DNA of 37,386 bases from Dehalococcoidia bacterium. GTDB lineage: Bacteria > Chloroflexota > Dehalococcoidia > UBA2979. The notes under the pieces are model-generated. The model was not told where the DNA came from and searched no databases. It worked only from the letters and a program-made list of their open reading frames with translations. The position numbers were made by a program, and so were the translations under genes. The first letter of the stretch is position 1. Each line of letters opens with the position of its first letter. The DNA lies in the NCBI GenBank assembly GCA_004297315.1, contig SCTU01000205.1, forward strand, positions 1 through 37,386, in the 5' to 3' direction. Positions 1-37,386 of this stretch are shown here, one piece after another.

Positions 1-1374
1 CGATCTCGCGGCCTCCCACTCCAGCCGGGCGTCGTCGACTTCTTCGCGGAGCCGGAGCGCATCGCCGATCAGCCGGCGAGTCCGGGCGATTTCGTAGGGG
101 GCGTCGACCGTCTGCCAGTGAGCCAGACCGCGGCCGAGTTCCTGCAACGCCTGCTCGGGCTCCCCCGCGGCGTTATGGATGGCGCCGCGGGCGCAATGGG
201 CGGCGGCGTGGAGTGCCGGGGAGCCGAAGTCCTCCGCGATGCCGGCCAGTTCTTCCGCCGCTGTCCTCGCGGTCGCGATGTCGCCGGCTGCGAGCGCGAT
301 CTCGACCTGGGCGGGAAGCAAGCGGGCGCGCCTCAGCCGCTCCGGGATCGGTTCCGCGAGCGCACGTCCGATGGAGGACATCGCCGCGTCCACCCTGCCC
401 TGCGCCAGGTAGAGGAGCGCACGGGCGGGCTGCGGCTCGCGGCCGAGGTCCTGCGCCTGCCTCAATGCCTCGTCCGCCGCAGCCAGGTCGCCCATCCGCA
501 ATCGGATCTCGCTCAGGGCGTAGAACCCCTCGGCGGCCTGGTAGAAGGCCTTGTAGGAGAGCAACTCTTCTGAGGCGCGGCGCGCCTCGTCCTCCGCGCT
601 GGTCCATTCACCGCGCAAGGAGAGGATTTCCGCGCGGTGCACGCGGCAGACGCCCGGGAAGCCACTGATCGCCTGCCGCTCACACCAGCGCCGGGCGACC
701 TCGGTCCACTGCCCGGCACGGCGGTAGTCGGCCAGGTCGCGGCAGGTGCTGATGGTGGCGCAGTAGACGACGCCCGTGGCGAACGGCGACAGTTCGCCGC
801 TGACCGCCGCGGCCGTCGCCTCGTCCAGCAGCAGCAGGCCTTCCTTCAACTCGCCGCCGCGCACAAGGGCCATCCCGCGGAAAACCAGCCCGAAGCCCTG
901 CAGGTCCTTGTCGCCGAAGCGGCTGCCGATGTCGACGGCGCGTCCGGCGAGTTCCGCAGCGCGCACGAAGTCGCCTCCGCCCATGGCCTCTTCTGACTCG
1001 AACAGCACCAGGTAGCCGTGGGCGAAGCTCTCGGGCTCCTCGTTCAGGATCCGCGCAGCCCGGGCGCGCCACGCCTGCGCGACGACGTCGGACAGGTGCG
1101 ACTGGTGGTCCTTCGCCGCCAGCAGCGCCATGTAGGCAGCGCGGACGCGATCACCCTCAGCGAGGTACGCGGCGAAGGCGCGTTCACGGGCGGAAACTGA
1201 TGCATCGGGCTCAGCAGCCCACCACCCCATCGTGCCCAGCAGTTCCAGACCGGCCGCGCCGAGTTGGCCCTTCGCATCGAGTGCTGCGAGCAAGCCGTAG
1301 GCTTCCGGCCACGCGTGCCTGTCTGCCGCCTGCTGCGCCGCCGCCAACTGGTCGACCGTCCGGGATTCCATCAT
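1..1374 (-). CDS. TPR-like helical-repeat regulator (possibly LuxR-family sensor region). Only the N-terminal 458 codons are present; the 3' end lies beyond the window
   Basis: My translation of the third minus frame is open from ATGATG at 1374-1369 to position 1 (MMESRTVDQLAAAQQAADRHAWPEAYGLLAALDAKGQL ... RLIGDALRLREEVDDARLEWEAARS). It is missing from the ORF track because its stop is outside the window, and no other ORF over 160 aa covers this region. The Ala/Leu/Arg-rich amphipathic repeats resemble TPR-type regulator domains. No DNA-binding domain is visible. Confidence 0.5.
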   Translation of the reverse strand, partial: MMESRTVDQLAAAQQAADRHAWPEAYGLLAALDAKGQLGAAGLELLGTMGWWAAEPDASVSARERAFAAYLAEGDRVRAAYMALLAAKDHQSHLSDVVAQAWRARAARILNEEPESFAHGYLVLFESEEAMGGGDFVRAAELAGRAVDIGSRFGDKDLQGFGLVFRGMALVRGGELKEGLLLLDEATAAAVSGELSPFATGVVYCATISTCRDLADYRRAGQWTEVARRWCERQAISGFPGVCRVHRAEILSLRGEWTSAEDEARRASEELLSYKAFYQAAEGFYALSEIRLRMGDLAAADEALRQAQDLGREPQPARALLYLAQGRVDAAMSSIGRALAEPIPERLRRARLLPAQVEIALAAGDIATARTAAEELAGIAEDFGSPALHAAAHCARGAIHNAAGEPEQALQELGRGLAHWQTVDAPYEIARTRRLIGDALRLREEVDDARLEWEAARS

Positions 1375-1725
1375 GTGGTACCCGTCAGTGGCTGATGTTG
1401 CGTAAGGGACACGAATCCTAGTCCGTTCCCCTTCGCTTCGGTAGCCCCGGGATTGGTCATGACCAAGCATGCCTCCGCATTCCGATCTGTGAAGACCTGC
1501 CTCGGGCTTGCGGCGCACTCGTGGCGGACGTGAAGGTCCGGTACAGGTGTTCATCGTCATGAAGGTGGCGCTTGTCACTCACCCATCGCCTGCCCAACAC
1601 GCTTTGGACGGCCATTCGTGCATGCACGTGTGTGGAGAGGGATTGCGACTCGAAGTGATCCGCGCGGGGCGCCGGAGCGGGCATTTCGGGGCGAATCTGA
1701 GGGCGGACGAGCACTCACAGCGCTG

Positions 1726-1739
1726 AGAACACATGTTCT
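1726..1739. promoter_or_regulatory. LexA operator (Cheo-type SOS box) AGAAC-ACAT-GTTCT
   Basis: Perfect GAAC-N4-GTTC dyad with flanking A/T, 30 nt upstream of the imuB ATG at 1769. GAAC-N4-GTTC is the established LexA box of Gram-positive and Chloroflexi-type lineages, and imuB-dnaE2 cassettes are classical SOS genes. Confidence 0.75.
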
Positions 1740-1768
1740 GGTACCATCCCTCCGCGGGGAGAACCGAG

Positions 1769-2989
1769 ATGTCCACAGCCAGCCTTGCTGTCCAATCCCG
1801 CGCCATTGCCTGCCTAGCGATCCCGTCGCTCGCCTTCGCGTGCGAGATGGCCGGGCGGCCGGCACTCGCAGGGTCGCCGGTCGCCCTGAGTGACGAGGCC
1901 CGTGCGCGGGTCGTCGAGGTCACGCCGGAGGCACGGCAGCACGGGGTGCGCGCGGGGATGACGCTTCTGGACGCGGTCGGGCTGTGCCCCATGCTCACTG
2001 TCCTCGGACCACGCCCCGCGCTCGTCGCCGGGATCGCCGAGGCGCTGGTCGAAGCGATGGGCGCGGTCAGCCCGCTGGTGGAGGAGGCAGAGCCGGGTAC
2101 TGTCTTCGCCGACCTGCGCGGCACGGAAGGGCTCTACCCCGGCCTGGAGCAGTTACGGGACGCGGTCTTCGCGGGCGTCCCGGACGGGCTCCGCCCGCAA
2201 CTCGGCGTCGCCGGGCACCGTTTCACCGCCTGGGTCGCGGCGTCGCGCACCGGACCGGGCACGCTCCAGCACGTCCCCATCGAGGAAGCCGCCGCTTTTC
2301 TTGCGCCTCGCGCCGTCTCCTGGCTCCCGCTCGACCCCGAGGCCGTCGCGCGACTGCGGCTGCTCGGGATCGCGACGTGCGGCCAGTTCGCGGCGCTCCC
2401 ACGTCATGCCGTCGAGGCGCAGTTCGGCATTGCGGGCGGCCTCGCCTGGCTTGCCGCGCGTGGCGAGGACGCGACGCCGGTACGCCCTCGTCCGTGGGAG
2501 CAGGAGCGTGTCGTCGAGGTGGTCGAGGCAGAGCCGCCGATCGTGAGCCGTGAGGCGACCCTGCACGCGCTCGACCAGATGCTCGGCCGCGCGCTGCGCC
2601 AGCCGCGGGCGATGCACCGCTTTGTACGCCTCGTCCGGCTGCGCGCCGAGGGTGAGCGGGGCGGGCTCTGGGAACGCCACCAGGTGCTGCGCGAGCCGCT
2701 GGGCGAGCGCACCCGGTTGTGGACGATGGTGCGCGCCGCCATCGAGGGGGCTGAGTTGCCGGGTGCGCTCACCCGCATCTCCCTCGAGCTCGGCGGGCTC
2801 ACCGCAGAGAGCGGGCGGCAACACAGCTTGTTTGATAGCGAGCGGACGCGGCGGCGCGAGGAACTCGACGAGATGGTGCGCCATCTGAAAGTCCGCTTCG
2901 GCCAGTCACCACTCGCCCGCGTCGTCGAGGTGGAGCCGTGGCACCGGCTGCCGGAGCGGCGGCGCGCGCTGTTGGAGTACGACCCGTGA
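1769..2989 (+). CDS. imuB: ImuB-like Y-family DNA polymerase (mutasome accessory subunit)
   Basis: ORF 1733-2989. I prefer the ATG at 1769 (MSTASLAVQSRAIACLAIPSL...) because GGGGAG lies 7 nt upstream and the 1733 ATG sits inside the LexA box. The N-terminus (ACLAIPSLAFACEMAGRPALAGSPVAL...ARQHGVRAGMTL) is typical of ImuB/DinB-like proteins. The gene lies directly upstream of dnaE2. Confidence 0.8.
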   Translation: MSTASLAVQSRAIACLAIPSLAFACEMAGRPALAGSPVALSDEARARVVEVTPEARQHGVRAGMTLLDAVGLCPMLTVLGPRPALVAGIAEALVEAMGAVSPLVEEAEPGTVFADLRGTEGLYPGLEQLRDAVFAGVPDGLRPQLGVAGHRFTAWVAASRTGPGTLQHVPIEEAAAFLAPRAVSWLPLDPEAVARLRLLGIATCGQFAALPRHAVEAQFGIAGGLAWLAARGEDATPVRPRPWEQERVVEVVEAEPPIVSREATLHALDQMLGRALRQPRAMHRFVRLVRLRAEGERGGLWERHQVLREPLGERTRLWTMVRAAIEGAELPGALTRISLELGGLTAESGRQHSLFDSERTRRREELDEMVRHLKVRFGQSPLARVVEVEPWHRLPERRRALLEYDP

Positions 2990-3288
2990 GCCGCCCGCCC
3001 CAGACCCCGTCCAGTACCTCCCTGCGCCCCATCGGCCTTCCACGCCCGATCGAGGTGCGTGCAGACGGCGACGGCCGGCCGGTCGCCCTCACCCGGACCG
3101 GCACGCGCGGACGACGCGCGGCCGAGACTCCGGTCGAGAGCGTCGAGGAGGTCTGGCGGATTGCCGAGGCATGGTGGCGAGAGGCGCCGCAGGCACGCAC
3201 CTACTACCGCGTCGTCCTCGCGGACGGCCGGCCGCTCTCGATCTTCTACGACGATGCGCTCGGCACCTGGTCCGAGCAGCCGTACTGA
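2986..3288 (+). CDS. Small conserved-looking protein between imuB and dnaE2 (100 aa, WW-x-E...R-x-YYR motif). From memory it resembles ImuB C-terminal or DUF6504-type sequences
   Basis: Same frame as track ORF 2938-3288. The GTG at 2986 overlaps the imuB stop (GTGA), indicating translational coupling. The C-terminal half (VEEVWRIAEAWWREAPQARTYYRVVLADGRPLSIFYDDALGTWSEQPY) has non-random, protein-like composition. It ends 14 nt before the dnaE2 start. Confidence 0.55.
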   Translation: MSRPPQTPSSTSLRPIGLPRPIEVRADGDGRPVALTRTGTRGRRAAETPVESVEEVWRIAEAWWREAPQARTYYRVVLADGRPLSIFYDDALGTWSEQPY

Positions 3289-3302
3289 GCCGGAGGACAG
3301 CG

Positions 3303-6300
3303 ATGCCGCACCCGCCCGAGACGTCATGGGCCGCGTTTGAGGCACAGCGTCGCGTGCAGGAAGCAGCGGTCGCGCCGGACACTCCACGCTCCACCGCGCC
3401 GCGCGGACGGACGCCGACCGTGCCTTCCTCCGTCCTCGATGACGTGCCTTATGTCGAACTGCACGCGCACAGCCACTATTCCCTGCTGGAGGGCGCTTCG
3501 AGCATCGACGAGATGGTGTTCGAGGCGGTGCGCCAGGGGCACCGGGCGCTCGCCCTCACCGACCACGAGGCGATGTACGGCTCGATGGCGTTCGCGCAGG
3601 CGGCGCGGGAGGCCGGCCTCCGCCCGATCACCGGCCTCGAACTCACCGTGGAAGAGGCGGACGGCAGGCGGTCGCACCTGACGCTGCTCGCGGAGACGCG
3701 CGAGGGGTACGCCCACCTCTGCCGGCTCTCCAGCCTTGCGTACGGGCTGCTTGAAGCGGGACAGGAGGATCGCGAGGCGCGCCGGCTGGATCCGGTGCTG
3801 CCGGTCGCCGCACTCCAGGCGCACGCGGGCGGCCTCATCCTGCTCACCGGCTGCCGCGAAGGGCTCGTCCCGCGTCTCGTCGCGGAGGGACGCACGGCCG
3901 AGGCGGAGACGGCGCTGCGCCGCTGGGTGGAGTGGTTCGGGAGCGAGGACGTCTTCGTCGAACTCCAGGACAACCTCGTCTTCGGCGACCAGCCGCGAAA
4001 CTACGCGCTGGTCGCCCTGGCCGAGCGCGTCGGGGTGGGCGTGGCCGGCACGGGCGACGTCCACTACCACGAGCCGGACCGTCACCGGCTCCAGGACGTG
4101 CTGGTCGCGATCCGGCACCGGAAGACACTCGACGAGTCCCACCGTGAGCGCCGCCCGAACGGGGAGTTCTACCTCCGTCCTCCGGAGGAACAAGCGCGGC
4201 GCTTCCGTCAGTACCACCCGGAAGCCGCCGCGAACACCGTGCGGATCGCGCGCCGCTGCGCCTTCGACCTCACGCAGGACCTCGGCTATTCGCTGCCGTC
4301 TCCGCCCGTGCCTGAGGGCAAGACGCCGCTCGCGCACCTGGAACGGCTCTGCCGCGAGCGGATCGGCCGGAAGTATCCGCAGCCCGCCCAGCGCCGCCTG
4401 GCCGAGGAGCGGCTGGCCGAGGAACTACGGTTGGTCGGGATGCACGACCTCGCCGGGTTCTTCCTCGTCTACCACGAGATCATGGAACTTGCGACGCAGG
4501 TGGCGGCGGAGGTGCGCGGTCCCAGCCGGGCACGCTCCGTGACGGAACTACCGCCCGGCCGTGGCCGCGGCTCCTCCGTCTCTTCGATCATCTGCTACCT
4601 GATCGGGCTCTCCCACATCGACCCGGTGAAGAACCACCTCTTTATCCGTCGCTTCCTGAATGAGGAGATGCACTCGCTTCCCGACATCGACCTCGACTTC
4701 CCGCGTGACATCCGGGCGGCGCTGATCAAGCGCGTTTACGAACGGTGGGGACGGGACCGCGCTGCCCTCGTCGCCATCTTCCCGACCTACCGCATCCGCA
4801 GCGCCGTGCGCGACGTGGGCAAGGCGCTCGGGCTCCCCGAGGTGGAGGTGGACCGGCTCGCCAAACGGGCCCACCCGTACGACCGCGCCTCGCAGGCGGG
4901 CGAGGAGATCCGCCGCCAGCACGGCGAAGGCGCGCAGGACCTCGGCTGGCGGCATCTCGAAGAGATGTCGAGGCAACTCGCCGGGTTCCCGCGCCATCTG
5001 TCGCAGCATGTCGGAGGGATGGTGATCTCCTCGCACCCGCTGATCGACTGCGTCCCGTGCCAGCCTGCCGCCTGGCCGAACCGCTACCTCTGTCACTGGG
5101 ACAAGGACAGCGTCGACGACGCGCGGATGGTGAAGATCGACTTCCTCGGCCTCGGCATGCTGTCTGCGGTCGAGGAGTGCGTGGACCTGATCGAGCGCCA
5201 CCGCGGCCACGTGGTCGACCTCTCCCGCATCCCGATGGACGAGGCCGAGGTGTACGACGGCATCTGCGAGGGCGACACGGTCGGGGTCTTCCAGATCGAG
5301 TCGCGTGCGCAGATCGCGATGCTGCCGCGCACCCAGCCGCGCAACCTCGACGACCTCGCGGTCCAGGTCTCGATCGTGCGGCCGGGGCCGATCGTGGGCG
5401 GCGCGGTGAACCCGTACGTCCGCCGGCGCGAGCGGCAACGCGAGGACCCCGCCTACCGCCCGGAGATGCCGCACCCGCTGGTCGCGGAGGTGCTGGAGGA
5501 GACGCTGGGCGTCGTCATCTTCCAAGAGCAGGTGCTCCAGGTCTGCGAACGGATGGGCGGCTTCACCCCCGGCGAGGCGGACGCCTTCCGCCGCGCAATG
5601 TCACGCCGCCGCTCCGAGGAGGCAATGGCTGCCTACCGCTCGCGCTTCCTCGACGGCGCGCGGGAGCGCCAGGTGCCGGACGCCGTAGCGGAGCGGATGT
5701 TCGAGGCGCTGATGGGGTTCGCGGAGTTCGGCTTCCCGAAGTCGCATGGCACAGCGTTTGCACTGCTCGCCTACCAGTCCACCTGGCTAAAGCGGCACTA
5801 CGCCCCCGAGTTCATCACCGCGCTCTTCAACGCCCAGCCGATGGGCTTCTATCCGCCGCACGTCCTGACCAACGACGCGAAACGGCACGGCGTGGAGGTA
5901 CGGCGCCCCGAGATCAACACGAGCGGCGCCGTCTGCACCGTCGAGCCGGACGCCGTGCGCGTCGGCCTCGGCTACGTGAAGGGCGTGGGCGAGGCAGGCG
6001 CGACACGGATCGAGGCCGAACGGAAACGCGGCGGCGACTACTGTTCGCTCTTCGACTTCGTCCAGCGCACGGGGCTTTCGCAGGAGGTGACGACGAACCT
6101 GATCGAGGTGGGCGCGTTCGACGTCTTCGGGCTCAACCGCCGTGAACTGATCTGGCAGTTGGGACTCTTCGCGGGCGGCTTCCAGCAAGCGGTACTGCGC
6201 CGCCCGCGCGACCGCCAGTTACGGCTCGACCTCCCAACCGTGCAGGACGAGGTCGCACTCGTCGACTTCGACGCGTTCGAGCGGATGGCCTCCGACTACG

Positions 6301-6689
6301 CCGTGCTGCGGCTCTCGCCGGACAGCCATCCGATGCAGTTCCTGCGCCCGCGTCTCGGGGAAGGCGTGGCCTCCAGCCTCCACCTCCGCACGATGGGCGC
6401 CGGCACCCGTGTCGACGTCGCCGGGCTCGTCGTCTGCCGCCAGCAGCCGCTCACCGCGCGCGGGATCATCTTCCTGTTGCTGGAGGACGAGTTCGGTCTG
6501 GTGAACGTCCTCGTCAACCGTGACCTGGTGGCCAGCGAGCGCGACGTGATCCGCACCGCCCCGTTCGTACGGGTGCGCGGCCTGCTGGAGAAGCGTGCCG
6601 GCGAGCAGCGGACGCTTGTCGCGGAGGACGTAGCGCAGTTGTTCCCCCACGAGGTGCTGGCGATGCCGCGGGGAAAGGAATTCGCCTAG
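3303..6689 (+). CDS. dnaE2: Error-prone DNA polymerase III alpha subunit DnaE2
   Basis: ORF 3171-6689. I prefer the in-frame ATG at 3303, with GGAGGA 5 nt upstream and no overlap with the small ORF. It has the PHP motif YVELHAHSHYSLLEGAS, a pol III alpha core (GRGSSVSSIICYLIGLSHIDP, DIDLDF, FQIESR), and a C-terminal OB-like region. Its roughly 1130 aa length and pairing with imuB fit DnaE2 rather than the replicative DnaE1. Confidence 0.9.
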   Translation: MPHPPETSWAAFEAQRRVQEAAVAPDTPRSTAPRGRTPTVPSSVLDDVPYVELHAHSHYSLLEGASSIDEMVFEAVRQGHRALALTDHEAMYGSMAFAQAAREAGLRPITGLELTVEEADGRRSHLTLLAETREGYAHLCRLSSLAYGLLEAGQEDREARRLDPVLPVAALQAHAGGLILLTGCREGLVPRLVAEGRTAEAETALRRWVEWFGSEDVFVELQDNLVFGDQPRNYALVALAERVGVGVAGTGDVHYHEPDRHRLQDVLVAIRHRKTLDESHRERRPNGEFYLRPPEEQARRFRQYHPEAAANTVRIARRCAFDLTQDLGYSLPSPPVPEGKTPLAHLERLCRERIGRKYPQPAQRRLAEERLAEELRLVGMHDLAGFFLVYHEIMELATQVAAEVRGPSRARSVTELPPGRGRGSSVSSIICYLIGLSHIDPVKNHLFIRRFLNEEMHSLPDIDLDFPRDIRAALIKRVYERWGRDRAALVAIFPTYRIRSAVRDVGKALGLPEVEVDRLAKRAHPYDRASQAGEEIRRQHGEGAQDLGWRHLEEMSRQLAGFPRHLSQHVGGMVISSHPLIDCVPCQPAAWPNRYLCHWDKDSVDDARMVKIDFLGLGMLSAVEECVDLIERHRGHVVDLSRIPMDEAEVYDGICEGDTVGVFQIESRAQIAMLPRTQPRNLDDLAVQVSIVRPGPIVGGAVNPYVRRRERQREDPAYRPEMPHPLVAEVLEETLGVVIFQEQVLQVCERMGGFTPGEADAFRRAMSRRRSEEAMAAYRSRFLDGARERQVPDAVAERMFEALMGFAEFGFPKSHGTAFALLAYQSTWLKRHYAPEFITALFNAQPMGFYPPHVLTNDAKRHGVEVRRPEINTSGAVCTVEPDAVRVGLGYVKGVGEAGATRIEAERKRGGDYCSLFDFVQRTGLSQEVTTNLIEVGAFDVFGLNRRELIWQLGLFAGGFQQAVLRRPRDRQLRLDLPTVQDEVALVDFDAFERMASDYAVLRLSPDSHPMQFLRPRLGEGVASSLHLRTMGAGTRVDVAGLVVCRQQPLTARGIIFLLLEDEFGLVNVLVNRDLVASERDVIRTAPFVRVRGLLEKRAGEQRTLVAEDVAQLFPHEVLAMPRGKEFA

Positions 6690-6738
6690 CGTGGCCGTCC
6701 GGGCTCGCGGCGTCGATGTCGGACGCACCGCCGCGCGG

Positions 6739-7806
6739 TCAGGCGCTTCGGTTCCAGGCCAGCGAGAGCGTCATCGCGGCGAGGGCCAGTAGTGCGCCTG
6801 CTGCGGCGAACCCGAAGCTGATTTCAACATGCCGCTTCTGGAGCACGAACTCCTTCGGGAGATCGCGGAAGACCCCGACGAGTTGTTCCGCGTCTTCCGC
6901 ACGGTGATACGTGCCGCCGGTGAGGTCTGCGATTGACTGCAACGTCCTCTCGTCGATCCGGAGGATCGACCGCGGCGGACCGTCGGCGCCGTTGCGTCCG
7001 CTGCCCGGGCCTCCGAACTGGCCTCCGAAGGCGTCGCTCCCCAACTGCGCGCGCGAGCAGGAGAGCGGCGCGGGCGTGGTGGTGCCGAATCCGACCGAGT
7101 AGACACGGAGGTGCCGGTCGGCCGCCTCCTGCGCGGCCCTGAGCGGCGCGACGCCCTGCGTCGTCGCACCGTCAGTGAGCAGCACGACAATGTCCGGCTC
7201 GTAGGCACCCTGGGGCAACGCAGGGAGAGACGCCAGACCGAGGTCGTCGATGCGCGGCACATTCGGGTTGACGCTCGCAATCGCGTCGACGGAGCGCAGT
7301 AGCGCCGTGCCGATGGCGGTGCCCCGTCCGGCCTTGAGGCCGTCGATCGCCTCGATAAGCGCCTGACGGTCGGTCGTGGGCGGGACGAGGAGTTGCGCGC
7401 CACCCGAGAACGCGACGATGCCGATACGCGTCCCCTGCGGCTGGTCCGCGACGAACGTACGGGCCACCTCCTGCGCCACAGCCAGGCGGTTCGGGGCGAC
7501 GTCGGTCGAGCACATGGAGCGCGACACGTCGAGCGCAAGGATGATCGTGGTGCGGCTGGTCGGCACCATGACCACCGCCTGCGGGCGTGCCGCGGCCACA
7601 CCGAGGCTCAACAACGAGAGCAGGAGGAGCGCGAACGGCACCCATCTCCGCCAGCGGGTGCGTTTCGGCAGCGCCTCCCGCACCAGCAGGAGGCTCGCGT
7701 AGCGCACCGCAAAGCGGCGGCGACGACGGAGCATCAGGAGGTAGAACGCCACCAGCAGGGGCGCCAGCAGGGCCAGTGACAGCGCGTATGGCCACTCGAA
7801 GGTCAT
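6739..7806 (-). CDS. VWA domain membrane protein (BatB-like)
   Basis: ORF 6739-7830. I prefer the ATG at 7806 (MTFEWPYALSLALLAPLL), with GGGAGGG upstream and 2 nt after the preceding stop. It has N-terminal TM helices, the MIDAS motif LALDVSRSM, and a C-terminal TM helix. Confidence 0.85.
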   Translation of the reverse strand: MTFEWPYALSLALLAPLLVAFYLLMLRRRRRFAVRYASLLLVREALPKRTRWRRWVPFALLLLSLLSLGVAAARPQAVVMVPTSRTTIILALDVSRSMCSTDVAPNRLAVAQEVARTFVADQPQGTRIGIVAFSGGAQLLVPPTTDRQALIEAIDGLKAGRGTAIGTALLRSVDAIASVNPNVPRIDDLGLASLPALPQGAYEPDIVVLLTDGATTQGVAPLRAAQEAADRHLRVYSVGFGTTTPAPLSCSRAQLGSDAFGGQFGGPGSGRNGADGPPRSILRIDERTLQSIADLTGGTYHRAEDAEQLVGVFRDLPKEFVLQKRHVEISFGFAAAGALLALAAMTLSLAWNRSA

Positions 7807-7808
7807 GC

Positions 7809-8798
7809 CTATGGCACCCTCCCGAACCACTGGACCGTCAACATCGAACCCACGACCAGCAACAGCATGGCAACCCCCGCGAACACCGAGGTGACTTCGG
7901 TGGCCTCTCCACTCGTCGTGAGCTTGAGGTCGATCCTCTTGTAGGTGTCCACGAGCTGTTCTTCGTCCTCGGCACGGAGATAGACGCCGTCGGTCGCGTC
8001 CGCGATCTCCTTCAGAAGCGGCTCGTTCAATGCCGTCGCGATCTGATAGCCGTCCACCGTCAGGATCGCGCCCTCCGGCCGTCCGAGGCCGATCGGGAAC
8101 ACGCGGACGCCGGCATTGGCTGCGACCTCCGCCACGTCGAGCGGGTTGACCCGCGACGTGTGCTCGCCGTCGGACAGCATGACGATCACGGCAGAACCGA
8201 AATATCCGATGTCGAGCGAGAGCAGGTCTTCCTCGGATACGCCTTCGGGGATCGTGAGCGCCTTCCCCGCGATCGCGCCGAGCGACGCGAACATCCCCTC
8301 ACTCAGCGAGGTCCCGCCCTGGACGGAGAGCCGGTCGATCGCGGTCAGGACGTCTTGCTGCACGTCGGTCGGTTGGAGCATGACGAACGCGTTGTCGCTG
8401 AAGGCGACAACGCCGATCTTCACCGTGGACGGCTGCTTGCGGACAAACGCGGTCGCCGCCTGCTTCGCGGCCTCCATCCGTGACGGCTTGAGATCGTCCG
8501 CCTTCATGCTCGTCGAGACATCGAACGCGAGGATGACCGTGCCCTCGAGGTGGGGGATTGCCATGACGACGTTCGGACGCGCCAGCGACAGGAGGAGGAG
8601 TGCGATCGCGACGGCGAAGATGAGCGGCGGCACATGGCGACGGGACAGGAGGCGCCCCCGTGACCTCCCCTCGGTCACCTGCAACCCGAACTGTGCCGCG
8701 GCCGCGCTCCGGCGCCGGACGAGGTGCAGGTATGCCGTCACCAGGAGCGGCACGATCAACAGCGAAAGCAACATCGGAGGCCAGGCGAAGGAGATCAA
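7809..8798 (-). CDS. VWA domain membrane protein (BatA-like)
   Basis: The TTG start at 8798 overlaps the DUF58 stop (TTGA). The N-terminus is MISFAWPPMLLSLLIVPLL, the MIDAS motif is LAFDVSTSM, and there is a C-terminal TM helix. Confidence 0.85.
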   Translation of the reverse strand: MISFAWPPMLLSLLIVPLLVTAYLHLVRRRSAAAAQFGLQVTEGRSRGRLLSRRHVPPLIFAVAIALLLLSLARPNVVMAIPHLEGTVILAFDVSTSMKADDLKPSRMEAAKQAATAFVRKQPSTVKIGVVAFSDNAFVMLQPTDVQQDVLTAIDRLSVQGGTSLSEGMFASLGAIAGKALTIPEGVSEEDLLSLDIGYFGSAVIVMLSDGEHTSRVNPLDVAEVAANAGVRVFPIGLGRPEGAILTVDGYQIATALNEPLLKEIADATDGVYLRAEDEEQLVDTYKRIDLKLTTSGEATEVTSVFAGVAMLLLVVGSMLTVQWFGRVP

Positions 8799-9703
8799 CG
8801 GACTCTCCGCTTTCGTTGACCCGCCATCCGGACGAGTGCGGAGACCAGGTCGTCCTCGGTGGAGATGGCGAACGGGTCGACGCCTGCTCGCCGGAGGGTG
8901 GCGGCCAACCGCTCTTCGCGGGAGCGTGCCGCCTCCGCGAAGCGACGTCGCAAGACCGGGTCGCTTGAGTCCACAAGGACTTGCTCGCCGGTCTCAGAGT
9001 CCTCGAGCACCATGACACCAACGTCGGGGAACTCGACTTCGCGCGGGTCCCAGACCCGGATCGCGACCACGTCGTGGCGACGGCAGAGCAGTGACAGCGG
9101 ACGTTCCCAGCCCGGTTCGCTCAGAAAGTCCGAGACGAGGAAGACCATCGACCGACGCTTGATCGTGTTGAGCCCGGTCTGGATCAGCCCGTTCAAGTCG
9201 GTCGCCGTACGAGTACGTGCCGGGGGATTGAGCAGTTCACGCACCAGCCGCAGCACGTGCCGGCGTCCACCGCCGGGCGGGACGGTCCGCTCGACGACGT
9301 TGTTGTAGAGGATCGCCCCAACGCGGTTGCCACGGCGGGTGAACAGATGCGAGAGCGTCGTCACCAGGTCGACGAGCACGTGGCCTTTCGTGTGCTCATC
9401 CCGGCCGAACGCCATCGATGGCGACCGGTCGAGCAGCATCCACGCGGTCAGTTCGCGGTCCTCGAGGTACTCCCGGACATAGAGCGTGTGCATGCGCGCG
9501 GTGACGTTCCAGTCGATGTACCGCGCGTCATCCTCAGCCTGATACTCACGCAGGTCGGCGAAGTCCACACCCGCCCCGTAGAAGAGCGTGCGGTAGTCGC
9601 CCTGGAGCAAGCCGTCCAGCCGCCGGACGACCTGCCAGTCCAGCCGTCGGAGGACCTGCTCCGGCGTCGGCTCAGCGGCCGCTGGGGACGACATGCGCTC
9701 CAC
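8795..9703 (-). CDS. DUF58 domain protein (MoxR-operon partner)
   Basis: Motifs GDYRTLFYGAGVDFADLREYQAEDDARYIDWNVTAR are typical of DUF58. The start is either GTG 9703 or ATG 9694; both overlap the end of moxR. Confidence 0.85.
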   Translation of the reverse strand: MERMSSPAAAEPTPEQVLRRLDWQVVRRLDGLLQGDYRTLFYGAGVDFADLREYQAEDDARYIDWNVTARMHTLYVREYLEDRELTAWMLLDRSPSMAFGRDEHTKGHVLVDLVTTLSHLFTRRGNRVGAILYNNVVERTVPPGGGRRHVLRLVRELLNPPARTRTATDLNGLIQTGLNTIKRRSMVFLVSDFLSEPGWERPLSLLCRRHDVVAIRVWDPREVEFPDVGVMVLEDSETGEQVLVDSSDPVLRRRFAEAARSREERLAATLRRAGVDPFAISTEDDLVSALVRMAGQRKRRVR

Positions 9704-10694
9704 GCCTGCTTTCGATCAGGGATGCCTCAGGCAGCGGAATGCCCGGCAAGAGCTGCTCGATCACGCCATCAGCGCTGACGTTGGAGGCGAGCGCCTCGTA
9801 TGACAGCACGAGCCGGTGCCGGAGCACGTCGAACACGAGGTCGCGGACATCCTGTGGCAGCGCGTAGTCACGGCCGCGGATGAAGGCGAGGGCACGCCCT
9901 CCCAGGATCAGGTTGATCGACGCGCGCGGGCTGGCGCCGAACTCGATCAGGCGACGGAGGTCGCCCCGGCCTGCCGACTCCGGGTCACGCGTTGCCCGCG
10001 CCAGCCTGACCGCGTACTCCATCAATGCTGGGTCGACGTAGACAGCGTCTGCGGCCCGCTGGAACGCGAGCAACTGCTCGCCGTCGATGATCTGCTGCGT
10101 CGGCTCGAGCGAGCGTGTCATGCGCTCGACGATGACGAACTCCTCGGTCTGAGTGGGGTAGTCCACCAGGACCTTCAGCATGAAGCGGTCCTGCTGCGCC
10201 TCCGGGAGCGCGTACGTGCCCTCCGACTCGATCGGGTTCTGGGTCGCGAGGACGAGGAACGGGTTTGGCACGAGATGGGTCTCGCGGCCAATCGTTACGT
10301 GCCGTTCTTGCATCACTTCGAGCAGCGCGCTCTGCACCTTCGCCGGCGCGCGGTTGATCTCGTCCGCCAGCAGCAGGTTCGTGAACACCGGGCCCAGGGA
10401 GGTCTGGAACTCGCCCAGTTGCTGGTTGTAGATGCGGGTGCCCGTGAGGTCGGCGGGCACGAGGTCAGGTGTGAACTGCACCCGCCTGAAGTCGCCGCCG
10501 ACCGCCGCGGCCAACGTCTTGATCGCCAGCGTTTTGGCCAGGCCCGGCACGCCTTCGACCAGCACGTGGCCACGGGCAAGCAGGGCGACCAGAAGGCGTT
10601 CGAGGAGCGCGTCCTGCCCCACGATGACCTTCTTCATCTCGTACAGCACCTGCTCCATCGGCCGGTAGCTGTTCGACGGCGGTGCCACAGTCAT
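9672..10694 (-). CDS. MoxR-family AAA+ ATPase
   Basis: ORF 9672-10799. I prefer the ATG at 10694 (MTVAPPSNSYRPMEQV...), with GAGGAG upstream. Walker A is GVPGLAKT and Walker B is LLADEINRAP, followed by VLATQNPIE. Confidence 0.9.
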   Translation of the reverse strand: MTVAPPSNSYRPMEQVLYEMKKVIVGQDALLERLLVALLARGHVLVEGVPGLAKTLAIKTLAAAVGGDFRRVQFTPDLVPADLTGTRIYNQQLGEFQTSLGPVFTNLLLADEINRAPAKVQSALLEVMQERHVTIGRETHLVPNPFLVLATQNPIESEGTYALPEAQQDRFMLKVLVDYPTQTEEFVIVERMTRSLEPTQQIIDGEQLLAFQRAADAVYVDPALMEYAVRLARATRDPESAGRGDLRRLIEFGASPRASINLILGGRALAFIRGRDYALPQDVRDLVFDVLRHRLVLSYEALASNVSADGVIEQLLPGIPLPEASLIESRRGAHVVPSGR

Positions 10695-10713
10695 GACCTG
10701 CTCCTCTGATTCG

Positions 10714-11652
10714 TCATCGCTGCAGTCCGCCGGGGCCGCCTGTCCCGGCGAGCGGTACCGCGAACCCGATGCCGGTAAACGAGCGCTCGCTGGCGGCATT
10801 CGCGAGCGCGGTGACGATCCCGATGACCTGCCCGCGCCGGTTCAGGAGCGGACCGCCTGAGCTACCGGGGTTGACTGCGGCGTCGAACTGGATCAGGCCG
10901 GTCAGTTCGAGTGTGCCATGTCCGGGTGGGATCGTGCGGTTCAGGCCGGAGATCACCCCGGCACTGAGCGAGGCGGTGAGGCCAAGCGGGTTCCCGACCG
11001 CGTACGTCTCATCCCCCACCTGCATGCTCCCCGCGAGGACCGCGGGCACGATGAGTTCCGGCCCGGTGTCGGCGTGCAGGACGGCGAGGTCGTTCGGAAG
11101 GACATTGACGACTTCGGCCCTGGACTCGCTGCCGTCTGCGAACCTCACGGTGATAGTGCGTGCGCCGTCGATCACATGGTTCGCCGTGAGGATCATCCCG
11201 TCGGAGCGGACGATCACGCCGCTGCCGATCCCGGGACCGCGGTCGCCTTTCTCGTCGCCCTCCGTCTGGATGTAGACCAGCGATGGGAGGATAGTCTGGT
11301 ACACCTCGGTCGAATTCGGCGGGGCTTCCGCGGCACGCGCGATCGACGTCGCGACGGCCTCGCGGACGTCAGCCCGGGTGATCGGTGCTGGCTCAGGACG
11401 GAATCCTGCAAAGAGGAGGAGACCGGCCAGCGAGCCAAGGAGGCCGAGGGCGAGTGGCGCAAGCCATTTCCAGCCGATCCGGCGGCGTGCACCACGCTCA
11501 CCCGAATCGCTGCTGCGGCCTTGAGGAGTCACGGACGCGTGATGCGGCACGCTGCCGTGTCGCGTGGGCGATCGAGAGCTGCGTGATGCGGTAGAACACA
11601 CGAAAACGCCGGTGACATTGAGTCTCCGCTGCCGTGGTGGGACGGCGATCAT
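10714..11652 (-). CDS. Membrane-anchored trypsin-like serine protease (S1C/HtrA-like, no PDZ domain)
   Basis: Catalytic triad contexts are TANHVI, NDLAVL and GSSGGP. There is one TM segment (WLAPLALGLLGSLAGLLLFAGF). The stop lies 19 nt upstream of the moxR start. The true start is uncertain because the N-terminal tail is Arg/Ser-rich. Confidence 0.8.
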   Translation of the reverse strand: MIAVPPRQRRLNVTGVFVCSTASRSSRSPTRHGSVPHHASVTPQGRSSDSGERGARRRIGWKWLAPLALGLLGSLAGLLLFAGFRPEPAPITRADVREAVATSIARAAEAPPNSTEVYQTILPSLVYIQTEGDEKGDRGPGIGSGVIVRSDGMILTANHVIDGARTITVRFADGSESRAEVVNVLPNDLAVLHADTGPELIVPAVLAGSMQVGDETYAVGNPLGLTASLSAGVISGLNRTIPPGHGTLELTGLIQFDAAVNPGSSGGPLLNRRGQVIGIVTALANAASERSFTGIGFAVPLAGTGGPGGLQR

Positions 11653-11726
11653 AGCGCACGGGAACAGCCGTCGTGTCCGCCTCGGGCCGGTGCCGTTTCA
11701 GCCGCGTCACCGACTAGAAACCGGTC

Positions 11727-12944
11727 TCACGAAACAGGCGATGCGGCGCTCAGCAGAGGTAGGTGGACGATCACGCGTGTGCCGCCGTCCCCCGGAAAGT
11801 CGGCATCAAGGCGCCCGCCGTGCAGATCGACCAGTTCGCGGGAGATGAAGAGGCCCAGCCCCATCCCGGCAGCGTGGTTCGGCGTCGGAGCCTGGTAGAA
11901 GCGATCGAAGATCCGGTCGCGATACTCGGGCAGGACACCGATCCCATGGTCCCGCACGGCGACGCGGGCCTCGACACCGTCGTCGGCCACATCCACCTCG
12001 ATCGTCGCACCGCGAGGGCTGAACTTCACCGCGTTGTCGAGCAGATTGACCACGACCTGTTCGATGCGGACCGCATCGACCTCGGCGACGACAGGAGTGT
12101 CCGGCTCGCTCAGTACGAACTGAGACCCAGCGTTCAGGAGCTGCGTCGCCTCGAGCGCCGACCGCACGATCGCCCGCAAGTCGGCGGGCCGGCGGTCGAG
12201 CTTCAGGCGCCGCTCGACCAGGCGTGACCCGTCCAGCAGGTCGTTGATGAGACGCGCTGCTTTCGATGTCTGGTCGTCCATCAACGTGAAGAAGTGCTCG
12301 AGCTCCGCGTCATCGTCCAGCTGCCCCGCCCGCAGACGGCGGAGGGCAAGCTGGCTCGCTGCCTTCAGGGCCGTGACCGGCGTCCGCAACTCGTGGTTGG
12401 CAATCGAGAGGAACTCGTCCCGCTCACGGACGGCAGCCTCGGCCTGCTCACGCGCGGACTGCTCTTCGAGGAGGCGCCGTCGGTCTCGCTCGGCGGCCTC
12501 ACGGGCAGTCATGTCGCGGACCGCGCAAATAATGTGGACATCTTGACCGGAGCGGACCGGGCTAAGACTGATGTCGGCAGGGAACTCCGAGCCGTCTTTC
12601 CGCCGCCCGACGAGCGCCATCGCTCCGAGGGGTCGCCGGACGGGATGTTCCCGGAATTTTGCGCGGAGCATCCCATGACGTGACCGCGCGTGTGTCGGGA
12701 CAAGGGAGTCGACCGGCGCGCCGATGAGCTCGGACGGCCCGAAGCCGAAGAGTTCATGCGCGTGCGCGTTGGCTGCCAGGATGGTGCCTCCGTCGTCGAC
12801 CACGATCATCGCGTCCGGGACGACCTCGATGATCGTGCCCAGCCACTCCCCGGTCGCCCCCGCGGGCAGGTCGACGGCCGCGAAGACAGCCTCGCCGTCC
12901 CGATGTCCGGCGGGCTCCGAGGCACCTTCGGTCGAATGCGGCAT
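11727..12944 (-). CDS. Cytoplasmic PAS-domain sensor histidine kinase (orphan)
   Basis: PAS region (VVPDAMIVVDDGGTILAANAHAHELFG...GSEFPADISLSPV), H-box SIANHELRTPVTAL, N-box NLLDNAVKF, G-boxes DHGIGV and GMGLGL. There are no TM segments and no adjacent response regulator. Confidence 0.85.
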   Translation of the reverse strand: MPHSTEGASEPAGHRDGEAVFAAVDLPAGATGEWLGTIIEVVPDAMIVVDDGGTILAANAHAHELFGFGPSELIGAPVDSLVPTHARSRHGMLRAKFREHPVRRPLGAMALVGRRKDGSEFPADISLSPVRSGQDVHIICAVRDMTAREAAERDRRRLLEEQSAREQAEAAVRERDEFLSIANHELRTPVTALKAASQLALRRLRAGQLDDDAELEHFFTLMDDQTSKAARLINDLLDGSRLVERRLKLDRRPADLRAIVRSALEATQLLNAGSQFVLSEPDTPVVAEVDAVRIEQVVVNLLDNAVKFSPRGATIEVDVADDGVEARVAVRDHGIGVLPEYRDRIFDRFYQAPTPNHAAGMGLGLFISRELVDLHGGRLDADFPGDGGTRVIVHLPLLSAASPVS

Positions 12945-13162
12945 GACTCGTTCCGTCCGGTCGTGTCAGCGCGAGAGCGCAATAGCACGTTTCCCTCGCG
13001 CGAATCAACAACGGTCTTGAGGAATCGTGCCTGAAGACCGCGGAATTTACCGGGTCTCCACTCGCGGCGCGACGTTTGCCTCGATCGGATAACTCGGCAC
13101 GGGCATGGAACGTTGACCGGCGAGGCTACACTCCCACCGGCGACGAGCTGTGGGAGGCCATC

Positions 13163-13687
13163 ATGACCGAGACGCACGGCTATGAATACGACGTCGTCAC
13201 ACGCATGACCAAGCGCGGCCTGACATTGGCGACGGCGGAGACGAGCGTGGGCGGTCTGATCGGCCACCTGATCACGAACGTGCCCGGAGCCTCCAAGGTA
13301 TTCATCGGCGGCGTCACCGGCTACGCGAGGCGCCCCAAGGTCGAGGTGATGCACGCCGACGCCGAGACGCTGCGCACGCACGGGGCGGAGTCCGAAGAGG
13401 CGGTACGTGCGATGGCCCGCGGCGTCCGCGAGGTGATGCAGACCGACGTCGTCATCGCCGAGTCCGGGTATGCCAACCCCACCCCTACCGCCGACCGCCC
13501 GGGCGGCCTCTACTTCATCGGAATTCTCGCAGACGGCGAGGACCGCGTCGGGCGATACGTGTTCCCCGGGGACCGCGAGGCGACGAAGGCCGCCGCCGCG
13601 CAGGAGGCGCTCCGGCTCGTGCTCGCGTACCTCGACCGGCTGGACCGCGAGGGTGTCCCGCCGGCCGCCGCGAAGGGTCACGCCTGA
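13163..13687 (+). CDS. CinA C-terminal domain protein / nicotinamide-nucleotide amidohydrolase (PncC-like)
   Basis: ORF 13076-13687. I prefer the ATG at 13163, with GGGAGG upstream. The motif LTLATAETSVGGLIGHL matches the CinA TAES-x-TGG signature. Length is about 174 aa. Confidence 0.8.
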   Translation: MTETHGYEYDVVTRMTKRGLTLATAETSVGGLIGHLITNVPGASKVFIGGVTGYARRPKVEVMHADAETLRTHGAESEEAVRAMARGVREVMQTDVVIAESGYANPTPTADRPGGLYFIGILADGEDRVGRYVFPGDREATKAAAAQEALRLVLAYLDRLDREGVPPAAAKGHA

Positions 13688-13870
13688 GGCGCGGCGCGAC
13701 TGCCTGAAGGATCCTGCGGCGTCATCGCGTGCGGGTGTGACGAGTTTCGTCCTGTGCGAGCCGCCGTCTGTCGTGCGCTGGAGTCCGCCGCGAGTCGTGG
13801 CGCCGAAGAACCTCAAGTGCGAGCGATGACGAGGCGGCCGAAACGCAGCGGACGCCTTCTCAGATCCGAT

Positions 13871-15307
13871 TCACTCCTTCAGCCGGTTCGGTGGCGCGGC
13901 GGGAGACTGCTCCGGCTCATGCAGTGAGCCAAACGCCCGCTGGACGACTTCGGGGAGCGCGGGATGTGCGTAGATGGCGCCGGTGATCGCCTCGACTTTC
14001 GCGCGCATCCGCATCGCGAGCGCTGCCTCCTGGATCAGGACGGTGGCGTCCGTGCCGACGATGTGACAGCCGAGGATTTCCCGGGTCTTCGCATCGGCCA
14101 GCGCCTTCACGAATCCGTCATGGTCCTCGACTGCCGCGCCAAAGGCCGTGTCGTCGTACCTGTACTCGCTCACCAGGTACGGCCGCCCTCGCTCGCGGGC
14201 GGCGCGCTCAGTCAAGCCGACGCTGGCCACCTGCGGTGACGAGAAGATCGCCTGGGGCATCGCGTTGTAATCGACCGCGATTTTTTCGTCGGGGTACAGG
14301 ATGTTGTGCGCTGCATACGCCGCCTCGAGGTTGGCGCTGTGCTTCAGCAGGTACTTCCCGACGATGTCACCCAACGCCCACACTCCAGGCACGTTCGTCT
14401 CGAGGTATTCGTCCGTGCGCACGAAGCCTTGGGCGTCGAGGGCGACGCCGCCGCGGTCCGTTGCGAGCACGTCGGTATTGGGCACGCGGCCCAACGCCAC
14501 CAGCAGCGCCTCCGCTGACAGGGTGTGATCGCCGTCGGGGCTGGAGACCTCGACCGCCACACTGTTCCCGTCGCGGCGGACGGAGCGCACGGCGCTATCG
14601 GTGAGCACGCGAACACGCCGCGAGTACACCTCAGTCAGCCGGTCTCCGACCGCGTCGTCCTCGCGGGACAGGAGGCGGTGGCCGCGCTGGACGACCGTGA
14701 CTTCCGTGCCGAGCGTGCCGAAAAAATGCGCGAACTCGACCGCCGTTGCACCACCGCCCAGCACAACCATTGAGCGCGGCTGACGCTCCAGGCGCATGGC
14801 ATCGTCCGAGGTGAGATAAGGCACCCCTGCCAAGCCCGGTATCTCCGGCACCTGGGGCCGGCTCCCGGCCGCGATGACGATGGTCTCGGCGTGGATGGTG
14901 GAATCGCCGACGGTGAGCACCTTCTTGTCGATGAACCGCGCGGCGTCCTTGAACACCGTGACATTTGGCGACTGACGGTTGCCCTGTTCGATCGCGCGGG
15001 CGTCGGTGTCCACGCTTTCGGAGACGCGCCGCACCATCGTCTCCCAGTCGATCCCACGGACTTGCACATCGATCCCAAAGTGGTGTGCACCGCGGATCTG
15101 CTCCATGAGGTCGGCGCTGTGGATCAGCATCTTGGACGGGATGCACCCGCGGTTGAGGCACGTGCCCCCGAAGGGTCCGACATCGATCACCGCGACGCGC
15201 CGCCCGTGATCGACGGCGGCCGACACCTCAAGTCCGGAACCTGAGCCCACAACGATTATGTCGAATTCTTGCAAGGCCCCTCCCAGACTGATGAATGGCG
15301 CCGGCAC
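13871..15307 (-). CDS. Class-I FAD-dependent pyridine nucleotide-disulfide oxidoreductase (dihydrolipoyl dehydrogenase / mycothione-glutathione reductase family)
   Basis: FAD fold IIVVGSGSG, redox-active disulfide GGTCLNRGCIPSK, NAD fold VLGGGATAVEFA, and C-terminal dimerisation His (YAHPALPE). The start is either GTG 15307 or TTG 15274 (MQEFDIIVVG, with GGGAGGGG just upstream). Substrate is not assignable. Confidence 0.8.
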   Translation of the reverse strand: MPAPFISLGGALQEFDIIVVGSGSGLEVSAAVDHGRRVAVIDVGPFGGTCLNRGCIPSKMLIHSADLMEQIRGAHHFGIDVQVRGIDWETMVRRVSESVDTDARAIEQGNRQSPNVTVFKDAARFIDKKVLTVGDSTIHAETIVIAAGSRPQVPEIPGLAGVPYLTSDDAMRLERQPRSMVVLGGGATAVEFAHFFGTLGTEVTVVQRGHRLLSREDDAVGDRLTEVYSRRVRVLTDSAVRSVRRDGNSVAVEVSSPDGDHTLSAEALLVALGRVPNTDVLATDRGGVALDAQGFVRTDEYLETNVPGVWALGDIVGKYLLKHSANLEAAYAAHNILYPDEKIAVDYNAMPQAIFSSPQVASVGLTERAARERGRPYLVSEYRYDDTAFGAAVEDHDGFVKALADAKTREILGCHIVGTDATVLIQEAALAMRMRAKVEAITGAIYAHPALPEVVQRAFGSLHEPEQSPAAPPNRLKE

Positions 15308-15310
15308 ACG

Positions 15311-15337
15311 GATGCCCCGGTCAGATACCGGGGCATC
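15311..15337 (-). terminator. Perfect 10-bp stem / 7-nt loop hairpin downstream of the small zinc-finger ORF
   Basis: GATGCCCCGG-tcagata-CCGGGGCATC, 21 nt after the stop at 15358 on the minus strand. No U-tract follows. It also lies just upstream of the reductase gene, so it could act as an attenuator rather than a full terminator. Confidence 0.4.
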
Positions 15338-15357
15338 CGTGCATGAGCCGCCTGCGG

Positions 15358-15453
15358 TTACTGCTCCCGGTGCTGCTCGCGGGTGTGCTTCTGCAACTCC
15401 TCCTGCGACGGGAACGTCCCTTCACATCTCTGGCACTTGTACTCGTCTGGCAT
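15358..15453 (-). CDS. 31-aa classical C2H2 zinc-finger protein (not in the ORF track)
   Basis: My translation is MPDEYKCQRCEGTFPSQEELQKHTREQHREQ*. AAGGAG lies 6 nt upstream of the ATG at 15453. It matches Y-x-C-x2-C-x3-F-x5-L-x2-H-x4-H exactly, and a strong hairpin follows. Confidence 0.6.
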   Translation of the reverse strand: MPDEYKCQRCEGTFPSQEELQKHTREQHREQ

Positions 15454-15628
15454 TCAGATCTCCTTCCATGCCGTAACTCCCGGTTTCCAAGGGAGCCTCA
15501 GAACCCCAGTGTCTCCGGCACGGTTGCGCCGCGAACGTGATCCACGTCACCCCCCGGCAAGCTGCCACAAAGTCGCAACGGGCACCGTCCTCCTGGTCAG
15601 ATGTCCGACCTCGGATCCTGGCCACTTC

Positions 15629-15644
15629 TGTGAGCTCGATCACG
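15629..15644. promoter_or_regulatory. CRP/FNR-type dyad TGTGA-N6-TCACG
   Basis: TGTGAGCTCGATCACG matches 9 of 10 bases of the TGTGA-N6-TCACA consensus. It lies 47 nt upstream of the crp-family GTG at 15691, in the divergent region shared with the small zinc-finger ORF. An extra TGTGA half-site is at 15648-15652. Confidence 0.4.
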
Positions 15645-15690
15645 TAGTGTGAAAGCCGCGCCTGTAGGCTCAGCACCGGAGGATGGCTCA

Positions 15691-16367
15691 GTGCATGACC
15701 AGGTGAAGCGCGCGCACCTCCGCGAGTCCGAGATCTTCAAGGACCTCACCACGCAAGAACTCCGTGAGGTCGAGACGATGTCGGCGATGACGACGTGCCA
15801 CCGCGGCCGGGTCTTCTTTGAGCCGGACCGTACTGGCGAAGTCCTCTTCATCCTAAGGTGGGGAGCGTCGCGCTCTACCGGATCACCGAGGACGGGCGGA
15901 AGCTTGTCACCGGTACCGTGCAGGCAGGGTCGATCTTCGGCGAGATGGCGATGCTGGGTCAGGCGATGGCTGATTCCTACGCCGAAGCGCTGGAGGACTG
16001 CACGCTCTGCGTCATGTCCCGCGAAGACGTCATCCGTCTCATCGGCCGCCATCCTTCGATCGCGGTGCGCATACTCGACCGCCTCGCAAGCCGGTTGCGG
16101 GAGGCGGAGGAACGCCTCGAAGACGTCGCCTACCGGCCGGTGCCTGCCCGCGTGGCGAATACCCTGCTGCGTCTCGAACAGCAGGGCGAGGTCCACCTAT
16201 CACACCAGGACCTGGCCGAGATCGACGGTACACACCGCGAGACCGTCACCCGGACCCTGAACCAGTTCCGCGCCGACGGCCTCGTCGACCTCGACCGCAT
16301 GGTCGTCCGCATTCGCGACCGGGCCGGACTCACCGCGATCGGCAACGAGACACGCGAGACCGCATAG
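15691..16367 (+). pseudogene. Crp/Fnr-family transcriptional regulator interrupted by a 1-nt frameshift near 15855-15863
   Basis: Frame 1 from GTG 15691 (GGAGGA 7 nt upstream) gives VHDQVKRAHLRESEIFKDLTTQELREVETMSAMTTCHRGRVFFEPDRTGEVLFIL. Frame 0 from 15858 gives GSVALYRITEDGRKLVTGTVQAGSIFGEMAMLG...SHQDLAEIDGTHRETVTRTLNQFRADGLV. Joined, these make about 225 aa, a normal Crp length. The junction is at the G-run CTAAGGTGGGGAGC. This may be a true pseudogene or an assembly error. Confidence 0.7.
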
Positions 16368-16566
16368 CACTCGCACATGCGCGGGGCGCCGCGGCACGGC
16401 GAAGTCCGCGACCGGCTGTTCTCGATGACTGCGACTGACCTCCCCAGGCAGGTGGTGCCCCCCGAGGTGATCGGCGTCACGGATGAGCCCGGAGCAGACT
16501 CGTACGGTCGGATCACGCCCCCCTGAGGGCGCGAATGGTGAACGAGCGCTGGAAGGGGATGACCAG

Positions 16567-16752
16567 ATGGCAGAACAGCATCGATGCGCGGCTTGCGCTG
16601 GTGTATTCGCGACGGCTGAGGCGCTGCAGGCTCATGCGAGCAGCGAGCATCCGAAGGTGCAACAGCTCTCTTGTGCCGCTTGCGGCGGCACCTTCGCCTC
16701 GCAAGAGGCGCTCCGTGCGCATGCGCGCGAATCGCACGTGGTGCGATCGTAG
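16567..16752 (+). CDS. 61-aa protein with two tandem classical C2H2 zinc fingers
   Basis: Track ORF 16483-16752. I prefer the ATG at 16567, with GGAAGGGGA upstream. The sequence is MAEQHRCAACAGVFATAEALQAHASSEHPKVQQLSCAACGGTFASQEALRAHARESHVVRS. Both fingers fit C-x2-C-x3-F-x5-L-x2-H-x4-H. Confidence 0.65.
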   Translation: MAEQHRCAACAGVFATAEALQAHASSEHPKVQQLSCAACGGTFASQEALRAHARESHVVRS

Positions 16753-16907
16753 GGAGGCGGGATCAGGGGAGGGCGGTACGTCCGGTCTTCCCTGATCGCC
16801 CCCCTCTCACGGGCGTACCCCGAGCCAAACGGCTCCGAACATGCCGCCGCATGTGTGGCCCAAGCGCCAACTGACGTGAGCAGCGGCAGAAGCGAGCCGA
16901 GGTGCCC

Positions 16908-17690
16908 TCAGGCCAGCGCCGCCCGCTCGCGTCCCGCGCCGCGGAAACCGAAGGCGACGGAGATGGCGCGGGCAGCCTCCAGCAGGGGCGGAAGGGCGCT
17001 CTCCACAAAGCCCTCCGAGTAGTCGTCGCAGTGGCACGAGACGCCTACCGCGGCGACGAGACGCCCCGAGCCGTCGACCACCGGGGCGCCGACGCCACAC
17101 ACCTCATCTTGATGCTCACCGCAATTCGTCGCGTATCCCCGCCGCCGGATGCCCTCCAACTCGGTCCGAAGTCGGTCCGGGTCCGCGATTGTGGCGGTTG
17201 TGTAGCTCACCAGATCTGCCTGCAGCACTCGTTCGATCTCCACGGTCGGCTGGAAGGCAAGGGCGACTTTCCCGACCGCGCTGCAATAGGCGGGTGAGCG
17301 TGCGGCGACCGGCTGGGCGACGCAGTCCTCGCCGTGAAGGACGGCCCTCGCGATCGCTAAGACGTCTCCTTCGTCGTATACGGCCAACACCGTCAAGCGG
17401 TTGAGCCGTCTGGCCAGCCGCTGCAGCGACGGCATCGCTAGCTCGTACACACGGGTAGTCTGAGGCGCGCGCATCGCGAGTTCCCACAGCGCGGGGCCGA
17501 GCCTGTAGCGCGCGTTGTCGAGGTTCTGTGCGACATATGCATGCTCGCGGAGTTTCGCCAGCACGCGGTGAGCGCTCGTCCTCGGCATCAGAAGTTCACC
17601 ACTGATCTCCTGGAGGGACATCTCTCCGCGGTCGGCAAGGAGTTCGACGACGGCCAGCGCCTTACCGACCGACTGGAGACTCTCGCGCAT
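16908..17690 (-). CDS. IclR-family transcriptional regulator
   Basis: HTH SLQEISGELLMPRTSAHRVLAKL, followed by an IclR effector domain (GKVALAF...YATNCGEHQDEVCGVGAPV). The track ORF extends to 17843. I prefer the ATG at 17690 (MRESLQSVGKALAV); ATG 17747 is also possible. Confidence 0.85.
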   Translation of the reverse strand: MRESLQSVGKALAVVELLADRGEMSLQEISGELLMPRTSAHRVLAKLREHAYVAQNLDNARYRLGPALWELAMRAPQTTRVYELAMPSLQRLARRLNRLTVLAVYDEGDVLAIARAVLHGEDCVAQPVAARSPAYCSAVGKVALAFQPTVEIERVLQADLVSYTTATIADPDRLRTELEGIRRRGYATNCGEHQDEVCGVGAPVVDGSGRLVAAVGVSCHCDDYSEGFVESALPPLLEAARAISVAFGFRGAGRERAALA

Positions 17691-17797
17691 CTCGCTCAAA
17701 CCTAACGTTACTCGCTCACTCGTTCGACATAGATTCGGGCCGTTCATCCCTCGCGAGATCGGCTTGGAACGCTGCGCTGACGCCTGACCCCACGCCA

Positions 17798-17825
17798 TTG
17801 ACAAGTTCCATCTCGATGCTAACTT
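17798..17825 (+). promoter_or_regulatory. Sigma-70-like promoter candidate (TTGACA-16 nt-TAACTT) facing the XRE/crotonase genes
   Basis: A perfect -35 hexamer at 17798-17803 and TAACTT at 17820-17825. It lies in the IclR/XRE divergent region. Confidence 0.3.
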
Positions 17826-17987
17826 ACCGCCGAAATTCCACATTGTGAACTCCCCCGTCCGTGATGCGGAACGCGTTCACCAAAACCGAGAGGTGGAGAC
17901 GGCCTGACCCAGACCAGGACAGGCCGCAAACGTATTCCCGAGGGGAAAACCGTGTCGGGGTCCCGACCAGAGTGAGGAGGTGTGGAG

Positions 17988-18257
17988 ATGACGAGTCACC
18001 GGGAACGAGCATTCCGGCAGGAAGTCGGGCGCCGGCTGCGTACCCGACGTGAGTCTCTTGGCCTCACGCAGGAAGAGATCGCGTGGGAGGCGGGCGTGGC
18101 GCAAGGCTCCATCTCCCACTACGAACAAGGCAAGAGCGAGATACCGCTCGGCGTTTTGATCGAGATCTGCCGCAGGTTCGGAGTTTCGCCGCTCGAAATC
18201 GTCCCGTCGCTTGGCACCGCAGCACCGGAACCGGGGTTCACCGCACGCGCCTCGTAG
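17988..18257 (+). CDS. XRE-family helix-turn-helix transcriptional regulator
   Basis: GAGGAGG lies 7 nt upstream of the ATG at 17988. The HTH is LGLTQEEIAWEAGVAQGSISHYEQGKSEIPLGVLIEICRRFGVSPLEI. Confidence 0.8.
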   Translation: MTSHRERAFRQEVGRRLRTRRESLGLTQEEIAWEAGVAQGSISHYEQGKSEIPLGVLIEICRRFGVSPLEIVPSLGTAAPEPGFTARAS

Positions 18258-18288
18258 CGACCGGGCAGCGACGGACTGGAGACCGCTC

Positions 18289-19197
18289 ATGTATGACGAC
18301 ATTCTGTACGAAGAAGAGGGCCGGCTCGCGTACATCACGTTGAACCGCCCGGAGAAGCTCAACGCACTCTCGAACAACCTCCGCGGCGAGCTCATGCACG
18401 CGATGAAGCGTGCCGAGGGCAATGCCGAGATCGGGGTGATCATCCTTCGCGCGAACGGTCGGGCGTTCAGTTCGGGTTATGACTTGACGCCGACTCGCCT
18501 TGCGACGAGTGGGTCCGAGTTCGTCCATCCGCTGTCGCTGCTGCCTGACACAGGCTCGACACATCCGGGGCCCGGCCAGTGGGCGCGCCACGTGGTGATG
18601 ACGAACTGGACCATCTGGGAACTCGCGAAGCCAGTGGTGGCCCAGATTCACGGCTACTGTCTCGCGGGCGGGACCGAGTTGGCCTCGATCTGCGACTTCC
18701 GGATTGTGGCCGAGGACGCGCAGGTCGGGTATCCGCCGGTCCGGGCGATGTCGACTATGGACATGCTGTGGACGCCTTGGCTCCTTCCGCCCGCGAAGGC
18801 GCGCGAGTTCGCGTACGTAGGGGACTCGATCTCGGGACGCGAGATGGAGCGACTGGGGTGGGCAAACTACGCCGTGCCAAAAGAGCAACTCGCGCAGTTC
18901 ACCGTCGATTTCGCACGGCGCATGGCGCATATCGACAACGACATGCTGATGTATTCGAAGCGCGCCGTGAACCGGCAGTACGAGGCGATGGGGATCCGCG
19001 CGGGCCTGTGGTCCGGGACGGAGATACAGGCATTGAGTGCGGCCCGCCCGGCAGCCGCCGAATGGGGCCGCCACGTGCGCGAGGAGGGGCTCAAGGCAGC
19101 GCTCGAGTGGCGCGACGGCCCGTTCCGAGACTTTCGCGGCGCATACGCTAGCGCGCCTGCAGACCGCCCGCTCGCGAGCGGCGACAGCGCGCGATGA
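18289..19197 (+). CDS. Enoyl-CoA hydratase/isomerase (crotonase) family protein
   Basis: Track ORF 18211-19197. I prefer the ATG at 18289 (MYDDILYEEEGRLAYITLNRPEKLNAL), with GGAGA upstream. Also present are GRAFSSGYDL and the oxyanion-hole region IHGYCLAGGTELA. Confidence 0.85.
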   Translation: MYDDILYEEEGRLAYITLNRPEKLNALSNNLRGELMHAMKRAEGNAEIGVIILRANGRAFSSGYDLTPTRLATSGSEFVHPLSLLPDTGSTHPGPGQWARHVVMTNWTIWELAKPVVAQIHGYCLAGGTELASICDFRIVAEDAQVGYPPVRAMSTMDMLWTPWLLPPAKAREFAYVGDSISGREMERLGWANYAVPKEQLAQFTVDFARRMAHIDNDMLMYSKRAVNRQYEAMGIRAGLWSGTEIQALSAARPAAAEWGRHVREEGLKAALEWRDGPFRDFRGAYASAPADRPLASGDSAR

Positions 19198-19525
19198 CGC
19201 CAGTCAGACAACCGCGCCTGCTGAGGCGGCCCGTCGCTGCACCTTTGATTCGCCTCGCCCGCGAAGAGATCGCAGCGATCGCGGCTGGGATCCGGTCGAG
19301 CCCCTCTGTTCGAGGCACGGTCACGCCGCACGCGCACAGGCACGGCATATGGAGTGCAGCCTGGTACTCGGAACGGGCGTGGCATCAATCGCGTCGCGCC
19401 TACCACGCTCACGACATCAGTCGACCAATCGAACGACCCGCCGGGCACCGCGGCATCAAATCCCTGATTGTCATCATCTGAGCGGGAGCGCCATAGTGCC
19501 GCGCATTCGAGCCCAATTCGTCACA

Positions 19526-19542
19526 TGGCGATGACATCGCCA
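19526..19542. promoter_or_regulatory. 17-bp palindrome TGGCGATG-A-CATCGCCA upstream of the solute-binding protein gene (candidate operator)
   Basis: Perfect 8-bp arms with a 1-nt spacer, 40 nt upstream of the ATG at 19582. It sits in a 384-bp non-coding region, and a weak TTGTCA-18-CATAGT promoter candidate is at 19468-19497. Confidence 0.3.
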
Positions 19543-19581
19543 CCCGGGGGACGACGACCGCGGCTTCAAGGGGGACGATCC

Positions 19582-21405
19582 ATGGACACGGCAAACTACT
19601 GGACCGCAAGGCGAGTCACGCGTCGGAGCGCCCTGACCGGCGCCGGTGTCGTCCTGGCCGGCCTCGGCGGCGCCGCCCTTGTGGGTTGCGGCTCGAACGA
19701 CAAGGGTTCATCGGGTGGCGATGGAGGATCGGGCGGAGGGGGCGGCGGAGCGTCCGGCGGAGGCGGCGGTGCGCCCAGCCTGCCTCGCGCGCCCGGATTC
19801 CCGGGTGAGAAGTTCGGGCAGGTGCCGGTCAACAAGAAGGCGCGTGTCATGGGGGGCACGCTCAACATGCCCGGCTCGGACCGGGCCCTCGGCGGTCGCA
19901 CCATGGACCCCGATGTCTCCGGGTTCTTCGCGCCGGCCGAATACGTGAACGACCGCCTGGTCTACCCCGCCGGATGGACGGAGGAACTGAAGTTCGACCT
20001 CCTCCAGTCATTTGAATGGAAGGGGACGACGGAGCTCGTCCTGAAGATCCGGCCGGGTGTGAAGACGCACAACCGTCCTCCGACAAACGGCCGCATCGTG
20101 GACGCCGAGGATGTGGCGTTCAGCATCAACCGGAAGGCCGGCGTCCTTGATCCGAAGGCCGCCCAGAAGTACCCGCGAAGGGCCTACTTCACCGGCCTCG
20201 AGCGGGCCGAAGCGGTCGACCCTGTGACGGTCCGAGTGAAGCTGAGCAGCCCGAACGCCTCGCTGATGAACGCCTTCGCGGACATCCGGCAGGGGATCCA
20301 ACTCAAAGAGCTGGAAAAGTGGGACTTCAAGGACATGACGAAATTCCCGGGCTTCGGCCCGTGGATGATCGTCGAGGACATCGACTCGGTCCGCGCCACA
20401 TTCGCGCCGCACCCGGACTACTACCGGAAGGACGAGGAGGGCGGCCGGCCTTCGTTCGAGAAAATGGTGCTTCAGGCCTACCCGGACCGCGCCGCGGCGC
20501 TCGCGGCATTCATCACCGGTGAGACCGACACCCTGCAGCAGGTGGCGCCCCAGGAGGACGCGCAGGTGACCGCCAGCGTCAAGGGCGCCCTCAGGTATCG
20601 CAGTCCCAGCGCGACGATTACGCATGTGAACATTAACCCCAACAAGATCACGGCGTTCCAGGACCAGCGCGTGCGCAAGGCATGGCTCTACGCGCGCGAC
20701 TTCAAAGCGATCGGCGACCCGATCTCAGCACCCGGCTGGATGTACAGCGGGCCGTTCCACCCGATGCATGACCCCTCGCGGACGTCAGACGAGATCAAGA
20801 AGTTCCGCGGCTACAACCCGGACACCAAGGCAGCCGACATCGCGGAAGGGGTGAAGCTGCTTGACGCCGCGGGCTACCCACGGGGCAAGGGGATCGCGTT
20901 CAAGATCTGGAGCGGCGGCGCGACCGGACGCAACTTCGAATCCGGCGAGCGAGTCCGTGACCAGTTGATCAAGGCGTACCCCGAGATGAAGGTGACGCTG
21001 AATCCGGCCCCGGACACCGCGACGTTCAACGCCAAGTTGAACGACGGCGACTTCGAGTCGCTGGCGCACGACTTTGCTCAGGTCCCAGACGTCGCCCTGA
21101 ACGGGATGACGTACTACCACTCCGCCGGCGGTCGCAACTACGCGAAGATCAAGGAGCCATGGATCGACGAGGCCATGGTCAAGATCTTGCAGGCCCTCGA
21201 CCCCAAGGAGCGCAAGCAACTGGTCAGCGACTTCGAAGAGAAGTACATCGACTGGGGCCCGCCCATCCTGAACAACGCGGTCGTCATGACCGACCACGCG
21301 TTCCAGGCCAACATCGGCGGTGCAGACCTCATCGCCGGAACGTGGCAGTACTTCTACACGCTTGGTTACGGCGGGCTGCAGCGGTGGCTCTGGCGCACGA
21401 AGTGA
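19582..21405 (+). CDS. ABC transporter substrate-binding lipoprotein, family 5 (peptide/opine/nickel type), with a Tat-type signal
   Basis: Track ORF 19468-21405. I prefer the ATG at 19582, with AAGGGGGA upstream. It has the twin-arginine motif TRRSALTGAG, the lipobox LVGCGS, and then a Gly/Ser linker. The mature domain is about 560 aa, typical of family-5 solute-binding proteins. Confidence 0.85.
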   Translation: MDTANYWTARRVTRRSALTGAGVVLAGLGGAALVGCGSNDKGSSGGDGGSGGGGGGASGGGGGAPSLPRAPGFPGEKFGQVPVNKKARVMGGTLNMPGSDRALGGRTMDPDVSGFFAPAEYVNDRLVYPAGWTEELKFDLLQSFEWKGTTELVLKIRPGVKTHNRPPTNGRIVDAEDVAFSINRKAGVLDPKAAQKYPRRAYFTGLERAEAVDPVTVRVKLSSPNASLMNAFADIRQGIQLKELEKWDFKDMTKFPGFGPWMIVEDIDSVRATFAPHPDYYRKDEEGGRPSFEKMVLQAYPDRAAALAAFITGETDTLQQVAPQEDAQVTASVKGALRYRSPSATITHVNINPNKITAFQDQRVRKAWLYARDFKAIGDPISAPGWMYSGPFHPMHDPSRTSDEIKKFRGYNPDTKAADIAEGVKLLDAAGYPRGKGIAFKIWSGGATGRNFESGERVRDQLIKAYPEMKVTLNPAPDTATFNAKLNDGDFESLAHDFAQVPDVALNGMTYYHSAGGRNYAKIKEPWIDEAMVKILQALDPKERKQLVSDFEEKYIDWGPPILNNAVVMTDHAFQANIGGADLIAGTWQYFYTLGYGGLQRWLWRTK

Positions 21406-21520
21406 CGGACGGGACGCCCGCGGAGAGGCATGCCATGGCGTGAGGGGACACGAGTCGCCAGGTGTTGGACGATGGGCGACGGCTTGGCTCAGCGGAACGG
21501 TGGGGACAGGACCAGACCTC

Positions 21521-22465
21521 GTGATCAAGTACGCCGCAACGCGACTTCTGGGGATGGTGCCGACCGTCCTGATCCTGTTGTTCCTCGCCGTCGTCATGAT
21601 CGACTTCATCCCGGGCGACATCGTCGATCTCATGATGGAGGGGAACCCGAGCCCAGAGCATCGGGCCGAGATCGAGACAGCGCTTGGACTGGACCGTTCG
21701 CTCGTCGTCCGCTACGTCGAATACGTGCGCGGCCTCTTGGTTGGGGACTTCGGCACTTCGCTCTGGAACAAGCAGCCCATCCTGCCGGAACTGCTCCGTC
21801 GCGTGCCTGTCACGATCGAGATCGCGATCCTCGCAACCGTGATCGGGACGGCGACGGGGGTATTGCTCGGCGTGCTGTCGGCGTTGCGTCAGGACGGACC
21901 GCTCGATTACGTGCTTCGGAGCATCTCGATCCTGGGCATCAGCTTCCCGAGTTTCGCGATTGCCACGCTCGTCGTGATCATGCCGGCGATCTGGTGGGGC
22001 GTCTCCCCGACGCTCAGATATGTTGGGTTCAGGGAGGACCCCCTGGGGCACCTCATGATCATCCTCGTGCCATCAATCGTGCTCTCGTTCAACCTCACAG
22101 CCTCCATCATGCGCCTGAGCCGGACGACCATGCTGGACGTGCTGCGCCAGGACTACATCCGTACGGCGAGGGCAAAAGGGCTCACGACCTCACAGGTGAT
22201 GCTCCGCCATGCCTTGAAGAACGCGATGATCCCCGTGATCACACTGACCGGACTGCAGATCGCGTTCCTGATCGGCGGCTCCGTCATTGTGGAAAGCGTC
22301 TTCGTCATCCCGGGGCTGGGCCGCTACCTGCTGACTGCCGTGAACCAGCGAGATTACCCGGCCTTCCAGGCGATCGTGGTCCTGCTCGGCATCTTCGTGA
22401 TGGGGGTGAACCTCTTGGTCGATCTCTCCTACGCCTGGTTCGACCCGCGCATCCGGATGAGCTAG
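21521..22465 (+). CDS. ABC transporter permease (DppB/OppB-like)
   Basis: Track ORF 21320-22465. I prefer the GTG at 21521 (VIKYAATRLLGMVPTVLILLFLAVVMIDFIPGD), a typical N-terminus. The conserved loop is YIRTARAKGL. Confidence 0.85.
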   Translation: MIKYAATRLLGMVPTVLILLFLAVVMIDFIPGDIVDLMMEGNPSPEHRAEIETALGLDRSLVVRYVEYVRGLLVGDFGTSLWNKQPILPELLRRVPVTIEIAILATVIGTATGVLLGVLSALRQDGPLDYVLRSISILGISFPSFAIATLVVIMPAIWWGVSPTLRYVGFREDPLGHLMIILVPSIVLSFNLTASIMRLSRTTMLDVLRQDYIRTARAKGLTTSQVMLRHALKNAMIPVITLTGLQIAFLIGGSVIVESVFVIPGLGRYLLTAVNQRDYPAFQAIVVLLGIFVMGVNLLVDLSYAWFDPRIRMS

Positions 22466-22501
22466 CGCACGTCAATGGCGGAGACGCGAGGAGTTGACTA
22501 G

Positions 22502-23407
22502 ATGGTTCTCGAGATCACAGCCCCGTCCGGCACGGACGATCGAGGAGCGGCCGTCGCGACGCGAGGGTGGCTCGGCCGGGCCGCGCATCTCGCGCACAAG
22601 AAACCGCTCGGTGCCTTCGGCGCCGTTGTGATGGTCCTCTTCATACTCGCGGCCGTGTTCGCGGACGCGGTCGCCCCCTATTCACCGCTCGAACACGGTG
22701 CGACGCGGCTGGCGGCGCCGTCGAGCGCGCACCTGGCTGGCACAGACCAGTATGGCCGGGATGTCCTGAGCCGCGTCGTCTTTGGCGCGCGCACCTCGCT
22801 GTATGTCGGTGTCGTCGCAACAATCCTGTCGATGGTGCCCGCGGTCCTGCTAGGCATGTCCTCTGCCTTCTTCGGAGGCTGGTACGACTACCTGATCCAG
22901 CGGTTCGTGGACACGATTCAGGCGCTCCCCGGCCTCGTCCTCCTCATCACGATCCTCGTGATCCTCGGGCCGGGGCTGTGGAACGTGATCATCGCGCTTT
23001 CGTTCAACCGCGCCATCGTGGGCAGTCGGGTCATGCGAGGCGCGACGATGGCGATCAAGAGCGAGGTGTACATCGAGGCTGCGCATGCCACGGGGGCCAC
23101 GAACCTGAGGCTGATCCTGCGTCACCTGCTTCCGAACATCGCCCCGACGATCATCGTGGTGTACTCGCTCGGCTTCGGCACCGTGATCCTGTCCGAAGCC
23201 TCACTGAGTTTCCTCGGGTACGGCATCCCGCCCCCCACGCCCTCCTGGGGCGGCATGCTCGCGGCAGACGGCCGGTCGTACATGTTTGGCGCGCCCTGGA
23301 TGCTCTGGGCACCGACGCTTGCGCTCGCGATCGTGATCTTCGCCGTCAACATGTTCGGGGACGCCATCCGCGACCTGCTGGACCCGCGCATGAGGGGCGC
23401 TGGGTAG
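22502..23407 (+). CDS. ABC transporter permease (DppC/OppC-like)
   Basis: GAGGAG lies upstream of the ATG at 22502. It has the motif YIEAAHATGAT and a multi-TM profile. Confidence 0.9.
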   Translation: MVLEITAPSGTDDRGAAVATRGWLGRAAHLAHKKPLGAFGAVVMVLFILAAVFADAVAPYSPLEHGATRLAAPSSAHLAGTDQYGRDVLSRVVFGARTSLYVGVVATILSMVPAVLLGMSSAFFGGWYDYLIQRFVDTIQALPGLVLLITILVILGPGLWNVIIALSFNRAIVGSRVMRGATMAIKSEVYIEAAHATGATNLRLILRHLLPNIAPTIIVVYSLGFGTVILSEASLSFLGYGIPPPTPSWGGMLAADGRSYMFGAPWMLWAPTLALAIVIFAVNMFGDAIRDLLDPRMRGAG

Positions 23408-23510
23408 GATGCGATCCCCCGCGATGCCGGAATGCGTGACGGCGCCGGCGTCGCGGGCCGTGCCGTCCGGGCCTGGCGCAGGCGCGGACAGCACGAGGTA
23501 AGGGGGTCCG

Positions 23511-25877
23511 ATGGCCGGTGCGCTGACCGGATTCACGGTCGTCGACTGCAGCGAGGGCGTGGCGGGTGGATACGCTGGGCGTCTGCTCGCCGACCTCGGC
23601 GCGCGCGTCGTGAAGGTGGAGCCGCCCGGCGGTGAACGGCTGCGCTGGCTTGGCCCGTTTCGGGGGGACAAGCCAGACCGCGAGCAGGGCGGCCTGCACC
23701 TGGCGCTAAACGCCGGCAAGGAAAGCGTCGTCGTCGACCTGGACACGCCGGAGGGCCAGCAACGGTTCCGCACGTTGGCAGACGGAGCCGACCTCGTCCT
23801 CGAGAGCGCGGGGCCGGGCGTGATGGCGTCGCGCGGTCTCGGCTATGAAGCGCTCAGCGACGGGCATGCCGCCCTCGTGTATGCCTCTCACTCTCCGTTC
23901 GGCTCGGACGGGCCCTACGCGAAACGGGCGACGAGCGAAATCGTCGACTATGCCATGGGCGGCTACATGTACTTCAGCGGGCATCCGGAACGCGCGCCGC
24001 TGCTGGTACCCGGGCATCAGGGCGAACTCCACGCGGGCATGCAACTCGCGTGCGGCGCGGTGATCGCGCTGTGGCACGCGCTGCGAAGCGGTGCAGGGCA
24101 ACACGTCGACGTCTCCACGTTCGAGTCGATGCTCAACGCGCACTCCTGGTTGACCACGCAGTGGACTCATGAAGGGGAGATCGCCGGGCGCACGGAGTCC
24201 GTAATCATCCCGTGCGCGGACGGCGCGATCTTCTGGATGGGCGGTGCCGCCAGCACCGACGTCTTCTTGTTGATGGATCGTCCCGACCTCATCGCGGACC
24301 CACGCTGGAGCACGGTGGCCGGCTGGCGCGAGGCGGCGCCCGAGGTACGCGCGATGCTGGCGTCCTGGGCGAGCGACAAGTCGAAGCATGAGATCTATCA
24401 CCTGGCGCAGCAGCTACGTGTCCCGCTCACCCCGGTCAATACGGTCGAGGACCTCGCCTGTTCCGAGCAGTTCAACGTGCGGGGCTGGTGGCGGCGAGTC
24501 GATCACCCCGCCGCCGGTCAGGTCGAATTGCCGGGGCCACCGTGGCTATTTTCGGAGACTCCTGCGCGTGTCTCATCCGCCCCGCTGCTCGATTCCAGCG
24601 CGGGGATCTCGCTCCCCCAGCGGGCAGCGGCGGAAGGGACGCCGGGGCGAGCGGCGCGCGCCCAGCCGTTTGAGGGCCTGCGCGTCCTTGAAGTGACGGC
24701 TAACTGGGCAGGACCGCTCGCCGGTCGCCACTTTGGCGACATGGGTGCCGACGTCATCAAGTTCGAGGTCGGGCGGCGGCCGGCGACCCGCGGCGGACAC
24801 CCTGCCGGGCGTGAAGCCTGGACCACTCCGTACAACCGCTCCGGCTACTTCAATCTCTTCAACCGCAACAAGCGCGACCTGGTGATGGACCTCTCCACGC
24901 CGCAGGGTCGGGAACTGTTCCTGCGGCTCGTCGAGGATGCCGACGTCGTCGTCGAAAACAACAGCGCGCGCGTCTTCCCGCAGTTCGGGCTCGACTACGC
25001 CACGCTTGCCGCGCGAAACCCACGCATCGTCATGTGCTCGATGTCAGGGTTCGGCGCCTTTGGGCCGGAGCAACACTACGTCGCCTACGGAGCCAACATC
25101 GAGGCGTCCGGCGGGCTGGTGGCCGTCACGGGCTACGGCGACGGGGTGCTCTACCACACTGGCTCGTTCTACGCCGACCCGATCACGGGAACGCAGGGCG
25201 CGCTCGGAATCGTGGCGGCGCTGATCGCGCGCGAACGCAGCGGCCACGGCCAGTACATCGACATGGCACTGCAGGAGTCAGGCGCAGCCTTCCAGGTCGA
25301 GGCGATCATGGACTATCGCCTCAACGGCCGCGTGGCGGGGCCGATGAACAACCGCTCCCGCCGGATCGCTCCGCAAGGCGCGTACCGTTGCGCGGGCAGC
25401 GACGGCTGGGTCGCCATCGGCGTGGAGACCGACGACCAGTGGGCGGCGCTCGTGTCTGTGATCGGACGTCCAGAACTCGCGGAGACGTTTCCGGACGTCA
25501 CGGCACGGCTCGCAGCGCAGGACCAGATCGATGAAGCCATCGGCGCCTGGTCCTTGCAGTTCGACCACAACCGGGCCACCGCGCTCCTCCAGAGTGCTGG
25601 AGTGCCATCCGGACCGGTGCTGGCCAACTGGGAGATCGTGAGCGACCCGCATCTGTACCGCAGGGGCTACTTCGTCGACGTCGTCCATCCCGAGGTGGGG
25701 CACCACCGGTGGGACGGCTATCCGTGGCAATTGTCGCGGACGCCCGGCCAGGTGCGACGGCCGGCGCCGCTTTTCGGCGAGCACAACGACGACGTCCTGC
25801 AAAACACACTTCGGCTGTCCCACGAAGAGATCGCAGCGCTCCGAAGCGATGGGGTCGTAGCTGACGCACCGCTCTAG
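23511..25877 (+). CDS. Tandem-fused family-III (CaiB/BaiF) CoA-transferase, two complete modules in one 788-aa chain
   Basis: Module 1 starts LTGFTVVDCSEGVAGGYAGRLLADLGARVVKVEPPGG. Module 2 starts near 24664 with PFEGLRVLEVTANWAGPLAGRHFGDMGADVIKFE. The two are joined by a Pro/Ala/Gly linker. Confidence 0.85.
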   Translation: MAGALTGFTVVDCSEGVAGGYAGRLLADLGARVVKVEPPGGERLRWLGPFRGDKPDREQGGLHLALNAGKESVVVDLDTPEGQQRFRTLADGADLVLESAGPGVMASRGLGYEALSDGHAALVYASHSPFGSDGPYAKRATSEIVDYAMGGYMYFSGHPERAPLLVPGHQGELHAGMQLACGAVIALWHALRSGAGQHVDVSTFESMLNAHSWLTTQWTHEGEIAGRTESVIIPCADGAIFWMGGAASTDVFLLMDRPDLIADPRWSTVAGWREAAPEVRAMLASWASDKSKHEIYHLAQQLRVPLTPVNTVEDLACSEQFNVRGWWRRVDHPAAGQVELPGPPWLFSETPARVSSAPLLDSSAGISLPQRAAAEGTPGRAARAQPFEGLRVLEVTANWAGPLAGRHFGDMGADVIKFEVGRRPATRGGHPAGREAWTTPYNRSGYFNLFNRNKRDLVMDLSTPQGRELFLRLVEDADVVVENNSARVFPQFGLDYATLAARNPRIVMCSMSGFGAFGPEQHYVAYGANIEASGGLVAVTGYGDGVLYHTGSFYADPITGTQGALGIVAALIARERSGHGQYIDMALQESGAAFQVEAIMDYRLNGRVAGPMNNRSRRIAPQGAYRCAGSDGWVAIGVETDDQWAALVSVIGRPELAETFPDVTARLAAQDQIDEAIGAWSLQFDHNRATALLQSAGVPSGPVLANWEIVSDPHLYRRGYFVDVVHPEVGHHRWDGYPWQLSRTPGQVRRPAPLFGEHNDDVLQNTLRLSHEEIAALRSDGVVADAPL

Positions 25878-25935
25878 GTGCCGACGGGCCGGGATGAGGT
25901 AGCCGCCAGCGGGGCGCTGGGTGGAGGAGACAACG

Positions 25936-27144
25936 ATGGACTGGGCAGACACCGCGGACCAGGCGGCTTTCCGAGACGAGGTGCGTGCGCTCATCGGGGA
26001 GCGGCTCCCCGAACGCTACCGCGGCCACCGCGAGGACGCGCACTGGCAGCGGGACCGCCGCTCAGATGATCCCGCGGAGCGCGATGCGGCGATGTCATGG
26101 ACCCGCGCACTCGCGGCTCGAGGCTGGGTCGCCCCCCACTGGCCCAAGGAATACGGCGGCGCGGGGATGACGCCGATGGAGCAGTTCATCTTCAACGAGG
26201 AGATGGCGAAGGCGGGCGCGCCGCTGGCCGCCAGCCTCCACGGCGTCGCCATGCTCGGGCCCACGCTCATCATCCACGGCACGCCCGAGCAACGACAGGA
26301 GCATCTCCCGAAGATCCTCAGTGCCGAGGTGGTGTGGGCGCAGGGGTACTCCGAGCCGGGCGCGGGTTCGGACCTCGCTTCCCTACAGACGCGGGCTGTC
26401 CGCGACGGGGACGAGTACGTGTTGAACGGGCAGAAGATCTGGACCTCGGGCGCGAATACGGCAGACTGGCTCTTCACGATCGTCCGGACCAACCCGGACG
26501 CGCCCAAGCATCGCGGGATCTCGTTCCTGATGGCGGACTTGAAGACCCCGGGGATATCGGTGCGCCCCATCATCAACATGGCATGGGGAGACGACCTGAA
26601 CGAGACCTTCTTCGAGGATGCACGGGTGCCTGTCCGGAACCTCGTCGGCGAGGAGGACCGCGGCTGGTATGTCGGGATGACCCTTCTGGACTTCGAGCGG
26701 TCGGGCATATCGAGCGCCGTCGGGACGCAACGCAGCATCCGCGCGCTCATCGACTACGCGGCCGGAGAGGGCCGGCACCAGTCACGCCTGTCCACGGTCA
26801 CCTCACTCCGGGGCGAAATCGTTGACCGCATGATCGAGTGCGAGGTCTCCTATCAGTTCTCGCTGAGGATTGTTTCGATGCAAAACGCGGGACTCGTGCC
26901 GAACTACGAAGCCTCGTGCGCGAAGCTGTTCAACTCAGAACTCGGACAGCGCATCGCGCGCACCGGCACCAAGGTCTTCGGCCTGTACAGCAACCTGTGG
27001 GCCGGTGACGACGTCAGGAGCCCGATGCGAGGCGCGCACACGCACGCTTATGTCTCGTCGATCCCATCGACGCTGGCAGGAGGATCGAGCGAGATCCAGC
27101 GAAACATCATCGCGACTCGGGGGCTTGGACTGCCTCGGGGCTAG
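25936..27144 (+). CDS. Acyl-CoA dehydrogenase family protein
   Basis: GGAGGAG lies 6 nt upstream of the ATG at 25936. Motifs include QGYSEPGAGSDLASL, KIWTSGANTADW and GGSSEIQRNIIA. Confidence 0.9.
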   Translation: MDWADTADQAAFRDEVRALIGERLPERYRGHREDAHWQRDRRSDDPAERDAAMSWTRALAARGWVAPHWPKEYGGAGMTPMEQFIFNEEMAKAGAPLAASLHGVAMLGPTLIIHGTPEQRQEHLPKILSAEVVWAQGYSEPGAGSDLASLQTRAVRDGDEYVLNGQKIWTSGANTADWLFTIVRTNPDAPKHRGISFLMADLKTPGISVRPIINMAWGDDLNETFFEDARVPVRNLVGEEDRGWYVGMTLLDFERSGISSAVGTQRSIRALIDYAAGEGRHQSRLSTVTSLRGEIVDRMIECEVSYQFSLRIVSMQNAGLVPNYEASCAKLFNSELGQRIARTGTKVFGLYSNLWAGDDVRSPMRGAHTHAYVSSIPSTLAGGSSEIQRNIIATRGLGLPRG

Positions 27145-27240
27145 CGCGAAGCCGCGCCACCCTGACGACGCCCGGCAGCCAGCGCGGCGCCAGCTCTCAA
27201 CACCGAATGCGGCGCGAACCGCGCTCCTCGTGCGTGTTCG

Positions 27241-28071
27241 TCAGGCGGGGCGGCGACGTTCCTCTGTCGCCTGCTCCAGGAACTCATTCCGGCAGCCGCG
27301 TGAGCAGAAGAAGTAGGTGAGCCCATCGCGTTCGCCGTTCACGGCGCGCTCCTGCTCGACGGACATTCCGCACACGGGGTCGGTGGCCATCGTGATCAGG
27401 TCCTTGAATTCGCCGTCCTCGAGCCACAGCACGCGGTCGGCGATGTCTTTGATGCGCTGGTCGTGCGACACGATCACGATGCTGCGGCCCTGCTCCTTCG
27501 CGATGCGGCGCAGCAGGCGCATGATCTCGTGCCCGATCTTCGAGTCGAGGTTCGCCGTCGGCTCGTCGGCGAGGATAAGCGCGGGGTCGTTGGCGAGCGC
27601 GCGCGCGATCGCCACGCGCTGCTTCTCCCCGCCGGACAGTTTCTCGGGCAGGAAGTCGAGGCGGTTGCCAAGGCCAAGGTCGGTCAGCGCGACCGTCGCG
27701 CGCTCGCGCGCTTCGTCTCGTTTCGCCCCCGCCAATTCTGCGACGAGCGCGACGTTCTCCAGCGCCGATAGCGCCGACAGCAGGTTGAAGTCCTGGAAGA
27801 TAAAGCCAAAGCGGGTACGGCGGATCGCCGGGAGTTGACGTTCGTCCAGCGCGGTGAGTTCGAGGCCGTCCAGTTCGATCTTGCCTTCGGTCGGCCGCAA
27901 CAGCGCGCCGAGCATCGATAACAGCGTGGTCTTCCCGGACCCCGACGGCCCCATGATCAGCACCACTTCGCCCTCCGCGACGTCAAGCGAGACGTCGCGT
28001 ACCGCCACGACTTCCGTGGGGCCGGAGCCAAAGCGCTTGCTCACGTGCGAGACTCGCAGGGTGGACGTCAT
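27241..28071 (-). CDS. ABC transporter ATP-binding protein (MacB/LolD-type) with a C-terminal YHS/TRASH metal-binding domain
   Basis: Walker A GPSGSGKT, signature LSGGEKQR, Walker B LILADEPT. The last 49 aa or so (about 27241-27390) read MATDPVCGMSVEQERAVNGERDGLTYFFCSRGCRNEFLEQ, which matches the DPVCGM...YYFCS..C YHS pattern. The ATGA start overlaps the upstream permease stop. Confidence 0.9.
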   Translation of the reverse strand: MTSTLRVSHVSKRFGSGPTEVVAVRDVSLDVAEGEVVLIMGPSGSGKTTLLSMLGALLRPTEGKIELDGLELTALDERQLPAIRRTRFGFIFQDFNLLSALSALENVALVAELAGAKRDEARERATVALTDLGLGNRLDFLPEKLSGGEKQRVAIARALANDPALILADEPTANLDSKIGHEIMRLLRRIAKEQGRSIVIVSHDQRIKDIADRVLWLEDGEFKDLITMATDPVCGMSVEQERAVNGERDGLTYFFCSRGCRNEFLEQATEERRRPA

Positions 28072-29186
28072 CCGGCGCCTCCTTTGAATACGACCGCAGG
28101 GTCGAGGCTCGCGATCTGCCGGATCGGAAGCGCCGCGGAGAGCGCCGCAATCACCAGGGACACTCCAACGGCCTTGAACATTGACGGAGCGCTGATGGCG
28201 AGCGAGATATTCGGCAAGGCGATGGGCACCACCACCGTCAGCAACAGCGTAAGCACGAGCCCCAGCAGGAAACCGGTGACCACGATCGACAGGGCCTGGG
28301 CAACTACCGCGACGTACAGATGGACGTTCCCGGCACCGATGGCCTTCAGCATGCCGTGCTCCGCCCGGCGCGAGAACGTGGCGATGTAGACCGTGAGCGC
28401 CATCACGGCGAGGCCGATCATGAAGCCCACCAGGTTCATGATCGAGCTCACGTCCGTCATCATGTCGTTGACCAGCGCCCGCTCTGCGCGGGCGAAAGCA
28501 TCGCGTGTCTGCGCGGTGGTGCCGGGAGTACTTGCCTCCAGGCGGGCCGCGACCGCCTCAGGAGCGGCGCCAGGGGTGACCTTGACCAGCACATAGCTCA
28601 CCACGGGCGGCCCACCTCGCAACTGGGCGAAGTCCTCGAACGAGACGAATGCGATCGAGTTCGTGAAGTTCGCGGTGCCGCCCGCAAGGCCGCTGATTAT
28701 GAACTCGTGGCCAAGGACCTTCACCCGGTCACCAATCCCCACGCCCGCATCCTCCGCCACCACGCGGTCGATGATCGCCTCGCCCCGACCGGGGATGGAC
28801 TTGCCGGCTGCGATGCGCCAGGGCCCGCCCATCGTCGCGTCGGCGGGCAGTCCGATGATGTAGGCGGCGTGCCGCCCCTCGCCGACCTCGACCATGTTGG
28901 AGAGGTAGAGGATCGGTGTGACCGAGTCGACGTCCGGCAGCCCGCGCAACTCCTCCACGACGGCCGCGGGAAGCGTGGACGTCGCCATGTGCATGTTCCG
29001 CACGCCTGCTTGCGACACGAAGACATCCGCGCCCGACTCCCGCATATACGCGGTGAGACGGCGCTGCGCGCCCTCGACGATCGCGTCAAAGGAGAAGATC
29101 AAGGTGAACGCGAGAGCGACACCGCCGAGCGAAACGGCGAGACGCGCCTTGTTCTGGAGTAGATTGCGGAGCGCGTATCGGAGCAT
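28068..29186 (-). CDS. ABC transporter permease, FtsX/MacB-type (372 aa)
   Basis: N-terminus MLRYALRNLLQNKARLAVSLGGVALA, a large extracytoplasmic domain, and three C-terminal TM helices, typical of FtsX-family permeases. Confidence 0.85.
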   Translation of the reverse strand: MLRYALRNLLQNKARLAVSLGGVALAFTLIFSFDAIVEGAQRRLTAYMRESGADVFVSQAGVRNMHMATSTLPAAVVEELRGLPDVDSVTPILYLSNMVEVGEGRHAAYIIGLPADATMGGPWRIAAGKSIPGRGEAIIDRVVAEDAGVGIGDRVKVLGHEFIISGLAGGTANFTNSIAFVSFEDFAQLRGGPPVVSYVLVKVTPGAAPEAVAARLEASTPGTTAQTRDAFARAERALVNDMMTDVSSIMNLVGFMIGLAVMALTVYIATFSRRAEHGMLKAIGAGNVHLYVAVVAQALSIVVTGFLLGLVLTLLLTVVVPIALPNISLAISAPSMFKAVGVSLVIAALSAALPIRQIASLDPAVVFKGGAG

Positions 29187-29190
29187 CGCG

Positions 29191-30309
29191 TCAGCCTCGG
29201 AAGACGTCGGCGGGTGCCAGCCGCGCGATGAGCCACGCTGGCGCGATTGACGCGAGCACTGCGATCAGAAGGCCGCTCCCGAGACTGGCCGCCACCGTGG
29301 TCGCCTCGACGACTACGAGGAATTGCGGCCGAAGCGCCATGATCAACTGCCCCGCCCCGGCGGCAAGCAAGACGCCAAGTGCGGCCCCGACCAGGGTTGT
29401 GACCAGTGCCTGCGTCGCGACGAGCAGGTAGAGCGTCCTGTTCTCCGCGCCGATCGCCTTGAGCACGCCGTACTCGCGTCGCCGCTCCACTGCCGCCGTG
29501 TAGATCACCAGGCCGACGACCAGCGTGCCGACGAAGAAGGCAATCGTGACCATCAACAGGATCGGGGCGTTGAAGAGCTTCCCCATGAGCGCCTCGTCGT
29601 TGGCGATCATCTGCCTCTTCGACAACGAGTTCGTCCCGGGCACGTCGCGCAGCCGCCCGAGGAGCGCCACGTCCGATGACCCTCGAGCGGGCTCAACGAA
29701 CAGGAAGCTGGCTGTACCGGGAGACACCGACAAGAGGCCTTCGAGGGCGCCCTTCCGGACGAAGAGGTAGTCGACCACGAAGCTGCTGGTCCCGCGCGAG
29801 AGCCCGACGAGTGTGAACGTGCGTCCAAGGAGTGAGAAGCGGTCTCCGACGTGCATGCCGTGACGGCTGGCAAGGACCCGGTCAAAGACGGCTTCATCGT
29901 CCGCAGCCGGGACGCGCCCTTCGCTCAGAAACCACGGTCCGCCGCCGCGCTCTGTCTCATAGCCGATGAGGTACACAGGCTGCTTACGGCCGTGGAGGTC
30001 GAGGATGGCAAACTGCGCGAGGACCGGCGTTACGCGGGCGACGCCATCGATGCGCTGGACAGCCTCATCCGTCCCTGCGGGCAACAGTGAGGTGGTCGCG
30101 AGCAGGTTGCCCACACCCTGCTGAGCCACAACGATCGAGCCGGGCATATGTTCCTGGTAAAGGCCCACCTGGCGGTACATCCCGCCTCGCAGCCCGCTGA
30201 GCAGCACCACGAGCGTCACGGCGAGCGCGACGCCTGCCACACTCAGCCCCAGGCGGGTCCGATTCCGGAGCAGGTTCCGGCTCGCCACGAACAACGTGCG
30301 ACTCGTCAT
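29191..30309 (-). CDS. ABC transporter permease, FtsX/MacB-type (372 aa, paralog of the adjacent gene)
   Basis: N-terminus FVASRNLLRNRTRLGLSVAGVALA with the same architecture. GGAGG lies directly upstream of the ATG at 30309. Confidence 0.85.
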   Translation of the reverse strand: MTSRTLFVASRNLLRNRTRLGLSVAGVALAVTLVVLLSGLRGGMYRQVGLYQEHMPGSIVVAQQGVGNLLATTSLLPAGTDEAVQRIDGVARVTPVLAQFAILDLHGRKQPVYLIGYETERGGGPWFLSEGRVPAADDEAVFDRVLASRHGMHVGDRFSLLGRTFTLVGLSRGTSSFVVDYLFVRKGALEGLLSVSPGTASFLFVEPARGSSDVALLGRLRDVPGTNSLSKRQMIANDEALMGKLFNAPILLMVTIAFFVGTLVVGLVIYTAAVERRREYGVLKAIGAENRTLYLLVATQALVTTLVGAALGVLLAAGAGQLIMALRPQFLVVVEATTVAASLGSGLLIAVLASIAPAWLIARLAPADVFRG

Positions 30310-30318
30310 CCTCCTGAT

Positions 30319-30336
30319 ACTACAGCGTGAAGTAGG
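30319..30336. promoter_or_regulatory. Dyad ACTAC-N8-GTAGG (CTAC-N8-GTAG), candidate BlaI/CopY-family operator
   Basis: ACTACAGCGTGAAGTAGG lies 10 nt upstream of the SD/start of the FtsX-FtsX-ATPase operon, in the region divergent to the Met-rich protein gene. A degenerate copy (CTACTACGGTATGTCGTGG) is at 30456-30474. Confidence 0.45.
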
Positions 30337-30530
30337 TCACCACGGAATCTGGGGCGTTCGCCCCATCTGACGATGTGGCACAGGTAGGCGAACGTCCTCC
30401 TCTTCAAAGGACTTAGGCCCACGCATCAGCCGGTGACAGTGTGCGACGATGTCATCTACTACGGTATGTCGTGGCCTTGCCTCGACACCCGCGCCCTGTG
30501 GGCGCGCGTTCTGGCTGAAAGAGGTGACCC

Positions 30531-30920
30531 ATGGACACACGTGCCCGCGCGATCGTCGGCGTCCTCGGGGCGACGGTCATCGTCCTGGCCGTTGCGCTGG
30601 TCGTGGTGATCGCCCGCGACGATGACGGCAGCACCGCCATGCACGGAGGCACCACGACCCCCTCGATGGGCATGATGCGGGCCATGGGCAACATGGACTC
30701 TGACGCCATGCTCACCCACATGCGCGATGTGCTGGGCAATGACGGATACCAGCGCATGCTCAAGCACATGCAGGGACACCGCGCGGGCGGGCCGATGGCA
30801 GGCGATCCGGCCATCGACGGGATGATGCACCAGATGATGGACGGGATGATGCAGCAGATGCCGGACGACAGCGGCGGCATGATGCCGCGCGCCACTGGCA
30901 CACCGACGGCGACACGCTAG
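30531..30920 (+). CDS. Membrane-anchored Met/His-rich protein (putative extracytoplasmic Cu(I)-binding protein)
   Basis: AAGAGG lies upstream of the ATG. There is one N-terminal TM helix (IVGVLGATVIVLAVALVVVIA). By my count the following 98 residues or so contain about 20 Met and several His, in MxxM / MM / HM clusters (GMMRAMGNMDSDAMLTHM, DGMMHQMMDGMMQQM). Confidence 0.7.
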   Translation: MDTRARAIVGVLGATVIVLAVALVVVIARDDDGSTAMHGGTTTPSMGMMRAMGNMDSDAMLTHMRDVLGNDGYQRMLKHMQGHRAGGPMAGDPAIDGMMHQMMDGMMQQMPDDSGGMMPRATGTPTATR

Positions 30921-31177
30921 CCTCGGCCGGCTGAGGCATGGAGACACCTCGAGTGGACGCGAGGACGACGGACGTCGAAGCCCCCCGGCAGATTTGCCCG
31001 GACAGCAGCCGTCGCAATCCTGCCTTTGAACGCGTCTCGGCCCGCTCCGTCGAAGCCTTCGTGACGGAACAGGGGTTGTTGGACCTCGGCGGCATCCGAG
31101 CAGCCTCACTGGACGCAGCGAGGAACTGACCGTCCGTACGGCTCAGCCGGCTGCGTGACCCTGCAGTCGTGGCCGGG

Positions 31178-33325
31178 TCAGGCCACTTTCTTCCGCTTCA
31201 GTAGTGCGGAATTCACGATGACCGACAGCGAACTAAGGGCCATCGCGGCCGCCGCGATGATGGGGTTGAGCAGGCCGATTGCCGCGACGGGGATCGCTGC
31301 GCTGTTGTAGGCGAGCGCCCAGAACAGGTTCTGTTTGATCTTGAGCATCGTCGCGCGAGAGAGGCGAATGCTCGTCACGACGTCACGCACATCGTCCTTG
31401 ATCAGGATGATGCCGCCCGTCTCTTTGGCCACGTCCGACCCGGACCCGATGGCTATGCCGATGTCGGCGGTCGCGAGGGCGGGCGCGTCGTTCACGCCGT
31501 CCCCGACCATCGCGACGACCTCGCCCGTACGCTGCATCCCGCGGATGACCTCGGCCTTATCCGCCGGCAGGACCTCGGCGATGACACGCTCGATCCCGAG
31601 CTCCGCAGCGATCGCCTGCGCCGTCCGCGGGTTGTCGCCGCTGAGCATCACGATGCCGATCCGGTCCTGGCGCAGGGCGTCGATGGCTTCGCGCGCCTCG
31701 GGTTTGATCGTGTCGGCGACGGCGATGATACCCGCGAGTACGCCGTCGACCGCGAGTAGCATCGCAGTCTTGCCCTGCACCTCGAGGCCGGCCATGGTCT
31801 TCTCGGCCGCGGCGGGATCAATGCCCTCGCGGGTCAGCAGGCGCCGGTTCCCCATCAGGATCGCGTGGCCGTCGCCGCTCCCACGGATCCCGTGCCCCGC
31901 GATGGCCTCGAAGCCGGACACGGCGGGCACATCCAGCCCGCGGTGCGTCGCCGCCTGGACGATGGCGCGCGCGAGCGGATGCTCGGAGCCGGCCTCCACC
32001 GCAGCGGCGAAGCGGAGCAGGTCCTGCTCGGAGACGCCGGCCAGCGGCACGACGTCGGTCACGGCGGGTTCGCCTCGCGTCAAGGTGCCTGTCTTGTCGA
32101 ATACCACCGTGGTGATCTTCTGCGCGCGCTCGAGGATTTCGGCGCCCCGGATCAGGATCCCGGCGTCGGCGGCCTTGCCGACGCCGACCATCAGAGCCGC
32201 TGGGGTGGCAATGCCGAGCGCGCAAGGACAGGCGATGATCAGGACGGCGACAAAGGCGAGCAGCCCCTTCGGGAACTCACCGGCGATCCACCACCCGCCG
32301 AACGCCAGCACAGCGATGCCCACGACGGCGGGGACGAAATACTGCACCACCTGGTCAGCGAGGCGCTGCACCTGTGCCGTGCTCGACTGCGCCTCTTCGA
32401 CCAGGCGCACGATCTGCGCGAGCGCGGTGTCCGAGCCGATCCGCGTCGCCCGGACCCGCAGCATGCCGGTCTGGTTGAGCGTGCCGCCGATCACCGAGCC
32501 ACCCTCGGCCTTTTCGACAGGCATCGACTCACCGGTCAGCATCGACTCGTCGACGGCCGAACGCCCCTCGACGACCGTGGCGTCGGTCGCGATCTTCTCG
32601 CCCGGCCGCACGACGAGGACTTCGTCGACCATGATCGACTCTGCCGGGATCTCTACCTCGGCCCCGTCGCGGACGACGTGTGCCGTCGCCGGCCGCAGGT
32701 CCATCAGCTTTCGGACGGCCGCCGAGGAGCGCGTCTTGATGACCTCCTCCATGTACTTGCCAAGTAGCACGAAGGCGATGATCACCGCCGAGACTTCAAA
32801 GTAGACGTCTCGTTCCTCGATGGACACCGGCAGCACGCGCGGGAAGAACACCACAAAGACGCTATAGACGTACGCCGTCGTCGTGCCGAGGGCGATGAGG
32901 AAGTCCATGTTGATGTTGCGGGTCCGGATCGCCGTCCAACTGCCCTTGTAGAAGGACCAGCCGCCAATGAACTGGACGGGCGTGACGAGGATGAACAGCC
33001 AGCGGCCCCACGTGAACCATGGCAACGCCGGGATCGGCGCCCAGGTCACAATGGTCGCGCCGGCCGCGAGCGCGATGAAGGCGCCGGCTCGGAGGATGGC
33101 GATGGCGACCACGCCGGTCAGCGCGATCGTGACGCGCCTCCGCATCGCCTTGATCTCAGTCTCGGGCGATTCGAAGGTGCGCAGACAGGTCGGGCTGCAG
33201 AAGTAGTAGGTGCGGCCGTTGCGCTCGGCGGTGAGCGCCGTCGACTTCTCGATCACCATGCCGCAGATCGGATCTTTCGCCATCCCGCTCGCGGCAGGCG
33301 GTGACTGCACCGGCGAGATGGTCAT
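31178..33325 (-). CDS. copA: Copper-translocating P1B-type ATPase with an N-terminal YHS/TRASH domain
   Basis: Motifs [24 protein letters not shown] and GDGVNDAP. The N-terminus reads [36 protein letters not shown] (a YHS pattern). No GMxCxxC HMA motif is visible. Confidence 0.92.
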
Positions 33326-33413
33326 CGGTCACCCAGCCGCGAGGTGGCCCGAGGCGTGGTTGCGCGGGCGACCGGGCGGGGCGGCCGCATCGCGAGGGGC
33401 CTGGCACATCTGG

Positions 33414-33560
33414 TCATTTCTTGATGTACCGCCCCGGGTCCTGCTGGAACTGACGCGCACACGAGTCACTACAGAAGTAGTACGTCTTGCCTTGCCACTC
33501 AGTCGACGCCGCGGCCGACTTGGGCTCCACATTCATCCCGCAGACAGGATCACGCGCCAC
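33414..33560 (-). CDS. 48-aa stand-alone YHS/TRASH domain protein (not in the ORF track)
   Basis: My translation from the GTG at 33560 is (M)ARDPVCGMNVEPKSAAASTEWQGKTYYFCSDSCARQFQQDPGRYIKK*. The start is 3 nt after the SHOCT gene stop, with GGAAGGGA upstream. Confidence 0.7.
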   Translation of the reverse strand: MARDPVCGMNVEPKSAAASTEWQGKTYYFCSDSCARQFQQDPGRYIKK

Positions 33561-33563
33561 CGC

Positions 33564-33833
33564 TCACCGTCCCTTCCCGCGTTCGGGCTGCTCGCCGAGG
33601 TCTGCGACGATCTGCAGATAGCGCTCGCGGTCGAGGTCACCTCTCGCGTAAGCGCGGCGGGCGATCTCCAATGCGTCATGGTCGGGAGGGGGCGGTGGCG
33701 GCGCGTCGTGACGGCGCCCGAGTTGCGTGGCGATCCACCACCCACCGATCAACAGCGGCAGCCACATGACTGCCATCATGAAGGTCATCCAGAGCCACGC
33801 CCAGCCGCCGAAATCGCCATTCCAATACCACAT
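33564..33833 (-). CDS. SHOCT-domain membrane protein (89 aa)
   Basis: Track ORF 33564-33914. I prefer the ATG at 33833 (MWYWNGDFGGWAWLWMTFMMAVMWLPLLIGGWWI), with GGAG 7 nt upstream. It has a poly-Pro linker and then ALEIARRAYARGDLDRERYLQIVADL, a SHOCT-like C-terminal motif. Confidence 0.65.
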   Translation of the reverse strand: MWYWNGDFGGWAWLWMTFMMAVMWLPLLIGGWWIATQLGRRHDAPPPPPPDHDALEIARRAYARGDLDRERYLQIVADLGEQPERGKGR

Positions 33834-33855
33834 GGCTGCGCTCCGATGTCTTGCT

Positions 33856-33873
33856 CCTACAGGCCATAGTAGT
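33856..33873. promoter_or_regulatory. Dyad CCTAC-N8-GTAGT (CTAC-N8-GTAG), candidate BlaI/CopY-family operator
   Basis: CCTACAGGCCATAGTAGT lies 23 nt upstream of the SHOCT ATG, in the 106-bp gap after doxX. It is positioned to control SHOCT-YHS-copA. Confidence 0.45.
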
Positions 33874-33939
33874 CGGCTCAACTGGCGCCCGGTCAGGGAC
33901 GTTTGACCCACCAATCATGGGACATCCGGCTACCGGCGA

Positions 33940-34632
33940 TCAGCTGGCATTGTGACGCCACGTCGCCCCGGTCGTGACGATCAGCGCCAGTACGGCCATT
34001 GCTGCCCAAGTCTCCGCCCCCGAAACCGCCAGGGCGAGCGCTGCGGCGGCGAGCAACGCGAGCACGAAGAGCATCTCGTGCCCCAGCCGCTTTACCTGTC
34101 CCGGCAGACGGGCCGCCGCCCATGGGACCCCCCAACCGTCGAGGCCGAACCGGCCCGCGTGATGGCCAAAGAACGCCAGCGCGAGGCCCAGGAGCAGCAT
34201 CGGCGGGTTGGTGGACGTCGTCCCAGCCCAGACAAAGGCGAGGTTCATGGTCACGCCGGCGAGCGCGGAGAATCGCGTGAGCAGCCCCACAATCAGGGCG
34301 ATCCCCACGAGAAGCTCGCCGTAGGTGACCAGCACCGCGAGCAACGTCGCGTTCGGAAGAAAGACCTCCTGGACGAGCGTGTGGTACCAGTGCGGGACCT
34401 CCGGATGCGGCCCCGCGGTCGACTTTGCGATCGCGCCCTGCAGGAATCCGCTGATCGCCTTGCCTCGCGGCTCCGCCGTCCAGCCGGGGTCGTCGAGCTT
34501 CTCCCACCCCGCGCGGACCCAGGACACTCCGAGCACGAGGCGAATGAACAGCCACGCCCCGGCCTCGAACCGCCACAGCGACGGCCGTGCGGGCGCCCCG
34601 ACGCTCCCGGTAGGTGCCGGGTGAGGCCTCAC
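33940..34632 (-). CDS. DoxX-family membrane protein
   Basis: The GTG start overlaps the upstream stop (GTGA). The multi-TM profile includes LFIRLVLGVSWVRAGWEKL and LVTYGELLVGIALIVGLLTRFSALAG, typical of DoxX/DoxD. Confidence 0.8.
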   Translation of the reverse strand: MRPHPAPTGSVGAPARPSLWRFEAGAWLFIRLVLGVSWVRAGWEKLDDPGWTAEPRGKAISGFLQGAIAKSTAGPHPEVPHWYHTLVQEVFLPNATLLAVLVTYGELLVGIALIVGLLTRFSALAGVTMNLAFVWAGTTSTNPPMLLLGLALAFFGHHAGRFGLDGWGVPWAAARLPGQVKRLGHEMLFVLALLAAAALALAVSGAETWAAMAVLALIVTTGATWRHNAS

Positions 34633-35036
34633 GGTGCCACCGTGCCCGAGGCGCCCAGCCCTTCGTGCCCGGGATGGTCCGTCGAGTGCGCCTCGGGCTC
34701 CGCGAGCCGCTCGCGGATGGCCGGGCCAACCCAGACCGTCGAGACGGTGAACAAGATGGCGAACACGAGCACGGCAATGCCCGGTGCGACCCAGGTGCCG
34801 AAACGACGCCGAAGTCGCAGTAGCGACGGCACCATGAGGAGCAGCCCGATCGCACCAAACACCACGGTGCCGGTGAGCCCCGAGACCACGGCGGCACCAG
34901 CGATTGGGCCAACGTGGTGAAGGACGTGCGGGGCGATCCCGCTCGCTGCCCCGATGGCCCCCGCCAGTGCGACGCGGAGCCGGACTCCGGGGCCGCGTCG
35001 TGGGACCGTGTCCAGCGTGCGTGCGGTGATGCTCAT
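34629..35036 (-). CDS. Hypothetical membrane protein with HVLHHVGP and C-terminal His-rich motifs
   Basis: Track ORF 34629-35102. I prefer the ATG at 35036 (MSITARTLD...). About four TM helices are predicted by eye. It carries an H-x2-HH motif at the first TM helix and the tail EAHSTDHPGHEG. I do not recognise a family. Confidence 0.5.
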   Translation of the reverse strand: MSITARTLDTVPRRGPGVRLRVALAGAIGAASGIAPHVLHHVGPIAGAAVVSGLTGTVVFGAIGLLLMVPSLLRLRRRFGTWVAPGIAVLVFAILFTVSTVWVGPAIRERLAEPEAHSTDHPGHEGLGASGTVAP

Positions 35037-35157
35037 GCGGAGCCTCGTCGACCGAACGAGCCGACCTCGATGGACCGGACCGCCTGATCCTACACGAACC
35101 ACGACCGTCGGTAGTAGTTGTGCGACGATCGCGAAGCAGAAGTCAGAGAGGCCGCAA

Positions 35158-35964
35158 CTAACCGAGATGGGGGCAGGCGACGCAGAAGATACCGGTCCAG
35201 ATCAGCGCATGGGCGAGGAGGGGCAGTCCGAACAGCCCCGCGAATACCGGCGCCGCCTGCCGCTCGCTGACGAGAGGCGGGGTCTCAGGCTGCGCGAGCC
35301 ATGCCAGCCGCTCAGCCGTGCCGACGCCGGACAACGCTGCCCCACCCGCCGCGACGCCTGCCGCGCCGACGATGGCCTCGAACAGGTCTTCGCGTCTGGC
35401 GCCCGCCGCGAGGGCCGCGCTGTCGGCGCGCCACTCCATCTCAATCCTCAGGCTGCTGAACAGGCGCCGCGCGCCGGGGAATGCGCCGACGGCGGCTTCC
35501 GCGAGGGAGACCAGCGCCAGCCAACGCACGTCATGGTGGGACATATGCGCCCGTTCGTGCAGCAGCGCAGCATGCAACGCCCCGGCATCGAGCGTTTGCT
35601 CGGCGCCAGCCGTTGCGTAGATCACGGGCTGCCGGAGGCCGGCCGTGAAGAGCGCCACCTGGGTGCCGGGCACACTGACGTAGCGGACACCTCCGGAACT
35701 CTGCGGCAGGCCCTGCCGTGTGAGTGCCGTGAGACAACGCTCGGCGACTATCCAGCGGACCGCCCCGCGCCCGAGGCCGATGAGGGGCAGAAGGGAGACC
35801 GCGCCCAGCACGGACAATGGGATGAGATCGAGGTGCGCTCCGAGATGTGGTGCGGCGCCAGAATGGGATGCGACCGCGGGGGCGAGCATGTGGGCAAAGG
35901 CGAGCGGGAACGCGACTCCGCCGAGGACCGCGACGGCCAGTGTCGCGCGCGCGCCGGTACTCAC
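35158..35964 (-). CDS. M56-family (BlaR1/MecR1-like) membrane zinc metalloprotease lacking an extracellular sensor domain
   Basis: The GTG start overlaps the repressor stop (GTGA). The HEXXH motif is LLHERAHMSHHD. The protein is 268 aa with TM helices. The N-terminal His cluster is AHMLAPAVASHSGAAPHLGAHLD and the extreme C-terminus is IFCVACPHLG. Confidence 0.8.
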   Translation of the reverse strand: MSTGARATLAVAVLGGVAFPLAFAHMLAPAVASHSGAAPHLGAHLDLIPLSVLGAVSLLPLIGLGRGAVRWIVAERCLTALTRQGLPQSSGGVRYVSVPGTQVALFTAGLRQPVIYATAGAEQTLDAGALHAALLHERAHMSHHDVRWLALVSLAEAAVGAFPGARRLFSSLRIEMEWRADSAALAAGARREDLFEAIVGAAGVAAGGAALSGVGTAERLAWLAQPETPPLVSERQAAPVFAGLFGLPLLAHALIWTGIFCVACPHLG

Positions 35965-36344
35965 CGCCGCATCCTCAGTTTCGACCGAAGCGTGGCGACC
36001 ATCTGCGGGTCGAGGCGGTTCGCCTCCGCGAGAAATGCTCCGACGCCGGCGGTGCCGAGGTCGACCAGGACGGCGGCGAGGGATTCGGCGCGACGTTCGG
36101 CGAACTCCTCGCGCGTCATCGCGGGAGCATAGAGGTGGCTCCGTCCGCCGGCACGCCGCACGACGAGCCGTTTTACCGTGAGCCGTTGAAGCACCGTCAA
36201 GATCGTGGTGTAGGAGAGGCCACGCGGCGTCCCCACGCGCTCGTAGGTCGCCGGGGTTGAGAGTTCACCCTCGTCCCAGAGTGCGTCCAGCACAGCGGCT
36301 TCCAGTTCGCCCAGTGGTTGAAGAGGGTTCCGCTTTCGTGCCAT
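35961..36344 (-). CDS. BlaI/MecI/CopY-family winged-helix transcriptional repressor (no cysteines)
   Basis: LGELEAAVLDALWDEGELSTPATYERVG...LSYTTILTVLQRLTVKRLVVRR is typical of the penicillinase-repressor family. It is 127 aa, contains no Cys, and lacks the CopY C-terminal CxCx4CxC motif. Confidence 0.85.
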   Translation of the reverse strand: MARKRNPLQPLGELEAAVLDALWDEGELSTPATYERVGTPRGLSYTTILTVLQRLTVKRLVVRRAGGRSHLYAPAMTREEFAERRAESLAAVLVDLGTAGVGAFLAEANRLDPQMVATLRSKLRMRR

Positions 36345-36367
36345 GACGACATCGTACCAGCAGCAAC

Positions 36368-36381
36368 ATGGCGATCGCCAT
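36368..36381. promoter_or_regulatory. Perfect 14-bp palindrome ATGGCGATCGCCAT in the divergent repressor/cupredoxin promoter region
   Basis: Self-complementary over all 14 nt and directly abuts the CTAC-N8-GTAG dyad. Its function is unknown. Confidence 0.3.
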
Positions 36382-36383
36382 CA

Positions 36384-36401
36384 ACTACGACAGCACGTAG
36401 T
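36384..36401. promoter_or_regulatory. Dyad ACTACG-N6-CGTAGT (CTAC-N8-GTAG), candidate autoregulatory BlaI/CopY-family operator
   Basis: Perfect 6-bp inverted repeat ACTACGacagcaCGTAGT, 40 nt upstream of the repressor ATG (36344) and 51 nt upstream of the cupredoxin GTG (36452). Confidence 0.5.
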
Positions 36402-36451
36402 ATCATTGGGCGTGGCGGAAGCCCCGCCCCCACCGATGGAAGGATCGCCGA

Positions 36452-36928
36452 GTGCCGGCAGTCATATTGCGGCGCGTCTCCCTCGTCGCTTCGCTCGTGG
36501 CCGCCGCCCTGGTCGCCGCCTGCGCGGGCAGCGACCAGGGCGGCGGCGCAGGTTCGTCTGCTTCCAGCGCCAGTCTGGTCACGGTTGTGGCAACGGATCT
36601 CGCGTTTGAGCCTCGAGAGGTCCGCATCGCCGCTGACCAGCGCGTGAGCGTGCGGCTCAAGAACAAGGGGAAGGTTCTCCACGACTGGACCATCGAGCGC
36701 ATCCCAGTGACCGGAGTCGAGATGCGAGCGTCCGATAACCATGCGATGGAGCCTGGCGGCGGCATGGTGTCCGGGAGCGCAGGCCCTGGTGAGCTGCACA
36801 TCGCCGCCGAGGTGGGCCGAACGGCGCAGATCACCTTCACACCGAAACAGCCCGGCGAGTACGTCTTCTACTGCACGGTGGCCGGCCATCGGCAGGCAGG
36901 GATGCAAGGCAGGCTGGTCGTCGGATGA
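36452..36928 (+). CDS. Cupredoxin (type-1 blue copper) lipoprotein
   Basis: GGAAGGA lies 7 nt upstream of the GTG at 36452. The lipobox is LVAACAG. The copper ligand pattern is H (VLHDW) ... C-x4-H-x4-M (FYCTVAGHRQAGM). Confidence 0.85.
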   Translation: MPAVILRRVSLVASLVAAALVAACAGSDQGGGAGSSASSASLVTVVATDLAFEPREVRIAADQRVSVRLKNKGKVLHDWTIERIPVTGVEMRASDNHAMEPGGGMVSGSAGPGELHIAAEVGRTAQITFTPKQPGEYVFYCTVAGHRQAGMQGRLVVG

Positions 36929-37314
36929 GGCGCTGGCGCAGCATGACTCGGTGGAGACTCCGCGTGGCGATCGCGCTCGCCGCGTCCGTTGCCGTCGCAG
37001 GCGCGTGCGGGGGAGGCTCAGAGCCTGCTCCCGCGTTCACGGGGACCGATGGCGCCGCACTCTACGCTCAGGCCTGCGCCTCGTGTCACGGTGCCGGCCT
37101 GCGAGGCACGAAGCAGGGCCCGCCCTTCCTGGACGCGATCTACCGTCCGGGGCATCACGCCGACGCGGCGTTCTTCCTTGCGGTGAAGGGCGGCGCACGC
37201 CAGCACCACTGGAACTTCGGAAACATGCCGCCGGTCCAGGGCCTCAGCGACCCACAGATCGAGGCCATCGTCGCCTTAGTCCGAGAACGACAGCACGCCG
37301 CCGGCATCGACTGA
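36925..37314 (+). CDS. Class-I c-type cytochrome lipoprotein
   Basis: The ATGA start overlaps the cupredoxin stop. The lipobox is VAGACGG, the haem site is CASCH, and the candidate distal Met is in GNMPP. Confidence 0.85.
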   Translation: MRRWRSMTRWRLRVAIALAASVAVAGACGGGSEPAPAFTGTDGAALYAQACASCHGAGLRGTKQGPPFLDAIYRPGHHADAAFFLAVKGGARQHHWNFGNMPPVQGLSDPQIEAIVALVRERQHAAGID

Positions 37315-37386
37315 CGGCCCATCAGGGTTGGTCACTGCACCGGTCGGCGCGACGCACATCGCAATCGCGCCCGGAAACGCAACCTC

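Follow-up and report, generated by a model that had tools for sequence, protein, structure and literature searches.

The window, that is, the whole stretch of 37,386 bases that was analysed, contains a gene for a Crp-family regulator with one very small open reading frame on each side of it. The frame upstream of crp, ZnF31, is divergent from it and encodes 31 amino acids, and the frame downstream, ZnF61, encodes 61. A gene for a flavoprotein disulfide reductase follows ZnF31, and ribosome-binding sites, hairpins, and CRP-type palindromes were located around both small frames (Table 1). The crp gene of the window is frameshifted by a 1-nt deletion at position 15854 in comparison with three near-identical assemblies; it is intact in loci L010-L012.

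Table 1. Features of the region around crp and the two zinc-finger reading frames (positions in the window).
Feature	Position	Strand	Basis and remarks
Flavoprotein disulfide reductase gene, downstream of ZnF31 on the same strand	13871..15274	-	Pfam Pyr_redox_2 and Pyr_redox_dim
Perfect 16-bp GC-rich hairpin between the ZnF31 stop and the reductase start	15306..15342	-	-44.5 kcal/mol, z = -5.4
ZnF31, 31 aa, single classical C2H2 finger, MPDEYKCQRCEGTFPSQEELQKHTREQHREQ	15358..15453	-	ORF list, motif, AF2
Shine-Dalgarno site AAGGAGA, 5 nt before the ZnF31 ATG	15459..15465	-	Direct reading
CRP-type palindrome GTGATCCACGTCAC in the divergent crp/ZnF31 intergenic region, 84 nt before the ZnF31 ATG	15537..15550	.	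Box scan
CRP-type palindrome GTGAGCTCGATCAC, putative autoregulated crp promoter	15630..15643	+	21 nt before TAGGCT (15665-15670)
Crp-family regulator gene	15690..16367	+	Pfam cNMP_binding and HTH_Crp_2; 225 aa in sister assemblies
CRP-type palindrome GTGATCGGCGTCAC, putative operator/activator site of the ZnF61 promoter, centre about -41.5	16467..16480	+	In all ZnF61 loci
Putative -10 hexamer TACGGT (TAnnnT) of the ZnF61 promoter	16503..16508	+	TACGGT, TAGGGT or TAGTGT in relatives
Shine-Dalgarno-like AAGGGGA, 7 nt before the ZnF61 ATG	16553..16559	+	Direct reading; AAGGAG/AGGGAG at the same place in relatives
ZnF61, 61 aa, two classical C2H2 fingers, MAEQHRCAACAGVFATAEALQAHASSEHPKVQQLSCAACGGTFASQEALRAHARESHVVRS	16567..16752	+	ORF list, Pfam, homologues, dN/dS, AF2
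Stem-loop right after the ZnF61 stop	16756..16800	+	-30.2 kcal/mol, z = -3.4; stem of ~16 bp

Zinc-finger motifs and predicted folds

The classical C2H2 finger is the commonest DNA-binding module of eukaryotes. It has been described as practically absent from bacteria (PMC3541406). The original prediction, made from the sequence of the window, had placed three such fingers in the two small ORFs, and both ORFs were found as described. A six-frame scan of the 37,386 bases with the strict pattern phi-x-C-x2-C-x3-phi-x5-phi-x2-H-x3-5-H returned exactly three fingers, and the same pattern was found in none of 200 first-order Markov shuffles of the window. With the loose pattern C-x2-4-C-x12-H-x3-5-H four matches were obtained against a shuffle mean of 0.3, and all three fingers (3/3) match phi-x-C-x2-4-C-x3-phi-x5-phi-x2-H-x3-5-H.

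ZnF61 scored above the Pfam gathering thresholds of zf-C2H2_4 (33.5 versus 27), zf-C2H2 (27.7 versus 25.2), and zf-C2H2_jaz (28.5 versus 22.6, a score that belongs to finger 1). The profile test was thus passed by ZnF61, whereas ZnF31 fell just short of it, with 24.3 versus 25.2 for zf-C2H2 and 23.8 versus 25 and 23.9 versus 27 for other finger profiles. The AF2 model of ZnF61 consists of two beta-beta-alpha units, with an E-E-H succession of strands and helix in each finger (pLDDT 76.6), and the model of ZnF31, built from a single sequence, has the same E-E-H pattern (pLDDT 86.9). In Foldseek searches the best matches of the ZnF61 model were fingers of CTCF and Tramtrack, and the ZnF31 model fitted fingers of BCL11A and CTCF with an rmsd of 0.5-1.0 A and a TMq of ~0.8. 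Among PDB sequences, CTCF was matched by the ZnF61 profile at 3e-11, and the sequence closest to ZnF31 was the designed consensus finger 1MEY (6e-7). ZnF31 shares 52% identity with finger 2 of ZnF61, and it has all four ligands and both hydrophobic residues of the core intact.

Because the sequences, the Pfam profiles, the PDB matches to CTCF and to the designed consensus finger, and the predicted beta-beta-alpha folds agree, these comparisons support the assignment of the fingers to the classical type and not to the Ros/MucR type, a distinction that had been drawn from the start. The Ros/MucR fold, at about 58 residues, is a larger globular domain. Ros/MucR proteins are also bacterial and small and coordinate zinc by Cys2His2, as predicted here for ZnF61 and ZnF31, but they are DNA binders with the spacing C-x2-C-x9-H-x3-4-H in place of the C-x2-C-x12-H-x4-H found here, and they are restricted to alphaproteobacteria (PMC7710501). 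ROS_MUCR was absent from the Pfam matches of ZnF61 listed at E <= 10 (the best 25 of 38 families). With the eukaryotic proteins CTCF, Tramtrack, and 1MEY the fingers share the C-x2-C-x12-H-x4-H spacing, the core Phe and Leu, the beta-beta-alpha fold (predicted here), the 7-residue inter-finger spacing, and significant profile and PDB matches. They differ from eukaryotic C2H2 proteins in being bacterial and free-standing, with one or two fingers and no other domain, and in standing behind a putative CRP-type bacterial promoter.

Conservation and genomic setting of ZnF61 and ZnF31

Homologues of ZnF61 were found only in metagenomes, where they comprise six more distinct protein sequences with 70-82% identity where measured, on ordinary bacterial contigs that were assembled independently from many samples. 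Comparison of the coding sequences gave dN/dS values of 0.06-0.20, at dS values that reach about 1.4, and the conservation and purifying selection by which the 61-aa ORF was to be judged were therefore borne out. Nucleotide conservation does not extend beyond a block around the gene (16467-16797, in most lineages 16500-16797), in which the 5' leader and the ORF lie between the -10 hexamer and the hairpin; the alignment reaches the box in L007 only. The flanking genes differ among lineages, the neighbours being mer genes or unrelated genes. On the evidence of these alignments, ZnF61 is a bona fide gene, purifying selection on it is supported, and it is shown to form an autonomous unit of palindrome, -10 hexamer, Shine-Dalgarno site, ORF, and stem-loop, whose block is kept while the neighbours change.

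In a widespread, mer-linked lineage the CxxC of finger 2 is changed to CxxD, with a dN/dS of about 0.2, an observation that weakens any model needing a CxxC dithiol in finger 2. In another lineage ZnF61 is divergent from a small zinc-ribbon gene that bears its own CRP-type box. Gene callers had missed ZnF61 on the sister assemblies and called a 49-aa ORF in the overlapping region. An 89-aa version of ZnF61 starting at an upstream ATG was rejected, as conservation begins at MA(D/E)(E/Q)H and the extension would overlap the box and the -10 hexamer. A shared 153-aa neighbour was likewise discarded, the gene beside ZnF61 in L007/L101 being unrelated to the 153-aa gene beside the crp orthologues.

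Good Shine-Dalgarno sites had been noted at both ORFs, and both were confirmed. The claim that one ORF is followed by a perfect 10-bp hairpin needs correction: hairpins follow both, a perfect one of 16 bp after the 31-aa ORF and one of ~16 bp after the 61-aa ORF. The stem behind ZnF61 lies at the same position in all five lineages, with no double compensatory change at any of its pairs, and it is likely a terminator without a U-tract. None of 200 shuffles (0/200) was as stable as the hairpin behind ZnF31; a U-tract was sought downstream and not found, and this element may act as a terminator, attenuator or stabiliser.

Relatives of ZnF61 were also sought more widely. Among GTDB species representatives there were 120 pattern matches, none of them confirmed, and no relatives were found among viral contigs. 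Searches with tblastn gave only marginal matches, in phage and archaeal-virus genomes at E 0.008-0.8 (archaeal-virus finger or HNH genes among them) and in plasmids and phages to large genes annotated 'C2H2-type zinc finger protein'. Bacterial classical fingers known from annotation are mostly found in large multi-domain proteins, and in a profile search against 1.84 billion representatives long multi-finger proteins dominated the best 150, only P0001 and P0004 being short. Searches of Rfam, PADLOC, PHROGs, and NCBIfam yielded nothing meaningful.

The family profile matches 37,080 proteins at E <= 1e-3, the top ones with 10-30 fingers, and the GC3 of ZnF61 (0.66-0.77) is lower than that of its neighbours (0.77-0.89), as might be expected if the finger ORFs were recent imports from eukaryotes or assembly contamination. 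We regard such an origin as highly improbable, given that the genes lie inside ordinary bacterial contigs from many independently assembled samples and are equipped with bacterial Shine-Dalgarno sites, a CRP-type operator, and stem-loop terminators. Their composition is Ala-rich and high in GC, the TGEKP linker is missing, identity to eukaryotic proteins is roughly 25-35%, and the nearly saturated dS between lineages points to a long stay in this bacterial group.

Gene calls for ZnF31 are present in three near-identical assemblies. The ORF has an in-frame TGA directly before its ATG and a GC content by codon position of 0.59/0.34/0.84, which is coding-like and typical of genes in this genome. 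Conservation, expected of both ORFs, was not found for this one beyond the same strain: an X-padded ZnF31 query retrieved only itself, identical same-strain copies were the only matches among 5.8 billion protein clusters, and no finger ORF was present in 80 loci of reductase homologues or in five crp-orthologue loci (77-91% identity). It is possible, although doubtful, that only ZnF61 is real and that ZnF31 is non-functional, a chance ORF or the decaying fragment of a duplicated finger. Such a frame could be missing from the equivalent place in the crp-orthologue loci and from other strains, score just under the Pfam cut-offs, and lie near a box that lacks the -41.5 geometry. Chance or decay would less readily account for a strict motif that occurred in 0 of 200 shuffles, intact ligands and core residues, a Shine-Dalgarno site at ideal distance with a stop just before the ATG, gene-typical codon-position GC, a confident fold predicted from the single sequence, and a very stable hairpin after the stop codon. 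As read from its sequence, ZnF31 is plausible but unproven as a gene, and it is most likely a strain-specific one-finger paralogue.

The disulfide reductase encoded downstream of ZnF31 resembles mycothione reductase and dihydrolipoyl dehydrogenase and has a CLNRGC active site; its start was adopted from the sister assemblies (467/468 aa). None of the NCBIfam equivalog cut-offs was reached, the closest being that of mycothione reductase (490 versus 501). Its identification as MerA was rejected, since the C-terminal Cys pair of MerA is absent and the score is under the MerA cut-off; true MerA genes occur only in loci of ZnF61 relatives.

CRP-type boxes and the Crp-family regulator

Five GTGA-N6-TCAC palindromes are present in the window where 0.62 are expected; the stretch 15537-16480 holds three of them. 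In 14 related ZnF61 loci that were scanned, the only such boxes of each locus stand just upstream of the ORF, with the consensus GTGAyCnnCGTCAC; unrelated loci contained 7 boxes in 739 kb. The spacer between the box and the TAnnnT hexamer of ZnF61 is 21-22 nt in every lineage and 22 nt in the window, and the centre of the box at about -41.5 is counted from a transcription start assumed from that hexamer. Scans with sigma-70 promoter and U-tract terminator consensus sequences gave no matches, and the putative promoter is consequently read from the TAnnnT hexamer together with the conserved box.

Every ZnF61 promoter has the arrangement of a box, 21-23 nt, and TAnnnT aimed at the downstream gene, and so do the crp or trx3-crp promoters in the window and in four orthologous loci. 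In the orthologues L096-L099 the trx3-crp promoters have a box followed after 22-23 nt by TAGGCT, TACGCT or TAAGCT. At the box at 15537-15550, no TAnnnT was found at 19-24 nt on either side and the class II geometry is absent; this box may be the counterpart of a distal second box at orthologous crp promoters.

Class II CRP-dependent promoters are known for E. coli CRP and for actinobacterial CRP/GlxR. The putative promoters described here resemble them in the GTGA-N6-TCAC palindrome, in its centre at about 41.5 bp before the putative start, and in the R-E-x-x-x-R helix of the regulator, but the half-sites are extended to GTGATC/GATCAC and the regulator comes from a Chloroflexota subfamily in which one Cys and one CxxC are invariant. 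The 12 Crp orthologues, down to 51% identity, have in common an invariant R-E-T-x-T-R recognition helix, which is CRP-like in its R-E-x-x-x-R pattern, together with C36 and C104-x2-C107. Their loci contain 13 boxes, 12/13 of them intergenic, and their neighbours include Thioredoxin_3, Redoxin, DsbD_TM, and Glutaredoxin genes. The boxes of this Crp subfamily have the form GTGATC-N2-GATCAC.

A thiol or redox regulon is suggested because a CRP-like helix, an invariant Cys, and an invariant CxxC coincide with thioredoxin-like/crp operons beside boxed redoxin, DsbD, and glutaredoxin genes. The subfamily is accordingly a candidate thiol-stress regulator of uncultured Dehalococcoidia-type Chloroflexota. 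From the GTGA-N6-TCAC boxes we infer a link between ZnF61 and the adjacent Crp regulator. That the two ORFs bracket crp had itself been taken as a hint of a functional link. The conserved boxes, with class-II-like spacing at ZnF61 and at the orthologous crp promoters, favour such a link, whereas the bracketing does not, as ZnF61 lies beside mer or unrelated genes in relatives and the crp orthologues have no finger ORF nearby. Since ZnF61 of the relatives is beside neither thiol-redox genes nor crp, the box is the single element from which a function is assigned to ZnF61.

Possible roles of the finger proteins

Members of the finger family have a pI of 5.5-7.0 and a net charge of -0.1 to -3.1. 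The residues at helix positions -1, 2, 3, and 6 of the three fingers, read directly, are T,E,A,A; S,E,A,A; and S,E,E,K, and the linker of ZnF61 (PKVQQLS or QKAQQFS) has the canonical length of 7 residues but not the TGEKP sequence. The finger proteins differ in these respects from eukaryotic C2H2 proteins, and the features of Krueppel-type DNA readers, a TGEKP-like linker and basic or polar residues at -1, 2, 3, and 6, are absent from them. With an acidic to neutral character and only small or acidic residues or Lys at the base-contacting positions (T/S, E, A/E, A/K), they are unlikely to bind DNA in the eukaryotic manner, for which the original prediction had left room, and judging by their sequences the finger proteins probably do not read DNA as eukaryotic fingers do.

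ZnF61, and perhaps ZnF31, could still be nucleic-acid-binding regulators, such as mini transcription factors or nucleoid or RNA binders, for which two-finger Tramtrack/ADR1, AFV1p06 of an archaeal virus, and the dsRNA-binding fingers of the JAZ type would be models. Nucleic-acid binding is overwhelmingly typical of the fold family, DNA-bound fingers are the best matches in both sequence and structure, the inter-finger linker is of canonical length, and finger 1 exceeds the zf-C2H2_jaz gathering score. AFV1p06 is a small classical finger of the prokaryotic world that is able to bind DNA (PMC3541406). This protein and related C2H2 proteins of crenarchaeal viruses resemble ZnF61 and ZnF31 in being small and in having a eukaryote-type finger outside the eukaryotes, but AFV1p06 is viral or archaeal and has an extra N-terminal region besides its DNA binding; the study that described it found no bacterial homologues (PMC3541406). 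A binding role of this kind nevertheless appears improbable for proteins with a net charge of zero to negative, with Thr/Ser, Glu, and Ala, and not Arg, Lys, His, Asn or Gln, at the base-contacting positions, with neither the TGEKP sequence nor basic tails, and with H-x4-H in place of the H-x5-H of JAZ fingers.

A second possibility is suggested by analogy with the zinc-thiolate switches RsrA and Hsp33, namely that the fingers are thiol redox switches in which oxidation of CxxC would release zinc and unfold the protein, thereby signalling or buffering disulfide stress in the Crp regulon. Each finger has one CxxC pair, and the Cys-bearing Crp in whose putative regulon ZnF61 stands has thioredoxin-like, redoxin, DsbD, and glutaredoxin genes as its other neighbours with boxes. 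The disulfide reductase gene directly downstream of ZnF31 and the boxed zinc-ribbon gene divergent from ZnF61 in one lineage point in the same direction. The model is purely inferential, and it is hard to reconcile with the mer-linked lineage, in which the second Cys of finger 2 is replaced by Asp while purifying selection persists, or with the ZnF61 relatives, which show no conserved adjacency to redox genes; we hold it to be quite unlikely.

The explanation that we favour, with a probability of roughly 0.55 for the whole of it, is that both ORFs would encode free-standing beta-beta-alpha Cys2His2 mini-proteins of a high-GC Chloroflexota soil bacterium (Dehalococcoidia as NCBI and GTDB use the name), with a zinc role that probably does not involve the reading of DNA. 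The adjacent Crp-family regulator would activate ZnF61 in class II fashion, and ZnF31, as a paralogue, would be expressed from the intergenic region between it and the divergent crp, with the disulfide reductase gene following it. The regulon would respond to thiol or redox stress, possibly to metal stress, a signal to which only the gene neighbourhoods point. Made under the stress sensed by Crp, the finger proteins might act as adaptors that bind other proteins in a zinc-dependent way, or they might buffer zinc and thiols, and this is the least certain step. A bolder form of the argument, that classical fingers are a rare indigenous bacterial invention or inheritance, employed in Chloroflexota not for reading DNA but as stress-induced zinc/thiol buffers, redox switches or adaptors in a cysteine-bearing Crp thiol-stress regulon, is speculative and in our view rather doubtful.

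Haloarchaeal C(P)XCG proteins are zinc-ribbon types of the Cys4 kind. These micro-proteins of Haloferax volcanii (PMC11241148, PMC6562870) resemble ZnF61 and ZnF31 as stand-alone zinc fingers of < 70 aa and have been linked to stress adaptation, a role that is putative for the proteins described here. Paired C(P)XCG motifs are their defining feature in Haloferax (PMC11241148), whereas each finger in ZnF61 and ZnF31 has one CxxC and two His in classical spacing.

What is new is that the classical finger fold is predicted to make up complete proteins of 31 and 61 residues in an ordinary bacterial regulatory circuit, ZnF61 being under clear purifying selection. Provided that they fold and bind zinc, they would rank with the smallest classical-finger proteins in nature and be convenient models for folding and metal selectivity, in which the fold is used without its usual DNA-reading surface. 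If the reading of the finger proteins as stress effectors is true, the classical finger would gain a new functional class in bacteria, and the 31 aa of ZnF31 would be a natural minimal finger, relevant to the origin of the eukaryotic fold.

Three classical fingers in two small ORFs

The original prediction that two small ORFs on either side of a Crp-family regulator gene (crp) encode three classical C2H2 zinc fingers was borne out. A six-frame search with the strict pattern returned exactly these three fingers in the window (G+C content 67.5%) and none in 200 shuffled windows, and a loose, ligand-only pattern gave 4 matches versus a mean of 0.3 in the shuffles. SD-like sites were found before both the one-finger ORF (ZnF31) and the two-finger ORF (ZnF61), as predicted, and the hairpin noted after one of them turned out to have a counterpart after the other, both being unusually stable.

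By sequence and predicted fold, all three fingers belong to the classical C2H2 family. In Pfam profile searches ZnF61 cleared the gathering thresholds for zf-C2H2_4, zf-C2H2 and zf-C2H2_jaz, whereas ZnF31 fell about 1 bit short. A profile of the ZnF61 family matched tandem fingers of the PDB, CTCF among them, down to 3e-11, over both fingers and the 7-residue linker; the closest PDB match of ZnF31 was the designed consensus finger 1MEY (6e-7). AlphaFold2 predicted beta-beta-alpha units for all three fingers (pLDDT 76.6 for ZnF61 and 86.9 for ZnF31), and superimposing the ZnF31 model on fingers of BCL11A and CTCF gave an rmsd of 0.5-1.0 Å. In contrast, finger spacing differs from that of Ros/MucR, and the fingers do not belong to the haloarchaeal C(P)XCG micro-proteins. 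Classical fingers have been described as all but missing from bacteria (PMC3541406). RefSeq nevertheless lists a number of large proteins of bacteria and archaea as 'C2H2-type zinc finger proteins', so the fold itself is not new in prokaryotes; the literature searched contained no account of mini-proteins consisting of free-standing classical fingers from bacteria or Chloroflexota.

Features of the window discussed in the text (box, CRP-type palindrome GTGA-N6-TCAC)
Feature	Position	Strand	Remarks
ZnF31	15358-15453	-	Encodes MPDEYKCQRCEGTFPSQEELQKHTREQHREQ, one finger
crp	15690-16367	+	Crp-family regulator
49-aa ORF	16377-16526	+	Starts 10 nt past the crp stop
ZnF61	16567-16752	+	Encodes a 61-aa protein, two fingers
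Box	15537		Divergent crp/ZnF31 spacer
Box	15630		Upstream of crp
Box	16467		Upstream of ZnF61
Box	28393-28406		Inside the next permease gene after 29191-30309
Box	30327-30340		18 nt before the start codon (ATG) of a MacB/FtsX-type ABC permease operon (29191-30309, -); TAGTAT 5 nt after the box
MoxR AAA+/DUF58/VWA (BatA-like) cluster	6739-10799	-	Adjoins trypsin-like protease and PAS histidine kinase genes
Flavoprotein disulfide reductase	13871-15274	-	
Heavy-metal P-type ATPase	31178-33325	-	N-terminal YHS domain

ZnF61 as a gene and a transcription unit

ZnF61 is a real, rare and lineage-restricted gene for a two-finger mini-protein. Among 5.8 billion protein clusters, four homologues of 59-61 aa (72-82% identity) were recovered, exclusively from metagenome assemblies, and additional variants came from cluster look-ups and a JGI scan; no relatives turned up among viral contigs or the species-representative genomes of GTDB. 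The proposed check for conservation and purifying selection favoured a gene: pairwise Nei-Gojobori dN/dS was 0.06-0.20 and dS ranged between 0.26 and about 1.4, indicating that the frame is under purifying selection and that the lineages are old. Every homologue begins with MA(D/E)(E/Q)HRC, which places the start at 16567 and rules out an 89-aa ORF from an upstream ATG. In a widespread lineage (homologues P0004 and P0275), C-A-A-C-G-G of finger 2 has become C-A-A-D-G through a Cys-to-Asp change and a one-residue deletion that keep the frame. The GC3 of the family ORFs (window, L001, L007, L008, L009 and L101) is 0.66-0.77, consistently lower than that of their neighbours (0.77-0.89), which hints at atypical codon usage or at lateral mobility of the unit.

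When related contigs were compared with the window by BLASTN, only 16467/16500-16797 aligned, and the flanking genes vary by lineage. In the window they are crp and a gene of the IclR family; one lineage has MerR and MerA genes together with a 98-aa zinc-ribbon gene in divergent orientation, and another has a CDP-alcohol phosphatidyltransferase gene with a GRDB/PrdB-like gene. Across the aligned loci, a palindrome, GTGAyCnnCGTCAC, is kept upstream of ZnF61 and is followed after 21-22 nt by TACGGT, TAGGGT or TAGTGT. Taking this hexamer as the -10 element would centre the palindrome at -41.5, the class II geometry of CRP-dependent promoters. All lineages also have a stem-loop (~16 bp) 3' of the stop, in which single-sided changes but no double compensatory changes were seen across lineages. 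Conservation of this block amid changing flanks argues that ZnF61 is a compact, self-contained transcription unit that has kept its operator at every location, with a predicted CRP-type promoter and a predicted terminator, both conserved.

In the mer-linked lineage (L001-L006, L093, L105-L107; e.g. L001 1912-2615), the stand-alone zinc-ribbon protein encoded divergently from ZnF61 is similar to the ribbon at the N terminus of radical-SAM Tes/TrsS enzymes, and a second box, GTGATCATGATCAC, lies on the side of its gene. MerR and MerA genes lie downstream, and finger 2 of ZnF61 is of the CxxD rather than the CxxC type.

In the sister assemblies, three near-identical assemblies of the same strain, gene callers annotated the 49-aa ORF in place of ZnF61. 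Its GC3 of 0.84 is coding-like. At its 3' end the ORF runs into the box and -10 hexamer of ZnF61; it matches no Pfam family, and other ZnF61 loci have not conserved it.

The Crp-family regulator and its predicted regulon

The crp gene is intact (225 aa) in the sister assemblies; relative to these, the window lacks a T at 15854, and this frameshift splits the gene into overlapping ORFs (15649-16260 and 15858-16367). The missing base may reflect an error in sequencing or assembly, or the gene may be a genuine pseudogene. Crp homologues came from Chloroflexota or 'Dehalococcoidia' MAGs, and one ZnF61 contig is labelled Dehalococcoidia_UBA2979. In an alignment of 12 Crp orthologues, down to 51% identity (A4), Cys36, C104-x-x-C107 and an R-E-T-x-T-R recognition helix, corresponding to the CRP R180/E181/R185 pattern, are all invariant. 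Where identity is 77-91%, the orthologous genes belong to thioredoxin-like/crp operons with Redoxin, DsbD_TM and Glutaredoxin genes close by, and 12 of the 13 boxes in their loci are intergenic. The subfamily is a candidate for a CRP-type regulator that senses thiols. At L096-L100, crp is usually the second gene after the thioredoxin-like gene (81 aa), with two GTGATC-N2-GATCAC-type boxes ahead of the operon and more in adjacent intergenic regions.

Five boxes occur in the window (0.62 expected), three of them within 15537-16480. Related ZnF61 loci have boxes only upstream of the ORF, two lineages having a second one 56-59 nt farther upstream; 80 unrelated loci used for comparison contained 7 boxes in 739 kb. 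In all, about 20 distinct boxes were identified. Every ZnF61 promoter combines a box with TAnnnT 21-23 nt towards the downstream gene, as do the window crp promoter and, at four loci of orthologues, the trx3-crp promoter, an arrangement that, by a rough estimate from base composition, is expected by chance at only a few percent of boxes. We infer that ZnF61 is probably a member of this Crp subfamily's regulon and, from gene neighbourhoods, that this regulon handles thiol or redox stress, possibly also metal stress. The functional link to Crp suggested by the original prediction thus has sequence support in the case of ZnF61; the case is weaker for ZnF31, whose nearby box (15537) has no TAnnnT at class II distance on either strand.

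The disulfide reductase of the window scored just below the mycothione reductase cut-off (490 versus 501 bits). Its nearest genome relative is in one Chloroflexota MAG (65%), the next being mostly archaeal (Nitrososphaeria, Thermoplasmatota and Bathyarchaeia; 37-49%), and a 3-nt indel at 15214 separates it from two sister assemblies.

ZnF31 and the possible role of the fingers

ZnF31 has many marks of a gene: a perfect classical consensus, AAGGAGA 5 nt before the ATG, an in-frame TGA directly upstream, codon-position G+C of 0.59/0.34/0.84 as in bona fide window genes, a confident AlphaFold2 fold from a single sequence, a perfect 16-bp hairpin past the stop, and paralogy to ZnF61 (52% identity to its finger 2). 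It is called in the three sister assemblies and has an entry in NCBI nr; these assemblies match the window at 99.5-99.95% identity with no substitutions in ZnF31, and are thus uninformative on selection. Conservation, in contrast, was not found: ZnF31 is absent from crp- and reductase-homologue loci of other species, and no other protein among the 5.8 billion clusters shares even short words with it. We lean, at odds of nearly two to one, towards a real, strain-specific gene, plausibly a one-finger paralogue of ZnF61.

In canonical fingers, helix positions -1, 2, 3 and 6 read the bases. Here they are T, E, A, A in finger 1 and S, E, A, A in finger 2 of ZnF61, and S, E, E, K in ZnF31. Family members have a pI of 5.5-7.0 and a net charge of about 0 to -3, the ZnF61 linker is of canonical length without being TGEKP, and surface residues such as S-Q-E-A-L-x-A-H-A-R-E are near-invariant in the ZnF61 family, pointing to a specific partner. 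Together, these features favour a role in protein interaction or zinc/thiol buffering over sequence-specific DNA binding. A redox switch based on CxxC would be an attractive form of the zinc/thiol role, weakened by the CxxD variant of ZnF61 finger 2. In the broader interpretation that we favour, the fingers would be zinc-stabilised protein-interaction or zinc/thiol-buffering modules made under Crp-sensed stress.

Follow-up and report, generated by a model that had tools for sequence, protein, structure and literature searches.

What is a YHS/TRASH metal-binding domain doing at the end of the ATPase of an FtsX-type ABC transporter, in a stretch of DNA otherwise rich in copper genes? The question is raised by the window, a stretch of 37,386 nucleotides from a Dehalococcoidia bacterium, whose ORF listing contains three co-directional minus-strand ORFs in the order permease 1 (29191..30309, 372 aa), permease 2 (28068..29186, 372 aa) and ABC ATPase (27241..28071, 276 aa). 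The ORFs of the two permeases are separated by a 4-nt gap, while those of permease 2 and the ATPase overlap by 4 nt (ATGA), the ATPase start overlapping the permease 2 stop. A sequence-only reading of this DNA had described an operon of two 372-aa FtsX-type permeases and an ATPase; the ORFs lie exactly where it placed them and Pfam agrees with the assignment. The answer developed here, to which we give a probability of roughly 0.5, is that the trio constitutes a copper-gated Type VII ABC machine of copper-resistance islands that acts outside the membrane, by a mechanism that we infer.

The motifs, sequence and modelled fold of the ATPase identify it as a nucleotide-binding domain (NBD) of the MacB/LolD/FtsE type. 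Residues 25–173 match ABC_tran in Pfam (E 2e-35), and the Walker A (GPSGSGKT, 41–48), signature (LSGGEKQR, 145–152), Walker B (LILADE, 165–170) and H-loop (H203) motifs are invariant among 42 homologues. The top NCBIfam matches are DevA, MacB, LolD and FtsE, each under its cut-off, and the nearest PDB sequences are MJ0796, Spr0694 and MacB. The AF2 model (pLDDT 88) superposes in Foldseek on the NBD of E. coli MacB with a TM score of 0.94 (normalised to the MacB domain), an rmsd of 1.5 Å and 42% identity. The MacB/LolD-type label proposed earlier is thus borne out by the Pfam match, the NCBIfam ranking, the PDB matches and Foldseek alike. None of the best NBD matches in the PDB sequence search aligns past residue 230. 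MetN NBDs match the ATPase model over the first ~225 residues in Foldseek; where these alignments continue beyond the NBD, the rmsd is high, at 7.1 Å.

Both permeases match MacB_PCD (E 4e-11 for permease 1 and 2e-19 for permease 2) and FtsX (E 1e-15 and 4e-11, respectively) above the Pfam cut-offs, and share 33% identity with one another (E 1e-53), permease 2 thus being a paralog of permease 1. Their hydropathy profile consists of one N-terminal transmembrane (TM) segment, a loop of ~200 residues and a C-terminal hydrophobic block in which three more TM segments are expected. In the AF2 secondary structure a long helix (13–50) precedes a mixed alpha/beta domain (55–227), which is followed by long helices at 228–271, 288–323 and 333–359. 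The model of permease 2 (pLDDT 77) retrieves MacB, LolE/LolC, Spr0695 (TM 0.64) and HrtB (TM 0.60–0.64) in Foldseek, with an identity of 19% or less to any of these solved structures. As modelled, the permeases display the Type VII architecture of four TM helices with a large extracytoplasmic domain, Porter with or without Sabre, between TM1 and TM2. In permease 1 this outer domain carries two paralog-specific histidines, H106 and H150 (97% and 94% conserved in 69 sequences), both retained in Meiothermus and in the distant system L083. In permease 2 a conserved N-M/L-H-M motif (His66, 100%; Met67, 99%) occupies the loop just past the first extracytoplasmic strand. These residues might form a metal site, and their conservation could also be purely structural.

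The last ~45 residues of the ATPase carry the TRASH pattern D-x2-C-x21-C-x3-C. The peptide DPVCGMSVEQERAVNGERDGLTYFFCSRGCRNEF, which the sequence-only reading had quoted as YHS/TRASH, is present in the ATPase and that identity is upheld, with residues 230–266 matching YHS PF04945 (E 3.8e-10; 40.1 bits, where the gathering score is 30.3) and the spacing C234-x21-C256-x3-C260 fitting the TRASH pattern C-x19-22-C-x3-C. From the Pfam match, conservation and model the domain spans residues about 228–266 (27274..27390, minus strand). In the AF2 model it follows the last NBD strand nearly without a linker and folds into short strands (228–255) and a helix (258–273) with a pLDDT of 77–90. The domain is weakly similar to ribosomal protein L24e, the TRASH prototype. 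Residues D231, P232, C234, M236, C256 and C260 show no variation among 42 homologues and are 98–100% conserved in 82, whereas those beyond 266 are not. The metal ligands proposed from this pattern are D231, C234, possibly M236, C256 and C260. Some ATPase homologues carry two YHS domains in tandem; the copy number of the tail is thus variable, like that of the metal-binding domains of P1B ATPases.

A conserved set of three cysteines is equally expected for a structural site, and the tail might be a zinc-ribbon-like (treble-clef/TRASH) module that holds Zn(II) permanently and serves dimerisation or docking, for example to CopA, with no sensing role. L24e binds a structural metal via the same Cys residues as its TRASH relatives, and the YHS domain found in toluene-4-monooxygenase is metal-free, with no regulatory role known for it (PMC4626032). 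We consider a purely structural tail quite improbable, given the association with copper genes described below, which is both strong and phylogenetically wide, and the CGM motif with its invariant Met236, which is typical of soft-metal sites. In addition, copper-specific switching by one YHS domain has been observed experimentally. In the class IIIc adenylyl cyclase of M. phlei, an 8-residue linker attaches a YHS domain at the C-terminus, with one Asp and three Cys as proposed ligands; the enzyme is specifically activated by Cu and its catalytic domain must dimerise (Linder 2015, PMC4626032).

A frameshift or assembly artefact is excluded as the origin of the fusion because the same continuous ORF recurs in over 100 independent clusters, as well as in 79 of the 81 retrieved loci. 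The rarity implied by the earlier reading does not hold: a domain-architecture check found ABC_tran together with YHS in all 120 best database clusters, and close relatives occur in at least 174 species genomes, mostly of Chloroflexota with Thermaceae and Actinomycetota in addition. The ATPase is 71–82% identical between these three groups. Fused lineages continue at 45–61% identity, the fusion being retained down to 45% over the C-terminal 107 residues, and one of these lineages again presents a permease–permease–ATPase trio, beside HMA, MerR, DsbD and P-type ATPase genes. Gene order is constant wherever a contig spans both permease genes, and every related locus long enough to include both paralogues retains them. 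Judged by these comparisons, the ABC–YHS fusion is the norm within a large family that is highly conserved and widespread among environmental bacteria; cultured hosts of the family (Meiothermus hypogaeus, Calidithermus chliarophilus and, on a plasmid, Rhodococcus sp. WAY2) make it testable. A full-text literature search found no published study of the fusion, and thus no prior characterisation in a non-metal role; YHS, TRASH and MacB all go unmentioned in the accessible part of a 2024 metallostasis review. A tail-less relative resides in an archaeal copper island on a Thermococcus plasmid; in a copper context the ABC module can thus apparently function without the tail.

The genes around the trio provide the copper context. 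Divergent from the operon lies a gene for a Met/His-rich protein of 129 aa (30531..30920, plus strand) with an N-terminal TM/signal segment at residues 3–34 and no Pfam match, which is probably an extracytoplasmic Cu(I) binder. The P1B-1 copper ATPase CopA (31178..33325, minus strand; 715 aa, CPC motif), encoded 3 kb from the ABC ATPase, scores above the cut-offs of TIGR01511 (587 bits) and TIGR01525 (635 bits) and carries an N-terminal YHS domain at residues 17–55 (E 4e-10). A free-standing YHS protein of 48 aa with a GTG start (33414..33560, minus strand; PF04945, E 1.8e-16) is possibly a Cu chaperone. Directly upstream of its gene, a small membrane protein of 89 aa with a SHOCT-like C-terminal tail is encoded (33564..33833, minus strand), which Pfam does not match at an E-value of 0.001 or below; its 85-aa counterpart in related loci is recognised as SHOCT (E 4e-9). 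Alignment of the YHS domains of the ATPase tail, CopA and the free protein reveals 18 invariant columns, including D, C-G-M and C-S-x2-C, and the two fused domains share their ligand set with the free protein.

Neighbouring CopA carries the same YHS type N-terminally and the free YHS protein is encoded beside it, which brings forward a different function for the tail, that of a transfer station which takes Cu(I) from a chaperone (free YHS or HMA) and feeds transmembrane copper export. Small HMA proteins encoded directly upstream of permease 1 in 20–30 loci, and a tail copy number that varies as in P1B ATPases, agree with such a role. It is nevertheless unlikely, since both subunits have the MacB fold, whose solved members possess no transmembrane channel (PMC5985334), since comparison of homologues reveals neither a conserved Cys nor a CPC-like motif in the permease TM helices, and since the tail, nearly without linker at the far end of the NBD, has little freedom to reach a membrane entry site.

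The regulatory elements of the window tie the trio to the copper genes. A BlaI/MecI-family repressor of 127 aa (35961..36344, minus strand; Penicillinase_R, E 8e-20), which is not a CopY-type Cu sensor because it contains no Cys, is encoded next to an M56 (BlaR1-like) membrane metalloprotease (35158..35964, minus strand), its presumed partner, whose Peptidase_M56 match (E 2e-6, 27.5 bits) lies below the gathering score of 31. The BlaI/M56 pairing is also annotated in Rhodococcus pRWAY03, and in L090, an 81% relative, a Penicillinase_R gene stands beside an unannotated 270-aa gene in the same position. The dyad CTAC-N8-GTAG occurs three times in the window against 0.08 expected, a number reached in 0 of 100 shuffles. 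Copy 1, CTACAGCGTGAAGTAG (30320–30335), adjoins the AGGAGG RBS (30310–30315) of permease 1 and is the dyad that had been reported upstream of the operon, copy 2 (33857..33872) precedes the SHOCT-like, YHS and CopA genes, and copy 3 (36385..36400) separates the repressor gene from a cupredoxin gene (36452..36928, plus strand). The dyad, common to the ABC operon, the YHS–CopA operon and the BlaI/M56 regulator, probably serves the BlaI-family repressor as its operator. In the relative L088 (94% identical), an identical dyad lies 11 bases before the permease 1 start; L090 has no exact dyad before the permease genes. Taken together, the YHS-bearing CopA with its CPC motif, the free YHS protein, the Met-rich protein, the cupredoxin and the shared operator corroborate the copper context claimed from the sequence.

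A P1B ATPase, small HMA protein or cupredoxin is encoded in 32 of the 41 related loci of at least 14 kb, and about one fifth of the large loci have none of these within 8 kb. Secreted Met-rich ORFs are found in about a dozen related loci. No adaptor, membrane-fusion or TolC gene is present in the window operon, and no membrane-fusion or TolC partner is seen among the gene families that recur in at least six loci; tail-less relatives on Methylosinus and N. vulgaris plasmids do have a membrane-fusion partner gene. Other neighbours suggest that the machine might maintain the envelope under copper stress, copper-gated or not, either by LolCDE-like release of lipoproteins, which would be those whose maturation copper blocks, or by FtsEX-like activation of cell-wall hydrolases. 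In 16 of the 41 large loci (24 of 80 overall) Lgt paralogues are encoded within 8 kb, the homologue on Rhodococcus pRWAY03 stands beside two Lgt genes and Lnt, M23 peptidases and a conserved putative lipoprotein are encoded in 9 and 14 of the 41, respectively, and two different permeases with one ATPase reproduce the LolCDE layout. However, Lgt and M23 each occur in a minority of loci, the scores of the LolCE, LolC and FtsX models fall well short of the cut-offs, and the conserved outer-domain His/Met residues fit a metal better than an acyl chain. Chloroflexota and Actinomycetota, which comprise most host lineages, are moreover regarded as single-membrane bacteria and would offer no Lol destination. 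An envelope role is thus rather improbable.

The copper-gated machine favoured here could operate as follows. The two paralogous permeases would form a heterodimer, as LolC and LolE do, served by two ATPase copies, and two YHS domains would consequently lie under the ATPase dimer. Cytoplasmic Cu(I), or Ag(I), would bind these tails directly or via the free 48-aa YHS protein, and the metal-loaded tails would favour closure of the two ATPase domains, so that ATP turnover would start only when the cytoplasm sees copper. By analogy, copper gating by the tail is plausible; whether copper activates or inhibits is guesswork. MacB-fold transporters carry no substrate across the membrane and work by mechanotransmission; a review of MacB mentions neither copper nor a C-terminal extension (PMC5985334). 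With no transmembrane substrate path, the ATP cycle would pass through the stalk helices to the extracytoplasmic domains, and an exporter of cytoplasmic metal becomes the least likely of the substrate assignments offered by the sequence-only reading. The outer domains, through their His/Met residues (H66 and M67 of permease 2, H106 and H150 of permease 1), would instead expel Cu(I) at the outer face or pass it on there to recipients such as secreted Met-rich proteins or cupredoxins. This action would complement CopA, which empties the cytoplasm, and the machine would be derepressed jointly with CopA via the BlaI/M56 pair acting on CTAC-N8-GTAG.

Energised bacterial copper defence already includes P1B ATPases and Cus-type RND pumps. 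We tentatively raise the possibility, somewhat against the odds, that the family adds a further kind, a MacB-fold ABC machine that reads cytoplasmic Cu(I) via YHS tails and works outside the membrane. Its work there might, for example, be to remove Cu(I) from the outer face, to load secreted sinks of the Met-rich or cupredoxin kind, or to rescue lipoprotein maturation blocked by copper, and the machine would represent a ligand-gated mechanotransmission ABC transporter and a tractable system for YHS function. The family joins YHS/TRASH domains, which to our knowledge are common on copper proteins yet have received almost no biochemistry, with MacB-fold ABC machines, which are known for antibiotics, lipoproteins, haem and cell division but not for metals. 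If copper gating is real, cytoplasmic metal status would be coupled to ATP-driven action outside the membrane, and models of bacterial copper resistance would gain a component.

Compared with the MacB/Type VII members MacB, LolCDE, HrtBA, Spr0693-0695, YbbAP and FtsEX, the trio is alike in its NBD fold, its MacB_PCD plus FtsX permeases and its large outer domain. In contrast, the ATPases of these characterised members have no metal-binding domain where the present one bears a YHS tail. LolCDE also shares the gene organisation of a separate ATPase and two non-identical permeases. Every NCBIfam equivalog HMM scores below its cut-off for the trio, and identity was rejected for LolCDE (LolD TIGR02211, 212 bits vs 308; lolCE TIGR02212, 20.8 and 19.0 vs 362), for DevBCA (DevA, 243.6 vs 295.8; DevC, 44.9 and 35.2 vs 290; no membrane-fusion gene in the window operon or among recurrent neighbours) and for MacAB-TolC (NBD encoded by a separate gene; MacB equivalog, 214 vs 966; no adaptor or TolC in the operon or among those neighbours). 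The importers MetN, ModC and MalK are regulated by trans-inhibition through C-terminal domains of ACT-like or TOBE fold, unrelated to TRASH, and domains of this type can control NBD closure. Membership of that class was rejected, as the tail is YHS and the permeases are FtsX-type rather than importer-type; the MetN/ModC comparison drawn from the sequence survives for the placing of a ligand-binding domain after the NBD, as a functional analogy only. P1B copper ATPases share the domain family, the ligand motif and the variable copy number, but their YHS or HMA domains are N-terminal, in another transporter class, and they move metal through the membrane, which MacB-fold machines are not known to do. 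C. jejuni encodes FetBCD, a predicted ABC transporter of two permease genes (fetB, fetC) and an ATPase gene (fetD), beside FetA, a YHS-bearing membrane protein in a metal-related cluster; this system, likened to the trio by description only, differs in carrying YHS on a separate, predicted periplasmic protein and in its link to iron uptake (PMC10783030). The M. phlei cyclase differs in its cyclase output, in the use of Cu2+ in vitro and in having no membrane machine, while it shares a C-terminal YHS domain, a very short linker, the Asp plus three Cys set and a dimer-dependent nucleotide-handling domain. By analogy, the Cu-activated adenylyl cyclase is the closest precedent for gating, and a better one than MetN or ModC.

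The minus-strand trio consists of permease 1 (30309..29191), permease 2 (29186..28068) and an ATPase (28071..27241), three tightly packed ORFs in which the ATPase ATG overlaps the permease 2 stop (ATGA). The permeases, both of 372 aa and 33% identical to each other, carry MacB_PCD and FtsX domains above the Pfam cut-offs and display a single N-terminal transmembrane segment, a loop of ~200 residues and a C-terminal hydrophobic block in hydropathy profiles. In the 276-aa ATPase an ABC_tran match (residues 25-173) is followed by a YHS match (PF04945, residues 230-266, E 3.8e-10), and the tail displays the motif D231-P-V-C234-G-M236 ... C256-S-R-G-C260, in which a conserved Asp precedes the TRASH pattern C-x21-C-x3-C. 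ORFs, Pfam matches and motif agree in every detail with the operon layout and YHS/TRASH tail described in the sequence-only reading, and the HMM support for the tail, at 40.1 bits, exceeds the gathering score of 30.3.

That reading had also implied that the fusion is rare, which its distribution refutes. PF04945 and PF00005 occur together in 120 of the 120 best clusters (73-94% identity) of a 5.8-billion-protein collection, and at least 174 relatives were confirmed by a pattern-limited scan in which each species was represented by one genome; 80 loci were kept. Residues 170-276, searched against 1.84 billion cluster representatives, returned 345 proteins at E <=1e-10, many spanning the NBD/YHS junction, among them full-length fused ATPases with as little as 45-61% identity over this segment. 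The kept loci are nearly all from Chloroflexota MAGs (Anaerolineae, Limnocylindria, Ktedonobacteria, Chloroflexia), the others being one Actinomycetota MAG and four Thermaceae, with Meiothermus hypogaeus DSM 23238 and Calidithermus chliarophilus DSM 9957 as cultured hosts. The order permease 1-permease 2-ATPase is kept in every locus that covers the upstream genes, and of the 81 loci fetched, 79 showed the YHS tail in tblastn. A frameshift or gene-fusion artefact was ruled out by an ORF that is continuous in all 120 best clusters and in 79 of 81 loci. Across phyla (L002-L081; Chloroflexota, Thermaceae and Actinomycetota) identity to the window is 71-82% in the NBD and mostly 45-61% in the permeases, a difference pointing to either unusually strong NBD constraint or recent horizontal spread of the module. 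The distant fused ATPase P0186 also belongs to a permease-permease-ATPase(YHS) trio, with HMA, DsbD, MerR, thioredoxin and P-type ATPase neighbours, while a fused homologue of 55% identity on the Rhodococcus sp. WAY2 plasmid pRWAY03 is accompanied by a BlaI/M56 pair, DUF305, TlpA, CcdA/ResB/CcsB, Lgt and Lnt. Some homologous ATPases (P0016, P0017, P0060, P0090) carry a tandem YHS pair; in P0035 and P0059 a non-YHS C-terminal extension of ~100 residues takes its place.

The best NCBIfam matches of the ATPase are DevA, MacB, LolD and FtsE, all under the curated cut-offs, and the permeases match DevC, MacB, YbbP and LolCE weakly. The AF2 model of the ATPase (pLDDT 88) superposes on the E. coli MacB NBD with a TM-score of 0.94 (normalised to the MacB domain) and an rmsd of 1.5 Å, and that of permease 2 (pLDDT 77) matches MacB, LolE/LolC, Spr0695 (TM 0.64), HrtB (TM 0.60-0.64) and YbbP, always at <=19% identity. 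Thus, from HMM scores and fold matches, the trio is a Type VII (MacB-fold) ABC system outside every characterised subfamily. Membership of LolCDE, DevBCA or MacAB was rejected on the sub-threshold HMM scores and on missing partners, no membrane-fusion or TolC gene being present in the window or among the gene families recurring in related loci. In the ATPase model the last NBD hairpin is formed by strands 213-218 and 221-226 and the tail, with short strands at 228-255 and a helix at 258-273, starts directly after it, so that NBD and YHS tail are predicted to be joined by almost no linker. Compared alone with the PDB, the tail gave marginal L24e matches (E 0.09-0.9), which are compatible with TRASH ancestry and by themselves no evidence for it.

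Constraint on the tail is concentrated at the motif. D231, P232, C234, M236, C256 and C260 are invariant across 42 homologues and 98-100% conserved in 82 sequences, in which residues beyond ~266 vary freely. Eighteen positions, all putative ligands among them, are invariant between the three YHS domains encoded in the window: that of the ATPase tail, that at the CopA N-terminus and the free 48-aa protein (33414..33560). The tail may instead have a metal-transfer role or be a purely structural Zn site. On Methylosinus and Nitratidesulfovibrio plasmids, relatives without a tail are accompanied by an adaptor (and, in Methylosinus, TolC) and by non-metal neighbours. A related one-permease ABC pair on a Thermococcus peptonophilus plasmid (L087, 5878-7735), likewise lacking the YHS tail, resides in an archaeal P1B-ATPase/TRASH/SHOCT island that encodes, besides two P1B ATPases, one protein each of the TRASH-domain, CcdA-like and SHOCT types; the link of the ABC module to metal islands is therefore independent of the fusion.

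To the right of the operon lie a Met/His-rich protein with a signal or transmembrane segment (30531..30920) and, on the minus strand, a P1B-1 copper ATPase (33325..31178) that carries YHS at its N-terminus. Upstream of this ATPase gene are the free-standing YHS protein, with a GTG start, and an 89-aa membrane protein with a SHOCT-like tail (within 33414-33833), 3 bases separating the stop of the latter from the YHS start. Both small genes are under or near the usual ORF length cut-off. Farther right are DoxX, a repressor of the BlaI family together with an M56 protease, and then a cupredoxin and a cytochrome c, and to the left unrelated acyl-CoA and peptide-transport genes. A 157-aa hydrophobic protein without Pfam match (34629-35102, minus strand) is located between the M56 gene and DoxX, and in the 81% relative (L090) a 162-aa gene occupies the equivalent position beside an M56-like gene. 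The ImuB-like (IMS family) and DnaE2-like polymerase genes (1733-6689), followed by a MoxR/DUF58/VWA-BatA cluster (6739-10799), indicate that the window is chromosomal, not plasmid-borne.

A P1B ATPase, small HMA protein or cupredoxin lies within 8 kb of the trio in 32 of the 41 related loci of at least 14 kb. BLAST searches of the 80 genome loci gave no matches to the Met-rich protein, to M56 or to the 157-aa protein; Met-rich ORFs were therefore sought by composition, which revealed secreted Met-rich proteins in about a dozen related loci. A small HMA-domain protein directly upstream of permease 1 (L027 5516-5770, E 1.5e-9, and about 20-30 other loci) displays the metal-binding loop GLGCGGAG, with a single Cys, instead of the usual GMTCxxC. 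Other recurrent neighbours are an OmpR/histidine-kinase pair, Lgt, a CcdA/DsbD-like membrane protein, a putative lipoprotein and M23 peptidases, and the machine may alternatively serve an envelope-maintenance cargo, either a lipoprotein or a hydrolase. Extra copies of Lgt (prolipoprotein diacylglyceryl transferase) occur within 8 kb of the trio in 24 of the 80 loci (e.g. L049 10874-12109, L050 11054-11860), and the Rhodococcus plasmid (L001 11404-14262) carries two Lgt genes and Lnt; this proximity is a hint that copper stress and lipoprotein maturation are connected.

A pattern search revealed exactly three CTAC-N8-GTAG dyads in the 37 kb window against 0.08 expected, a count reached by no shuffle. 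The first (30320-30335) adjoins the permease 1 ribosome-binding site, the second (33857-33872) is upstream of the SHOCT-like/YHS/CopA genes and the third (36385-36400) lies between the repressor and cupredoxin genes. With arms of only 4 nt, the dyad was missed by a general repeat search of the window. An identical dyad precedes permease 1 in the 94% relative (L088). In the 81% relative (L090) the island has the same content and again contains three dyads, but none exactly ahead of the permeases. The window (30465-30485) and L090 (7615-7640) also share CTACTACGGTATGTCGTGG (or its reverse complement), a further conserved element located between the divergently oriented Met-rich gene and ABC operon. 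Consensus scanning of 27000-31200 gave no promoter-like site and terminators no more frequent than in shuffles. The repressor (36344..35961) and the M56 protease (35964..35158) are both encoded on the minus strand. Compared with the CopY features in a 2024 bacterial metallostasis review (PMC11672702), the repressor has no Cys and is therefore BlaI/MecI-like and not a CopY-type direct copper sensor. This Cys-free BlaI/MecI-family repressor and the M56 protease appear to control the copper island through CTAC-N8-GTAG, which suggests proteolytic signalling in the manner of BlaR1 instead of direct binding of Cu as in CopY. pRWAY03 likewise carries an annotated BlaI/M56 pair, and in L090 a Penicillinase_R gene lies next to an unannotated 270-aa gene, positioned as in the window.

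Full-text literature searches found no paper on the ABC-YHS fusion or on the trio's ABC family in metal homeostasis; YHS, TRASH and MacB are all absent from the first half of the metallostasis review (PMC11672702), and the P. furiosus CopR paper reports no copper-induced ABC system. Source annotations of the homologues are generic (e.g. 'ABC transporter ATP-binding protein'). Precomputed Pfam annotations already show ABC_tran with YHS, and the pairing of the two domains is therefore no discovery in itself; the novelty lies in reading it as a conserved and probably copper-gated Type VII ABC module that belongs to copper islands. In MacB-fold machines NBD closure drives outer-domain movement and there is no transmembrane substrate path (PMC5985334), so that sensing is the most plausible role for a metal domain on the cytoplasmic side. 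In the proposed mechanism, Cu(I)-loaded ATPase tails would promote NBD closure, after which the permease outer domains may act on Cu(I) outside the membrane, at its outer face. In these domains each paralog has conserved residues of its own (permease 2, H66-M67; permease 1, H106 and H150), which even L083, a distant system, and Meiothermus retain. The proposal draws both on MacB-fold mechanics and on the best precedent for a YHS tail as a copper switch, the adenylyl cyclase of M. phlei, in which a YHS domain, likewise C-terminal and attached through an 8-residue linker, renders a dimerisation-dependent catalytic domain copper-activated (PMC4626032).

Follow-up and report, generated by a model that had tools for sequence, protein, structure and literature searches.

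Background

The PetR/PetP system of cyanobacteria is the closest characterised system to the locus described here, and the two are compared here by their described features. In Synechocystis (Slr0240/Slr0241) and other cyanobacteria, PetR is degraded by PetP in a copper-dependent manner, and the core of its operator is GAC-N5-GTC (bioRxiv 10.1101/2020.07.31.226407; Garcia-Canas et al., PNAS 2021). The targets of PetRP are limited to petE, petJ and slr0601/2, and the system is said not to govern copper homeostasis (PMC10141476).

Other BlaI-family systems differ in what they sense and what they control. BlaI/BlaR1 and MecI/MecR1 of S. aureus and B. licheniformis also consist of a repressor and an M56 zinc protease, use TAC.../...GTA dyads, and inactivate the repressor by proteolysis, as is proposed here. 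However, their proteases carry a penicillin-binding sensor domain that is absent here, their operators are of the TACA/TGTA form, and they are linked to antibiotics rather than metals. CopY, CopR and TcrY of Enterococcus, Lactococcus and Streptococcus belong to the same Pfam family and repress copA-containing operons, as is also proposed here. For CopY, Cu(I)/Zn(II) sensing is direct, by a C-terminal CxCx4CxC motif, and the DNA target is the cop box TACAnnTGTA. The reported regulon of M. tuberculosis BlaI (Rv1846c, encoded with BlaR, Rv1845c; Sala et al. 2009) consists of blaC, ATP synthase and cytochrome bd genes, not copper export. Its operator is reported to be of the TAC.AC/GT.GTA type. 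Like the M56 protein of the present locus, M. tuberculosis BlaR lacks a sensor domain (PMC5473688).

A palindrome in front of the copper-related genes

The window, meaning the whole 37,386-bp stretch analysed here, contains exactly three matches to CTACNNNNNNNNGTAG (CTAC-N8-GTAG), at 30320-30335, 33857-33872 and 36385-36400. All three are intergenic, and their positions relative to genes agree with the gene coordinates, as the original prediction had stated. It had also put the chance expectation well below one, and dinucleotide shuffling gives 0.08, with none of 100 shuffles reaching three. CTAC-N8-GTAG is not the symmetry unit that it was taken for but an off-centre alias of a 17-bp palindrome, pairing the inner triplet of one half-site with the outer triplet of the other. 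The longer element has the form TAC-(G/T)AC-N5-GT(A/C)-GTA (TAC-KAC-N5-GTM-GTA), with half-site centres 11 bp apart, about one helical turn. It occurs five times, at 30318, 30457, 33855, 35100 and 36386, each time ahead of one of the copper cluster's transcription units.

O1, 30318..30334, no strand assigned: TACTACAGCGTGAAGTA, holds dyad 30320-30335; 18.4 bits
O2, 30457..30473, no strand assigned: TACTACGGTATGTCGTG, 57 nt upstream of the Met-rich gene; 20.8 bits
O3, 33855..33871, no strand assigned: TCCTACAGGCCATAGTA, holds dyad 33857-33872; 17.7 bits
O4, 35100..35116, no strand assigned: CACGACCGTCGGTAGTA, past the M56 stop (35158) and ahead of the next small membrane-protein gene; 20.9 bits
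O5, 36386..36402, no strand assigned: TACGACAGCACGTAGTA, perfect match to the consensus, holds dyad 36385-36400; 27.1 bits

Three dyads and one degenerate copy at 30456-30474 had been recognised before. The degenerate copy is real and outscores two of the three exact dyads. The sites number five in all, and the fifth, in the gap between the M56 and small membrane-protein genes (35100-35116), had been missed.

The sites stand far above the background of the window. A weight matrix trained without the window, solely on 36 related Chloroflexota loci, ranks them first (27.1, 20.9, 20.8, 18.4 and 17.7 bits). The next independent site scores 8.9 bits, and the highest score in 50 shuffles is 14.7. 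The pattern CYAC-N8-GTAGKA gives five matches against 0.01 expected, although it was designed post hoc with the sites already seen. There is next to no probability that the sites arose by chance or represent a dispersed repeat without function. Nothing but the low site count within one window speaks for such a reading. It is refuted by the shuffles and by conservation across genomes; the flanks are unrelated, with conservation limited to the 12 palindromic positions.

Target genes and promoter positions

The genes that follow the palindromes are mostly related to copper.

27241..30309, minus: FtsX-FtsX-ABC operon, with two MacB_PCD+FtsX permeases (29191-30309 and 28068-29186; Pfam)
27241-28071, minus: ABC ATPase with a C-terminal YHS domain (Pfam ABC_tran+YHS)
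30531..30920, plus: Met-rich protein, secreted or membrane-anchored (from the translation)
31178..33325, minus: CopA-type P1B ATPase with an N-terminal YHS domain (Pfam P-type ATPase+YHS)
33414..33560, minus: 48-aa YHS/TRASH protein (CGM...YYFCS..C; the L082 orthologue has PF04945)
33564..33833, minus: small membrane protein with a SHOCT-like C-terminus, first gene after O3
33940..34632, minus: DoxX-family membrane protein (Pfam DoxX, 41 bits)
34629..35036, minus: small membrane protein, about 135 aa from ATG 35036; the ORF extends to GTG 35102
36452-36928, plus: cupredoxin with type-1 Cu ligands and a Met/His-rich insert, weakly CopI-like
36925-37314, plus: c-type cytochrome, with a 4-nt overlap with the cupredoxin gene

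Pfam bears out the earlier gene identities for ABC_tran+YHS, both MacB_PCD+FtsX permeases, P-type ATPase+YHS, DoxX and Penicillinase_R, but the SHOCT match of the 33564..33833 protein is sub-threshold (E 0.049). The start of that gene is backed by a gene call in the related locus L081 (12240-12506). The translation of CopA shows CPC, YN and MALSS motifs, as is typical for exporters of Cu(I)/Ag(I). The Met-rich protein and the 34629..35036 protein have no Pfam family; the latter, the first gene after O4, has an HVLHH motif, and its orthologues follow an O4-type site in L001, L081 and L082. A divergent cupredoxin(-cytochrome c) is also found in these three loci, and the FtsX-FtsX-ABC gene order is kept in L008, L014, L016, L023 and L033.

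Several palindromes overlap or closely precede -10-like hexamers. On the minus strand O1 reads TACTTC-ACGCT-GTAGTA and is followed by T-CAGGAGG-ATG; its dyad ends 11 nt before ATG 30309 (minus), the start of the first FtsX/MacB gene, and the Met-rich gene (30531) runs divergently from it. Within the right half-site lies a -10-like TAGTAT (30317-30322), formed 7 nt before the ftsX ATG, suggesting that the ftsX mRNA is leaderless. O3 (minus strand TACTAT-GGCCT-GTAGGA) lies 21 nt, and its dyad 24 nt, upstream of ATG 33833 of the SHOCT-like gene, which is followed by YHS and copA, and the left half-site TACTAT also serves as a -10-like hexamer. At O4 the -10-like TAGGAT (35087-35092) comes 7 nt further on along the minus strand. 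O5 lies in the gap that separates blaI (ATG 36344 on the minus strand) from the cupredoxin gene (GTG 36452 on the plus strand), and it overlaps the -10-like TATCAT (36401-36406, plus) of the cupredoxin promoter. Relative to the leaderless promoter predicted for blaI (TGgTACGAT; hexamer 36351-36356, minus), O5 falls at about -42 to -58. Autoregulation of blaI in this genome is therefore uncertain and might even be positive, which is how PetR acts at petJ.

Conservation in related loci

Conservation of the palindrome extends across the phylum, where it accompanies the repressor gene and copper-related targets. In 36 Chloroflexota loci fetched through the repressor alone, the 17-mer occurs 46 times with zero mismatches and 31 times with one, against 0.0 and 0.85 in shuffles. 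CTAC-N8-GTAG is present in only 30 of these 77 sites, while all 32 of its occurrences fall on the 17-bp site. Intergenic DNA makes up only 14% of the total but holds at least 49 of 81 sites (P about 1e-21, conservative). TACTAC/GTAGTA is the top enriched 6-mer upstream of blaI orthologues (10-fold, 24 of 35 regions). The palindrome lies upstream of the blaI orthologue in 24 of the 36 loci, and the other 12 have no strong site there.

The same types of genes recur as targets, counting a site directly upstream of the gene or of its operon head. All Met-rich orthologues (9/9) and MMAMM-CC small-protein genes (10/10) have such a site, as do 15 of 20 CopI-like cupredoxin genes, 8 of 19 CopA genes and 3 of 6 FtsX_a orthologues (L008, L016 and L033). 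Across dozens of related genomes the motif also precedes CopA/YHS genes, the FtsX/ABC-YHS operon and small membrane-protein genes. Conservation in orthologous promoters, proposed earlier as a check, is thus positive for blaI, cupredoxin, Met-rich, CopA/YHS, FtsX-ABC and small membrane-protein genes, and the claim that the dyads mark one regulon of copper-related units stands.

Among the closest relatives, L081 has equivalents of O3, O4 and O5, and L082 and L001 have equivalents of O4 and O5. Half-sites are kept while spacers vary. The O3 equivalent of L081, TACTAT-GAGCT-GTAGGA, has deviant half-sites identical to those of O3 with a different spacer. The position of O4 with the downstream gttcgtgTAG(G/T)AT and the arrangement at O5 are kept in all three loci.

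The 17-bp palindrome is most likely the binding site of the neighbouring BlaI-family repressor, the best candidate binder, as the original prediction had proposed. It is improbable that another protein binds it, whether a BlaI paralogue encoded elsewhere or an unrelated factor, or that it is itself a promoter element. Some related MAGs have two paralogous blaI-M56 loci (L011 and L015, L025 and L033), so the operators could also be shared by another paralogue encoded elsewhere in this genome. A promoter element is conceivable because a half-site plus T gives a TAnnAT -10-like hexamer, and half-sites overlap such hexamers at O1, O3 and O5. However, the motif was recovered through repressor-fetched loci alone, it accompanies distant BlaI homologues in Actinomycetota as TACTAC-N5-GTAGTA-type sites, and no other regulator gene is consistently linked to it in the related loci. 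Its two-fold symmetry over 17 bp and its variable 5-bp spacer are typical of an operator for a dimeric winged-helix protein, unlike a -10/-35 promoter.

Repressor and membrane protease

The candidate regulators are encoded by two adjacent genes.

35961..36344, minus: blaI-type repressor, 127 aa, winged helix (Pfam PF03965, Penicillinase_R, 71.7 bits)
35158..35964, minus: M56-type membrane zinc metalloprotease, 268 aa, HERAH at 136-140

The repressor is closest to M. tuberculosis BlaI (PDB 2G9W, profile E 2.7e-20), its closest solved homologue, and the recognition helices, LSYTTILTVLQRL here and LAYTTVMAVLQRL in the mycobacterial protein, are almost identical. Profile E-values against BlaI/MecI of S. 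aureus and B. licheniformis are only about 1e-8.

The repressor is not a CopY-type copper sensor, because it has no cysteine and therefore no CxCx4CxC motif. Its match to the CopY/TcrY family TIGR02698 is weak (27.7 bits, E 2.7e-6, against a cut-off of 121.95), and the cop box was searched for in the window, including all promoters, and is absent. The original prediction had drawn the analogy with CopY (TACA-N2-TGTA, direct copper binding), which does not hold. The common Pfam family, the weak TIGR02698 match and the presence of copA within the regulon would fit a mechanism in which Cu(I) binding by the repressor itself releases it from the DNA, with the M56 protein irrelevant to sensing. This is very unlikely given the above and the translationally coupled M56 gene in every orthologous locus. 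M. tuberculosis BlaI and PetR/PetP are better analogues.

The GTG start of the M56 gene overlaps the blaI TGA stop (GTGA), indicating translational coupling. The Pfam Peptidase_M56 score of the protein, 27.5 bits, is below the cut-off of 31, but HEXXH is present. Three TM helices are predicted, and there is no extracellular sensor domain. The best match of a structure model (pLDDT 81) is the TM and protease part of S. aureus BlaR1, a weak one (TM-score 0.41-0.47, E about 1e-2). Candidate ligands are H25, H252, C264 and loop His residues. The conserved Met pair of PetP, its proposed copper site, has no obvious equivalent in the M56 protein, whose loop has His.

Proposed regulation

The locus shares with PetR/PetP a BlaI-family factor without the CopY cysteines and a downstream M48/M56 membrane protease whose start overlaps the repressor stop and which lacks a beta-lactam sensor domain. 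In both systems the operator is based on xAC-N5-GTx, the repressor site lies between or over the -35/-10 elements, the targets include a cupredoxin gene, and the context is one of copper. The target sets differ: in place of petE, petJ and slr0601/2 there are CopA and YHS proteins, an ABC exporter of the MacB type with a YHS tag, CopI-like cupredoxins and Met-rich proteins. The operator here is extended outwards by an additional TAC/GTA triplet, and none of the five window sites has the exact GAC-N5-GTC core. Three TM helices are predicted rather than the four of PetP, the candidate ligands are His/Cys rather than two loop Met, and the host belongs to the Chloroflexota rather than the cyanobacteria.

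The best explanation of the locus as a whole, which appears fairly likely, is copper-triggered derepression through cleavage of a BlaI-type dimer. The 127-aa repressor would occupy the five operators as a dimer. These overlap or abut the -10 elements of the ftsX-ftsX-abc(YHS), Met-rich, SHOCT-like-YHS-copA, small-membrane-protein-doxX and cupredoxin-cytochrome c promoters, so the bound repressor would block RNA polymerase; O5 also lies upstream of blaI-M56. With no metal-binding cysteines in the repressor, the signal would be read by the coupled, sensor-less M56 protease. A rise in copper (or silver) would lead the protease to cleave the repressor and thereby derepress the whole gene set, the same logic that has been shown experimentally for PetR/PetP.

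The operators and repressor may act as described while the M56 protease responds to something other than copper, for instance a different metal, an unknown ligand or a stress of the envelope, thiol or redox kind; the copper genes would then be only one part of a broader stress regulon. This is possible but rather unlikely. The signal of mycobacterial sensor-less BlaR homologues is unknown (eLife 2017, PMC5473688), the Actinomycetota operators adjoin Dsb/VKOR, L,D-transpeptidase and M23 genes besides CopC and CtaG, and M50-CBS proteases and PCYCGC proteins are among the Chloroflexota targets. On the other hand, nearly all targets in the window and the related loci are associated with copper (the CPC/YN/MxxSS ATPase, three YHS domains, Met/His-rich cupredoxins and Met-rich proteins), and PetRP, the only characterised sensor-less pair, responds to copper.

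Overall the sites form a real, conserved regulon of copper-related units, and copper is the favoured trigger. The repressor and membrane protease probably switch on a set of copper-handling genes, in a way similar to PetR/PetP.

Predicted operator sites and genes of the copper cluster

The copper cluster of the window is predicted to be a conserved copper regulon under a BlaI/M56 repressor and protease pair that resembles PetR/PetP (PetRP), the copper-dependent pair of cyanobacteria. The original prediction of a copper regulon under a BlaI/CopY-family repressor was right in substance, but the motif geometry, the number of sites, and the analogy to CopY were wrong. ORFs and Pfam searches gave the surrounding genes as first described, except that the SHOCT-like tail of one small protein is sub-threshold.

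Genes of the copper cluster (position, strand, product, basis)
27241-28071, minus, ABC ATPase with C-terminal YHS domain (ORF, Pfam; YHS 40.1 bits)
28068-29186 and 29191-30309, minus, two MacB/FtsX permeases (ORF, Pfam)
30531-30920, plus, Met-rich protein (ORF)
31178-33325, minus, CopA-type ATPase with N-terminal YHS domain (ORF, Pfam)
33414-33560, minus, 48-aa YHS protein (ORF)
33564-33833, minus, small protein with sub-threshold SHOCT-like tail (ORF)
33940-34632, minus, DoxX (ORF, Pfam)
34629-35036 or 35102, minus, small membrane protein (ORF)
35158-35964, minus, M56 peptidase (ORF, Pfam)
35961-36344, minus, Penicillinase_R/BlaI-family repressor, blaI (ORF, Pfam)
36452-36928, plus, cupredoxin (type-1 copper ligands, Met/His-rich insert)
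36925-37314, plus, c-type cytochrome (ORF)

The translated CopA has the CPC, YN, and MxxSS motifs of Cu(I)/Ag(I) pumps. The cupredoxin is weakly CopI-like, scoring 59.5 bits against that copper-resistance model (cut-off 280). The ATPase of the MacB/FtsX-type exporter (27241-28071, with permeases at 28068-30309) ends in a YHS/TRASH metal-binding domain, and we know of no characterized exporter with this architecture. Ten genes in related loci match the exporter ATPase, counted irrespective of a YHS tail, and four of these lie in operons headed by an operator. Elsewhere in the window, genes for an ImuB-like Y-family polymerase (IMS domain) and then a DnaE2-like polymerase III alpha subunit (1733-6689) are arranged as in a mutagenesis cassette, and a cluster on the minus strand (6739-10799) encodes a MoxR AAA ATPase, a DUF58 protein, a VWA protein, and a BatA/VWA protein.

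Five sites in the promoters of this cluster fit the 17-bp palindrome TAC-KAC-N5-GTM-GTA with zero to two mismatches. They are designated O1 to O5 and begin at 30318, 30457, 33855, 35100, and 36386. The operators had been proposed to be three exact copies of the dyad CTAC-N8-GTAG (30320, 33857, and 36385). These are indeed the only copies in 37,386 bp, where dinucleotide shuffling predicts 0.08 and none of 100 shuffles reached three, and all are intergenic at the distances from start codons first reported. The degenerate copy noted at 30456-30474 was also borne out, but the total is five. With one mismatch allowed, the dyad occurs in two more places, at 30456-30474 and at 35099-35117, the latter between the M56 gene and the gene after it. 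These two have CCACGAC-N5-GTAGTAG in common, and all five sites match CYAC-N8-GTAGKA (0.01 expected). The dyad does not have the symmetry of the operator: it joins the inner triplet of a half-site to the outer triplet, plus a flanking G, of the opposite half-site. It is specific, with all 32 occurrences in related loci falling on a 17-bp site, and insensitive, being contained in 30 of the 77 sites there.

Rfam and tRNA searches of the window gave no matches, so the dyads do not belong to any known RNA element. The 11-mer TGTGCGACGAT adjoins O2 (30441-30451) and O4 (35119-35129) in opposite orientations. It is not kept beside the orthologous sites in the close relatives L081 and L082 or in L001, another related Chloroflexota locus, and was therefore rejected as a shared element; the repeat is probably due to chance. 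A separate observation concerns GAC-N5-GTC, which is both the recognition pattern of AhdI-type restriction enzymes and the PetR core and occurs only 8 times in the whole window versus 23.1 +/- 4.3 expected; none of 100 shuffles had fewer than 8. This scarcity may reflect restriction avoidance.

Conservation of the predicted operator

The palindrome is conserved in orthologous loci that were chosen independently of it. Loci were fetched through the repressor protein alone in order to avoid judging a pattern designed on the window. With an alignment of 33 homologues as the query, a scan of one genome per species gave 36 loci from Chloroflexota MAGs (Dehalococcoidia, Tepidiformaceae, and others) with repressors 54-80% identical. 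Inspection by eye shows the palindrome in front of the orthologous repressor genes, as in L001 (TACTACGCTATGTCGTA) and L026 (TACTACAGCGTGTAGTA). An unbiased count of 6-mers upstream of blaI orthologues ranked TACTAC/GTAGTA first, with 10-fold enrichment and presence in 24 of 35 regions. Across 445 kb of related loci the 17-mer has 46 matches with zero mismatches and 31 with one, versus 0.0 and 0.85 in shuffles. The gene caller used to divide coding from intergenic sites over-extends 5' ends, and several "coding" sites are really promoter sites, so the intergenic enrichment is conservative.

A weight matrix trained on the 36 loci, with the window excluded, ranks the five sites as the top five positions in the window: 36386 (27.1 bits), 35100 (20.9), 30457 (20.8), 30318 (18.4), and 33855 (17.7). 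The next independent position scores 8.9 bits, and 50 shuffles of the window never exceeded 14.7. The five sites are very likely functional operators tied to the present BlaI subfamily. The local 127-aa protein, rather than a paralogue, is probably what binds them. In two MAGs, blaI-M56 is present as a pair of paralogous loci that share the operator type (L011 and L015 in CHL9, L025 and L033 in cluster1_bin.313), so cross-talk between paralogues is possible, and a further blaI-M56 copy may be present elsewhere in the window's genome, outside the 37 kb.

Placement of the sites in promoters

The positions of the sites fit repression by occlusion, as judged from an alignment of orthologous promoters from the window, L081 and L082 (both fetched through the M56 protein), and L001. 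Half-sites are kept, the 5-bp spacers vary, and -10-like TAnnAT hexamers lie at fixed distances. The -10 assignments are predictions read from this cross-species alignment only; a sigma-70 consensus scan of 30150-36600 found no promoter. The right half-site of O1 gives TAGTAT, 7 nt before the ftsX ATG. The deviant half-sites of O3 (TACTAT...GTAGGA) are identical in L081, where the spacer is different, and TACTAT could itself be used as a -10 hexamer. O4 is followed after 7-8 nt by TAG(G/T)AT, and O5 overlaps the TATCAT of the cupredoxin promoter. On its other side, O5 is 28 nt upstream of a conserved TGgTA(C/G)GAT, which sits 6-7 nt before the blaI start codon and implies a leaderless blaI mRNA with O5 at about -42 to -58. 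Given this upstream position, autoregulation of blaI-M56 may be negative, absent, or positive.

The repressor and the protease

The repressor system is certainly a member of the BlaI/M56 superfamily. The repressor matches Penicillinase_R (PF03965), the BlaI/MecI/CopY family with an N-terminal winged helix and C-terminal dimerization helices, over residues 11-123 with 71.7 bits (cut-off 22.6). Its closest solved relative is Mycobacterium tuberculosis BlaI (PDB 2G9W; profile match over residues 7-125, E 2.7e-20), and the recognition helices of the two proteins are almost identical. Phe104 is nearly invariant and was considered as the counterpart of the BlaI scissile Phe, but solved BlaI proteins align ambiguously in this region. 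The proposed likeness to CopY does not hold. Neither the repressor nor any of 32 aligned orthologues contains a cysteine, and the C-terminal CxCx4CxC (or CxC) site for Cu(I)/Zn(II) is therefore missing. The score against the CopY/TcrY model TIGR02698 is 27.7 bits versus an equivalog cut-off of 121.95. The cop box TACAnnTGTA has no exact match, and its four one-mismatch matches are not at promoters. Direct copper sensing of the CopY type is rejected on these grounds.

The M56 gene begins with a GTG that overlaps the TGA stop codon of blaI (GTGA at 35961-35964), and the pair is found in 34 of the 36 related loci. The protein has 268 residues with HERAH at 136-140, and it scores 27.5 bits against Pfam M56, just below the cut-off of 31. 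In an AlphaFold model (pLDDT 81, pTM 0.78), a gluzincin domain is surrounded by three long membrane helices. The model is matched best in the PDB by the transmembrane and protease part of Staphylococcus aureus BlaR1 (probability 0.96-1.0 over the BlaR1 entries; top match 8exq_A, 1.00), with TM-scores of only 0.41-0.47. The C-terminal extracellular penicillin-binding sensor domain is absent, as the protein ends with the last transmembrane helix; the repressor/M56 pair is not a BlaR1/MecR1 antibiotic sensor. Close homologues share invariant H25, HExxH (H136/E137/H140), E177, H252, and C264, and in a wider set H25 and H252 are still nearly universal but the cysteine is not. A CxxC motif near the C-terminus (CVAC) was rejected as a copper site because it occurs in the window and L001 only and is not conserved.

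Comparison with PetR/PetP

The copper sensors usually invoked in bacteria are CueR, CsoR, CopY, and two-component systems. PetR/PetP is, to our knowledge, the only proteolytic copper switch described so far, and it is seen as the means by which cyanobacteria choose between plastocyanin and cytochrome c6. In Synechocystis, PetR is a BlaI-family factor without cysteines and PetP an M48/M56 protease without a sensor domain; the stop codon of petR overlaps the start codon of petP, and PetR is degraded only when both PetP and copper are present (bioRxiv 10.1101/2020.07.31.226407). The core operator of PetR is GAC-N5-GTC; at the promoter of petE (plastocyanin), which is repressed, the site falls between -35 and -10, and at that of petJ, which is activated, it lies close to -35 (bioRxiv 10.1101/2020.07.31.226407). 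PetRP controls only four genes and is described in a 2023 review as unrelated to copper homeostasis; according to the same review, what BlaR homologues do in heterotrophs has yet to be elucidated (PMC10141476).

The system in the window appears to work most like PetRP, by likeness of features and not by orthology. Here too, a BlaI-type factor that lacks Cys precedes a protease that lacks the sensor domain, and the stop codon of the first gene overlaps the start codon of the second. The AC-N5-GT core and spacing of the operators are identical, and the window sites add an outer TAC/GTA triplet. The five sites are GAC-N5-GTA or TAC-N5-GTx, and none has the exact GAC-N5-GTC, which is present in related loci (e.g., L024, L010, and L018). 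The proteases differ in that PetP has two conserved Met residues in a periplasmic loop, its proposed copper ligands. This Met pair is missing in the window protein, where the loop between the first two transmembrane helices (~33-47) carries His and the candidates are instead H25, H252, and C264. In the proposed mechanism, the repressor would sit at the promoters and occlude transcription, and copper or silver would trigger its proteolysis by M56. We lean toward this route of de-repression on the basis of gene content and the PetRP precedent. No copper-linked BlaI/M56 system (copper export) outside cyanobacteria was found in the literature searched, the coverage of which is incomplete.

The predicted regulon across genomes

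The copper theme belongs to the clade and not to the window only, as the targets in related loci show. Genes were identified with a crude gene caller and by homology to window proteins, and the remaining neighbors were clustered. A gene was counted if a strong site (at least 15 bits) lies directly upstream of it or upstream of its operon head.

Predicted targets of the operator in related loci (genes with a site/genes or loci found)
blaI, 24/36 loci
M56 (via blaI), 22/34
CopI-like cupredoxins with Met/His-rich N-termini, 15/20
Met-rich proteins, 9/9
Small MMAMM-CC membrane protein, 10/10
CopA, 8/19
YHS proteins, 5/9
FtsX_a, 3/6
M50-CBS protease, 5/6
PCYCGC proteins, 4/7

The CopI-like cupredoxins are the second most frequent target and are a different family from the cupredoxin of the window. 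The MMAMM-CC protein (L015 6938-7162, L035 7345-7563, and eight other loci) has about 74 residues, two transmembrane helices, the motif MMAMMAVCC, and a His-rich C-terminus; it has no Pfam family and is absent from the window. A probable copper role can be assigned to several unannotated families, namely the Met-rich proteins, the MMAMM-CC protein, an HVLHH membrane protein, and the YHS-tagged ABC exporter. With about 35 related loci, the window provides a concrete case in which a BlaI/M56 pair appears to control copper export and detoxification, and for which the operator, five sites, and the list of targets are defined.

Sensor-less BlaI/BlaR pairs in Actinomycetota

The matrix trained on Chloroflexota also finds multiple strong sites (15-27.7 bits) around distant BlaI/M48-M56 loci of Actinomycetota, including Williamsia, Rhodococcus, Enemella, and Propionibacterium (L053 3054-10102, L062 6700-10022, L039, L041, L052, L073, L075, and L080). 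Adjoining genes encode CopC-domain, Caa3_CtaG, DsbA/VKOR, and DsbD (DsbD_TM) proteins, L,D-transpeptidase, and M23 peptidase. Actinobacterial sensor-less BlaI/BlaR pairs may therefore have this operator type in common, and perhaps also a copper or envelope signal. An operator model that reaches Actinomycetota loci beside CopC, CtaG, and Dsb genes is relevant to a long-standing question, namely what mycobacterial BlaR, which lacks a sensor domain, responds to. The BlaI operator of M. tuberculosis is probably similar to the present one, given the shared recognition helix. Among the papers searched that cite Sala 2009, none quotes that operator motif.

A broader and still doubtful idea is that sensor-less BlaI/BlaR pairs from Chloroflexota and from Actinomycetota, with the M. 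tuberculosis type among them, form one ancient family of proteolytic copper sensors that all share the 17-bp TAC-KAC-N5-GTM-GTA operator. The protease would sense copper in the periplasm or membrane by way of conserved transmembrane His/Cys residues (H25, H252, and C264 in the window), and in Chloroflexota the pair would control copper detoxification as its master switch, with a YHS-tagged MacB-type ABC exporter not described before as part of the set.

Follow-up and report, generated by a model that had tools for sequence, protein, structure and literature searches.

The BlaI/MecI/CopY-family regulator and the M56-type membrane protease that are encoded by overlapping genes in a Dehalococcoidia bacterium (Chloroflexota) are probably a copper-responsive proteolytic switch. 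The specific reading that we favor, with modest confidence, is that the two proteins form a transmembrane switch which induces a copper-detoxification regulon through copper-triggered cleavage of the repressor; copper as the signal, the His and Cys residues of the protease as its ligands and cleavage as the output are what we infer. The kind of mechanism is already known: a sensor-less M56 protease that degrades a Cys-free BlaI/CopY regulator in a copper-dependent manner was published in 2021. The features of the window (the entire analyzed stretch of DNA, 37,386 nucleotides) are collected in Table 1.

Table 1. Genes, protein motifs and operator-like sites in the copper island of the window
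Feature	Coordinates	Strand	Details
BlaI/MecI/CopY-family winged-helix repressor, Cys-free	35961..36344	-	127 aa; Pfam PF03965 (Penicillinase_R), E 8e-20
GTGA stop/start overlap (translational coupling)	35961..35964	-	regulator stop and protease start
Sensor-less M56-type membrane zinc metalloprotease	35158..35964	-	268 aa; cytoplasmic gluzincin domain (predicted); Pfam PF05569 (Peptidase_M56), E 2e-6
End of TM1 and extracytoplasmic loop (predicted) with H25, H34, H41, H45	35830..35892	-	counterpart of BlaR1 loop EL1 and PetP Met loop
HERAH zinc-binding/catalytic motif	35545..35559	-	residues 136-140 (H136, E137, H140)
E177-x3-D181 (E177WRAD181)	35422-35436	-	downstream of HERAH; gluzincin EXXXD
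Outer half of last TM helix and tail, H252...C261-V-A-C264-P-H266	35167..35211	-	helix 237-267 in model
Cupredoxin, probable lipoprotein signal, putative target	36452..36928	+	Pfam Cupredoxin_1 and Copper-bind; divergent from regulator
c-type cytochrome (CASCH), putative target	36925..37314	+	Pfam Cytochrom_C, E 6.5e-13
Small conserved membrane protein, HVLHHVGP motif	34629..35036	-	first gene past protease; probable start M23 of 157-aa ORF
DoxX/DoxD-family membrane protein	33940..34632	-	Pfam DoxX, E 3e-10; syntenic in L001, L002, L004
Small membrane protein, SHOCT-like C-terminus (weak)	33564..33833	-	probable start M28 of 116-aa ORF; syntenic in L002
YHS/TRASH metal-binding protein	33414..33560	-	48 aa; Pfam YHS, E 1.8e-16
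P1B-type ATPase, N-terminal YHS domain	31178..33325	-	Pfam E1-E2_ATPase, Hydrolase, YHS; CPC, YN, MxxSS motifs
Signal-anchored Met/His-rich protein, probable extracytoplasmic Cu binder	30531..30920	+	129 aa; from ORF list
MacB-like ABC exporter: two FtsX/MacB_PCD permeases and ATPase with C-terminal YHS	27241..30309	-	domain matches
Operator O1, TACTACGTGCTGTCGTAG	36385..36402	.	exact match; divergent regulator/cupredoxin intergenic region; conserved in three loci
Operator-like O2	35099..35116	.	2 mismatches; between protease stop and next gene; directly upstream of TAGGAT -10-like box
Operator-like O3 (weak)	33854..33871	.	3 mismatches; 20 nt upstream of probable start of SHOCT-like/YHS/CopA genes
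Operator-like O4	30457..30474	.	1 mismatch; 57 nt upstream of Met/His-rich protein gene
Operator-like O5 (weak)	30318..30335	.	3 mismatches; directly upstream of MacB-like ABC exporter operon

A preliminary description of this DNA had recognized the regulator as a Cys-free BlaI/CopY repressor of 127 aa, in agreement with both the translation and the domain search: the protein scores 71.7 bits against Pfam PF03965 (cut-off 22.6) over residues 11-123, which places it in the Penicillinase_R superfamily, whose members combine an N-terminal winged-helix domain with a C-terminal helical domain for dimerization. The closest solved structure is 2G9W (E 1.5e-12; 1.3e-17 with a profile), which we take to be Rv1846c of Mycobacterium tuberculosis, and the regulator profile also matches BlaI (1SD4) and MecI (1OKR) of Staphylococcus aureus. 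Membership in CopY itself was rejected on the strength of a score of 27.7 bits against the CopY_TcrY model TIGR02698 (cut-off 121.95) and the lack of a CxCx4CxC or CxC motif, or indeed of any Cys. Judged from the sequences, the regulator cannot bind Cu(I) in the CopY manner because all 11 family regulators compared (the window protein and 10 relatives) are Cys-free and share a single invariant His, H70, which lies within the DNA-binding domain. The same facts weigh on the alternative that the regulator is itself the metal sensor, through non-Cys ligands, with the protease clearing the metal-bound or DNA-free repressor or setting its basal turnover. The authors of the PetR study raised this possibility for PetR, and across the family loci the regulator is conserved far more strongly than the protease (55-93% versus 35-80%), but the His and Cys residues whose conservation is family-specific sit on the protease, and with no Cys and one His in the regulator we regard this alternative as quite improbable.

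The regulator and protease genes are joined by the GTGA overlap that had been noted at the outset as a sign of translational coupling; GAGGA is found about 10 nt upstream of it, and the same 4-nt overlap recurs in 10 of 10 related loci. Both are real genes, with full-length homologs at 50-82% identity on other contigs.

The protease, too, corresponds to its first characterization as a 268-aa M56 protein with a HERAH motif, an N-terminal His cluster and a CVACPH end but without a penicillin-binding domain; a Pfam search found no transpeptidase, beta-lactamase or sensor domain in it. The lack of a sensor domain had been singled out and is genuine, but it is not unusual among BlaIR-like systems, most of which have no such domain and respond to unknown signals. 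Against Pfam Peptidase_M56 the protein scores 27.5 bits, slightly below the 31-bit cut-off; despite this score, it belongs to the M56 peptidase family as a membrane gluzincin with HEXXH and EXXXD, the motifs that also define the gluzincin domain of BlaR1 (PMC9834060). No significant match was obtained when PDB sequences were searched with a profile of the family of proteases, and BlaR1 was found by fold comparison only: the AlphaFold2 (AF2) model (pLDDT 81, pTM 0.78) has S. aureus BlaR1 8EXQ as its best Foldseek match, with probability 1.0.

Residue conservation was counted in 68 family representatives. The alignment indicates that an active protease is under selection in the family because all 68 sequences have H136, E137, H140, E177 and D181. 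On the side of the substrate, A103-F104...E107 is a motif that is invariant among the family regulators and aligns with the BlaI cleavage-site position, and it is the most conserved C-terminal motif of the regulator. The preliminary description had offered sequestration as an alternative to cleavage, that is, a protease acting as an anti-repressor that retains the regulator at the membrane, and membrane sequestration of regulators is known from other systems. Nevertheless, the invariance of the catalytic residues, the conservation of the counterpart of the BlaI scissile site and the proteolytic action of both PetP and BlaR1 make such a role without cleavage highly improbable.

Three transmembrane (TM) helices are predicted in the protease, at about residues 5-32, 41-66 and 237-267, and the protein ends in the model 4 residues past the last of them. 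The content of Lys and Arg, in a hydropathy and positive-inside analysis, is 0.66 in the loop versus 4.69 after TM2. The predicted topology is N-in, C-out, with the protease domain in the cytoplasm and with the candidate ligands, the His loop and the Cys/His tail, placed outside because of the positive-inside rule and because the protease must be cytoplasmic. Both metal sites suggested initially are thus predicted to be extracytoplasmic, opposite the HEXXH domain. The His-rich stretch AHMLAPAVASHSGAAPHLGAHLD spans residues 24-46, and the C-terminus reads IFCVACPHLG, with CVACPH at 35167-35184. H25 is present in 63, H252 in 64 and C261 in 60 of the 68 representatives (88-94%), and at least one further loop His besides H25 in 67 of 68; no conserved Met was found in the loop of these 68 proteins, its place being taken by His. 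Family-wide conservation therefore extends to H25, H252, C261 and the loop His, whereas the CxxC-His arrangement as such is confined to a closer subclade, with the second tail Cys, C264, in 25 of 68 and the tail His, H266, in 26 of 68. The tail Cys is absent in two copper-linked members, L006 and L009.

Several observations constrain what the tail may do. Some 9-12 residues of helix separate H252, the deeper position, from the Cys pair, and therefore H252 and the Cys pair could not contribute to one common site. Sensor-less M56 proteins without copper context (Acidobacteriota ...VFHCG) also have His/Cys C-terminal tails, and because of these the role of the tail may be a general structural or signaling one rather than copper-specific. 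A reading of CVACPH as a heme-c attachment site (CxxCH) was rejected, the spacing of the His being variable at 1-3 residues (CVACSH, CAFCAHH, CAICLQH, CAICSTTH). Copper sensors do not usually have extracytoplasmic thiolates as ligands, and the CxxC could be redox-active instead of being a copper ligand. Under one alternative, the module responds not to copper itself but to an effect of metal or oxidative stress, for example to the extracytoplasmic thiol/disulfide state via C261-x2-C264 or to general envelope damage, and the stress island that it switches on contains copper genes by chance. At the outer face of the membrane a CxxC is a well-known redox motif, the pair is accompanied by DoxX-family genes, and other sensor-less BlaIR systems (CenIR, PvmSR) answer apparently non-metal cues. 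Set against this are the restriction of the CxxC to 25 of 68 representatives, the extension of the copper-gene link to single-Cys and Cys-less family members, and a set of putative targets that is overwhelmingly metal-handling (the P1B ATPase, three YHS domains, the cupredoxin and the Met/His-rich protein); we consider stress sensing unlikely.

In the copper island, the pair is followed downstream, on the same strand, by the genes for the membrane protein, DoxX, the SHOCT-like protein, YHS and the P1B-type ATPase, and the CPC/YN/MxxSS motifs of the latter are, as we understand the established classification, the Cu(I)/Ag(I)-exporter signature of the P1B-1 subgroup. The small membrane protein next to the protease has no Pfam or NCBIfam match, and copies 65-77% identical to it occupy the same position in L001, L002, L004 and L024. 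In these four loci the divergent cupredoxin is also retained in synteny; it gives a weak CopI-like match, below the cut-off, to NCBIfam CopI (E 3e-16). A 216-aa minus-strand ORF at 30459-31109 was rejected as a compositionally spurious wrong-frame artifact in favor of the plus-strand gene at 30531-30920. No beta-lactamase or PBP2a gene is present near the pair in the window, no other regulator gene was seen in the island (27.2-37.4 kb), and scans of the window for Rfam families and for tRNAs were negative.

That the promoters of this copper island share a dyad had been suggested early on, and the statistics bear this out. The 17-bp dyad TACTAC-N5-GTCGTA was found through the alignment of three loci, the inverted-repeat search having missed it on account of its short arms. 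With the pattern TACTACSnnnTGTCGTAG and at most 3 mismatches, the window contains 5 sites versus 0.28 expected, and five matches were reached in 0 of 100 shuffles; three of the five sites deviate by 2-3 mismatches. All five are located in promoter-proximal intergenic DNA ahead of copper genes. On the cupredoxin side, O1 and a conserved -10-like GTAGTATCAT overlap, an equivalent of O2 exists in L002 at 10843-10860, and in most family loci the dyad precedes the regulator gene. The -10-like boxes were identified by visual inspection of conserved columns in the alignment, and a scan of 30250-37386 for the sigma-70 consensus detected no promoter.

The Chloroflexota family that is defined by the pair comprises about 55 clusters at 50% identity, and its members all come from metagenome-assembled genomes (MAGs) or metagenomes. 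Homologous pairs are strongly tied to copper genes, as the preliminary description required of them: among the 12 family loci with a length of 7 kb or more, 11 have YHS, CopA, DoxX or cupredoxin genes flanking the pair, as do two shorter loci, and of about 15 BlaI-M56 pairs from the outgroup just 1 has a CopA-like match. Other, related BlaI/sensor-less-M56 pairs are encoded directly upstream of CzcCBA-type RND pumps and a DmeF Co/Ni exporter. The latter pairs imply a scaffold that serves different metals, and His-rich sites are good binders of Zn and Ni, so that the window pair might have as its cognate signal a soft or borderline metal other than copper (Ag, Zn, Cd, Co or Ni), its specificity being reflected only in part by the copper genes. 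We hold this to be distinctly unlikely: the ATPase carries the Cu(I)/Ag(I) signature, the cupredoxin and the Met-rich protein are typical of copper, and neither a Czc or DmeF match in the window nor a Zn, Co or Ni exporter in the island was detected.

Under the preferred reading, copper-triggered cleavage, the Cys-free BlaI-family dimer would occupy the 17-bp TACTAC-N5-GT(C/A)GTA dyads in the absence of the signal; the dyads would overlap, and the dimer thereby repress, four promoter regions, namely that of the cupredoxin/cytochrome c operon and those of the membrane-protein/DoxX genes, of the YHS/CopA genes and of the Met-rich-protein/ABC-exporter region. The receptor would be the 268-aa M56 protein, with its gluzincin domain (HERAH...ExxxD) between TM2 and the C-terminal TM helix; the TM1-TM2 loop (H25, H34, H41, H45) would lie in or at the outer leaflet, as would the last helix at its end (H252, C261, C264, H266). 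Binding of copper by these His and Cys residues would substitute for the contact between EL1 and the sensor domain in BlaR1 and would shift the helix that joins the loop to the protease, upon which the repressor would be cut near the invariant A103-F104, losing dimerization and DNA binding, and efflux would be derepressed. A BlaR1-BlaI-style relay employed for copper had been proposed from the first, and it came through each of the computational checks suggested alongside it; copper synteny, the operators, the predicted topology and the PetR/PetP precedent speak for it, but the concept is not new.

In Synechocystis sp. PCC 6803, both PetP and copper are needed for the degradation of PetR (Garcia-Canas et al., 2021; bioRxiv 10.1101/2020.07.31.226407), a BlaI/CopY regulator without the CopY cysteines, and a Met loop has been proposed as the copper site of PetP (bioRxiv 10.1101/2020.07.31.226407); according to a 2026 review, the mode of copper sensing by PetP is still unresolved five years after its discovery. 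We compared the window pair with the published description of PetRP and with loci L021 and L048. Both systems combine a regulator that lacks the CopY cysteines with a membrane protease (M48/M56) of roughly 280 aa devoid of a penicillin-binding domain, in genes with a stop/start overlap; in both, the adjacent or target genes include those for a cupredoxin and a c-type cytochrome, and for PetRP copper is the proven signal; and both have a 6-N5-6 operator layout (TAYGAC-N5-GTCRTA for PetR) with a common TGTCGTA half-site. Conserved candidate ligands likewise occur in the loop before the protease-entering helix and at the extreme C-terminus, which in PetP is an invariant ...VPFH, with M55 and M61 (Met-x5-Met, in the TM2-TM3 loop) invariant as well. 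Alignment of the two families with hhalign gives a probability of 96.9% (E 1.4e-10), with TM2 mapped onto TM3 of PetP. Orthology with PetP was rejected, with 21% identity in this alignment and about 30 bits against PetP versus 44-50 bits against generic 300-350-aa M56 proteins. Unlike PetP, the window protease has three TM helices, not four, and candidate ligands that are His/Cys, not Met-x5-Met. The host is a member of Chloroflexota, not Cyanobacteria, and the predicted regulon serves to export and detoxify copper (P1B ATPase, YHS, Met-rich protein and ABC exporter), in contrast to the PetRP regulon of petE, petJ and two small genes, which was stated not to control copper homeostasis (bioRxiv 10.1101/2020.07.31.226407). 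With respect to the plastocyanin/cytochrome c6 switch, the cupredoxin and cytochrome c genes share O1; the organism is a non-phototroph, and the other predicted targets are efflux genes. Relative to PetR/PetP, the probable switch of the window differs in its wiring to copper-detoxification genes and in its candidate metal-binding residues; in the open-access literature, nothing beyond PetRP was found that ties BlaI/M56 pairs to the control of CopA or Czc.

BlaR1/BlaI and MecR1/MecI of staphylococci and Bacillus licheniformis share with the window pair a cytoplasm-facing membrane gluzincin, an extracytoplasmic loop upstream of the protease-entering helix and a winged-helix dimeric repressor with a conserved motif at the cleavage-site position; the His loop is the positional equivalent of EL1, the known signaling loop of BlaR1 (PMC9834060). 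In contrast to BlaR1 and MecR1, which have four TM helices (N-out/C-out), the window protease has no C-terminal penicillin-binding (class D beta-lactamase-like) sensor domain and only three hydrophobic segments, the equivalent of BlaR1 TM1 being absent, with N-in/C-out predicted. CopY/TcrY of Firmicutes belong to the same regulator superfamily, use a related operator type and control copper P-type ATPase operons, as predicted here; unlike the window pair, CopY senses Cu(I) directly through its C-terminal CxCx4CxC and has no protease partner. A sensor-less M56 partner is also found in mycobacterial BlaI/BlaR (Rv1846c/Rv1845c), Clostridioides difficile CenIR and Pseudomonas aeruginosa PvmSR, which are without a known metal signal or context and, in the sequences examined, without the H25/H252/C261 signature.

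A broader proposition, which we put forward only tentatively and would not yet bet on, is that sensor-less M56/BlaI pairs are widespread, unrecognized transmembrane metal sensors in which an EL1-like loop that bears the ligands and a few His/Cys/Met residues of a C-terminal stub constitute the whole sensor, the metal varying by lineage. If this were true, Chloroflexota would couple His/Cys to CopA-type copper export, cyanobacteria Met/His to plastocyanin, and Myxococcota-like bacteria a Cys/His loop and His-rich tail to CzcCBA/DmeF. The Chloroflexota family is an independent case with a clearer genomic read-out, being the sole regulator gene seen in a copper-export island, and its candidate ligands at the outer face (H25, the loop His, H252, C261, C264 and H266) form a short, explicit list and can be mutated singly. 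If the broader proposition is true, this family would be the first BlaR-type sensor to govern copper efflux directly, would add a further class of copper-efflux regulators beside CueR, CsoR, CopY and CusRS/CopRS, and would provide a hint to the copper site of PetP. Confirmation of the Chloroflexota switch would carry BlaR-type proteolytic signaling beyond the choice of cofactor in cyanobacteria and into the detoxification of copper in a different phylum; considered along with the Czc-linked pairs, it would suggest that metal sensing is a general function of minimal M56 proteases.

On balance, the evidence tilts slightly toward the regulator-protease pair acting as a switch of the BlaR1/PetP kind, in which copper leads to proteolytic derepression of a copper-detoxification regulon. 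All positions and sequence features given in the preliminary description of the pair proved correct upon re-examination of the ORFs, Pfam matches and sequence. The regulator stop shares a 4-nt overlap, GTGA, with the GTG at which the protease begins, and GAGGA lies upstream; the protease contains HERAH (residues 136-140), the second gluzincin motif E177-WRA-D181 downstream, FAHMLAPAVASHSGAAPHLGAHLD in its N-terminal portion and IFCVACPHLG at its C-terminal end, and a domain search yielded nothing besides a weak Peptidase_M56 match.

Features of the window and of the compared loci (L-numbers, loci fetched from other genomes)
Feature	Position	Strand	Remarks
Regulator	35961-36344	-	127 aa, no cysteine; Penicillinase_R (PF03965), E 8e-20
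Protease	35158-35964	-	268 aa; Peptidase_M56, E 2e-6, 27.5 bits (cut-off 31)
Small membrane protein	34629-35036	-	HVLHHVGP motif, no family assignment; directly 3' of protease
P-type ATPase	31178-33325	-	715 aa; N-terminal YHS domain; CPC, YN, MxxSS motifs
Met/His-rich protein	30531-30920	+	129 aa, signal-anchored; beyond ATPase
MacB-like ABC exporter	27241-30309	-	two FtsX/MacB_PCD permeases; ATPase with C-terminal YHS domain
Operator-like site	36385		regulator/cupredoxin intergenic; overlaps conserved -10-like box
Operator-like site	35099		between protease and next gene; adjoins TAGGAT box
Operator-like site	33854		before SHOCT-like/YHS/CopA genes
Operator-like sites	30457 and 30318		divergent region, Met-rich protein gene/ABC exporter
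ImuB-like and DnaE2-like genes	1733-6689	+	IMS family, then DNA polymerase III alpha
Bat-like operon	6739-10799	-	MoxR AAA ATPase, DUF58, two VWA/BatA genes
Second BlaI-M56 pair	L009:15508-16528
BlaI and 334-365-aa M56 with efflux genes	L016:7157-15516; also L018, L019, L020
PetP examples	L021:4533-5375; L048:3001-3843
petR	L021:4001-4533; L022:4001-4240		cyanobacterial

The relay originally proposed, in which metal binding to the protease triggers cleavage or sequestration of the repressor, has a proven precedent in the PetR/PetP copper switch of Synechocystis, because degradation of PetR in cell extracts requires copper as well as PetP (Garcia-Canas et al., 2021, bioRxiv 10.1101/2020.07.31.226407). 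[quoted passage not shown] The petP start overlaps the petR stop, and the switch acts on plastocyanin and cytochrome c6 (Garcia-Canas et al., 2021). Thus, although a sensor domain is indeed absent from the window protease, this absence is not unusual in itself. As copper ligands of PetP, the authors proposed a conserved pair of methionines from the TM2-TM3 loop, the only residues named for this role in their discussion (Garcia-Canas et al., 2021); a review of July 2026 still treats the mechanism of sensing, and the localisation, as open.

For comparison, PetP and PetR were recovered from two cyanobacterial genomes, and a PetP-family alignment was built. Besides the Met-x5-Met loop, P277 and H279 in the extreme C-terminus of PetP (...LLPLxxVPFH) are invariant in this alignment (21/21). 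Both cyanobacterial petR genes in the table were called as truncated ORFs and look frameshifted, perhaps through assembly errors or because they are pseudogenes, the C-terminal part of the L021 gene being readable in another frame. The PetP and window protease families match in profile-profile comparison (probability 96.9%, E 1.4e-10, 177 columns, 21% identity), the window protease scores 44-50 bits against generic 300-350-aa M56 proteins and about 30 bits against any PetP, and the regulator, whose best solved relative is 2G9W (E 1.5e-12), is 30% identical to PetR. Orthology with PetRP was rejected on the 21% protease identity and the higher scores to generic M56 proteins; given these comparisons, the pair forms a branch of its own among the sensor-less M56/BlaI modules. 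An A-F motif occurs in both regulators (GAFLAE and AAFAD) and, in the HMM alignment, falls on the LNFAKNE segment of S. aureus BlaI, which contains the N101-F102 scissile bond; sequestration of the regulator without cleavage is one of the main rivals to the proteolytic switch.

A word-indexed search with the protease retrieved 19 close relatives of 264-272 aa, and HMMER, run exhaustively against 1.84 billion representatives, yielded 55 clusters at E < 1e-10, nearly all of 260-277 aa; in genome collections, all family members come from Chloroflexota MAGs (Dehalococcoidia, Tepidiformaceae, Anaerolineae). The regulator is much more conserved across the family (55-93% identity) than the protease (35-80%), and the 4-nt overlap is retained in 10/10 loci. 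Sensing of the metal by the regulator itself is another main rival; cysteine is absent from all 11 family regulators. In an alignment of 68 protease representatives, the catalytic H136, E137, H140, E177 and D181 are invariant, H25 (at the end of TM1) and H252 (in the last TM), each following a conserved Pro, are found in 63 and 64, and C261 in 60, while 67 have one or more additional His between TM1 and TM2. The N-terminal His cluster and C-terminal CxxC-His first suggested as metal sites are thus partly conserved: C264 (25/68) and H266 (26/68) occur solely in the subclade nearest the window protein, where CxxC-His elaborates on a His...His...Cys signature common to the whole family. A further main rival is redox or envelope-stress sensing via the Cys pair.

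The AlphaFold2 model of the protease, built from a 19-sequence alignment, is confident (pLDDT 81, pTM 0.78); among PDB structures it matches S. aureus BlaR1 best (8EXQ, probability 1.0), with ZMPSTE24/Ste24 and HtpX next. Hydropathy indicates three membrane segments (~5-32, 41-66 and 237-267), and Lys+Arg content across the family is 4.7 after TM2, 0.66 in the TM1-TM2 loop and 0.19 in the tail. Since a cytoplasmic DNA-binding substrate must be reached, this charge distribution gives a predicted N-in, loop-out, protease-in, C-out topology; both candidate metal sites would therefore be extracytoplasmic or in the outer leaflet and the protease domain inside. In BlaR1, the helix 2-3 loop (EL1) is the signalling element: it touches the sensor domain and is joined directly to the protease by helix 3 (PMC9834060). 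As TM2 of the window protease aligns with PetP TM3 (hhalign), the His loop corresponds in position to EL1 and to the Met loop of PetP. Judging from helix geometry, H252 probably lies too deep for a common site with C261/C264 and may instead pair with H25. Confidence that the named His/Cys residues bind copper is lower than confidence in the copper-switch reading as a whole.

Linkage to copper genes was scored by tblastn with the window neighbours as queries against all fetched loci. As anticipated for homologous pairs, YHS, CopA, DoxX or cupredoxin genes adjoin the pair in 11 of the 12 family loci that span 7 kb or more, and likewise in two shorter ones; with one exception, they are absent around BlaI-M56 pairs whose regulators are only 32-39% identical. 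In the closest subclade, the full gene order persists at 50% protease identity, with cytochrome c and then cupredoxin divergent from regulator-protease-membrane protein-YHS-DoxX-...-ATPase. The L009 contig bears a second BlaI-M56 pair, more divergent in sequence and ~8 kb away from the pair linked to copper genes.

Alignment of the regulator/cupredoxin intergenic regions of three loci revealed a conserved dyad, TACTACSnnnTGTCGTAG, with five window matches at up to three mismatches, against 0.28 expected (0/100 shuffles reached five); the three weaker sites are candidates only. In most family loci, the regulator is preceded by a related dyad, TACTAC-N5-GT(C/A)GTA. PetR operators, TAYGAC-N5-GTCRTA in the published dataset (Garcia-Canas et al., 2021), have the same 6-N5-6 frame and the TGTCGTA half-site in common with the window dyad. 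No other regulator gene was identified from 27.2 kb to the window end. Confidence that the pair regulates the island is higher than confidence in the copper-switch reading as a whole.

Downstream of the pair, on the same strand, are genes for the conserved small membrane protein, DoxX-family and SHOCT-like proteins, a 48-aa YHS protein and the P-type ATPase; cupredoxin and c-type cytochrome genes are divergent. In the closest subclade, the membrane protein is conserved (65-77% identity) and directly follows the protease; it could belong to the machinery for sensing or transport. The ATPase motifs are those of Cu(I)/Ag(I) exporters; its YHS/TRASH domain takes the place of the usual HMA (MxCxxC), and the L001 homologue has cupredoxin-like and HMA domains instead. 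The very Met/His-rich 129-aa protein (e.g. MGMMRAMGNMDSDAM..., DGMMHQMMDGMMQQM) is a probable extracytoplasmic Cu(I) binder; a longer opposite-strand ORF, 30459-31109, was rejected as a wrong-frame artefact. The unusual YHS fusion on the MacB-like exporter ATPase hints at metal-gated or metal-related export. Elsewhere in the window, the ImuB-like and DnaE2-like genes look like a damage-inducible mutagenesis cassette, and the Bat-like, aerotolerance-type operon has genes for a trypsin-like protease and a PAS histidine kinase after it.

The remaining main rival is a cognate metal other than copper. A second sensor-less M56 group (334-365 aa), from delta-proteobacterial and Myxococcales MAGs, has a Cys/His-rich loop and a His-rich C-terminal tail; TACTATCGACGGTCGTAG precedes its regulator genes, and each M56 gene is followed, tightly packed on the same strand, by TolC-like, CzcB-type adaptor and CusA/CzcA heavy-metal RND pump genes (~1190-1200 bits, cut-off 701), with a DmeF Co/Ni CDF exporter after them in L016 (433 bits, cut-off 250). 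These neighbours point to a further use of the module, in the efflux of metals other than copper; a search of open-access papers found no description of BlaI/sensor-less M56 upstream of HME-RND genes. Acidobacteriota-type sensor-less M56 proteins (five loci, L012, L013, L035, L037 and L042; ~313 aa or more) all end in ...VFHCG(G/R/P), and no metal genes adjoin the pair in the one annotated neighbourhood (L013); a His/Cys tail by itself is not evidence for copper. BlaI/M56 modules with a link to metals do not appear to be restricted to PetRP, and the window pair gives a second, tractable case in which to study metal sensing by minimal M56 proteases.
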